NCBI RefSeq assembly: GCF_006345805.1
Contig: NC_043002.1
Location: 116,932,001 to 116,996,000 of the forward strand
Origin: Octopus sinensis
Taxonomy: Eukaryota
Reading direction: 5' to 3'
Length of the DNA: 64,000 nucleotides
Position numbers and translations under genes: made by a program. Positions 1 through 64,000 of the stretch are shown piece by piece; position 1 is the stretch's first letter, and every line of letters begins with the position of its first letter. Under the pieces are notes generated by a model. That model was not told the origin of the DNA. It saw nothing but the letters and a program-made list of their open reading frames with translations, and made no database searches.

Positions 1-721
1 CGGCCAACTGTCCCACTGCAACTACCTGACACACATCCACATATCCCACAGAAAACCCTACACCCAATATACTTCAAGTCAACCCACTTGGAGCTCTGTC
101 GGTTTTATGCCAACTCCCGTCATATGTGCCCCTGAGCAATCACAAAGAGTTGAGAGAGTGACTGAAAGTAACTATAAGTATGTGTGTGTAGAGAGAATGA
201 GAGAGACAGAGAGTGAGCGGTATGGGGAAGAAAGAAAGTAAGAAACAAATAACTAAAAACACAAAGCTAAGCTCTTCGATTCAGAGAAAACAAATAGGGC
301 CGAATTATCTTTACTCTTCATTTGTAATTGACTAACTCATACTCAGACTTGTGTTTATTTTACGCCTGTACTGATTTTCAATATATTATCATGGGCCATG
401 AGTCAATTATTAGCCTAATAGTTTGCGGAAACTGTTCTGTAACTCGTTACGCAAGATCATATATGATTTCAGCGCGTTTTCTATGAACGTGAAGGCGATC
501 AACATGCTATAAACACTGAGTTTTGCTATCTAATACATAATCTCTACTTTTCTATTTTAACTAAAAAAATTTTCAGAGACATTAACATAACCTAAAGTAA
601 AGTTTGTATTTGCTGTCTGCTAGTTTTGTGCCCCTTTCCGTTAACAAAAGTAAAGCATATAAGTAAAAATGAAGGTTGTCGTGTGTGTGTGTTTGCGCGC
701 GAGTGTGTGTGTGTGCATGCC

Positions 722-790
<69 letters not shown>

Positions 791-3700
791 TATGCCTGGC
801 CATGGGATTATTTATATCAAAAGGCAACTTAGCTATATAATAAAAGAAGTCAATAACAAATAGTAGGCTGAATAATTATTGGGGCCGATATGATCGATTA
901 AGATCATTGTAGACAGTCCCTGTACATAGGCACAATTGAGTGAGTAGTACCAGCAAAAGGATAAAGTAGCATATATATGTATGCGCTTGTATTCGCGTAT
1001 AAGTACCTGGTCATAAGAATATACGTAATAGTGAAACATACGTGTATTCATGACTTTCAAATAACTAAGCTTATATTTTATTAAAATAGTCAATGGATGA
1101 GCTGTAAACAATGAAAGATTGGCTACGGTTACGTATTGCAACATACAATTCAAAAGATAGATTCCCTATAACATTTTCGATATATTTAAACGAACAAATA
1201 CTTTCTTTGCAATTAAACAGAATTGCAAAGATAGATGAAATTAGAAATACATACCATTTTTTATAACTGCTTATCTTGATGTGTCTCAGGCTGGTAGATG
1301 ATGCTGAAATATTAACTTACTTCTCACTGCCAGTGTTCGTTTATTACCCAGTGAAACATGTTAGAGTACTGCCACCCTCCAAATATTGGAGAATATTCAC
1401 TAAACAAATGATTTATTCAATATCAAAAATTATGCTATTTCTATTAGAATCTTAGACATATTTTAAATAAAATAGACTATCACCACTTGAATATAAATGT
1501 TCCTTAGAACTTCTTAGAACTTGTTTTACTCTTTATTTAGTATATATGAAAACAAAAGAATATGTTTTGCGTTGGGTGAAATGATTAATTCAACAACTAA
1601 ATTAGATATTTTATTCTAAGGTTTTATCCTCAAAGACTGTCTAAAATTTGTTATTAACATCTCAAAATTTCAAACTTTTACTAAGGCAGTTTCAATTAGA
1701 TCACTTTTCGGATACACTCTCATGATTGAGAGAGTCGATCTAAAAGAAGTCAATTTAAAATTTCTAAATAAAGATTCTAACACTAATTTCACTGTTAAAA
1801 GCAGCAAGAAAAATATTTGCAATAAACCTTCCAAAACTTCTGGTTAAGATTTACTTAAGCGTACCTTAAGCGTCTATTTTGATTGGATTGAATTATCAAA
1901 TTGATTCCCTCCAAAATATCCGCCCTGTGAAGACCGCAGATTCCACACTAGAACATAGTATATATATAATATTGCATGTACATACATTATATATATGTAC
2001 AAGAGCACATATATATGTGTGTGTGCGTGTGTGTGTATGTGTGTATAGATGTATAAATACACATATACATATTCATGCGCACACTCACACATACCTAAAT
2101 CCATACTTACACATGCACACATGCACTCATATATACGCATGTTAGTATGGAACTGATAAAATGAGTACTCAGTATTAGGAAGGTGAGTAAATAATATTTT
2201 TTAATGTAATATTTGTTACCTCTCTGATATAAAATATTTCCTGCTGGCATCGATAAACTTTTTCAATAAGACTTCAAAATGCAAATGATAAACTGTGTGC
2301 TTTAATGCATGACTGCATCCGCATTTAGAATTCTGTTGGGAAAACTACTCCCAGCAAGAAACATTTAGTACTAGAGAAATAACAAAATTTCAATAAAAAG
2401 ATTTATATAAAGACAGACACATAGGCTCACAGCCACAGCCACACACACTTCTACAAATATATAAACATATGCATATACACAAATTCATAGATATATGCGT
2501 GCACTTCAAAATAAGAACATATACTTGAAAGTACATGTAAGGATATACCTATATATAAGAAAACTAAAGGTCCACGCACGCTCATATAAGCACACACACA
2601 CTTATACACAGGCACTTGAGGATTTGAACAAACGTTCATATATACGCGCTTACCTACATATAAATTCAGTGTATACATAAATTCTATGCATACAACACAC
2701 TCATGTGTACACTTAGACATATGCTCACATATATTAAAATAAACGTGTAAAAACACTACAACAGATACTCAAGAATATGACAATATTGTAGCCATACTCA
2801 CAGATGCTTAGTAATATATATATAGCCATAAGTACGTGTATATCAATACACAAATGTACACACATAAATATATGAATGTACAATCACAAACGCATACACA
2901 TCATAAGTATGCATACATAATATATTGCGTATGTGAGAGTGTATAACGATGTAGTTGAAAAATATTACTCAAACTATTCATTGCCTCTGTAAATCGTACG
3001 TAATTATTAGATATTATTGAGTTTCATAATTACTGTGGCATGAAACTTTTGGATCTTGAGTCACTGATGTATGTTTCCGGCTGTAAATAAAATACATAAA
3101 TACTCTGCTTTTTATGTTGAATTCTATATCTCCTGTCAGTACAATTTGGCCTATCACACACACACACATACACACACAGATACACACACACACACACACA
3201 CACTCACACACAACATACACACAACACACACATACACACAAACACACGCCCGCAGACACATATATTTGTTTGTGTGTGTGTGCGTGTTTATGTGTGTGTG
3301 AGAGTGTATGTGCGTTTGCATGAGTGTCTTTTGCTTGAATGTATGTATGTAATTCGTGTATGTGTCAAAATGTTGAAATACTGGCAGAAAACAAGCTATT
3401 GGTATCTCAAATCCATCGTTCAAATAATTTTGTAATTCAAATTAATAAACCATCTGGTCAGATAAACATATCGAAATATAACAACAGGTCTAACATATTG
3501 CCCCATATACATCAGAAATTCATGCCGAAAGAAAGATAAAACAAAATAAAGAACAAAATACACATTCAGAATTCGATAACCATTAAACAAAAAATATAAA
3601 ACAAAATAATAAATAAAATTAGAGAATAAGAAAAATACGGACAATATATTCAATAAGGGCTAAAAGATCACATTGACATGACAAGACAAAGCAAGATACA

Positions 3701-4260
3701 ACCAATTTAGATGTATCACATTGCGATTACATTAAAAAAAAATGCTTAATACATTTGGGATAAGCTCAAGGTTATTTGGATCATAACCCAACAGAGACAG
3801 TTACAGTAAAGAGTAAGGCCCACAGTTATTCTCAAGGTTTATTCCTATAATGACCTTACATAATAGAATTTGCAGTGTCAAACAGATGTACACAGGATAA
3901 ACGGATGCTATATTTACTGCCATACTGTTCAACACAAATACATTGTCATAGCCAGGCTTATATACAGGTTAATCATATTTAATCAGTTAATCAGTTGTAT
4001 TGTCTGAGTACATAGGCACAGAGGCAATGCAACTGACTACACAATTAAAATTAGACACGCAAAGTACGATACATTAACATAGACCAGATTTGAAATTCAT
4101 ACACAAACATGTAATCAACATATATGCACAGATACATAGCAGCATAATTACAAACAGGTGACTTAATCCATAAGATTACAGTTAGTCACATATATAGCAA
4201 TATTCTAACAATATTCATATACACACACACATACATACATACATACATTCATACATACAT

Positions 4261-4349
<89 letters not shown>

Positions 4350-4611
4350 CATACATATAGTGGAGAATTAGAGTCAATTAAGAAATATGTTCCTATGTAT
4401 ACGTGAGATAGTATTCTTAAAATGAACATGCATGAATTATACACAACACGTTGTCAGTTATTTTATAAATACATTCCAGGATGATGAAAAAAAACTTAAT
4501 AGTGATTTTCCCTCCTTTCTACTAAGTAGATAATATCTTGCCTATTTTTCATAAAGAAAAACAGTCCTAAATTTAATCAATGTAATAAATTATAATTTAA
4601 GAAAGTAAGAA

Positions 4612-4655
<44 letters not shown>

Positions 4656-4961
4656 TATATGAAGCAGTCGAAAGAAAGCATGCATTACAAATTAAAATAT
4701 CGTAACGGTGCAGAGCCATGCAGTGCAAAGGACAATGAGATGTGTAAGAAATTTAGTGGGTTCCTTTTTTTAAACTGAATTACATTATTGTATTTAATTA
4801 TAAGTTATTCGAAAGTCTCCTGGTGCAACTAAGAGCATCAATTTTTGTTAGTATGAGTATAATTTATACTAAAAGTATTTCCACTCTCTGAATACATACA
4901 CATATATACATATTTATATATGTATAAATATATATATATATATATATACGTATGTATGTAT

Positions 4962-5007
<46 letters not shown>

Positions 5008-5037
5008 ATTATATAATATATATATATGTATATGTAA

Positions 5038-5093
<56 letters not shown>

Positions 5094-5429
5094 CACATGC
5101 CCCTGTATGTGTTGTGCATGCGTGTTGTGTGTGTATGTATATTGAGTACACATTTTAACATACATTGTAATTAATATTTTAACCGATGTCTTTATATCGG
5201 AAAATTAATTAAAATTTTTTGATATGTAATATTATTTACATGTTTTTACGTAACACGTATATATATTTGACGTATGTATCTCCCTTCATACTATCTCAAA
5301 TTTACACATAGTATATAAACATATATATACCCAAACATATTTATATACATATATACACACACACACACTCACATATATATATAGATACATACATACATAT
5401 GTACATGTGTGTAATTATAATACAATGTA

Positions 5430-5610
5430 TCTTTCTACTAGAGAGAAGGCTTGGCATTTTGAGCGAAAGGACTAGTCGATTCCTTCGACACTAGTCCTAA
5501 TATGATATTTATTTCATCGATCACGATAGACGAAAGGCAAAGTTAACCTCGGCGCAATTTGATCGTAAAATGTAAAGACACAGAGAAAATGCTTAGAGCC
5601 ATACCGCCTT
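5430..5610 (-). mobile_element. Degenerate SINE
   Basis: Minus strand gccgaggttaactttgcctttc...gatgaaataaat matches the copy at 19830-19980. Confidence 0.6.
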
Positions 5611-5852
5611 ATTTGTACAAATAATAATATGAAGACAAAAAGAACTTTTTACTTTTGAGCCACTAATAAATAAGAATTGCTGAACGCTGGAACACACACA
5701 CACATCCATAGATATGTGTGTGTGTGCGTGCGTGTGTGTGTGTGTGTGTAAATATGTATATATGTACGTATGAATAGGCATATGCACTTGCACGCGCATA
5801 CGCACACATACATGCATGCATACATGCATACATACATACATATATATATCCA

Positions 5853-5901
<49 letters not shown>

Positions 5902-5948
5902 CTCTCTCTCTCTATATATATATATACATATATATATATATACATATA

Positions 5949-6030
<82 letters not shown>

Positions 6031-6412
6031 CACATATACATATATATATATATATAGGGTATAGTTTGGGGAGTAAGCGTCATAAATTCACTTTCTAGCT
6101 TCGGCCGTAGGAAGTTGAAACTTGATAGCTTTGTGATGAGTGGTCACTCTACATCCATCCATCGCTACAGGTTTATAGCTTTATGTTTTATAGAGTGTAT
6201 GTGCGTGCATATACACACACATATATATATACATACATACATACATACATACATACACATACATACATACATACATACATACATACATACATACATGCAT
6301 ACACAGGCGTATGCATACGTACATACATACACACATATATGCATACATACACACATACATACGTACATATAAATGACGAACTAACTGTTATATTCTTAGA
6401 TGCAGCACGGAC

Positions 6413-6462
6413 TTTGTCAGTGAACAGGTCGCGGATTTTAGCGACGAAAATATTTTGACAAA
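6413..6462 (+). ncRNA. Hammerhead-like motif with a swapped G3:C8 core (GTGAACA)
   Basis: tttgtca GTGAACA g-gtcgc ggatttta gcgac GAAA atattt tgacaaa: 7-bp stem I, 5-bp stem II, palindromic AATATT stem III. Confidence 0.55.
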
Positions 6463-6538
6463 TAAACTTAAATGTTGAAGTGAATCGAACGGCTTTTGGT
6501 GTGTTTCTTAAATGGCTTATAAACCCTTCCACGCTGCA

Positions 6539-7169
<631 letters not shown>

Positions 7170-7170
<1 letters not shown>

Positions 7171-7888
7171 AAACAATCATATAAACACCAAAGTTGACAT
7201 GGCCGCAGAATGTGTTCCTGGATTTTCAGAACTTTCCAGTCGAGAGATATCCACACCATTATCCTTCTCTTCTCCACTTTTGCCCGACCCCACCTTGAAT
7301 ACTGTTGTCCACTATGGTCTCCCCACACAATACAAGGTATCATAAAAGTTGAAGCACCTCAAAGGTCAATCACAAAAAAGATAGATGGCATGACAGGCCT
7401 CGACTATTGGGGTCGACTAGAAAAGCTAAAACTTTATTCTCTCCAACGTCGTCGTGAGCGCTACATCATCTGCATGATGTGGAAAATATTCCATCAGCAT
7501 TGCCCAAATGATGTTGGCATCACCTTTAAGGTACATCCAAGGCTTGGGCCCCGTGCCATCCGCCCACAACAAAAATCGCACTCTCATCTCATAACAACAA
7601 TACGGCACAATTATTTCACCTCAATTGGCCCCGCTCTCTTTAACATTACACCAAAACACATTAAAACAGAAACAGACCCTATAGGGTTCAAGAAGTCTTT
7701 GGACAGATTCCTTCAAGAAATCCCGGATAAACCTCCTACACCCGGATATGTCTCTGTAAACAATAACTCTCTACTTGAGTGGGCCATAGTGCCCAAATTC
7801 TGACTTGAAAGACTTCACCAGGTGGTGCTATTAAGTTAGACATGGCCTGGGCCAATAATTGCCGAAACCTATCAAAGTATCAAAGTAA

Positions 7889-7890
<2 letters not shown>
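7170..7890 (+). mobile_element. 5'-truncated CR1/L2-group LINE (C-terminus of RT ORF, 3' UTR and short tandem tail)
   Basis: ORF 7210-7803 has RPHLEYCCPLWSP, LDYWGRLEKLKLYSLQRRRERY and FKKSLDRFLQEIPDKP. It ends in tatcaaag-tatcaaag-taag and is inserted in (TA)n. Confidence 0.9.
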
Positions 7891-7923
<33 letters not shown>

Positions 7924-8479
7924 AGACCATACACAATGAAGAACTCTAAGAAAGCGATGAAAGTAGCCGAAATTTCGATAAATTTTCAGCAAATCAAAAG
8001 TAATTTCGTGTAAGTGCCTATCCTTTCAATTAGTCTTGCTTCACGATGGTATCTCTAGATACTAGAAATCGCATCCACTGTCGTTCGTAATCATCCTGTC
8101 TTGTTTTCAACAACTAACGACTAAACAATCTGATTCAAATAAGCCTTCCCTTAACTACACGAACTGAAACAAACAAAAAAAGAACAACAGCAGCGCAAAA
8201 ATATGAATCGAAGAACAATACAAAAACATGAATGGCAAAGTTTGGGAGTAATCACCCCTAGTTGGAATTTTATGGAGGAGTCTTGGAGTAGCTGTCGTTT
8301 ATCACTAGATTATTTTGATTCTTGCTATTTTTCTTCACGCTTCTAGTATTACTGTGCTTCAAATATATGATGGCGAGCAAAACATCGTGTGAGCAAAATA
8401 TCAATGAAAATAAAATCTTTAATAATGGGGCAAGTATAAAAATAGTTTTGTTATATACATGCATATATATTTATTTTCT

Positions 8480-8701
8480 TTTGTTCTTTTAATTTTTTCA
8501 GTCATTTGACTGCGGCCATGCTGGAGCACCGCCTTTAGACGAGCAAATAGACGCAAGGACTTATTCTTTGTAAGCCTAGTACTTATTCTATCGGTAATCT
8601 TTTACCGAATCGTTACGGAGATGTAAACACACCACCATCAGTTGTCAAGTGATGTAGGGGGGACAAACACATACACATAAACATACACACACACACACAC
8701 A

Positions 8702-8749
<48 letters not shown>

Positions 8750-8911
8750 ATATATATATATATATATACGACAGGTTTCTTTTAGATTCCGTCTACGAAA
8801 TCCAATCACAGGCTATAGTACAGGATACTTGCCCAAGGTCCCACGCACTGGGAACCCGGAACCATGTGGCTGGTAAGCAAGCTACTTACCACACAGCCAC
8901 TCCTGCTCCTG
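8480..8911 (-). mobile_element. tRNA-derived SINE with an internal (CA)n/(TA)n tract
   Basis: Minus-strand head ggagtggctgtgtggtaag...ggttccgggttc (A/B-box-like), CORE-like ccttgggcaagt, and tail ggcggtgctccagcatggccgcagtcaaatgactgaaa. Confidence 0.85.
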
Positions 8912-8947
<36 letters not shown>

Positions 8948-9362
8948 ATATATACATACATACATATATGTATGTGTGTGTATATGTATATATATATATA
9001 TATATATGTGGGGGGGAAGTTATAAGCCTGAGTACCTAAAGACCTATACTTGTCACGCACATTGATACGAAACTTGACAGCACCAAACCGATTGTACTTA
9101 ACAAAGAAAATGTTGTTGCTCAGTTCTAAATCCTACCGGTCGCTGGTTACTTAACACCACCTGTCCTCTGCGATCATCATGGACAATCTCCCAAAGAGTA
9201 GCGCATCTACCTTATTTCCTCGAAATAAGGCAAAGGAATCTAAACTCTTAACACCTACGCATTCAATATTTTGACAAGAATTGATTTATGAGATATCCCG
9301 ATCAACATACTATGCTATATATATATTATATATACAAACACACGCATACACACACACACACA

Positions 9363-9413
<51 letters not shown>

Positions 9414-9414
<1 letters not shown>

Positions 9415-9778
9415 TGGAGGCGCAATGACCCAGTGGTTAGGGCAGCAGATTCGTGGTCGTAGGATCGCGGTTTCGATTGTCAGACCGGGCGTTGTGAGTG
9501 TTTATTGAGCGAAAACACCTAAAGCTCCACGAGGCGCCGGCAGGGGGCGGTGGTGAACCTTGCTGTACACTTTCACCACGATTTTCTCTCACTCTTTCTT
9601 ACTGTTTCTGTTGAACCTGTATGTCAAAGAACCACTGAACGCTGAATCTTCCTGAGAACTAGGTTAAGGGTACACGTGTCTGTAGAGTGCCCAGCCACTG
9701 CACGTTGATTTCACGAGCAGGCTGTTCCGTTGATTGGATCAACTGGAACCTTCGTCGTCGTAACCGACGGACTGCCAT
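9414..9778 (+). mobile_element. tRNA-derived SINE
   Basis: ggcgcaatgacccagtggttag...ggtttcgatt (A/B-box-like); its 3' part is shared with 43972-44262; flanked by (TA)n. Confidence 0.8.
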
Positions 9779-9779
9779 G

Positions 9780-9839
<60 letters not shown>

Positions 9840-9885
9840 TAATATATACATATATATATATAATATATATAATTTTATATATATA

Positions 9886-9937
<52 letters not shown>

Positions 9938-10989
9938 GAGGAGAATGGAAAATCTTTTAGAATTATTTATTCGCCGTTAAGCGTGTTTCATTCTCTAATA
10001 GAAGTTACAACATTGTATACGTAACAGAAAACATGTAAGACATCTCCTATAAAAAATTCTTCAGTGTATTATTTGCTACTCTGCCTGTCAGAATTTCTAA
10101 TAGGCGATATCTTCTCTTGATTGGAATACTGAAAAAAACTATGTGTTTCAAGAGGACACACCTTCGATTTACCCCATTTACATAGCTACATAATACATAC
10201 ACACACACAAACATATGTGTGTGTGCACGCGCGCATGCCTGTGCGTGTGTTTGTACATTATATATAACGCAAGTACGTGCATTTTGTGTGTGTAATACAT
10301 ATATTAATACATATACAAACAAAGAATTGTGAAAATATTGTCACTCTTTACACTTTGAATCAATTAAATTTGCATTCATTGAATGTCTTTCATACGGGAT
10401 GAGATTCTCATTCTACACAATTTTAGTTATTGCTGTTTAAACTATCATTGTACTGCCCCGTTTATGTTCAGATACAACTTGTGAAGTAAAATATGTTACT
10501 TTATTGCAAAAATATTTAAAATATATTAAGAGAGAAGCATCACTTACCTCTCTATATCTTCTCTATATTTCAACAACCGACAAATAAAACTTCACCACGA
10601 TATTTACAAATAATATCTGTCATAGAAACAGCACACTCAACACACACATGCACCCACATATATCTATAAATGCATATGTATTGTTGTGTGTGAGTGCTTT
10701 TCAAAAGGAAATGTTTCTATATAAAGTAATATATTACTTAAATTCTGAATAGTCGTTTTGTACACTTATGCCCACAATTGAAATATTGTTATCTATATAT
10801 GAATAATTTAGACTACATGACGAAAAGGCCAACCGACTCTACTTTTGCTACTACAATTTTTATTCAAGAGCTCTTACATGCTAATTTATTTAGGAAGAAC
10901 TTCATTTTGAGATATGGTGACATTTCTCTTCAAATCTCAAGAATCTTCGTTAGGATTCTTACTGAATACAGGATGGTATTTTCTGCAGA

Positions 10990-11380
10990 TCGTTCATGCT
11001 TCTCTCAATTCTAATAGCAGCCTCTGCAGCGTCTTAGATAGTAAATTGAGTGTCGTGTGATGTGTGCCAATTACCACAGGAACAATCGTCATCTTTGTGT
11101 TTCAAAAGGTCTTCATCTTTCTTGCCAGGTTCTTGTGTTTTTCAGTTTTCTGAAGTTTTAATCATATCCATTCCAGCATCATATAGTATTTGAAACTCTG
11201 TGTTCTAATAATGTCTATTTTTTTCTCTTTTGCTTCAATAGTATGGTTGGTCTTTACGGAAAAATCTTCTAGAATCCTGTAATTGTAATTCATCTTTACA
11301 AATTCTGGTTTTTGGTCACATTTTCCTGTCACTTTGAATCCACAAACTTCCCAATGTACACTTTATGAATAAAATCATTA
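10990..11380 (-). mobile_element. Old degenerate R4/Dong-type RLE fragment
   Basis: The minus strand gives VHWEVCGFKVTGK..QKPE....NYRIL.DFSVKTNHTIEA-like remnants, matching the same domain as 11764-12436. Confidence 0.6.
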
Positions 11381-11656
11381 TATTAGCAAAGCTTTTGCAA
11401 AATAATTGTAGTATTGAAAGCAGTCACGGAAGAAAGAGAGTATCAGTGTGTTTACAGTATACTATTGTTAGTGAGTGAACGTTTGCGATTTACTCGGGTA
11501 GTTTTTCTTCACGAAGTCAAAAATATTGAAGAGTGTAACAACTAATCCATCTTGGTTATGAGAATGTAAGGCTTGCTTAAAAGGTAAGTAATCTTTTCGT
11601 CTCCTTGTCCACAGATTCTGCGTATGCTCTCTGACTAATTAGCAATTCAGCCACAT

Positions 11657-11763
<107 letters not shown>

Positions 11764-12435
11764 AGAGCAAACACTAAGAACAAACTACATAAAATACAGA
11801 GTAGACAACATATCAGAAAGTGATAAGTGCAGAATCTGTGGACGTATGGCATATTACCAGTCAATGTACACCACTAGTCCAAAAGGAATATAAGAGACGC
11901 AACGACAACATAGCAACGCTTGTCCATTAGACACTTTGCAAGAAGTATGGACTTGACAGAGCAAAAAATTGGCACGACCACAAACCCGAAGGCATCATTG
12001 AAAATGATAGTGCAAAGATCCTGTCGGATTTTATGATTCAGTGCGACGATGCGATAGAGAATAGGAAGCCAGACATAGTCGTAATTGAGAAAGAAACTAA
12101 ACTATGCTGGATCATAGATATAGCATGCCCAACTGACAACACGGATAAGGAAGAAAGAAAAGTCGACAAGTATGTCAGGTTATCTTGGGAGGTAAAGCAG
12201 TTGTGGTCGATGAAAAAGGTGGTCGGAGGTCTGAGAACAGTGAGTAAAAATCTCTAGAAGTACATGGAACAAATAGGGGTTGCAATAAGGGTAGATCACT
12301 TGCAGAAAACAGCACTGATTGGAACCGCTCGAACACACCGTAAGGTGCTCGAAAAATAAGAGGTGCTACCTTAGTCCACTGGTAGTGAACAGCTGACACC
12401 TAGTACATCTCCAGCATTAGAAGCAGTGCAAAGGC

Positions 12436-12436
<1 letters not shown>
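11764..12436 (+). mobile_element. 5'-truncated R4/Dong-type non-LTR element (CCHC knuckle plus restriction-like endonuclease)
   Basis: EQTLRTNYIKY..DKCRICG, KPEGIIENDSAKIL.DF.IQCD..IENRKPDIVVIEK...IIDIACP and HLQKTALIGTAR read across frameshifts. Flanked by (TAA)n(GAT)n upstream and (TAA)n downstream. Confidence 0.88.
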
Positions 12437-12512
<76 letters not shown>

Positions 12513-12584
12513 TAATAATAATAATAATAATAATAATAATAGCACTGTTCTCTCACATAATATATTATTATTATAATTATTATA

Positions 12585-12646
<62 letters not shown>

Positions 12647-12660
12647 CGTCGTTGGCGTTG

Positions 12661-12691
<31 letters not shown>

Positions 12692-12787
12692 GGCTACGAC
12701 CGAGTTGGCTTTTCCTGCTCTGTACCCACTACATTGACAGAGCTTTAATTTCATGTTCTGTATGTGTATGTGTACTTGTGCCTCTCT

Positions 12788-12828
<41 letters not shown>

Positions 12829-13515
12829 TTCTACGAATATCCTCAATGTAGCTTGTTTCCATCCTCTATTAAGAGCGAGTAAGTTTCCAAACTAAAGTAT
12901 CTGCCATTCAGAAGTTCTACTAAACATCAGATTTTTCGAATCAAACATCTCTTGCAATATATCCATTTTAACATTTTCAACTCTAAAAGCTGCGTATAAA
13001 CGTCATTGCTCCATATATAGAGGAATCTACGTACATCTGTTCAAGCTGTCACTCTCACCAACACCACCATTCGCTCAAGGCCTTCAAAAATCATTATAGC
13101 CTGTACAATGAAGAATACGCGTTAATAATTAAAATGAAGGTACATGTAACGGGACTAACTTCATTTTAATCAGGAAATTTTCAATAAACAATAACTTTAT
13201 CTTTCAAATTCAATAATGATGCCATAAAAACTAAGCCATGACGTTCAGTAACTACATGTGAAGTTCACTGACTGACATCAGCAAAAGGCTGATGGAACAG
13301 AGTTAATTCTGATTCGGCTAGAATTAAAGGAAGTAGATCTGAGCAGTCGCACAGACAAGAGAAAGGAATCGAATGTCGTAGAACAGCTGGTCAGCTGTTC
13401 TCAGGCAATCAGTTGTTTGATTGTCACACATATCAATATTTGAGTCATCGGCACAAAATAAAAACAAAGACTGCTTTTATCTAAAGGGCTAAATATGGCA
13501 GATAACATTCGTATA

Positions 13516-13563
<48 letters not shown>

Positions 13564-13997
13564 CCCACCGCTCTTTCACGCATGCATTATAACAGAATCG
13601 GTCCACAAGGATCACAGTACAAAAAGAACATTCACTAATATGGCTTTCCTTATGGGATCGTTGTGTCCATTACAATCCTTTAGCAATGGACATATGATAA
13701 AAAGACAACCTTCACTCATCCAAATCTCAACTATTCATTTTTCTTGATGGGGTGGTAGTTTTATTGCTTATCTGGTACAACATTCCATTATCACAATTAC
13801 ACTTTATAAACCATAAGAATGTTACACGAAGATTCAGTTCAATACACAAACAAATACACACACATACACACGCATACACACACACAAACACAGGCACACA
13901 TACATGCACACGTACACGCACAGACACACATACATACATGCATACACTCACATACACCCATTCACACGCACATACACACCTACACACATACACACAT

Positions 13998-14038
<41 letters not shown>

Positions 14039-15689
14039 TATATAATACATTACAAGTGATGTCAAGAACAAAACACGACTAACCAATACTTAGTTTATAG
14101 TATTGCACAACTATTTGTGCATGACTTTAATTTTAATACAAAGTACCAGGATGAAGATAATCATCAGATTACTAATAGACATATATTATTGAAATAGATT
14201 ATTATGAAATACCATTCATCAAATATCCAATTTAACATAGCAAAAAGTACAAAAAAGTGCAAGAATGTGAAAAAATTACAAATTCGCAAAGATATAGTCC
14301 ATTGTTATTTAACATAAATATTATTGGAGATAGTTTCACTTTCACTCCGAGCAATTTTATCTAAACAATCTAATTATAATAGCATAAATACTCATATGGG
14401 ATTTATGCACTCGAAATGACAACTGTCAGTGTTTCAGCGAGTTATCAATAATTTTGATTTCAAATCCCAAAACTAAAGAAGATAATATAACTGAATACTA
14501 AATTACTAAGAAAGGAAACTTTTATGGACCACTACGTTAATTCTTTCTAAATGTGGATGAAAAATTACTACAGAGGTTTCATATGATATACGGAGGTTGT
14601 GAGACAGTCGCACTTTTAAAATAAATTGGTAAATCATAAGCTATAATAAACATAAACTGTTTTAACCAAAGTACAACTGAAAGATTTCTCGTCTTAATTA
14701 ATGTCATAAAATCAACCAACGCCTTAAATAAATGTTTTGAAACTTTTACAAAATATGCAAACATTTGAACAAATTTCGTTTAAGACATTTAGTAGCTCTA
14801 GCTTAATCGTTGGGGAAGATTTAGACGGAAGTTTCATACGTGCTCTTCGATGTTCAACAAAATCAATTCCTCCTCCCACTTGATATTAGTTTACCGGCAT
14901 TTTCCTTTCCCCACTCTTCCCATTAAATTATAAAGTGTATGTATGCATTTAAATATATCAATTGAATTTAATTAAATACATACAAGACCGTATACATAAA
15001 TGCGTAAGTGTATGTGTAAGTGTTTTATGGAAGCAACAGTTAAATCGATGGTGACCGAAGACATTTATTCATATAAAAGTTAATAGCGCCCAGTATCGAT
15101 GTTGTAAACTTCCAGCTGGGTTTAACGATAACATTTTGAGAAGAAAAATATGGTTCGAGTAAGCGATCTTATAAATGCAATTGGAACACAAAGTGCTGCA
15201 AAATATCATATATTTACCTTTACTAAAGTTTCTTCAATTGCTTGTGTGCAAAAGAGATATTTATAACACATCACCGTATGTCCCTAGTGCATTTATAAGA
15301 ATGTTACTTAAACCATATATTTTTCGTTCGAAGTTTATCTCAATATGCTTTCATTCAGCCTAGCTGGATATTCATGGCACGTCGCCAGCTACACTGAACT
15401 CTAGTAATAATATGTATTTGAATAAATTTCTTCGGTCATTGTCCATGTCTTCATAAAACAAGCATACACATATATTCACACACAGATATATACATAATGC
15501 ATTATAATGTTATAGTTTGCTTAAATCATAGTGCAGTAGGGTTAAACGTGATTTAGGATGTGACTGCTGTGCAAGTTGGAAAAGAACGAAAAGCAGCAAA
15601 ACAGAAACAAAAAAGTTTACACTTCTATTTTTTATCGCAATATTTCGGCTAAAAATCTTTTATCAGGAAATATGAAGAATGGGTCTAAT

Positions 15690-17010
15690 TTTTACTCAGT
15701 TTCGCATTTCACACCATTTCTGCGTAAGACAAAGTAATTCTCTTCAGCACATTTGACCAATCAACATACTAGTTTCGCACCAATAATAATGACGGTTCAT
15801 CAGTAAAACAAATCCTCGAAAGATACTTCATATTCGAACACATCGAATATTATCCCCTGTTTCACTAACCACGAAATCACTTAAAAATGCTTCTCCACTC
15901 AGGTGAGTTTCGCCACTAGGTTAATGGACCACCTAAAACATGGCTAAATTACGTATACATCTTTGTTGACCACGAGGAGATTTAAATATGTTCCTATTTA
16001 ACTGGGCTACTATTAGCGTTAAAAGAAAACCATATTAATAGCTACATCGCAATTTTCCATTCACTAACGATGAATCGAACCCCTTCATCTCGATCACCAA
16101 TACTTTTCACTTTGCATATGTTTCCATTATATCCAACATAAGTGCTAGTTTTCTACATACCATTACCGACAGTTCCTTGTATTACAAGTCCACTCATATG
16201 TCAATTGTTTCTGTTTTCAAACGTGCCTTCCCTCCCACATCAAACCTGCACAGTATTCTACGAAACAGATGCACACCTTAAAACCGAATTCCTTTTTTCG
16301 TTACCATCCACTTGATCACGCTTCGTTTAAAAACTCATTCTCCGAAGCCTTTGCTTTTTTCTCTGAACCTGTGATCGCCCCCTTCTCTCTTTGGGAAGAA
16401 ATATAGATAAACGCAATCTCTCGGTCAGAACTCTTTTCGTTTCTCGCTTTACAATCAGATACTTTCAAATACTTTCGTTGAAGTTACAACACCTATAACT
16501 TCAAATCTAACACCACGGTACTAACTTCACGAAATTTCATCACAATGTCAACCTGATCTCTGTCAATCTCATCTGCTGCATTGGATAAAAAAAACTTGCA
16601 ATGTATTAAATACGTGCGAAACTTGATGCAGTTCAATAAATAATTTTCGTGCTATTCCCCTTAATGTCTGCAGTAATACTAAAGATATTTGCAAACCCGT
16701 GGTCGTCAATTTAATTTGTTACGACCGTTTTGTTTTCTGTCTTTGTTAGGGTTTGTTGCACATTACAGTTCAAATCACATCCGCTGTTATAAGGAGAAGT
16801 CACTTTATATTTGGCATGGCATCTCCAACAAGCATAGGAAATGGCTTTTGTTATCCGGACTAATTTTCTTAAATTTCATGAATTCTTTTTATTTTACATA
16901 TTTCTATTTTCTCGAGCGTACTTGAGAACATGTAAACCTCTTCTCATACCTTGCATAGCGTCATCCTTATTCTTCCTTACCCGTTTGTCTACCTGATGTT
17001 TGTGTAAGCG
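15690..17010 (+). mobile_element. Highly degenerate Penelope-like element
   Basis: FAYVSIISNISASFL....DSSLYYKSTH resembles the PLE RT motif FT.SIS..SL.FLD...YYKPTD. It is followed by NLI.CI and LIF.L-like endonuclease remnants. Confidence 0.45.
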
Positions 17011-18051
17011 TAATTCTATATTTACCTATTTATGTATCTTAATATTTTGCTTAGGCTTTGTGAAACTAATAACCAGGTGTAGACCTCAGTACACCTATGC
17101 TTCAGAACGATGTGTTGGTCGAGGGCAGAACGGTAATAAGAAAATGAGAAAGAATTAAACGATTATCTTATGAACATATCCGAGGATCCAATGAAGCTAT
17201 AAGCTGTTACTCAGGCACTCAACTATGAATCCACTGCAGCTTATAGTAATAACAGTTCTAAGATATTCATTTAATTCCTTTATTTATGTATGTACATGTG
17301 TGTGTATTTATGTGATTGTGGTCATACACATACCGCATATCTTAATATGTTGCAATCTCTATATAACTCATTACTGTTCCATTTCTCACAGCTCTTCACA
17401 TCATCAATCTGGCTGTTAGCTTTCTACTAAATTACGTTTCATTTGGCTACTTCTTTCCTTACTTTTCCTTCTCTCTTATCTCTTTTCTCCCTTGCTCATT
17501 CAAGACATTTATCTGGTCAGTAAAATCCTAATCATTCTCTGTAAAAAGAATTTGCTAGAAAAGGCAGTACTCCCGTGTCCCATTAGCATTCAAAATCATC
17601 TAGCATAAATAAATGCCATTTTTTTTAAAGTGTACTACATAAACATAAACAAGCAATTACAAATATATTGTAACAACCGCTGAACAAAAAATAACCATGT
17701 TTTGGAGGAAATGCATAAAAGGTTTCAACAACAGAAATACAAATGATGATAAATGTATTAACCTCACATTCATATCAAGAGAAAGTTTGCAGCATACATG
17801 TATAATAAAAAAAGTGAATATGTATATGCTTGTGTGTACGTTTGTTTGTTTCTGTGTATGTGTGTGTGTGTGTGTGCGTGCGTATGTGTGAGTTTGGTGT
17901 CTGGTGTGTAAATATACATGCACTATGTATATTTATATATATGTATATATATACATATATATATATATAAGCATACATATTTATATATATGTATATACAT
18001 ATATACATACAAACACACACACACATATATATATATATACACACACATATG

Positions 18052-18082
<31 letters not shown>

Positions 18083-18086
18083 ATAG

Positions 18087-18124
<38 letters not shown>

Positions 18125-18934
18125 GTGCATACACGCAAACACACATATACACGCATATGTATAGAAAGAAAAAGAGAGAGAAAGAGAAAAAGCGGAGACA
18201 AAGTTACATTTTAGTAATTCTATTTATTGTTATATAAAATTGGCTTATCAGGTGCATGTGAACATGTTTCAGATTATTTCTTATTGTCTTATTTAGTTAA
18301 AAACACTAAAGGAAATAAACTCACCTGCGAAATAGCATTACTTCCATATTCTTTTCACAAAATGACGGTGGCGTTTCTATCCATGTCATTCACACTTCCA
18401 CCAAAATACAATAGCCTAGACCTCTTATCTGTATAATTGTCCGACTCAATGATTTTTTTTTTTGAATTTGCTTGGTACAAGACTTACCAGTCACACCTCT
18501 CATAACATATGGTCAATGGAAACTTAACAAATGATTCAATAATCAGTTAGAGTGTAAAATTATTGCTAAATATGGAATAAAGATGAATTTATATTTATGT
18601 CTGTGCAATTAATTAATTGATTGATGTGTTTGAATAACAATGAATTTAGATTTTCAGTTATTTTCTTAACATGGAACTATTTTCATGAAATGCAGAGGTA
18701 TATATTATTTAGGAATATCGAATTAAAGTTTCTAATTCTGATTTATACTTATACTGACACAAAGTTTTACTCGTTATCGTTTACGGTTCTAATGAATATT
18801 CAATATAATAGTTCATATGCTAAATAAATATGTTTTATGGCGGGATTCTTAATATAAAATTAAAGTATTTCTGTTGTTATGATATACAAATATTTGCTTA
18901 ACTGCATAAATGCATCATATATCTTCTAAATATT

Positions 18935-19026
<92 letters not shown>

Positions 19027-19159
19027 TAAATTAGAGATAAAACCACTATTAGGCAAATCAAACAATGAAAAACATAAGCCAATACATAAAATTAATTAAT
19101 CTATATTATTTTAAATATATATCAAAAGTATTAAAAGTTTAATAAAAGATAAAGAGTAA

Positions 19160-19232
19160 AACACTACGATCTTTTCATGGCTGTACAATTCGTAATAATT
19201 CGAGTTATGGTTACAGTCAATCTTCAGGTAAT
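19160..19232 (-). ncRNA. Degenerate hammerhead motif in a PLE pLTR remnant (~19022-19265)
   Basis: Minus strand: ac CTGAAGA ttgactgta...tacagccat GAAA agatc GTA gt. Confidence 0.45.
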
Positions 19233-19261
19233 TGAAATATTTATCTTAGCGAAGTTTAGCA

Positions 19262-19296
<35 letters not shown>

Positions 19297-19314
19297 CGTG
19301 TATGCATAAGATAC

Positions 19315-19395
<81 letters not shown>

Positions 19396-19523
19396 ATTGC
19401 AGCGTGGAGGACGTTTGTAAGTCACTTAAGAACACACAAAAACCGTTAGTTTCACTTCAACATTTAAATCGAATTTGTGTCAAAATATTTTCGTCGCTTT
19501 GAAACTGACAAACTTCGTGCTGC

Positions 19524-19568
19524 GTCAGTGAACAGGTCGCAGTTTCAAAGCGACGAAAATATTTTGAC
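19524..19568 (+). ncRNA. Second copy of the G3:C8 hammerhead-like motif
   Basis: gtca GTGAACA g-gtcgc agtttcaaa gcgac GAAA atattt tgac; same repeat family as 6400-6545. Confidence 0.5.
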
Positions 19569-19727
19569 ACAAATCAATTTTAAATGTTGAAGTGAAACTA
19601 ACGTTTTTCTGTGTCCTTAAATGGCTTACACATATCTTCCATGCTGCTATTGTTTTTGTTTCAGTACACGATCTCAGATCTAGTCACGTACTATGTATAT
19701 ACATCTCCGTAATACATACATACATAT

Positions 19728-19804
<77 letters not shown>

Positions 19805-19829
19805 ATTTACGTATGTATGTAAAGGTTAA

Positions 19830-19980
19830 TGTCGGTGAATCGGCAGAATCGTTACAAATTCGAACAAAATACCTTTCAGGTATTTGTTCTGGCTCTCTAA
19901 GCTCTTTTTGTGAAATCCTGCCGAGTTCAACTTCGCCTTTCAAATCTTGATGAAATGAAATATAGTACCAGTAACGTAAT
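19830..19980 (+). mobile_element. Degenerate SINE
   Basis: ggcagaatcgtta...gccgagttcaacttcgcctttca...gtaccagt; same family as 5430-5610. Confidence 0.6.
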
Positions 19981-20220
19981 ATATGCAACTCTATTTCTCA
20001 ATCGGTCATTTAAAGACCTGCACTTAAGGCGACTGTGGGAGAGTCGAGGGCATTACTTTGTCCGTTCGCAGCTACATGTGCACCTAAAAATCACTATTGA
20101 AAGGTATGGGCTACCAACTCAAAATCGATTGAGTATTGCATATATACATTAATAAAGAAATTAGACACACACACAAACACAAACACACATACATATACAC
20201 ACTCACGTACACACACATAC

Positions 20221-20318
<98 letters not shown>

Positions 20319-21788
20319 CAAAATACGTACATACATACACAGAGACATACATGCACAGGAATGAAAAAGCATAAAAGAGGAGGATAGTACTTAATACATC
20401 GTGTAAATAAATTTCCATATATTTATTTAAACTGATGTTTTGGTCGTTATTCCCCACCCTGAAATCTTTTAGGTAACTAAAATAGATTGCATTTCTTTGT
20501 ATTCTTACGTTTCTTTTATTAGTTAATCCATTTTGTTCATTGATTGATCGTAATCATAGATAATGGTACAATCCTAACATGCTCAAAATGCCACGTCATT
20601 CTTCGATAACAACCCTATTTGCAAATGGGACCAAACTTTCAAACATAAATTTATTTTGTTTTATACAGGATACGACGTTGTATTTTGTGTAGTGCAACTA
20701 TGTATGTTACCATTTGTATCTATGTATTTATAAATCTTCCTTAGTTTTCAAATATGTCGTGACAAGATGTTCAATTTGCCCTATACACATTCTGAAAAGA
20801 CTGCATATGTTGCGTGTAACTGATTTTAAATGTTCAGGTCGCTGCTGAGATATATACATACTTCTCTGCATTTTAATCATTGTGCATTGTGTATAGCTTT
20901 GATTTGTTTTTGTTTGTGAGTTATCAGCTATTTGGTTATTCATATTCTGGTGTGTGTGTGATTTACATTCTCTGTGTAGTTGTAGCTAACTATATTCCTG
21001 TTGAAGAGCCTATAGTATCTATGTTCAGTAGGAAATGACTAATGCAAGAAAAGTCTTAGCTAACAAAAATAATCATAAAAATCAAAAATAGAGCCAAATG
21101 TAAATAGATATAGAAAATACCTATCTTTAAAGTAAGACAAACATTTTCCGTGGTAAAAGCACAAGGATCTCCACAATATTTCTTATAAAGTAATATACAC
21201 CGACTCTGCACCATTCAATAATGATTCTCATAAAACGAGCCCATTAGAGCTCACATTCAACAAATGGACCCAAAATCAATTACAGTCAGACAAATGAAGA
21301 TTATCTTGTCTAATTCACTCTTGAACCTAACTATAGTGTAACTTACTACATAAAAGCTGGGTCATGACCAAATTCCTTAGTTTATATATATATGAGTGTT
21401 TGTGTGTGTATGGGTCTATATATGTGTGCGTGTATGTGTGTATAAAGAAATACATATGTCAACATTCATCTTTTAAATGTGTAAGAAATAATAGTCTCGA
21501 ATTTTCTGTCAACTGTTTCATTACGTCTGAAGTGTATTTCTTAATATAATGTAGGAGCTAACATGACATTCAGCAAGGAAAAAAAGAAGAATAAATTTTA
21601 CGATTTTAGAAATCGTGCTTAAATTCAGTTCATAATATAAGAAGATGATTTTAAACAATTGGCTGTATAAACTAGTCTGTCGCATTAAAGAATTACAATA
21701 ATATGTTAAAATAAATTGCTACGTTTTTAGTGTAGTTAAAATTGACTTGTTATTCAACTACGGCATATTTGCAAATGCCAGTATGCTA

Positions 21789-21836
<48 letters not shown>

Positions 21837-21853
21837 TATGTATATACACACAC

Positions 21854-21915
<62 letters not shown>

Positions 21916-21934
21916 ACATATACATATACGTATG

Positions 21935-21973
<39 letters not shown>

Positions 21974-22525
21974 ATTCTACAACTGGATTTTGTCACTTTC
22001 CTGACCACCATGTTTGGTCCGTAATCACTATACATCCCTTATCCTTATATATTTCTTTATTATTTTTATTCCTATTTTTATTTTTTTGCTTTTATTTTTA
22101 TTTTTATTTTTATTTCTATTTCTATTTTTACTTTATAACTTGATACATTTATATTCATTTATATTTTTTTATATTCTTTATACCCCCTTATATCTCCTTA
22201 TATCTCTTTATATCTTTATACTCTACACTTTTACATTTTTCTATACTTACACTTTTTATATATTTTTTATCCTTCGTCCTGAATTCTCGCCCCTCCATCT
22301 TTACCCCTATTTACTCTTATCACCAGGTCCCTTCACGTCTATATATTTGTTAATTTATTTACATTACTTCAACATCTAAATTCCCTCATTCTACATTGAG
22401 AGAAGAACGAGATGGACGCTTCAATTCTATGCTGCTGCCGCATTATGTCGTACGCGAATGAGAGGATTTGCATCCCCAACCAAGAATTTTTGATGTAACA
22501 CATGTCCTTGTGGAAGCTGCTTTGC

Positions 22526-22603
22526 GCGGCTGAAGAAGGCCACAGACATACATTATGCATTGTTATAAATCTGTCTAATAAAGGCCCGAAACATATGTGC
22601 CGC
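22526..22603 (+). ncRNA. Degenerate hammerhead motif in a PLE 3' remnant (~21970-22720)
   Basis: gcgg CTGAAGA aggcc...ggccc GAAAC atat GTG ccgc. Loop III is palindromic, but the site is GUG and the stem II base is mismatched, so it is probably inactive. Confidence 0.6.
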
Positions 22604-22730
22604 TGAATCCTTGGCATCATGATTTTATTTTGATCAATTTACTCCTCCACCTACACCACCAAACGGTATATACAGGTGCTTACAATTATCAAGTACTCAC
22701 CCCGATTTCTGTACTCAACTATATATATAT

Positions 22731-22784
<54 letters not shown>

Positions 22785-25700
22785 TATAAGTTTCTACGTA
22801 TCTATGGTCATTCACTCATATGAAAGTCTTAATATAGATTAAACCTACTAAGTAATTTTAATAACTGACTTAAATGTTGTTAATTTCATAAGAATTTTTA
22901 GGAAAAAATATACGAAAGCATGTGTCTCATTTTGCATGTAGACGTAATAGAAGTAAAGCAGCTGAATATGGTCTCCTAGAAGTTATTGGCTACACTGTCT
23001 GTGGTGGTGTATGATGTCGGTAGTATATATAGTGGTGGTAGTGGTATTAACAATGATACGATGGTGACGGTGATGTTGGTGGTACAAACTGTGACAATAG
23101 TTTATTAGGTGAGGTGAAATTATTGGCAATGCACGTGATTTTGGTTGGTGATGATCATGTTGGTGTCGAAAGTATAAAAACACGTAAAATGTTTGGATAT
23201 CAATCTAAAACATTGCAGTAATAGCCTTCATTTTTTTTATAATATATTGGGAACTATATTTTATTTATTTTTATATTATTATGTAGTACTTATATATTTA
23301 TTTTTATATATTAGTTATCAGAGATTGTTTTAATAAATCAGTTACAATTATCGAATTAGATCTTCGATTTTATATTTATCAATGATATATAGAAAATAAA
23401 ACATTGAAATCTTTTTATATATTTTCATCCAGTTATCAAAGATTGCTAACTATTTCAACATTTCATTCTGAAATAGTTTGCCATGTTTTGAATAAATATG
23501 CCAAAAGATTATATGTAAGTTTAAATTTAAGGTTTGCGAAGTAATTTTATATGTGACATTCTATAAAACTAATTTAGGTACTATATTTAGAGTAAAAATA
23601 CTATTCCGAAATATTTATTTCAAACGTTATTTGTTTGACAATTTTCTATTTTCTGAGTTATACAACTTTGAATCATAGCAGATATAGGGAAGGAAAAATC
23701 CCCACAGGCGAATTTTTAATAATTTCCAAGATAAATGTACATGTAACCTACTAAAGTCCAAACGGTGACTTATATTCGTACTATAAATCAATGTATGTTT
23801 TTATTATCATTAAAGAATTATTATTTATATCCTTTATATGATTTTGTTGCGAACTAAAATCGTCCAGTAATATATTTTCACGAATTGAATGAATGAAAGA
23901 TAAAAGTGAGAGACGTTGTCATATTCAATTCTAAAACATGTAATGAAAATTAATGAAATCATGAGCAATCTATAACAAAATTAGATTTGGGTGGATTTAT
24001 TTATAATGGGTATTATAATTTACATAATCGTGTTTTGGCTGATAATATAGATAATCAGCTAACCTAAAATATGTGTGCTAAAATACAGATTCTGTTATTT
24101 TGCATGTATTCTTGTAACGTGATCACTGTCAGATTAATCTGTTTCATCTGGTGTTGTAGTGTCTTTACGCTTTTGAGTTCAGTAACTATACTTAGATAAC
24201 TTATCAATGCCTGTCATTTTGTGAAATCTTTAAAAAGTTTTAAATTATATGATGTAAGTAACTATAAAATAAAATGATGAATTAGAATATGGGAAGCAAA
24301 TCCCATTATGTGTCTATATATTTAAAGACATCAAATGCAACTCGTTGAAAAGTCTGTATTTGTTTTAAAATGTTAAGCTAACATTCATGTGATTGTTATA
24401 TTTATTGCTTAATGCGTTTAAATTTTTCTTGCGATTTCAGATTCTGTCCCATACATATATGGCTTGCATCATTCAAGAATTTTCCAGTGGAGACCGAATC
24501 AAATCTGTATTCTTTGAATTTGGAAGATAGATAATATAGTGATATTCCTCTTCATTTTGTTTTTGGAAAAATAGGATAATTGAAAGAGTTGTGGTTAAAT
24601 TTACCCGCCGGCATTTCGTTTGCTTCGCTCTCGTTATCTAGGCTAGTTTATGGATAGATGCCTTGGCTCCTCTGTATGACTAATTTTGACGGTATAACGT
24701 TTTGTTTGTGAATAATAAATCACATCTACTGATTTGAGTTTCTTAGGTTATTTGTTTTGTTGTACAGCTATAATTTAGTTTAGAACTGTGTCTCTTAAAT
24801 AACTTTCTGTGAAGGGGTTGACAGGCAAATATTTGTTGTAAATAGCGCCTAAAAAAGGTGTAGCTATTTTTTAATTTTTCCTCATATGTATTTCAGTTTA
24901 TTAATGTCAGTAACTTAGGAGTATATTTGATATTATCTTAATGTCCACTGTTTTGTAGTATGGAGCACCTATTTCTCACTTTGTTTTTGAAAACTACGAG
25001 CAGTTGGCTAGATTAGCCGTTTTAATATAGATGTCTTGGAAAATTCTAGTAGAGCGCATGATGGTAATATTTCCGAGGTCGAAGTATAAAATTCAACAAC
25101 GTCAATTCATGTGAATTAGCGCTCTCTTTATTGCTAATATATATTTTTTTTTAACCAGATAATTATGGTCATTACTAATATTGTATAATACATGGAGGTT
25201 ACTAGCTTTACTAATTATATCATGGTAGTTATTTAACATTTTTGTAATCAATTAATCCCAGCTCACGCTTACAGAAATTTATTAATCTGCATTGTGGATT
25301 AGTGGTGATTAATGTATAGTTAATATCTATATTCTTCTAAGTATGTATGGTAGAGTAATCGTATTTGAATTATCCTAATTCGTTTTTAGTGAAGTAATTT
25401 CTGCTATGTATATTCATAATACACAAAACTGTAAAATATTTGGATATGTGTACACAATAAAGTCAGCATCTGGTTTTCAGGTGTTTTGTGTAATGAATTT
25501 TAAAAAAACCTTAAAGCAGAAAGTTATTTTAAGTAATTATGTTATCCGACAAAAATATTACATAGCAAAAGCTGTAACTTTCTAGATTTCGAAGAAATAT
25601 AAACCAGTAGATTATCGCATTCTTTCTACACTAAACTATTTGCGAGTTAAAAATGTACAATGTAAATTTATTACCACAATAATACGTATGAATAAATGTA

Positions 25701-26201
25701 CGTTTCGCGGTAAATCTAAAGTATAATAGAAGTACTGTTCAAGTTTAAAAGACAAATGATTTGCTAACATAAACTTTATTCTGAATCGTTACCAGTGTAC
25801 TTCCAAATATATAAATCTACTAAAATTTCTGTATGACTTCATACCATTAAGTTCTATTTTTCTATTTTGCATACAATAAAATTTGGAAAGTAAGTTAATG
25901 GGAAAACATTTCTTGCCGTTCTTTCATTGTCTCCAGAAGATAATATTGGTGATGTCAGTTTTAATGAAATACCGTAATGCACATAGTGAACTATCCTGCA
26001 TATACTCATCAGCAACAATTTGATATTTTAAGGGCAATTATCTTTAAGCATTAATTATTACTACTTTATAAGCATGAGTCTTGTTGTTTAGTAACGAATT
26101 CAGTCCTAACTGAGCTGTTCAGAAACATTCCAGTTTCTAATATCCCGTATTGTTTTATTTAAGTGATAGTGTGATTTGAGGGCATTTGGAAATGACATAG
26201 G

Positions 26202-26247
<46 letters not shown>

Positions 26248-26420
26248 CAGAAAGTACAGAAAGTACATATATATATATATATATAACAGAAAGTACAGAA
26301 ACACCCGTAGTGTGTTCTGTACTTTCTGTTGCTACAAATTCTATTAAGATTTCACTCCAATTTCATACAATTGACTTTTATTTTTCTGTTTGTGGATCTA
26401 TTCTTCTCTCTCCTCCCTGA

Positions 26421-26455
<35 letters not shown>

Positions 26456-26520
26456 AACCATGTAAGTTAAACATGCAGGCTAACACAAACACAAACTTAT
26501 ATATAGAAGTATATACATAC

Positions 26521-26665
<145 letters not shown>

Positions 26666-29268
26666 ATATTATATATATATATATATATATAATGAAATAG
26701 ATAAATATACATATAAATAGATTACAATAAAAATAAAGTCCAGGGAGTTGTTGGTAGTCTGCGTCAGCAAATATCGAATTTATTGATAAAAATACAAAGT
26801 TTTGTTTTTTAAGTTCATATACCATTAAAAATAGCGGATGAATTTTGGACAAAGTCCCTCATCGTGGAGTGTGAGAGTTTTTCTCCTTTCTTAAACTACG
26901 AGAGCATGGACAAACTGGTGAATAGCAGGAAATGACAATGAATTATATGTGCATGAAAGTAGACACAACATTTGTTTTTATATTTCTTTTATGTGAATTC
27001 ATAACAACCCCACTCTTTCCCGCAACAGTAATCCATTCTGTGGTACTCAGACTTGAATAGTAAGGCAATTTTAAATACATTCAATACACATTTTACACCT
27101 GTCTTTATATCAATAACAAAACACCAATCACCAGACCCAAATCATTATTCCAAATCACCCAAACTTTTGGTTGCATATCTGCCAATATTACACATTGCAT
27201 CACATACAAATTCTGCTGTGCTTTATAAGTTAGTTAATGAAGAAAGCATTGTCTAAATGATTGCTCCGGTAATGAACGCGTTTTCCCACACACAATAAGC
27301 CAACGCATTTCAACTGACTTGGTTAGTCCATTTACTTTTCCCCGACGTCCGGTACTTTAGGACCCTCTGGGAAATACATGGGACAACGCATCATTTTTAC
27401 CTTCGGGATATCTCCTTCGTTTGTTTCAATTTTTACTTTATTTTAATGTTCACAATGATGATCATTTTGGAATACGACTTTGTGTGAATATGCATTTCTA
27501 ATCTGCAGCCTGAGCTAGGACGAATGCAGACAGTACTATTGGCATCATGGTGACTACTATGATCACCGATCTTGCCAAAAGAAAGTCTTCTATTTTGGAC
27601 TTATCAATTACCATCTGCTTCCTTACTGCTTCGATCCTTCAATTTTACCCAAATATGTTATCTCTCGAGTTCTAGGCTTACCCTCCTTTAAGTTATCTTC
27701 TTCCCTTCGCCAACCACTTTTCAGTCCCATCGTTCCTCGACACACAACTCAACATTTAATTCTTCCTCATTCACTGTCATTCTCCAATGTGTTTTCGCTC
27801 TCATTGATTAAGAATGAGGAAAACATTTCTTGCTCCCCGAAGTGTTAAATGTATATAAAACTTAAAAGATAGTTTACCAATACATTACCAATACATATGT
27901 CAGGATCAAGTGAGCATTATTATTACTATAGATGAAATTAACGTGGTATGTTTAATATGTGTGATACATCACTTGATGAATATGCAGAAATTAAAGTCCT
28001 TATTTGCAATCAGTTGCTCTCAAGCAACGATTCGTGTATGATACTTAAGTATTAAAATAAATGGAAAATATCGGGCTTTATAATCCCGCCATAAAACAGG
28101 AATTTTTAAAACCTAGCAACTTACATAAAATCCTACATAAATAGAATCTATTCTCTACAAAAATTATCATTCTATTTATTCTAAAATTCGAGATTTTAAT
28201 ACACTTTCAATTAATGCTTACGTAAACGGAATAATGGATAACAGAATCAGTTGTACACCTGAGAAAATGTTTTACTGTGTTTAACTATGTTTGTTTATGC
28301 TTTGAATCAATTTTGGATTTTCATCAACACTTAGAGGACGATAAAATGTGCTCACGTGGAGTACAAGAACACATTTAATCGGCTGTTACTCTCTCCAAAA
28401 TTAGGAGTTGTACCAAATTTAGAAATCTATAACTGTTTCAAGATAGCCTATTTCTGTAGATTTTGCGTAGTATGTGTATGAAACTCCTGTAAAGATTGAA
28501 AACAAATTATGTTCTCTATGATATAGATATAAATTGGAGTGTGCTACATATCGAGTCATATATCAATTCATCGTAGTTGCACACTTATACAAAAATATTA
28601 AGACGTCCCATTTCTCTTCTCTCCTTCTAGAAACCAATCTACATTGCTTATTTAATGTTCTCTGCATTAATAATTATTACGTTTCCTATATTTAAAATCT
28701 GTAGTATATTTAGATAACTATTTCTATACTTTCACCGAAATTGTATTGTATACTCAACGTACATGTTTTAAAAATCAATAAATATCTTATGAAGTATTAG
28801 AATATTGATTATTGTTTAAATGCTTTTTAAACACTAACAAGTGCGATGTTGCGTGCGTGTGTGCGTGCGTTTGTGTGTCTGTGTATGGTGAACTTGTTTA
28901 GTAAATGTGTGTACTGTGAAGTTTTTAGTAAATATTCTTTCTTTCAGAAATTATTTTGTTTTAAATTAAGCCCCAAACGTTGACCCAAGTTAAGTGAAAA
29001 TGCTTTTAACATCAATCTTATATAACCTATTGTGCTCTCGTGCAAGGGTGATGAAGATATGAATAAATTACCTTAGCATTGCACAAAGAGGGTATTACAC
29101 TCTTGGGTGAGAAGTTTGACCTGTAGTAGTGCTTTCTTGTGAGTTTAACGAAAGAATGCATTACTATGGTCAAACATTTCATGGATATGGGATCGTGAAA
29201 ACGATGACGTCATTGGTGAAACGAACACCGTTTTTCTAATCAGTGGTAGAGAATGGAGAAAAACTCAC

Positions 29269-29352
29269 CTATCAATGGAACTGTTGCGGCATGAGGGACT
29301 GACTCGGCCAGCAATAGCAACAAGAGGAAAAAGGCGACGAAAATGTTCATTC
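29269..29352 (-). CDS. Duplicate alternative exon ('exon 8b') encoding a variant M2 and M2-M3 loop of the same subunit
   Basis: gttacag|GA ATG AAC...TTG ATA G|gtgagt; 84 nt, phase 1-1, open frame (G)MNIFVAFFLLLLLLAESVPHAATVPLI. Both splice sites are intact. Many 3' differences from 8a are synonymous and the single indel is one whole codon, consistent with purifying selection. Confidence 0.85.
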
Positions 29353-29392
29353 CTGTAACATAAATAAGTGGTGGAAAATGAGATTGACTCAC

Positions 29393-29479
29393 CTATTAAA
29401 GGAATGGACGAGGCCGCCCGAGGAGTGGATTCTGCCAGCAATAGCAACAAGACGAAAAAGGCGACGAAAATGTTCATTC
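29393..29479 (-). CDS. Internal coding exon ('exon 8a') of a nicotinic acetylcholine receptor-type Cys-loop subunit: M2 helix plus M2-M3 loop
   Basis: Minus strand reads ttttacag|GA ATG AAC...TTA ATA G|gtgagt; 87 nt, phase 1-1. Translates (G)MNIFVAFFVLLLLLAESTPRAASSIPLI(G/x), aligning without gaps to alpha7 exon 8 [29 protein letters not shown] (also 87 nt, phase 1-1). From memory the GMNIFVAFF M2 resembles molluscan anion-selective nAChR subunits; this needs a BLAST check. Confidence 0.9.
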
Positions 29480-30121
29480 CTGTAAAATAAACCAGATATG
29501 CATAAAACATGGAAATTGAGTGAGCGAGGGTCAGTTTTATGTTATTGGTAGGTGCTGTTTGGCTAACTTATTTTTCCGTTTTTGCCCCATCTCAATCATT
29601 TGGTTTCAATTTTCTGAGTAAATTTCTTTGATATTCACGCAGTTTCGCTTTCGGTGATGTGTCATGGTCACTGTTCAATTTAAGAAACATGAATTCTATT
29701 TTGTTTTATAACATAAGTAATTTTAAGACTAGATTTTTTTTCCTTTCATATATTTCTTAGTTTATAAGTAAATATTTAAATAATCAATCCTTAAGTGTTA
29801 ATTTAGCAATCATAGTAATTAAAAGTTTTAATATATATTGAATGCCAACAATTGTTTATTTGATATTTTTCTACTTTAATTTTCTTTTGAACAGTATAAC
29901 TCTAATTTTACGAAACATTGGCATTCGAACTTCCGTAAATGTATATTCCACTAGCCCTAATCTCATTACCATACGTGTATTAATTATTTTAATTTATAAA
30001 CAATCACACATTCATAATAAATACTTAAAAATCCTAAGTATATATATATATATATATGCATATGTGTGTATATATATGTATATATATATATATATAGACA
30101 TACATACTCACACGCACACAT

Positions 30122-30173
<52 letters not shown>

Positions 30174-30403
30174 TTATCGTTATGTCATTATCGTTATGTA
30201 ATGTAATATGCATACTAAAAAATCTAATTAGAAATATTTCAGCCGTGAGGAGAGAGAACTAGAGCAACAGCCCAGTATCAAAGCGATATTTTAATTATTT
30301 CGGTAAGTATATCACAGAAGGTGGGACATATATTAGTGTTATTAGATCACCTTAGGGATATATAGTTTCCACAGTACTGGCCGAGGTCGGGACAATGGTA
30401 TTA

Positions 30404-30447
<44 letters not shown>

Positions 30448-30724
30448 TACACATGATTACCCATTTACAGCCATTGAGTTAATGTTTTTATCTCACTTCA
30501 TATTTCTAATTAGATGTTTAGTATATTAAATAAGTTAACAATAAGTTTGTTTAATTCCATGCAAGCTGTATATGTATATATTAGCGTTTTATAGGAAAGT
30601 ACATAGCACAATTTTAGCGCACAGCGAACACAACGAATATCGGTGGTTAATGGTTTCATAAAATTTAGGATGTTTAGTATGTCTTATCACTACATCATTC
30701 TCACGATTCTTGCAGCTTACTACG

Positions 30725-31025
30725 AAAGTGCAGTTATAAGAACTCCAACACATCTTTAGTCGGAAGACCGAGAAAACTTAAAAGAGCCAATGAGCTTAAA
30801 ATCTTTATTCTTTTACTTTATACTTAAAGGACATAAAATGAAGGCGAAACAAACCTGTGTCTTGCATATAACACCCACGCATACACACACACACTCACAC
30901 CACTCACATGCACACAAAAATGCACAATATAAGAATATATACAATATATATATATTTTGTTTTTTTCGTAAACTCTCCCTATATATATATATATATATGA
31001 ATGATAATTTTCTTGCAATCACTAT
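30725..31025 (+). repeat. Source copy of a ~301-bp inverted duplication (partner 35524-35824)
   Basis: Near-identical to the reverse complement of 35524-35824; the ORF track shows the same peptides on opposite strands with one residue different. Confidence 0.95.
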
Positions 31026-32574
31026 GAAAAGTGATTATATTTCATACAATGCAACTGAATGTTTTCTGAAAAGTTTATGACTAGATGGGTTGTTTTCAAA
31101 ATTAGGTATGTTTTAAAATTACTGGAATATTTTCGTAAATGGTTGAACAAAAAAAGTAATACTTGAAATGAGTCCAATCAGGATAGCTTTAATAGATTAC
31201 ACATATGAAACAAACGTTGCAACTACTCTCCATTACATATGAGAATCAATGTATATGAATTAAAGAAAAAGACAATTCCTTTAATGAACAATCCTTAATT
31301 GACCTCGCTATTATTATGTTGTTTTTTTTTTAACTCAAACCCAGGTTACATATAGATTCAAATATTTCTGAGTGCTGAAAATATCAGGCATATAAACTTG
31401 GATTTGAATTAGCCATTTCCAGCCTCATTGATAAATATCTAAAAATATTATTGTAAATGATACGCAAATGATACGCAAGATTATTGGAAAAAAATAATGA
31501 CTACTCCATAGAACTCTACAACACACACGCAGTGTGGATACTCATATCAATACTTGAAACTCATATCAGAATAAACACGAATGTCGTTTTATCGACACTA
31601 GCAAACTCGATATGATAAAATAAATCAACAAAGATATTACATAATTATGGCTGCAACTAAGCGGTTGAAACCGGTAAGAAAACCAAAAATATGAACGTTT
31701 AAGGTCATTTATATATTGTTTAGCCATCTATCACTTTATACCTTTGTGTCCATACGTTTATATATATTTATATACACACACATGCACACACACACGCACG
31801 CACGCACACAAACACACACACAGTATTTCCTGTTTGTTCAGTGGAAGGTGCGACAGCTTCTACGCGAAGAGCATAATCAAGACTTCCAGTAATAATAAAA
31901 TGCACTTACCACAGTGCTTTGTAATATTACTGATTACTGCTCAGAGCAATTTTAAGAAAGCATTTGACAAACACAAGATAAATCAACTCATACTATTTCT
32001 GCCTATGCACGTTTCCCCATTATGGCTAATTTGTATCTTCTGCAGGGGTTGTGCATGGTGCAATTGGACCCAGTTGTACAATGTCCTACACAAGCAGTTG
32101 ATGCATTTAGTCACAATGGCAAAATGTGTGTTGGAAACAAATCGTATAAGTTGAATAACACAAACATATTTGCATTTGTATGTATGTATATATATATGTA
32201 TGTATTAGAACACAGGCACCATCACCTTCCAAACAATCTTATCTAAATCATAATATACAGAGCTCGATATAGTATGGGTTAGTGCTTCAATACTTAATGC
32301 TTCAATATACATAATGTTAATGAAATAAGTTAAATAAGTCGGAATCTATATGTATAAATGTATATATGCATGTATGAATGTATGCATGTATGCATATTTG
32401 CGCATATATAAGAGTAAATATATATTTATATATCTGTATGTACGTATGTATGTATGTATGTATGTATGTATGTATGTATTTATGTATATATGCATGTATG
32501 CATGTATGTATGAATGTATGTATGCGTATATTTATTTGGACTCTTAATAATTCTAATAATGAAATTGTTGTATA

Positions 32575-32815
32575 ATGTGCTCAGGTTCACTACAGCAAAG
32601 AAAAAAGGCATTAGGTGAATTTCAGTAAAAATGGAAGTTTTGAAGGTTGTAGCTGACAACCGATGCATGTAGTTTATTCCAAGCTTTAGCAATTCTGAGC
32701 GTGAAAAACTGTTTCCGAATGGGAGTAATGTTCATTTTTGATTGTGTATGTCCACGAGTGTTTGACATATGGAATTCAAAACGGCGCCAAGATTGTTGTT
32801 GGAAAGGTGGTGGAT
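32575..32815 (-). mobile_element. CR1/L2-group LINE 3' end
   Basis: SNTRGH....IRKQFFTLRIAKAWNKLHASVVS is the typical CR1/L2 ORF2 terminus. Confidence 0.75.
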
Positions 32816-33752
32816 AATATATATATATACAAATAAAAATATATATATACACATTTATATGCATACATACATTCACACACAAACATGTTTAGTTTAGTTA
32901 TAATTACGATTTTACATTAATCTGGTGGTTACTCTATACTTTTGTAGAGTACAAGTCTTTTATAGAGTACAAGAATATTGTTGACAGGGAATCCCAAGTT
33001 TCAGCCAGTTAAACAATCGTCGGAGAGACAGAGAGAGAGAGAGAGAGTAGATATGTTCATTGATTAAAATTATTATCATCAAGGTTTGGTCTATTTCTTT
33101 CACTTCAAAATTCCTCTGAAAATTGTCAGATGAAGGAAACGTGACGAGTCTTGTAAGAAAAATATATAAATAAATATGACCTTATCTTGACCGACGGAGT
33201 GAACTGTTACACTCGAAATTTTACTACATGTCGTCAGTTGTTCAAACGTAAGTATCACAGACTCCTTCTGTCTGAACAACTGATTAAATGTTGGAAACAA
33301 TTCATATCGGAGTAACTAAACTATCGCATTCTACGTTTCAGTCTTTCTTTTCCTATTATATTTATAATAGATTCACTAATACAATCACCAATATAAATGC
33401 AAACACTCCTACTTATGTACACATTAATATAGATGCATATAGGCTATTGTGTAGCTTAGGAGCTATTGCCAAATTTTCATATTTGACACAGAAAAAAATC
33501 TCTGGAATTCAAATCTGAATGGGTGACATGAAAATTCTTTAAACTCACTGTAATTTATTTAGAGAAAAGAAACAAACTCTCTTGGAAAATGCAGCAGAGA
33601 CTTGTTTGTACTTTATGCACGCTGGCCTTCAATATTTGCAAGCATCTTTATTCCACCAACTCCGATATTTGCATGTTTCAGTGTTCCACCCATTATATAT
33701 ATTGTTATATAATTTACTCTACGCTCTTTTCAATTCTCGTATTCTTCTACAT

Positions 33753-33994
33753 CAGTGACTCTCAAACGGGGTCTATATAGTCACTGGAACTCCATATAAG
33801 ATTTTGTTGTTAAAATTTATGCGCAAGAAATTTGTTAGTATTCAACAATATACAAAATATTTTAACAAGTTTCTTTATACGATTCCTAATATCTGATTAT
33901 AAATATGTAATAGGATTTTTTAAATATCGAATGTTTATGAGGGTCCATTTGAGTAAAATAAGAAGCAAATGGGTCCACATGTTGAGAACAAGTG
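33753..33994. mobile_element. hAT/Charlie-type MITE
   Basis: Imperfect TIRs cagtgactctcaa / ttgagaacaagtg, with 8-bp flanks ttctacat / ttttagat (6 of 8 identical; hAT-like target site duplication). Confidence 0.55.
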
Positions 33995-34079
33995 TTTTAG
34001 ATAACCTTCACTGCAATATGTGTGTGTGTAATTGTGTGTGTATGTGTGTATATATACACACGCATACACATACACATTC

Positions 34080-34500
34080 TTCATGTCCTCATAATGTCCC
34101 ATGCCTACAACTGCCGGTGATCATGGAGGTCCAAAACCTTTATTCCCCATCCACTGCTCCACACTGGAGTTGGTCATTCTGTCGCCATATTATTTCTCTC
34201 TGCTTTCCCTGGCTGACTCCTCCTTTATCTTTACCATTTGTCATTAAGTTTTCAAACTCTGGGGTTATTTTTTATATGATATCCAATAAAGTAAGTCTGT
34301 TACCTCCTTGTGTATAAAACATTTCTGTTAGTTACTGCTTGTCTAACGACATCAGTGTTGTCACTGTGTGTACATAGGGCACCAATATTGTTCATAGGAA
34401 CCACATCTCCGCAACGTCGTTAAGCCAGTTATGTTCTGGGTTGCCACACATATGTAAGGCGGTTCTGTGTATATTCCCCGGAGTCTTTTCTTACTCTTAC
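34080..34500 (-). mobile_element. Degenerate RTE-clade LINE 3' end
   Basis: Minus strand reads AEMWFL....P and FENLMTNGK.KG..SQGKQRE, typical of the RTE ORF end. Confidence 0.65.
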
Positions 34501-35020
34501 TGGTTAGATCTTTATTTTAAAATACTTTCTTGTTGATCTCCCAAAATAAACAGTTTTCCTTTTCATTACTTTATTCCTTTTTTTTCTTTTTGATATTTTA
34601 CTAATTTAATCTACTAATTGCTTTGAAATCTTCAAATCTATCGAAATCGTTAAAGCTCGTAAGCCCTTTCATTTAGATATAATTCTAAATTGAAAGGAGC
34701 TAACGAATAAGCAGCAAAAATCAGAATTGGAAATGTAATAGGATAAGAAAATATAAAAGTACGATAGGAGGATCTTATGAACAGACAAGTTTTTATTATA
34801 TAGTGACAAAATTTAACGATCGGTTGAAAATCTAACAGGTATGATATGTATACAGATAAGTGGACAAAACATCAACAATATCCGTTATGCGGACGTCAAT
34901 GTGCTCATAGCAAAAACCAGAGGAATATTTACCAACATTAGTTAATTAAATTAAAGATGAAAGAGAAAAATGGAAGAAACATAAGTATGCATGATTTACA
35001 TATAGGTATATGTATATGTT

Positions 35021-35057
<37 letters not shown>

Positions 35058-35490
35058 GTGTGTATGTAAGCATATACTTATTTATATATATACACATACA
35101 TGTGTAGATGAATGTATAGGTGTGCGTGTATGCAGGAATGTACATGTGTGTGGGTGACTTTGTGTGTGTTGGTATTATATAAAAATAACAGCAGCTAATA
35201 AGCTCAAACATACAACCTCAGAATATCTCTAACATTATAAACCCCAATACTTGAGTTGTTATCAGCCGGGACAAAAAAACTCGGCTAGACTGCTGTTTTC
35301 GTATTTCTTCATATACTAAATCTGCCATCTCTACCCTATATACTGATTTCTCTATCAGAAAAGGCATAAAAATAAACCCTATACAATTTACGATATTTAC
35401 ATTGATATTTACATTCATGCAACACACACACAGACACATATATATACACACGCGTATGTATATATGTATATATAATCACACACACACACA

Positions 35491-35523
<33 letters not shown>

Positions 35524-35531
<8 letters not shown>

Positions 35532-35819
35532 TGCAAGAAAATTATCATTCATATATATATATATATATAGGGAGAGTTTACGAAAAAAACAAAATATATA
35601 TATATTGTATATATTCTTATATTGTGCATTTTTGTGTGCATGTGAGTGGTATGAGTGTGTGTGTGTATGCGTGGGTGTTATATGCAAGACACAGGTTTGT
35701 TTCGCCTTCATTTTATGTCCTTTAAGTATAAAGTAAAAGAATAAAGATTTTAAGCTCATTGGCTCTTTTAAGTTTTCTCGGTCTTCCGACTAAAGATGTG
35801 TTGGAGTTCTTATAACTGC

Positions 35820-35824
<5 letters not shown>
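35524..35824 (-). repeat. Inverted copy of 30725-31025 embedded in (TA)n
   Basis: Bounded on both sides by (TA)n tracts. Confidence 0.95.
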
Positions 35825-35883
<59 letters not shown>

Positions 35884-36036
35884 GAATATTGTTGGGCATT
35901 TTGATGAGATACACTCAAGACGAAACTGATTTATCTCGAGTTGTACTTATGCACCTTGTTAGTATGTATGTCCCTGGGAAGTTCATTTGACAAAGCATTA
36001 TATCTGCATACATATAAAATTTGCCCAATTTTCTGT

Positions 36037-36242
36037 GCGTTTACCCTACGGAACTCTTTTAAGCGTTTACCCTACGGGACTCTTTTGAGCGTTTACCCTA
36101 CGGGACTCTTTTGAGCGTTTACCCTACGGGACTCTTTTGAGCGTTTACCTTACGGGACTCTTTTGAGCGTTTACCCTACGGGACTCTTTTGAGCGTTTAC
36201 CCTACGGGACTCTTTTGAGCGTTTACCCTACAGGACTCTTTG
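36037..36242. repeat. 26-bp minisatellite, about 8 copies
   Basis: Unit gcgtttaccctacgggactcttttga starts at 36037, 36063, 36089, 36115, 36141, 36167, 36193 and 36219; there are no spacers. Confidence 0.95.
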
Positions 36243-37028
36243 TCACAGAAAGGTTGTCTAGTGTTTACAACACCTATTAATGGATAAAGCTCTAGACATA
36301 TTATGTACCTTAGTGGTAAACATACTTGGAGACATGATCGCATACATTTCCTGTATACAGATGTTATCTCTTTCTGCTTATTGTTCACTATATAAACTGT
36401 AAATTCAGAAACTGCTTTATTTTAGGGAGCACTTTGGTGACACATTGCTAAGGTAAGATTACTTATGATATGCCTTGTAAGAATACGTATGAAAAATGTG
36501 ACAGTGTATAATTCATACACACCCATCTCATTTACACACCTATAAGCGCGCGTGTACGCGTGTATGTGCATGAGTGTGCGTGTGTGTGTTTAAGGTTATT
36601 CGCTTAAAGTAATCTCATGAATGAAATCGAAGTTAGTGTTGGTGAGACTCAATACTATTAGGAGACTCGCAATTCTTACAGATCTCATTTTGATCGGGTT
36701 ATGAAGCTGTCGTATATGCGTGCATGTGCTTGATGGGAGAGGCGTGGGGATATTCCACCTAAGTGTGTGTGTGTGTGAGTGTGTATAAATGTGTAAATGT
36801 GTGTGTACTTGTTTGTATTTGTGCTTGTTTCTCGCCACTTCAAAACCAGCTTTGATTTACTTAAGTCCCTGTAACTGATTTGCGACATCAAAGATAAAAT
36901 AAAGCACCGTTTGGTTGACTAAAACATTCAAGATGGCACCCTAACATAGTCGAAGACCAGTGAGAAAGACAAGTAAAGAAATAAAGAATATACTATGTAC
37001 AAATTACGGATATATATATATATATACA

Positions 37029-37385
37029 TATTGGGCTGGCAACTAAGTTCCCGCCGTTTTTATAAATTTTCGGGATTTACTGCGTTTTTAAATTTTGGAA
37101 TCTATTTACTTCGAGTATTCTATTTTTGAATGATTTTGGCATCTATTTTTCTTTCTTTCCAGTTAATTTGAGTTATTTTTTGTTTATTTTCAGATCTTTA
37201 AAATGAGTGTCAAATTAAGGAAAACGAGCATTTCGACACCTCCTTCTTTTTGCTTTTAATCAAGGTTCTAAGGCCACAAAAGCTGATCGCGACATTTGTG
37301 TTGTGTATGGAGAGGGTGCCATAGCTGAAAGAACCGCTCGTGATTGCTATGCCAAGTTCAAAAATGGAAATTTTGACTTCAAAGT
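37029..37385 (+). mobile_element. Left end of a mariner (Tc1/mariner) transposon with truncated transposase
   Basis: TA followed by the TIR-like ttgggctggcaactaagttc, then a frameshifted HTH region ENEHFRHLLLFAFNQGSKATKA.RDICVVYGEGAIAERTARD.YAKFKNGNFD. Confidence 0.85.
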
Positions 37386-37877
37386 CTGGTCTCAAATGCG
37401 CTGTGCTACTGATAATCGTTCCATATCTCTAGATTAGTTCGTGATTTAATTATGCATCTAATTGAAGCATATTAAATAAAAGCACAGGTTTAAATGGATG
37501 TGAAAACTATCTTATTTCATTAAAAAACTACTATTAGATCAAATATTTATATTATATTCTTTAAATTGTTGAATTCTTAAAAAATAATTCCACATTCAGT
37601 GGGAACCGTAGGATTGGAAGGTAAACGAACCATAGAAATAAAAGACTTCCTATTCACTCTGTAAACCTAAGTGGTCAGAAGAAACCCACACATCCAAATA
37701 TTGAAACGGCAATACTTGCAGTAATAAAACATGATACTAAGTACCTTTGGTGATGAGCCCGAGTGACATGTAACCTGATGATATAAGATTCACTATATGC
37801 TGCAGCTGATATAGGTTTGCTTCAGAAATACCTATTCATGTATTTGTATAAATATGGGTGTGTGGATGTATATAACG

Positions 37878-37979
<102 letters not shown>

Positions 37980-38034
37980 CTTTCCCCATGCCTATTGGAG
38001 TAAATTCCCTTTATTCAACGGTTTTTTCCATAGC

Positions 38035-38111
38035 GTTGTCTTAATAACTGATGAGATGCCAAAGCAAACTTCAGCCCCGGCATCCGAAACTCTGAGTTTT
38101 ATTATGACAAC
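38035..38111 (+). ncRNA. Type I minimal hammerhead ribozyme in the PLE 5' pLTR
   Basis: Stem I GTTGTC-t-TAATAA/TTATTA-t-GACAAC; core CTGATGA; stem II GATGCC/GGCATC; CGAAA; near-palindromic stem III ACTC-T-GAGT; cleavage triplet GUU. Confidence 0.8.
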
Positions 38112-41025
38112 CAACTAATTGTCACATATATTTACAGATAAATTCTCTATTTTACATAATATCGAGGTCTCATTCATTCTTTTTTTGTCATATCATTATT
38201 ATTAATAAATTACCTCCCATATACCACAGCTTTTTTTCTAGAAGCATATACAGCTTGTTTTGAAAACATTCCCTTAAAATCGGTTGAGGACTCTGTCCTG
38301 CAGAAGAATTTAATATGGATGTCATCAGTATCGATTATTCTATGAGAATCATACCTATATTATCCAGGGAACTATACTCTAAGTAACTTTTGGAGAAAAC
38401 TACAGACCTTATTAAGTGTATGAGATGGAAAGCCAACATGGAAAAGGTTACTACAGAGAAAATATTTTAGGGAATAAAATAAAAGAAATTACCTCTTAAA
38501 ATCAAGGTCTTAGAAGACTTCGAAAGGGACCTACTGAATCTTATAAACAAAATGAAATTTCGTAATTCTTTTAACACTTTCCAACAGAAACTGAAAAATG
38601 ACATCAAATACATAAAAAGTTCCAAAAAAAAAACAACGGCACTTTTTTCTGATAAAACCAAGAACTTATACCTTGTAAAAAAAAACACATACTCACCACT
38701 TCTACATAACAACATTATTAATAATTACACTAAAGCTGGACCACAAGTTTATAACGTCATTAATAAAGAAGCTAGCATCATCGCTGCTAGGCTTAAATTA
38801 GATAAAAAAATAGAGGTCCTCCCAGAAAGAGGCCTTTGTAACTATTAAAGACCATAAAAAGAACTTCCTATCTAATCCTAAATGTAGACTTATTAACCCA
38901 TCAAATGAGAAATTGGTATTATTAGTAAGGAATTTTAAGGAAAAATTAATGCTAAAGTCAGAAATGCTACTAGGTTAGTACAATGGTCTAAAAGTATAGA
39001 AGTGGTTGACTGGTTTAAAGCCATTAGGAATAAAAATAAAGGGAGATTTACACAATTTGATATTGTAGATTTCTATGCTTCTGTCTCTAAAGAACTGCTC
39101 GATAAAGCCCCCATCTTCGCAAGCGAATTTATAGAAATTTTACACAAGATAAGGACATAATCTTCCATGCTAGAAAGACTTTACTTTTCGGTGAGAACGC
39201 AGAGTGGATTAAGACAACCGATACAGCGGGTGCCTTCGAAATGAGCATGGGATCATATGATGGCGCAGGCATATGCGATCTCTTTGGACTATTCCTACTC
39301 GATACGTTGGGTAAAACTTTTCCTGGTATATATTTTGCCATGTACAAAGATGATGCTCTAGCTTCAACCACAAACATCAATGGGCCAGCGCAAGCTCGGT
39401 TTAGGAAGGACATTATCCAAATGATGAAAACATTCAATCTTAGCAAAACAATAGATGCCAACCTCATGATTGTCAATTTCCTATATGTATCTTTAGGTTT
39501 AAATAAGAATATTTACAAATCCTATAGAAAGTCCAACGATAGGCTTAGCTATATTAATGTAGGTTCCTACCATCCCCCCATAGTATTTAAGAATTTAGTT
39601 AAAACACTAGTAAGAGAATTTCTAGCCCCTCCTTCAATATAAACATTTTTAATAGTGTTGCCCCAATAAATAATAAAGCTCTAAAAGATAGTGGTTTTAG
39701 CGAGGAAATAACCTATACACCTGTCATTAGTCCAGTAACAAAAAAAAGGAAAAATAGGAATGGGAAAATTATCTGGTTCACACCACCTTACTCATCAGAA
39801 GTGACCTTTAATATAGGTAGATATTTCTCATCACTTATAGATAGGCATTTCCCAATCAATCATAATCATAGAACGCTCTTTAATAGGCACAACTTAAAAT
39901 TAACTTTAGTTCTACTACTAACTTTAAAAATATAATTGCACACAACTAACAAAAACGACAAAAGGAAGCAAACTGTTCTTGCAGAGTTAAAAATTTGTAC
40001 CCGCTAAATGGAACTTGTATGACCGAGGCCATCATTTATGAAGCCACCGTAGATTCTACAACCACTAAGGACATAGTTTCGTCAAAGATATATGTGGGTG
40101 TCAAAGAGGGAAATTTTAAAGCCAGGTTTAACAATCACACCTTATGTTTTAGACACTGGGATTAAAGGGAAACAACCAAATTATCCAGTTATATATGGTC
40201 CTTAAAAAAAAGGTGTCAGCTATAAGAGACACTGGAATATCTTGGCCAAGTGTAAAGTGTAAAGTGCAGTTTTTCCGATATGGAAACATGGTTCATCTGG
40301 AAGAGTTCTTTAGACCCCGCTACATGTCTAAATTCAAGAACTGAAATTTTGGGTCATGTCCATATATGACAAAACATTTGCTACGTTTTTGGAACCCCCA
40401 AGATCACAGATAGAACCTGCTTTTTATACTATGTCCACGTACAAGCATTTTATATGTTTTAACATCTTTTATATTATTTCTTATATATATTTTATTGCTT
40501 TATACATTTTCTGTATATTGTTTACACCCTTTATAATTATGTAACTTATACGCGTGTAGTATATAACTAATGTGTATGTGCGTGCATGTATACATGTGTA
40601 CGAATTATTGTATATATACATATATATATATATATACGAGTGCAAGACTGTACCTGTTGTAATTGTCTCCCTCCTTCATACATATATCTATGTATATACT
40701 TTTATATATATGCAGGTGTAGATGTGTTTGACAGACAGGAGGGTGTATTTGTGTATATACATATATAACTCATTTATATATTCAAGTTTTGCGGCGAATG
40801 GGAATGCTTTACCGTTTATGCTTTTTTTTGCATATATGTTTTTATTTGTATATACGTCTTTCCACGTATGTATATGCACATACGTATGAACTACATTTTG
40901 TATATCTGCATATGTATGTATGTGTGCGTGTAGAGATGTGTATATGAGTATAGTGATGCCTGCATGGGTATATGTGCCAATTGGAGTAATTTTCCTTTAT
41001 TCAACGGTTTTTTCTTCATAGCGTT

Positions 41026-41098
41026 TGTCTTAATAACTGATGAGATGCCAAAGCAAACTTCAGCCCCGGCATCCGAAACTCTGTGTTTTATTATGACA
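41026..41098 (+). ncRNA. Hammerhead ribozyme motif, pLTR copy 2
   Basis: Same core and stems I and II as 38035-38111; loop III is TCTGT. Confidence 0.75.
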
Positions 41099-41125
41099 CC
41101 CCAAAAATTGTCAATCGTATCATAC

Positions 41126-41230
<105 letters not shown>

Positions 41231-41648
41231 TATATAATATATATATACATATATATATATTATACGAGTGCAAGACTGTACCTGTTGTAATTGTCTCCCT
41301 CCTTCATACATATATCTATGTATATACTTTTATATATATGCAGGTGTAGATGTGTTTGACAGACAGGAGGGTGTATTGTGTATATACATATATAACTCAT
41401 TATATATTCAAGTTTTGCGGCGAATGGGAATGCTTTACCGTTTATGCTTTTTTTGCATATATGTTTTTATTTGTATATACGTCTTCCACGTATGTATATG
41501 CACATACGTATGAAACACATTTTGTATATCTGCATATGTATGTATGTTGTGCGTGTAGAGATGTGTATATGAGTATAGTGATGCCTGCATGGGTATATGT
41601 GCCAATTGGAGTAATTTTCCTTTATTCAACGGTTTTTTCTTCATAGCT

Positions 41649-41723
41649 TTGTCTTAATAACTGATGAGATGCCAAAGCAAACTTCAGCCCCGGCATCCGA
41701 AACTCTGTGTTTTATTATGACAA
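41649..41723 (+). ncRNA. Hammerhead ribozyme motif, pLTR copy 3
   Basis: Same core and stems as the copy at 41026-41098. Confidence 0.75.
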
Positions 41724-41771
41724 CCCAAAAATTGTCACATCGTATCATACATACATACATACATATATATC

Positions 41772-41858
<87 letters not shown>

Positions 41859-42011
41859 TATATATATACATACATATATATGGTTAATCCAAACATGAAA
41901 ACACAACAACGCGAGGACGTGGAACAATATAGTATTATTGGACGCTCAGGAATGAAGGGATGTATAATATATATATATATATATACTATATATATATATA
42001 TCTATATTATA

Positions 42012-42053
<42 letters not shown>

Positions 42054-42340
42054 TTATATATATGTGTATGTATGTAGGCATGTATGTATGTATATGCATA
42101 AATATGTATGCAGAAATGTATACATATATGTGTGGAATTATGCTTGTGTGTGTGTTTGTATAAGGCATAAAAGACTATCTGTTTAAAACTTGCAACCCCC
42201 AAATTTTTATTTGAGCTAAAATAAATTAATCAATAAATATGGTAATGATCGAAAAAGCAGGCATGAGAGAGAGGGAGAGAGTGTGGAAGAAACGAGAGAG
42301 TTAGAGAGAAGGAGAGAAAGAGAGGGAGAGAGAGAAAGAA

Positions 42341-42380
<40 letters not shown>

Positions 42381-42578
42381 TCCGAAATGACAAAACTTTC
42401 ACTGTGGAGTAGAAAATGGTTAGAACAGCAAAATATAAGAATCTCAAAACTGCAGTGAAAGCGGAGAGAGGCGATAGCAACAAGCAAACTGTACGAGGTG
42501 GGAGGAGTATTGAAAATATTAACACGAATAGTTTCTAATGTATATATAAAGTTGCATATTTATGAATAATATATTAGC

Positions 42579-42609
<31 letters not shown>

Positions 42610-42869
42610 GATATATATATATATATATTATATATATATATAATATATATATATTATATAATGTGAAATAGAAAGATGAATAATCTTGTAGTAGATTAAT
42701 CAAAAGTTTAACCGATACCTTAGTAGCAAAAATCACAGCAGTGAACAGCACGGTTGGAGGTACAACCATCTGGCGTTGCAACCGTGCGTTGGTGCGGATA
42801 ATTGAAATTAAAACATTATTGGTGAATTGAAGAAATGGAGCTGAACGCAGATTGAACAGAATCGTTTTA

Positions 42870-42958
42870 TTTCATTCTACACGTGTTTCGAAAGGCACAA
42901 ATTACCAAAATCCGATTGAATAATGGGACCATATTGTGTCTTTCTCTTCAGGAAGAAA
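42870..42958 (-). ncRNA. Canonical minimal hammerhead ribozyme in a PLE pLTR remnant (~42655-42990)
   Basis: Minus strand: ttc CTGAAGA gaaagacacaa...ttgtgcctttc GAAAC acgt GTA gaa. Stem II pairs 10 of 11, loop III is the palindrome ACGT, cleavage site is GUA. Confidence 0.8.
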
Positions 42959-42982
42959 AAAGGAAATCCGTTGGAAAAACGG

Positions 42983-43023
<41 letters not shown>

Positions 43024-43971
43024 TATGTATATGTATGTTTCTGCGTCTATGTTTGATAGAATAGATATGATAACTAGATCCTCAAAGTGTGACTAGATAT
43101 ATTTTATACGAAACCCTAGCCTCTTGAGTCACATTGTTACTTTTGGCAAATAAAAATATTAATATCTATCTATTTATCTAGCTAGCTAGCTATTTATCTG
43201 ACTACAGACGTGTAGATATATACGTACATACGTATATGTATAAAGATATACACATGCTCATATATATTTGTATATCTTCATGTACACACACACACACATA
43301 CGCACACACATATGTATATATAACTATTTGTATGCTTTTCATATTCTTATGTATGAATATATACGCTCGCGCGTGCACACACACATGAGTGTGTGTGTGT
43401 GAACGTGTGTGTAAATATATATGCCAATATATATGTGTGGATGTATATGAGGGAGACTCTGGACAGAGAGCCCTTTATTAAGTAGTAGTATTCGTTTTCT
43501 CCTAATCTAGTATGTCAGATTTTTTCTTCGAGCCACATATTTCTTCCATTGCTAGAAAAAGAAACCCGTATACATACACAAATGTATATAGATGTTTATG
43601 TATGTACATGTGTATATATGTATGTATGTATGTATGCATATGTGCATGTGTGTGTATGCGCGCACATTTAAAATTTTTAACCATTAAGAGATGCAGAAGC
43701 AGAATTTATATTTATCCCCCCCCAAAAAAATAAATAAATAAATGTATCATGAAAAGTACTTTATTACTGAAAATATACTTTATGTGTCTGATGCAAACGC
43801 AGAATAATTGATAAGGAGTGTTCGATGAAGAAGTCACCTCTACAACAAATTATAATTGGCCAGTAACAGATCGATCTTTAGAACCTAAATATATTCACCT
43901 ACCAGTAGATTTCTGTATATGTCTGTGTCTGTGTGTCTGCCTTTAAGTGTATATTATCAGTATTTTTTTCG

Positions 43972-44262
43972 GTGAAGGTGTGTGGTTTAGTGGGTACGGT
44001 ATTTCAGGTCACGATTCTAAAGTGAGTTCGATTCCTGGCAGTGTATTGTGTCCTAGAGCAAGACACTTTACTTCACGTTGCTCCAGTCCATTCAGCTGGC
44101 AAAAGTGAGTAGTATTTATATTTCAAAGGGCGATCTTTGTCACATTCTATGTCATGCTGAGTCACCCTGAAACTACGCTCAGAGTACGCTTGCCCGCGGA
44201 GTGCTCAGCCACTTGCACGTTAATTTCGCGCGCACACTGTTTCGTTGATCGGATCAACTGGT
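43972..44262 (+). mobile_element. tRNA-derived SINE
   Basis: gtgtggtttagtgg...gagttcgattcc head, CORE-like gtcctagagcaagacacttta, and the 3' region gtgctcagccacttgcacgttaatttc shared with 9414-9778. Confidence 0.8.
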
Positions 44263-45099
44263 GTGAGTGTCAACATCAGTATTTTTAATTGTGTTTCATT
44301 TTAACCTTAGATTTTTCTGCATATCTGTTGGGAAACTGTGTTCTTGGAATTGGACCTTAGCTTTTTGTTTTCTTCATTGACTTGTTCATGCATGGACGCG
44401 AGGTAAATAAGTCCTGTGGATGCAAATTTTTGTTATGCACTTCTACTTTGTCAATTTGGATTAATTCTATGGAACACGTTCTAACCACACGCGCATGCAC
44501 ATGTAAACAGCAACAAGCACATATACACTCGTACATACTTCCATCTAGAACTATCTTCTTACCCTTTTTCTTAAAGGTCATTTCAGCTACAAAAACTAAA
44601 ATTCGAACAGCCATTATACTGCCTATCATGCACACATACACACACAGATAATATATATATATATTCTTTTCTCTTTCATTCTTTCTTTCTCTTCCCTTTT
44701 TTCCCCTTTATTTCATTCCACTCTTCCTGTTTTCAATTTAACCATACTAATACACTCCCTATTTCTAGATCATTTTAAATACAAACTTTGACTCTGCAAC
44801 ACTGTATATAAATTCCCTACTGGGAATGACCAAGTTTAAAAATCTTCTGGTTCTCACTCCTAAGGGAATATTACATTGCTTATAAACTCTATATGTGGAA
44901 GGACTCATATTAAACTCTGTTGGACTTTTGGATTTTACTCAAAGGATATTGGAATATTGCATATATACCATTATGCCTATAAAACGGATTTACAAATTCA
45001 ATATTCAAACATATCTTACATCTATTTTCTTTCCTCCACCTCACTCTCTATTTTGTATCACATCGAAACTAACTATGACTTAATTTTTCCTCTCACACC

Positions 45100-45150
45100 G
45101 TCTCCGATGAAGGGATATAATTAATAAATATCCTAGAAACAGCTGTAAGT
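45100..45150 (+). ncRNA. Degenerate hammerhead motif in a PLE 3' remnant (~44660-45150)
   Basis: tct CCGATGA agggatat...atatcct a GAAAC agct GTA ag; U4 has changed to C; loop III is the palindrome AGCT. Confidence 0.55.
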
Positions 45151-45299
45151 ATGGCGGTATATGCCACTGGATTTATTTCCAGAATTTCTTTTTGTCGATG
45201 GAGAATGAGAGACAGGAAGCGGAATTCCCGAGTCTGTTTATGCAGAACCACTGCGATCGTTTACACTCTCATGCATTATAGTTGTAGATGCCAGTCCGT

Positions 45300-45455
45300 T
45301 GCAGGTTTACCCATTTTTGCCTACTGAGTGGACTGGACCAACGTGAAATGAAGTGTTTTACTCAAGAGCACAACGCATCACCTGGTCCAGGAATCGAAAT
45401 CACAATCGTACAATCATGAGTCCCACTCCTCTAACCATTAAGCCACGCTTCTCTG
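45300..45455 (-). mobile_element. tRNA-derived SINE fragment
   Basis: Minus strand gcgtggcttaatggttaga...gatttcgattcctggacc...ttgtgctcttgagtaaaacacttca. Confidence 0.7.
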
Positions 45456-45932
45456 CTCCATAATGAACTGTGATAGAATGAAAGAATTCTTCTTACATAA
45501 GCAATTATTTTTTTTTCCTTATTCTTTTTCCCTTGTTTATTCTATTGCTTATATCAAAAGGATTCTTTCATTCTATCTCAGCTCATTAGACGGATAGAAT
45601 GCTACACTGAAATGTATTGTTATAGAAATAAGCGAAACGACAAGAAACAAGATACTTTTTGAAAAGTCGCATGAGGAGACGCATCTGCAACCATAATGCG
45701 TGACAGTTGATTGTACAGCATTTCACCTGTAGGGTACGAGTGCATGATGAGTCGAAACAACCGCAGTAGTTCTCATGAATTCCATTTTCTGTCTCTCATT
45801 TTTACATACACACATGCATGCATACGTACATACACACATACATACATACATACATACATACATACATACATACATACATACATACATACATACATACATA
45901 CAAATATACATACATACATACAAATATACATA

Positions 45933-46575
45933 GGCCATGCCATGTTTCTGCAGAAGACATTACGCATTTGGTTAGCAGCTGTCCTCAAATGTCACAGTAT
46001 TACCTCCCTATACGGTACGATGTTGTTGCTAAAACAATTTACAATGCCATCCGCCAAAAATACTGTCCTGAAATAAACTTAGAAAAGGAATACTGGTGGA
46101 ATATTCCCATCAAAACTTATGTCAAATGTAAACATAACAGACCGGATATTGTTATTTGGGACAGAGAGGCAAAGGCAAGTACTGTCATAGAGATTAGCTG
46201 CCCTGCAGATATAAATATCTCTTTGACAATCAAAGAAAAAGAGGATATCTATGGACAACTGCTTCGAAACCTCCAGCTTCAATATCCAGACTATGAATTC
46301 ATATTCATACCAATAATAATTGGAGCACTAGGTTCTGTTAGTAAATGCTTAAAGGAGAATCTGGATACACTAGGATTTTTAGAAAGAGAAATTGACTGGC
46401 TGATTCGTACATTACAAATGCAATCTGTGAGTGGAACAGTAAAAATATCCAAGACTTTTCTCAAGTTCCAAATGTGAATTTGTGTGTGTTAACTACATCA
46501 CATAGATGGAGCCATGTACCTTTTTTTGGAAACCGGCTTCCTCCTCAGTGGAAGATTTATAATAATTAAAAAAAC
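45933..46575 (+). mobile_element. 3' fragment of an RLE-type non-LTR retrotransposon (R4/Dong/NeSL group)
   Basis: C..SAEDITHLVSSC, RYDVVAK, WWNIPIKT..KCKHNRPDIVIWD, IEISCPAD, KEKEDIYG, IPIIIGALG; open to the stop at 46477 and followed by an A-rich end. Confidence 0.88.
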
Positions 46576-46624
46576 AGAAGACACACACACATACTCACAC
46601 TCACACATACATACATACACAAAT

Positions 46625-46682
<58 letters not shown>

Positions 46683-46779
46683 GCATGTAAATGCAGAATA
46701 AATTTTGACACAAGTATGTGAATAATGATATATATGAGTAGAAAACTGTAAACTATAAAACAGTTGGATATTATCATAG

Positions 46780-47225
46780 GAAATCTGAAGGAGGCAGCAT
46801 TCAAGATTCGTATTCTCGCTTAACCTGGCAGGTAAATAAACCCTTCTATGGAATTACACCCATCACCCAGTAAGTGGGGCAAATATACTGCCACAGCCAT
46901 CCGTAAATCAATACTCTTGGGTAGGAATTAAACATGGCTCGGGTAAAGAGATTTTGAAGGAAAGAAGCAAAAGTATGTAAAAATAAAAAGATATCTACAG
47001 AAATACATGGCTCAACTTAGAAATAGTGTCATCATTCGCTAGTTCAACGTGTGATAAAAGTTTCTTGTCTAAGGCTGGCTTAACTTCACATTTTAGGACT
47101 CATCTTCATATAGGTGTCGCAAGTGAGACAATAATAAATCCACGAGACGAGCTCATGTACCATAATTGTAATAAAACCTGTAATCCCAACGCTAGTTTAA
47201 AACGTTACTTAAATAGCCTTTAATC
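46780..47225 (+). mobile_element. Degenerate RTE-type LINE 3' end with C2H2-like zinc-finger remnants
   Basis: ORF 47026-47223 has FASSTCDKSFLSKAGLTSHFRTH and YHNCNKTC....SLKRY. Ligands are mutated and there is no exon context, which fits a BovB/RTE-like C-terminal finger. Confidence 0.5.
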
Positions 47226-47459
47226 TAACAAGAAGAAACAACACTACCACTTGAGGTGAGAAGTATTCCCAATGTTTGTGCTGTGATTCTTGTATTTCAA
47301 AATATTTCCAATGTTTGTGCTGTGATTGATGTGGTCATGCATCAACATACCACATCTAACAAGAAGTGGTCAAGCTTTGAATAGAAGCAGACTATCGCCC
47401 CATCCCTCTCTCTCTCTCTCTCTCTCTCTCTCAATATACATATGTATCCGTGCGCGCGC

Positions 47460-47625
47460 GCGTGTTGATATGTAGTAAGAAGTTTCCTTCCCAGCCACAT
47501 GTTTCGGGATTCAGCCGCACCGCGTGGAATCTTGGCCATGTGTCTTCTACTATAACATAAGCGCGAGGAAAGAACCTTGTGGGTGGATTTGGTTGACATA
47601 TATGAAAGAAGCCCGCCGTATATAC
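47460..47625 (+). mobile_element. 5' half of a SINE of the 8480-8911 family
   Basis: gtaagaagttt...ccacatg...cttggc...gtgtcttctactata...ccttgtgggtggatttgg...gaaagaagcccg. Confidence 0.7.
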
Positions 47626-47663
47626 ATATATATGTGTGTGTGTGTGTACGTATATATTTATGC

Positions 47664-47710
<47 letters not shown>

Positions 47711-47721
47711 TATATAGAAGG

Positions 47722-47772
47722 AGCTTCTACAGGACTAGAACTGTTTCATTCAAGAGAAATCATCAGGAAGCT
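47722..47772 (-). ncRNA. Hammerhead ribozyme motif in the left arm of an inverted repeat
   Basis: Minus strand: agcttc CTGATGA tttc-tctt-gaat GAAAC ag-ttctagtc-ct GTA gaagct. 6-bp stem I, short stem II (ttc/gaa), 4-bp stem III ACAG/CTGT, GUA site. Confidence 0.7.
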
Positions 47773-47884
47773 TCCTGATGATTTCTAGTCCTGTAGAAGC
47801 TCCTTCTATATAATAAATTAATTTTACTCTGCTATGTATTGAGTACCTTATTTACTGTGGTTAACCCCGACTCAACCCGGGACC

Positions 47885-47924
<40 letters not shown>

Positions 47925-48287
47925 TAATATATGTACATATATATATATACATATATATATGTATATATACACACACATATATATATATTATATGTACATA
48001 TATATATGTATATACTATATGTATATATATTATATATATATATGTGTGTGTATATATATGTATGTATATATATATATGTGTGTGAATGTATAAATATATA
48101 TTAATAATCACATTTATTAATAGGCGTATTACTAAAGAACAGGAGCTACGTAATCACATTCATTGCTTTACAGCTGTTTCTGTTTTAAGTCACAGATCAG
48201 TGACAGCATGGGAAAATGAGAGATAGCACTCGAGCACCTAAACATATTCACATACTCACACGTATGCATATGTACAGTTATATATGC

Positions 48288-48328
<41 letters not shown>

Positions 48329-48338
48329 TATATATTAT

Positions 48339-48415
<77 letters not shown>

Positions 48416-48887
48416 TATGAAGTCACAAGAAGCAATAAATTACACACAAAATTACTGCAGGGTAAAATTTATGTTCATTGCCAATATTAGTTCCATGATG
48501 CAAATTCGTGAATACACACAATAGTCAGAACACGTATCGTAAAGGCAGACTGACTCGTATAAGTGCGCGTTTTTTTATGGAAGCTGATATTGTTATATCA
48601 TCACACAATTGATTATATTTCTGAATATAGTGTTAGTTCATGTACTCATATACTGAATTTACCAATATGTGTATGTGTGTGTGTGTGTGTGTGTGTGTTT
48701 GTATGACGGAGGTTTGTCTTATCCTATGTTAAATGCATCCATACGGCCACATTTTTGATGGACTAAATCTGCGAACATTATTATGAATCACCGAACCCCC
48801 AGAAACAGGTGTTGGACCTATATACCTTTCTTCCACCGCTTTAATTATCTGTCATTTGTACCCTGTGTAAGGTGAACCTATTCATAG

Positions 48888-48980
<93 letters not shown>

Positions 48981-49183
48981 TTACACGTATAAATGCATCA
49001 TCGGAAAGTTTTTACCATTTACTTTCTCTCGTTCTGCATGTATAACATATTTTGTATTTGATGAATTTAATATATTTAATATATTTGATGTCTAATTCGC
49101 TAAATAGATAGATGAATAGATAGTTAGTTACTTAGATATATATATATAGAGAGAGAGAGAGATAGATAGATAGATAGATAGAT

Positions 49184-49273
<90 letters not shown>

Positions 49274-49999
49274 TTAGTTGTGTTTGTGTGTGTGCGTGTG
49301 TGTGTGCATGTGTGTGTGTGTGTGTATGTGCGTGTGTGTTTGTTGATGTCATAAGAAGTTTATAAACATTCAATGAAACGTCAAAGAATTCTATTTAGAA
49401 TCTATCCCGAAGCACAAAACTATAAAGAATAGCATGAAAATATTGGGTTGAAAACCCATTTTGATAGAAAAAGTCTACGGTTTCCCATGGTACTCGAACT
49501 CCCATCTCCTCCAGACGTATGTGTATGTGTGTATATATATATATATGTATATATATATTCGTATATATATATATATCCATATGGTATATATATGCATAAG
49601 TAAATGAAAACAAAAGAAATGTTGCGTTGTTCTTTAAGTATTTATATCTACTTGGCTTGTGCTCGAGAATCAATACCTGCTAAAAAGAGCGAGTACATTT
49701 GGTTTTATAGAAAGATGGCTCACATGTCGGCTGTTGCCACAAGTCAAAGAAGTCATGTGACAGGTAAAAAATGGTTTGAATGAAAATTGAAAATACGATA
49801 TTTGATTTATTGAGTTCGGTTGTATAACTTCATATGCAACTGCGTATACGTATATGCAAGTTTGCATGCAAGCATGTATGCGAACATTGAGCATGCATAC
49901 TCACACACACACACACACAAACACACACACATGCATGCGTATACACATACGCACTTACAAACAAAATATATACACACATGCAGATATAGATACATATAA

Positions 50000-51400
50000 C
50001 ATCAAGATCGACGGAAAGAATTACTACAGATTTCCAAATATTGATAAAAGCTTGGCTGTACAGAAAGCTATAGATGAACAAAATAATCAATGCATAGAAA
50101 CACTGAGACCAGCTGATCAAAAACTGATATCGATAGTTTCGAGACCACAATCATCGCTACGTCGCCTAAATTACTTTTCAGATTTTATTCTTAACTATGA
50201 ATGCCGAAAGGCCCCGCGTTATGTATAACAAAACATGGATTTCTTGAAATATTTCCCATCAACTGTCCTAAATTATACTAATATTAACAAGCTATTATTA
50301 ACTTAGCTAGCATTAATACCGATATACCACACATAAAACGTTACTTAAATAGTATCTGAATGGTAGGTACTTAAACATAAAAACTTGATAAACTTCATCA
50401 TCAAAGCTTTATAACTAATATTGGAAACAATCACATTCAACTTGGATGGAAAAGCATATAGGCAGATTAGAAGTAACAACGGATCAAATAGTTGCACTGT
50501 CTTATATAAATCTTTTAACTGGATACTTTAAAGAGACGGTATTTCATGAAATATACACGATTTTCAACCAAAACTTTAACGAATGTCTGAGAAATTTAAA
50601 CGTCTTTTCCACCAGTAGTATTTTTGTTGAAAGGAAGAGTCACATGATATCTTAACCTCATAAACAATCTCCATGTGTCCATCAGATTCAGTATGGAGTC
50701 GATGAAAAAGATTCTGTATTCTTAGACACTTCGTAAAATTATGCGATATCAGGGAGTATAGAAACAGGCATATTTTGTAAAAAGACCGACCGTTAAATAC
50801 CAATCTTTGCGTCATTTCTTGTCTTTCACCATTTATTAAACGGAACATCCTATATTGCACAGCTGCATACATGTACGTAATAGTGACCAATACATGACTA
50901 CGAACAATAAATGACCGTTTTGAAACTACTAAAATATCCCCGGATATTAATAAAGAGCAGGATTAACAAAGCAAAGTAATTAGGTGCATCGAATTTTAGA
51001 TTATATAAAAGAAACCTCGAGGAAAATGTAAACCTGTTTTTCAACACATTCAATTCCCGTATGACATATTTTTTCTTCCCTCAAAGCTACCTTTCAATTC
51101 ATTACTTTTCTCGCTCAAAATTTAAGGAACAAATCGTTGAAAGCTCAAAAATCAGCCGAAAGCATCAGTAAGGAGCTGAAGAAACACCATACTATGGCAA
51201 CATTCCCGCCAGATTATATGATATGAAAGTTACAAGTCAGTAAATAGAATCAGTGACAATTTCAACTACTTGTAGACTGGCCCTAAAACTGAATAAGTCT
51301 GCTTAAAGAAATACCAACACTATACAGACCAAGTGAAAACATTTCTGATTTGAAAAGCCTCAATAAGCTGAAAGTCTCAACTGATTTAAAGTGCACTATC
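50000..51400 (+). mobile_element. Highly degenerate Penelope-like RT
   Basis: Remnants include L.SIVSRPQSS.RRL..F.DFIL, DFLKYFP, FNLDGKAYRQIR, A.SY.NL..GY, NNLH.SIRFSME, IETGIF.KKTD and KRNI.Y; a decayed HHR-like tail lies at ~51345-51380. Confidence 0.75.
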
Positions 51401-51697
51401 AACCTCTTCATTTTTATCTATTTTTCTTTCTTTATGAAAATTCGAGATTTTATATTCATTTTCACAAACTTAATCAATTTTATTATTTGTTATCCCTATA
51501 TGTGTGTGTGTGTATATAGATGTGTGTATGTATGGGTGTGGATCATACAGTTGTTACAGCACGATATTCATACACACGCACTTTTAATTGTGCATACATT
51601 GACATGCTTACACGCAGTATGAAGATATATGACTATCAAATCTCTTATATGATGTGAAGATTGCAAATCAAGAAATAGAATATTAATGCATTTATGT

Positions 51698-51796
<99 letters not shown>

Positions 51797-52049
51797 GAAG
51801 CAGTGACAATTTCAACTACTTGTAGACTTGCTCTAAAACTGAATAAGTCTGCTTAAAGAAATACCGACACTATACAGACCGTCTAAAAATTTACTCTTTT
51901 AACGGATCAGTGGCAAGCGGCATATGAACCGATAATCTAGCATAACAAAGACCCAAAGCATTTACCCACAAGCGGGAAAATATAAAACGACATTCACTTC
52001 TTTGCATTCCATAGAAATAAACGAGGAAACAATATCTTTGTTTTATCTG

Positions 52050-52860
52050 TCTCTCTTAATCGACCTGATTTATCAAATTTGCCGAAACATCAGAGTTTCC
52101 GTTCTTCTACCTTTAGGTTCGAATTGCTTGATTATATCGTTTTCCCTATCTTGGTGGAGATCTTTAGAGGGTTATCTTCCAATCTTTTGAATACCGATTC
52201 ACAACTGTACTAGTCCACCTGTTGTCTGTCAGTTGTACGATATATCCGTTCCGGGTAAATTTGTGCTTTCGGTATTCTGCAATCGTTTTGTTCACCCCTC
52301 TCTTTTTTCAATTACATCGTTTCGGATATTAATGAGCAACGATATTGCTTGCACGAAACTTTGTATGACTCTATGTATTGTAATTAACCATTCTTATTCA
52401 TTCTTTGTAATATCCCACGTCACACATTCGTAATAAGAGTACGAGTAGGTGTGTGTATTGGAAAGATTAGAACCCAGCGTCTTGTCCAGCTGTGTTTTCA
52501 ACACATATTTAATCCACGCAAACCCTCCCTTTAATCCTCCCTTTACTTGGCGCAATATTTCATCGTTCCTATTTCGGTATATATTTCCTAACTAGGCATA
52601 TTCTTATATTTCCTCAATTGCATCGTATACTACGTTTTTAGAGAGCATCTGTTTTGTTCTCATGTATATTTTGAGACCTTCTAAGGGTCTCTTGTTGTTC
52701 AGTTTTGTCAGAAACGTCTGCAGCTTAATGTTTCTGAGACGAAAAGGTTGTGTATTAGTAGATCGCCGTTGATGAGGCAATCTTTATGGTTAATGTGTTT
52801 AACGACCAATTTCAGACATCCCATATGAGCGATTCTCTCATGTTAACTATCGTAGTATTC
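52050..52860 (-). mobile_element. Degenerate RTE-clade LINE RT fragment
   Basis: Minus-strand remnants resemble LQTFLTKLNN...GLKI, EYA.LG, LL.ECVTW.ITK and HKF...GYIVQLTDNRWTSTVVN.Y.KDWK, with many stops and frameshifts. Confidence 0.7.
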
Positions 52861-53764
52861 TGTGATCTAACACAGCATTCACTTTTAAGAGGGGATATAT
52901 ATTACCTTTTGGTATTAATACGGATTCTGTCGCTAATAATTTTATACAAACACACATACACACACACACACACACACACATCACACACACACACAATAAG
53001 TATATATGTTCGTATTTGTGTATGAATGTTCGTGAACATGTATCAGGTATGCATGTATATATTCTAGTTTATAAGTACTGTTTTAGTCCATAATCAAAAT
53101 GACGGTATCAAAAATTGGGAAGCTTAGTTGAATTATTTATTCGAAATGAATGGTTTTATTTTTCAAATTGATATTTGCCACAGAAATTGTTACAAAAAGG
53201 TTTTGTAAATATGGAACAATATAGAAATAACTTAAGCAGAAAGTACCGATCCGAACACAACTTATGAGTAAGCGTAGCAAATCTTGAAAGAAACTGTATC
53301 TCATTTTTGCAGAGTGAAGAATAATGAGAAAGAAGAAGTTGAAATTTAGTGACCGCTGGTACTGACTGCCGAGAAAATAAAAGATATATAGGAAATTGCA
53401 GAATGTAGTGGTCGAAACATTTTGGAAAAATGTACAAGTTACTCACTGATTGGAAAATAACTTTTGTATACTGGTTCAAAACCGTGAAATAAAGGGAAAT
53501 TGGGTAATTTCGCGTCTGATATTTGTTAAGAAACAAGTGTTTGAAAATAGAACCGAGAAACATATGTGAGTTTCAAAACAAATAAATATATTTATAAAAG
53601 AGTATAAATAAATATATATTTATAAAAGAGTATGAAGAGTAAAAGAGAGTATTTAAAGAACCATCTTAATCGGTATCTAAAGGCGAAAAAGTTATTAGAT
53701 TTTAGTATCCGTCAACAAATTAAAATAATTATGCATTTAAAGGTATGGGGACTAAGTAAAACAG

Positions 53765-53830
53765 TTAATAACGATGATGATGATGATGATGATAATGATG
53801 ATGATGATGATAAGGATGATGATGATGATG

Positions 53831-53894
<64 letters not shown>

Positions 53895-53923
53895 TATTGA
53901 TGATGATAATGATAATAATAATC

Positions 53924-53991
<68 letters not shown>

Positions 53992-53992
53992 T
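53765..53992. repeat. (GAT)n/(AAT)n trinucleotide tract
   Basis: Read directly; it accounts for the poly-D, poly-N, poly-M, poly-I and poly-Y ORFs. Confidence 0.95.
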
Positions 53993-54303
53993 TACCGAGT
54001 AATAATAAAGAGGTAACATGTGAAAGCTTACCTCGTAAATAACTTATATATCTGAGACATAAATTTGTTTTTAGTATTCTTTTCACTCAATGGAAATTTA
54101 AAAGAATTTGATGAGAAAATCATTAGCTGAATTAAAAAGAGAAGGAAATCTCACGGAGATAGTTAATAGATGGGAATGTTGGTAAATTTAAATTAATTTG
54201 AATTACGTTCAAACAATGAAGGACAAAAAATTATAGTTAATGAACATGTTAAATGAACATGTTAAGTTGAAAATTATTATGTTAGGTTATTAAATAAATA
54301 GCT

Positions 54304-54366
<63 letters not shown>

Positions 54367-54468
54367 AATAGAGCAAAATAAAATTAGATGAAGTAAATTA
54401 AGGTGAAAGGAGGCGGTTGATTACATTAAAGGAATAGAATGATCAACTTATGAAAGAAAAAGAAAAAG

Positions 54469-54615
54469 AAATAGATTTATGAGAGAAAATGAAATAGAAT
54501 TATGAGAGAAAATAAAATAGATGTGCGAGAGAAAATGAAATAAATTTACGAGAGAAAACGAAATAAATTTATGAGAGATAATAAAGTTGATTTATGAGAG
54601 AAAATGAAACAGATG
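54469..54615. repeat. Degenerate 23-bp tandem repeat, about 6 copies
   Basis: Unit is approximately aaatagatttatgagagaaaatg. Confidence 0.8.
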
Positions 54616-55602
54616 AAACGAAGTAGGGGAACGCAAAATATACTAACTGAAACAAAGGGATTAAGACTGTCTAAATTCTCAGAGTTAGGAATTTAGGAAT
54701 ATTAGATAAATTGTAGATGTACATTAATACTGAGATGAGACTGAATACCAGACTAAAATAGTTTATAAATCAAGAATAATTGAATGAGGTAAATAGGTAA
54801 TTATTGTAATGTAAATACAAAGGTAAATTAAGTAGATTATAAAGATATTTGGAAATTATGGTATTGTTTTTGTCTTAATAAAAGCTAAGCAGTGTATGTG
54901 GTGCAGTAGTTGTATATAATGAAAATACGTTTTAACTGTAAGAGTTTAAGAGTGTGTCAAAGGAGACATTGCGATAGCGTGATGAATTTATATTATCAAA
55001 ATGAAATTTTAAAAAAGCGGCAATATATTTATCTAATCAAATGTCTTCTCTAATTACAAAGAACCCTTACAAGTCTTTATAAATATCTGTCTTTGAAGAA
55101 AAAAGTTTCCTTTAGGGATGTTTATTAAGCTTGCGAGCGTTAGAGAAGCTGAGCTTTCACATGTACAAGTTGTATGGCTTTTTCTTGCCAGTATAGGAGT
55201 TAGCTCTTGATAAGTTATTTAATATCAACTAATAATTTAAGTGATTGTTTGTACTTTCTAGATACTGCACGGCAATGAGAATTCATTAAATTATTAAGGT
55301 TTTAAAAGGTGGGGGAAAAATTATTTACGTGATTTTAAAAGGAATAGTCCTACGATCGATGAGTGTCATAGGACAAATATTACTTTGTACACTGCAATTG
55401 TTAAAGTATATTATATATTATTCGCTAGAGAGCTGGAGTCTAAGAGTTATGGATTGGATCAATGGAGTAAAAACTAGAGGGAGATTGATTTGCGTTAGCC
55501 GGGTTCAGAGTGGAAAGGAAAGACAAGTAAATCAATGCGAATTGACATGCACCCCTACAATTCCGTTTACAAGGGCACACACAAACGCAAATACACACAT
55601 GC

Positions 55603-55655
<53 letters not shown>

Positions 55656-57984
55656 TGTTTACATAAATGCATTAATATCGCCTGTAGGCACGCACACACA
55701 CACACCCACAACACTCACACATACACACACGCACACACGCGCACGCGGGCATGCACACCTATATTAGGTGTATCTAATCAATTGATGAAGCGATCCATAA
55801 TTCGAAGAAGGATTCATAACTCAATACATCCAGTATAATTTTTTTATTCATAACAATATCATGCGTGTTATAACACGCTTATATATTAGACAAGTCGTCT
55901 GCAGATCTGAATTAGTACATTAAGTTTCATCATTCTAGTTGTTAAAGAGAGAAATATTAATGGAAAATGGGATCATTGATCGAGAAACAAGGATGAAAGA
56001 GATGAAGCAAGGCAATGTAGAGAGTAGGTGGACTATCATCAATAAATATATAGAAGGCCTTTTTTTGTAGTAAAAAAAAACTGTGAGCAAGAAACTATAT
56101 GAAAATGGAGAGTAGATATTTCAAAGGAAAATTGTGGGAGGAGATATTTACAGCATTTGGAAACACCCTATTTATATCTTCTACCCTCGATAACATTTTA
56201 TTCTCGTCCTTTGTTTTATATGCTCCCTCCCTCGTAGCTTCCCCTTTGCACACAGACACGCACACAAACACGCACGCACGCACACATAAATTATATATAT
56301 ATATACATACAATTTCTATACTACATAGCTATATTTATATATGTGTATCTATATGTGTTATATGTATGTATAAATATATAATATATAATATATATATACG
56401 CATATATGTATATACGTATACATCTTTATGTCCTAGGTATTTACATATATGTACCCACATATGTATGAAATTCACATGTATAAATTTATATTTACGCTAG
56501 TATATACATATATTTATATTATGTATTGACACACACATGTGCTCATTCACATTCACCCGCCCAAAAGCACGTACAAGTAGACACATGCACGCAATGCACA
56601 CAATGCACTGGAACTTCAAGTATTTAATTATGATGAAATTTATAATATATCTATATGTGTGCATGTGTATGTATGTGTGAGTACGCGCGCGCGTGATCGT
56701 GTATGTGTGTGTTTGTGCGTTGTGTGGCTGCATATGTGTAATTTATCGGAAGTTCAGCCTTTACAAATTATTATTCTAAGTTCCTCGTCGCCGATCTTCG
56801 GGCAATTTTGGAAAATAGAACATACATTTGAAATATGTAGGGCATAAACTTTTTTAAATGCCATCAGAAACACTATTTAATAGACAGAAATTATCGAAGG
56901 TATGATTTTGGCTAAAGCTATAGGCTTGAATCGTTGTTTGGAAAATTGAAACTGATGAAAGAAAACTAATATTTGGCAACAATAAAATAATACTGTCGGT
57001 ATGAATGCTTCGTTATCGATCCATATGATGCATCCGCATAAAAATAAATATGAAGAATTACGGAAAATAAATACGGAAATATATGTGAAATAATAATACC
57101 ACACATATATATATATATATATATCAATGAAAAACAATAAATTCAGTGCATGGCAAATAAATTTTAATGGTTAATCCCTAAAATACAGTGAAAATAATTA
57201 ACAGTAATTGTCATTGGAAAGCTTTAATCTATGATGCTAAATCCGAATTCAACAATCTACTGTTTCAGATTTTATATTAGCTTGACGGAAAACTCCTTTC
57301 TAACTTTATTTCAACTTATTTTATCAACTTATTCACACATTTATTAAATCTGAAAGAATATATGAACACAGCTCTTTCCATAACTATTTTGTGCTTGAAA
57401 AAGCAAAATGTATTGCATTTAAAATCCAATGGTTGATTATCAGTCACGTCTCGGCTTATGGACATGGTAGTTTCCGTTTCAATCTGCATCGAAAACATTG
57501 TTTATATGAGAAATTATTGATCTTATTTCAATAACACAAAGGATTAAACGAGCGTTCAGAGAAGCTTGGTTATTGCAGACATTCTTAGAAATACCCACGT
57601 CATATTATCCAAATGGTTAAAATTAAACAGCCCAAATTATAATTGAAAATCACTCGATAATATTTGTTTCACCATTTTATTAATTTCCACTTTTTAGAAT
57701 ACGTCATACATAAGCATTACGACTACTTTCTATTTTTTGTTAGGTTGTACTGGATTAAATTTATCAGTAGTGCTCGCGATTTCAAAGGTATAACACATAT
57801 ATGCATATGCGCGTGTGTATAAGTATGCATGATCCTATCAATATGTGTGTGGGTATACATACATATATGTATATATTTGTGTGTGTGCAGTGTGTGCATG
57901 TATGTGTGTGTGCATGTACGTGTGCGTGTGTTTGCGAGTGTGTATAGGTTTTCTGAAATGGTACACAAATTTCATGTATTACGA

Positions 57985-58081
57985 AATGGAGGTGGTCAGA
58001 ATTTTAGATAATTATTTATTGAATGCTTTCATTTTGTTTACGAGATTCATCCGGAAAGATTTTTTGCAGAAAAGTTATGCC

Positions 58082-58177
<96 letters not shown>

Positions 58178-58800
58178 GTTAGTTGATAAAATCTAGAGCT
58201 GAGGTAGGAAGGGAATGTTCTTTGTGTCTTGAATCTAAATGTGCCTATATATGTGTGAATTTGTGCGTGTATGTTTGTGTGGTGGAATTTTGGAGGCTTG
58301 GTTAAAGGGAGAAAAAACAAAAAAAGAAAGAAAGACAGGAAGAACTAGAGAAGCCCAGAAAGAAAAGAAAACAAAGAAAAAGAGAAAGGGGTATTTTACC
58401 TGATGTAGTTGAAATTGCATTGTTTCGTCATGCAGTTTCAACCATCTCAGAAAAATGTCCCTTTCTCTCTTTTTCGTTTCTTTTCTCTTTCTTCCTGTCC
58501 TTTTTCATTCATTTGTTTTTCGTCTTCTTTGTTCTCCCCCTAACCAAGCCAATGAAAATTCACAATACACACATACTTACTCACACTTACAAACACACAT
58601 ATACACACATATTTATGCACGCATACAGATTCAAAATAACAAAGAAGATTCTCTTCCAAAACCAACTCCAGATTTTTTCAACTAATTCGCAAATATAGAT
58701 AAAAGGTATTGATTTTCTGTAAAACAAATCGTTCCTAATTAATCTCGAAAACGAGATGAAAGCAATAAAAAAAATTATTATACAAAATTCTGGCTAACCC
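57985..58800. repeat. ~800-bp degenerate palindrome (foldback)
   Basis: Arms pair outwards from the centre gttgaaattgcat-tgtttcgtc-atgcagtttcaac (~58425) to cagaatttt/aaaattctg. The left arm is interrupted by (TA)n(TG)n. Confidence 0.8.
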
Positions 58801-59501
58801 ACTTAATATATGTGTGAATGTACTCGCATAATATACCGATCGATGCACAGACAGATTTCCGTCCGTTTGTGTAGCAAGAATATTGAGTCTTGCCTTATGC
58901 TCGTGAAAGAGTGTGGATACAATAACTACATACCCATGAAAAACTTCGGTGGCGAATGCTTGTGCTACATTGATATAGAACTTGTCGACTTTCTTAATCC
59001 GTTAACGTGAAAGCGAGCAATATCTGTCGTAATTGTCAGGTATTACTAAAACTACATGTTTTTATATACGACTGCCTGTTATGCGCATCTAGAAATGCAT
59101 GTAAAATACACATATATATGCACATATAAAATTATAAGAATAAGCATAAACCACCTTCCTCATCAGGCAAACGACGGCCCAGCAGGTTAAACTAGCTTAT
59201 ATGGTTACCCGTATCAGGTTGCACGTTTTCAGACTTTGATCTATGACTGATGATATATCCATTCACCCATATATACATACATTCATGCCTATATATATAC
59301 GTATATGTTATATATATATATATACATGTATATAATAATATACATCCGCATATATGCATACATGGGTATCCCTTTACACACACACATTTCTAACAATGTT
59401 TGCAATACCAAGCTTCTCGGAATGTCCCTTTGCATTGTTGAAATAACGGAAATAATTTCTCATGTAATATACATGGGGGTGCGCGCGCGTGTGTATGCAT
59501 G

Positions 59502-59558
<57 letters not shown>

Positions 59559-59559
59559 T

Positions 59560-59623
<64 letters not shown>

Positions 59624-59653
59624 GTATGTATATATTATATACATATATATATT

Positions 59654-59700
<47 letters not shown>

Positions 59701-59722
59701 GTATATATATATATATAATATA

Positions 59723-59795
<73 letters not shown>

Positions 59796-60689
59796 CAACT
59801 CATCGATATGTGTGCGTATTACTTCAGATGTCATAAAATTTCAGGGAACAATTTCAATTTAACAGCTATGCACAACGATTTCGCTATTTTTAAAATAGTC
59901 AAACTTTTGCCTTGCAATGAAGCGTAAGCTGTGCAGGTTTCATGTCTCGGTCGCTAGAAAATGTGGCTTCTGTTTCACTGCATTTTAGCCTTAATTTCTT
60001 TTTTAAAACTTACATCTAAGACAAACATTTAATAGTCTTAGAAATTAATCTATTTTGGAAATTTTCGGACTTTTCGAAATTAATTAGATATGGTGCTAAT
60101 TTTCTTCGCATGCAGCGTCAAACTTTCTGGCGTATCCAGTTTGTATATTTTTCACAGCGATGTCAACATTGAATTTGTGTTGCTAATGGCCGTATATGTG
60201 CGTGTGTGTCTGTATGACTGATGTTTGCACATATGTGTATTCATATTTTATTTATATTTGCCATTTACTTCACGACTTTAGTTTGAAACACTTCATGCAA
60301 GAGATATTATAATTCGGAATGTTTTATTTTATAACTTCCACTGTGTTTATACTCGTATGCACCCGTTGACTAGTTTGTTTTATATTCCCATGGGTTGGCT
60401 CTTATTTTTTGTCTTCTAAATTAGCTGCTATATTTCTTTGTATGTAGCCGAGAGTTTATTTTTATTAGGGGCATGTTTAAATGCACAACATTCTGTTTGT
60501 TGTTTTATGTTTGCTGTATTTAAGGGCAATTTGTATCGTTATGATTATATTTGTTGAATTTATCTGTTAATCGCATTTTAGGTATTTTTTAACTAACTTT
60601 CATTAGAAGATATTTGATTATGGAAAATGAGGATGATATTTTAATATTTTTTTGTATTGTAGATCAGGAATACAAAATCATAAAACGCA

Positions 60690-61100
60690 CCATAGATATA
60701 GATCACCAAACAAATATCATGCCAAAGTGCACGCAAAACACACCTGCAAACTCATGCAAGTGCCCCAAAACAAGAACATGCCCTCTACGTGAAAACTGCC
60801 TAAAGACGGACAAAGTCTGCAAAGCAGCAATATCACAAGAATTTCAAATGGAAAGAAAAAATTCATCAGCGCTACAAGCGGGATTTTTCATAGATAGACA
60901 CACACGATACACGCACACATTCCAGGACATGAACAGAATAAACGCAACATCTCTGTCTGAACGCATATGGGAGTTAAAACAAAATGATATAATCGCAAAA
61001 ATAAAATGGAAAATAACTGGCTGAGCAACATCATGCATAAGTAGTTCCGTATTATGGCCTTTGTGCATCACAGAAGAATACGACATAATTTCAATCCTTA
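60690..61100 (+). mobile_element. PLE linker zinc-finger plus GIY-YIG endonuclease fragment
   Basis: NSCKCPKTRTCPLRENCL...VCKAAI, F.DRHTRYTHTF, NATSLSERIWELK...IKWKI, C.LC.TE; same architecture as the element at 39960-40380. Confidence 0.8.
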
Positions 61101-61166
61101 TGTAGATGTAGCTTATAGGTCTGCCTGACTTGCATATAATACATTAGCTAGCACGTTGCTTATTAA

Positions 61167-61346
<180 letters not shown>

Positions 61347-61400
61347 TGGTGATTGGCAGAGAGAAAGAGAGAGAGTTATTTTTCGGATCGCCTAAAGGTG

Positions 61401-61450
61401 CATCTTTTCTGATGAGATGACAGTCATTCCCCAAACAGATCTGTAAGATG
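61401..61450 (+). ncRNA. Degenerate hammerhead motif downstream of a PLE endonuclease fragment
   Basis: catct ttt CTGATGA gatgac a gtcatt cccc AAAC agatct GTA agatg; G12 is lost; stem III is the 10-nt palindrome ACAGATCTGT. Confidence 0.5.
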
Positions 61451-62739
61451 TTTTTATATTGTTTTACCTTTTTATCATCTTCAATAGTCACAGTTAGAGA
61501 TTCCGAATAAATAATTTAGATCTTATTGACATTAAACGTATCAGATTATTTGATTATGCTGTTCTCTCTATAAAAAACTATGCTATTTCATTATCAATGG
61601 GACCGATCACCGAACTACATGAAACACCGATAGTGCTTCATAAAGTAATTAAGATGCTTAGTTCGTCTCATAAGGGAGTAATCTTCCCTACTTTGACGTG
61701 TATAAGTATTCTTAGTTACATTCTTTACGTAGACGAAATATACTGTTTTAAGACATAGCTGTAGAAAATATGTATTTAAAACAAGTGTAAGTTTATCTAC
61801 AGTATTCATGTATCAGGTATTCTTGCGATCTCTTTATGTACATGTACTGACTCTATATATATGGTGTGTTTATGTGAGCATATGTATATAAGTATATAGT
61901 AACAGTTAAAGGACTAAAAAATTCAATTTGATACACTTGTAAAAATTTGATCAAATTGAACCTCATAACAATTAATATTCTGACATATATCAATATGTGC
62001 GTCCGTGTGTGTGTATGTGTGTGTGTCTGTGTGTGTGTGTGTGCTTGTGCGTACACATATATAGATATACAGATGTATCGATACATAATGTTTGAGTAAG
62101 ATACTATTCCTTAACGAATAATAAAATGAAAATAAAATTAGAGGGTACGGAGAAAGACGAGATGTAAAAAAAAGAGGAACGGTGCAGAAAACAAAAAGAA
62201 AATAGGAAAGGATACAAAAGAAGGGAAAGGATGTACAAAGCAAAGAAAAATAATTGTGTAACATGGTAGAAGGAAAGAACGATGTAGAACAAAATAAAAT
62301 AGAAAGATAGGTAAGAAGGGCATCATTGAATTGTATCTTGGCGTATCGTAAATTATATAAATTTAACGTTAAATGGGAATATACATAGAACGAAGAATGA
62401 AAATTAATTAGAAGAATGAAACTTCAAACGGAAAACATAGTGATATAAGAATATGCATCACTGAGAACCTCTAGGTGGAGGATTAGGATTAAGAACAGAA
62501 TTTTTAAACACTTGTTTAAAGTTGAATATCATTAAGTTAAACATCATTTGTTTTATATGATCTTATACTTTTTCACCAATAAGGTATCTTTCTCCCAATA
62601 ACAAACTATGCTCCTTTTCTATATATATATTAATACACTAAAATGCCAAACTAAACGTACCCATTATCTTTACAAATTTGTAATTCATAATTCAGAATCA
62701 AATCTATCGAAAACATGCTGACCACCTTATAGCCAAATT

Positions 62740-63500
62740 AACTCCTTAACTGAATGTATAAATCAAAACGATTGCTTTTTCACATATAATGAGTTGTAAG
62801 TCTCAACAGAATGGAAGAATCTACATTTGGGATGCTTTTAATGGAACTGAAAATACATTTCTATTAAATTCCTTACTGAATATGTTTCAAAGCCAAATAA
62901 TATTGCTGTAGCATTAACTTTTTCAGGTATAGCTACTACGCTATTGCATGGAGGTCTCACAGTTCATTTTGCATTCAAACTTCCTTACGATTTAGCTACA
63001 CATGATGATGTCGTCTGTAAAGTTATTATTAAGGAATTATTAAAAGATGTGAACTTATAGCTTCAGATGCGAGTTTACTAAAAAGCTTTGGAGGCCTTGA
63101 ATAGGACTCTACAAAATATAAGAAACCTGAACACTTCGGTTGGATGTGTTACTTCAGATATGAGGATATATTTTATCACTTACAGCAAAAGGAACGAAAG
63201 CCGATGGAAACTGGGTATACCTTGTTTGTAATGCAGTGTTGAAATCTTGAAGCTTACAACTGACATGGAAGCAACAATTTATGGTGATCAAAATTTAGGA
63301 TTATTTGCTGATCAGTTGCCACAGCTTGGTGAAAGAACAAGTTCCTATGGACTCCAACAACAAAGATCTTTTATCAACAATCAGTATTGTTCCAGTGTGT
63401 TCATGAATTAATAGGAAAACTGAATTTAATAATTTATCGCTACGAATGTGTGAAAAAGCAGTATTAGACTTAGATTTAGATTTCTCATGAGGCCTAAGAA
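62740..63500 (+). mobile_element. Degenerate Helitron PIF1-type helicase fragment
   Basis: Remnants include a Walker A-like DA..GT..TFLLN.L, NIAVAL..SGIATTLLHGG.T.H.AFKLP, KALEALNRTLQNIRN, VEILKLTT.M and FADQL.QLGE. Confidence 0.8.
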
Positions 63501-63554
63501 TCATAAATCCAAAACTTCATTTGGGTTTCAAGGTGTATAAGTTATTGTGATTAC

Positions 63555-63740
63555 AACACTGCTCTCATAACAGAACGCCGGTCTATCGCAGGAAAAACGT
63601 TTCAGCTATTGCTGATATTTATTTACATGAAATGAGGGATTTTGCTTTAAAACACAATGCCCTCCCGGTCCAGGAATCCCCACGTCGATTTTATGAACGT
63701 TACTACAGCACCATAAACAATAGGCCACATACCTTCACAT
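63555..63740 (-). mobile_element. Degenerate tRNA-derived SINE
   Basis: Minus strand gtgaaggtatgtggcct...gattcctggaccgg...ttgtgtttt resembles the heads at 43972 and 45455. Confidence 0.5.
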
Positions 63741-64000
63741 AAAAAAGAATTTGATGCTAGAACAATACAGCATTTAAATTTAGCAGCCAAATCCTACTCG
63801 AAGAGAATCAATTCAAATTATTATCGATCAAAATGAAGTTGCTAACTAAGCAATCTCCAGGATAGCTAACTGGCTCACCAGCTACAACTTAGAATGTGAC
63901 TCTTATAATGCTTCTACGGAATTTAGTTCAGCATAATCGCTGCAGTGGTACTATTTCAATAATAAAGACATTATAGCCTCGAATCACTGAAGCATAAATT

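Follow-up and report, generated by a model that had tools for sequence, protein, structure and literature searches.

Organisation of the locus

The window, that is, the whole stretch of 64,000 nucleotides analysed here, holds two adjacent exons of a nicotinic acetylcholine receptor (nAChR) gene of Octopus sinensis, both of which code for the pore helix M2. The rest of the window is taken up by portions of the two long introns on either side of the pair (Table 1). The pair was pointed out in an earlier sequence-only reading, from which the labels 8a and 8b are taken; it had placed the two exons, their phase and their splice sites correctly and had omitted that they lie on the minus strand. The other coding exons of the gene were placed on contig C6 by searching the assembly with a full-length relative. 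As the ligand domain and M1 are found together on one 452-nt exon, the numbering as exons 7, 8 and 9 is a borrowed one. Exon 8 of alpha7 presumably has the same boundaries as the octopus M2 exons.

Table 1. Features of the M2 exon pair and its gene. Positions are those of the window unless a contig is named.
Feature	Position	Strand	Remarks
Upstream 452-nt exon	G000:C6:117,090,856-117,090,405	-	ligand domain and M1; outside the window, 129 kb from the pair
Intron before 8a (portion)	29480..64000	-	part of the 128,925-nt intron reaching the upstream 452-nt exon
Alternative M2 exon 8a	29393..29479	-	87 nt, phase 1-1, TTACAG acceptor, GTGAGT donor
Intron between 8a and 8b	29353..29392	-	40 nt, GTGAGT...TTACAG
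Alternative M2 exon 8b	29269..29352	-	84 nt, phase 1-1, TTACAG acceptor, GTGAGT donor
Intron after 8b (portion)	1..29268	-	part of the 34,416-nt intron reaching the M3 exon
M3 exon	starts G000:C6:116,926,852	-	outside the window, 34 kb from the pair

Exon 8a codes for M2 from position 4' to the M2-M3 loop. It has Val at 13' and a loop ending in TPRAASSIPLI, and is the form typical of the family. Exon 8b has Leu at 13' and a loop ending in VPHAATVPLI, which is one residue shorter. The two peptides thus differ at six positions, namely V13'L, T22'V, R24'H, the deletion of one residue, a Ser to Thr and an Ile to Val change, and they share Val at 9' and Glu at 20' (the prime numbering being taken from an alignment to human alpha4). 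With an HMM built on 60 M2 exons of the family, 8a scored 67.0 bits and 8b 52.1 bits. The same HMM gave no third copy across the 186-kb region of the gene (C6:116,921,500-117,107,999), where the next best score was 5.2 bits. The GC content of the exons is 0.48 as against 0.31 for the window, and Tandem Repeats Finder returned no arrays at 29100-29700.

The tandem pair of M2 exons in this gene is real. Both window peptides match RefSeq proteins of O. sinensis and O. bimaculoides exactly, the latter species having models for both exons. Further, a fraction of 0.97 of the words of the stretch, the 40-nt intron included, is present in six of the 21 sequencing runs listed, which come from four organisms.

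The introns carry a few other features. Six long plus-strand open reading frames (window 7198-7800, 11931-12254, 38483-38845, 39106-39639, 45779-46474 and 60593-61021) resemble remnants of LINE or Penelope-type retroelements on a reading of their sequences, with a Pfam match in none of the six. There is also an inverted repeat, in which the same non-coding stretch occurs on opposite strands at about 30760-31077 and 35418-35789, some 4.5 kb apart. Its copies, which have an identical translation over about 90 residues and lie 1.3 kb upstream of 8a in the transcript sense, could form double-stranded RNA.

Identity of the gene

The protein P0131 of the gene's cluster contains both Cys-loop domains (PF02931 with 217.8 bits and PF02932 with 115.8 bits). 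The Cys loop and the YACC motif, with the vicinal cysteines of loop C, are present in the sequence, and the best PDB matches are nAChR alpha subunits. By these signatures, the gene encodes a Cys-loop nicotinic alpha subunit. Its models (proteins P0122-P0132) vary near the N-terminus by an optional stretch of 35 residues and a 5-residue acceptor shift, which adds further isoforms.

It had been proposed that the preceding exon be checked for a Pro-Ala motif, and the motif is there: the exon terminates in PPESPAKLQL/G, which places Pro-Ala-Lys (PAK) at -2' to 0' before M2. This motif defines the AChRB family according to bioRxiv 2025.04.02.646353. The position of the gene in phylogenetic trees points the same way. 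Two quick trees, of 74 and 28 rows, were computed with the M2 exon left out and assessed by SH-aLRT with no bootstrap. The gene is placed there beside Lymnaea type F and the relatives of the latter in bivalves and gastropods (SH-aLRT 99). This group falls in a clade with the Lymnaea B and F types and the flatworm ACC, apart from the cation-type subunits (SH-aLRT 99). The type-B branch, to which AChRB1 belongs, is distinct from the type-F branch of the octopus gene. These trees left out the third octopus PAK gene and insect alpha6, and the Dimorphilus row in one of them kept one of its two M2 copies. By both motif and tree, the gene is therefore assigned to the AChRB or spiralian anion-selective nAChR family, and the receptor is probably inhibitory and chloride-passing. 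Its nearest named relative is the Lymnaea nAChR subunit type F (ABA60385, P0280), which is 61.9% identical. Chloride conduction is a property of Lymnaea type B and may extend to other Lymnaea types.

There are three PAK genes on the chromosome-scale contigs of the assembly, at C1:68.7 Mb, C1:178.7 Mb and on C6. From accession numbers and the tree, the first of these appears to be AChRB1, so that the gene in the window is probably octopus AChRB2 or AChRB3 and distinct from the characterised AChRB1. The latter belongs to the same family and has the PAK motif and a near-identical M2; it is, however, a paralog on C1 with 49.5% identity and a single M2 exon (one copy in the 51 kb scanned). The third PAK gene (G000:C1:178,731,611-178,731,697; loci L011 and L018) has a single 84-nt M2 exon with Leu13'. 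The shorter loop is thus also used constitutively in the octopus.

Either-or use of the two exons

The earlier reading had proposed that the two exons are used in a mutually exclusive manner, and both protein models and transcript contigs support this. The protein cluster of the gene has 26 members, of which 15 are listed and 12 of those are full-length, with automated RefSeq models among them. Exon 8a is found in seven of these 12, 8b in three and neither exon in two; none has both. All three forms occur in O. sinensis as well as in O. bimaculoides, where it must be kept in mind that the RefSeq isoforms are automated models and that those of O. sinensis may derive from the same assembly.

Transcript evidence came from contigs of three runs, X13, X10 and X4 (three organisms), over 29130-29729. 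They are likely to be RNA, as their loose ends run from exon to exon across 34 and 129 kb. X13 has two separate contigs, one with 8a (depth 11.5) and one with 8b (depth 6.7), and the last 23 letters of both are identical and match the beginning of the M3 exon. In X10, 8b is the only form (depth 41.7) and is spliced to the upstream exon and to the M3 exon; one of the 8b contigs continues unbranched for 213 nt into the next exons. Among the pieces listed for X4, 8b has a depth of 254 and 8a of 305-378, and 8b is spliced to the next exon. An 8a-8b joint was seen in no contig of X13, X10 or X4 (for X4, among the pieces listed), though contigs drop rare forms, and the depth in the middle of the intron (29370-29389) is zero in all three runs. 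The junction from the upstream exon to 8a is known from protein models alone, while 8b is seen spliced to both flanks in X10.

Two side observations were made in these runs. At window position 29417, a minor X4 contig (depth 51 against 305) is without one base of a three-base run in 8a, which shifts the frame and may be an error, an allele or something else. In X10 and X4, low-depth contigs (8.5 and 10) extend 8b into the downstream intron over 29130-29268. Coverage is absent from the other two introns, the 40-nt one and the one before 8a, and the contigs are possibly partly spliced RNA.

Thus, the two exons are homologous neighbours in the same phase whose splice sites are undamaged, as expected of tandem-duplicated mutually exclusive exons, and each is spliced to the same flanking exons. 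That mRNAs carry 8a or 8b and not both is supported, and transcripts routinely containing the two exons together were seen neither in the three contig runs nor in the 12 full-length models listed. A minor 8a-8b form may have been missed by the contigs. Since rare forms are lost from contigs, whose depth also reflects expression poorly, the 8b-only X10 suggests regulation and no more.

One could also suppose that the duplication is an artefact of assembly, that 8b is a dead copy, or that the two exons are normally joined. Two M2 exons in a row do occur in a scallop model and in two gene models from other species. The octopus copies, however, are too diverged for a haplotype duplicate, and neither has a damaged splice site or an interrupted frame. 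Moreover, the two are found in spliced contigs from three organisms with no letter differences listed in the exons, except for the single-base gap of the minor X4 contig. Along with the presence of the stretch in the six listed runs, this makes such an explanation highly improbable.

How exclusion may work

Exons 8a and 8b together amount to 171 nt and keep the frame, so nonsense-mediated decay would be unable to remove an mRNA with both. Counted from the donor of 8a, three predicted motifs resembling branch points lie at 14, 28 and 32 nt, all of them within the 40-nt intron. In the portion of PMC5740500 concerned with human exons, a donor-to-branch-point distance of 50 nt is given as the limit for steric interference. 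The distance here, 32 nt at most from predicted branch points, is below this human-derived limit of about 50 nt. Within 40 nt, the spliceosome would thus not have the room to bind the donor of 8a and the branch point of 8b at once, and an either-or choice would be enforced in this way. Steric exclusion is the best reading of the mechanism. The choice between 8a and 8b may in turn be regulated by tissue or stage.

Exclusion through docking sites and selectors, as in Dscam, was also considered. A search of C6:116,921,500-117,097,999 gave no clear docking site against only four shuffles per query. The best duplexes had energies of -36.5, -29.8 and -29.3 kcal/mol, against shuffles of -36.8 to -43.6, -24.2 to -28.0 and -26.0 to -31.2, respectively. 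Only the element after 8a beats all four of its shuffles, by 1.8 and as an interrupted helix. With no duplex standing clearly apart from these few shuffles, this candidate was rejected. Similarly, the local fold of the region has a z of -0.86, and 21 of 100 shuffles fold as well.

The assembly also holds compact nAChR paralogs on unplaced contigs, namely C6303 (L005), C12601 (L007, L008), C9587 (L006), C11675 (L014), C7757 (L013) and C9990 (L035). In C12601 and C6303, introns of 27, 29 and 31 nt interrupt the gene at the M2 exon boundaries, and Pro-Ser-Lys takes the place of Pro-Ala-Lys. The match on C6303, which looks intronless, was considered as a retrocopy and rejected since these 27-31-nt introns are present. 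Microsatellites are absent from the five of these loci that were checked, whereas the window has about 7.7 per 3 kb. A median intron of 27 nt is given for dicyemids in the relevant part of PMC6543705, and the compact contigs are probably contamination from a dicyemid parasite. On account of their compact, microsatellite-free sequence and 27-31-nt introns, C6303 and C12601 were set aside as probable parasite sequence. If introns of this size were those of the octopus, the steric argument would weaken.

Sequence pattern of the two copies

The likeness of the two copies is unevenly spread. Over their first 46 nt (window 29434-29479 and 29307-29352), 45 of 46 bases are shared, and the sole change is the one that causes V13'L. 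Silent differences are absent from this block (0/13), whereas they are found in seven of the nine shared codons of the 3' half (Fisher p = 0.0002, with the boundary chosen after looking). The latter figure argues that the copies are old. Past the two donors, the introns resemble each other as well at +7 to +33, with a score reached by 22 of 5000 shuffles and by none of 230 other GTRAG sites. The likeness of the 46-nt block could come from gene conversion or from a shared splicing element.

Exon 8b is conserved beyond the genus. Four Logan proteins that are 92.3-92.5% identical to the O. sinensis protein all carry the identical 8b peptide. These four form a cluster that is sister to Octopus plus Argonauta, the Argonauta protein being 96.3% identical overall. 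When short proteins were searched with the 8b region, nine fragments came up, none of them identical to 8a or 8b.

Origin of the pair

The sequence-only reading had proposed the switch for a cephalopod, and it is not confined to that group. Alternative M2 exons were found in three of the 30 clusters looked up, which are those of the octopus gene, a Lingula gene and a scallop gene. In Lingula anatina (XP_013418082-87), one of four members differs from the rest, at eight positions that all lie within the M2 exon. The scallop gene has both forms in four species, with five differences between them that are again confined to the M2 exon; one model carries both exons (P0236) and two carry neither. 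Further, one gene model each of Pinctada imbricata and Dimorphilus gyrociliatus has two M2 exons in a row. All of these database models concern the same exon and the same anion clade as in the octopus. They nonetheless sit on other paralog branches, one scallop model joins the two exons, and Pinctada and Dimorphilus are each represented by one model. A single clade of all the genes with dual M2 exons was rejected (p-AU 7.6e-8), a test which speaks only to clade membership and for which the group was named after the first tree had been seen.

The best-known parallel is that of insect nAChR alpha6, in which exons 8a, 8b and 8c are tandem copies of an exon with most of TM2 and are used one at a time, with strong conservation even at silent sites (for 8b, within Drosophila), as given in the relevant sections of PMC1919356, PMC2064938 and PMC6393475. 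The insect gene is, however, of the cation type and alpha7-like and has two or three copies, whereas the octopus gene is of the PAK anion type and has two copies 40 nt apart, one of which is a codon shorter. Orthology with the alpha6 system was rejected, as the octopus gene has PAK and not GEK and falls in the anion clade. An origin separate from that of insect alpha6, which the earlier reading had raised for the case of an anion-type receptor, is supported by the placement of the gene apart from the cation-type subunits.

In the proposed scenario, a tandem duplication of the M2 exon together with its acceptor and about 30 nt past its donor would have left two copies 40 nt apart. Alternative M2 exons were found in none of the 12 bivalve and gastropod clusters of the gene's own type-F branch and none of the nine type-B clusters, as far as their incomplete isoform lists go, which favours a cephalopod origin. 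The copies of the scallop gene share residues specific to their branch, with five differences between them and 13 to either octopus exon, so the scallop pair arose within its own branch. It is fairly likely, therefore, that the octopus exon was duplicated within the cephalopod lineage, independently of the pairs seen in the brachiopod, the bivalves and the annelid and of insect alpha6.

Alternatively, the pair may be ancestral to the spiralian anion-selective clade, as an 87-nt exon with Val13' and an 84-nt exon with Leu13', both of which were kept in octopus and Lingula while most paralogs lost one. Octopus 8b and the second exon of Lingula (isoform X2) agree in Leu13', in a length of 27 residues and in Val before Pro-Leu-Ile, a likeness that fits an older common origin, and the single 84-nt Leu13' exon of the third octopus PAK gene is in line with it. 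Repeated loss of alternative exons is described for insect alpha6 in the relevant part of PMC1919356, and the AU test is compatible with an ancestral pair lost many times. Leu13' is common, though, being found in 13 of 40 distinct M2 sequences, and the internal likeness of the scallop pair tells against inheritance from a common pair. The 46-nt block and the similar intron sequence after the donors of octopus 8a and 8b do so too, as do the absence of a pair from the own-branch and type-B clusters and the single copy in AChRB1. An ancestral pair thus appears rather unlikely. Either-or splicing holds in this case as well; the history alone would differ. Val9', which the earlier reading had singled out in both exons, was dropped as a special feature: it is a family trait, and of the 40 distinct M2 sequences of the PAK/PSK type, 20 have it, including those of AChRB1 and Lymnaea type B.

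A different kind of exon choice was noticed in the ortholog of the clam Ruditapes philippinarum (P0087, P0203 and P0247; isoforms X1-X3). Its isoforms are the same outside residues 138-286, where there are 31 and 51 differences, and represent three alternative exons that each code for the ligand domain and M1. In gastropods, the same branch comprises three separate genes.

Likely functional effect

In vertebrate receptors, the pore-facing 13' position, 22' and the M2-M3 loop shape gating and desensitisation, and changes at 13' and 22' are known to alter gating, as with V266M of the muscle beta subunit and V287L/M of neuronal beta2. In the octopus gene, the selectivity motif is on a constant exon and Glu20' is present in both forms; hence, 8a and 8b should both pass anions. 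The switch would accordingly leave anion selectivity alone and act, by way of positions 13' and 22' and the M2-M3 loop, on gating and desensitisation, likeliest in heteropentamers with AChRB1. A measurable kinetic difference of this selectivity-neutral kind is somewhat more probable than its absence. The M2-less form, in which no pore helix would be present, may serve as an off-switch or be noise.

The two isoforms might, on the other hand, be spliced as described and behave alike, with the duplicate kept by the ordinary constraints on an M2 helix and without physiological effect. The changes are conservative, and each state is the sole form somewhere in the family (Leu13' in Lineus and the 27-residue exon in the third octopus gene). 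Even for insect alpha6, the difference between isoforms "remains elusive", in the words of a passage of PMC6393475. Against this, 8b keeps all six differences across lineages that are 7.5% apart in the whole protein, and the silent differences of the 3' half mark the copies as old. The use of 8a and 8b also differs among samples, and the vertebrate changes at 13' and 22' speak for an effect. Equal behaviour is therefore the less probable outcome, although it retains a fair share of weight beside kinetic tuning.

Significance

Taken as a whole, the reading of the locus as a spiralian Pro-Ala-Lys alpha-type subunit gene with tandem M2 exons of probable cephalopod origin, with an either-or use that would be sterically enforced and a probable effect on channel kinetics, is held with good confidence, the origin and the kinetic effect being its less certain parts. 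The type of mechanism itself is textbook. The exon pair is annotated by pipelines and apparently undescribed in papers. The earlier reading knew of no description in cephalopods, and this stands for the literature, though both isoforms and the exon-less form are already present among the automated RefSeq models. A literature search that had subscription journals and bioRxiv supplements outside its reach gave no account of alternative M2 exons in nAChRs of molluscs or other spiralians, and word searches of PMC6896357, PMC13174522 and two bioRxiv preprints gave no passage on such exons. In bioRxiv 2025.04.02.646353, supplements aside, "splic" and "exon" have no match.

The same preprint reports that inhibition in the octopus optic lobe has acetylcholine as its transmitter, by way of the AChRB family. 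AChRB1 is described there as an acetylcholine-gated chloride channel, while AChRB2 and AChRB3 gave no current as homomers, which leaves two of the three members functionally orphan. A broader reading, offered only tentatively and thought unlikely in full, is that the M2 exon is a hotspot of duplication in spiralian acetylcholine-gated chloride channels, duplicated convergently at least four times besides insect alpha6. The octopus choice between 8a, 8b and no exon would then be a switch under cell-type control by which the kinetics of cholinergic inhibition are set, and the 46-nt block would be kept identical by gene conversion or a common splicing element, with pores that differ only at 13'. 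If this were true, the silence of AChRB2/3 in oocytes could reflect the splice form or the partner used.

Anyone cloning the gene should expect three forms. That one and the same exon has been duplicated repeatedly, both in insects and in several spiralian paralogs, makes a clean case in which to study convergent alternative splicing in ion channels. For the octopus itself, the exon pair is a natural two-variant experiment on how 13', 22' and the length of the M2-M3 loop tune an anion-selective nicotinic channel.
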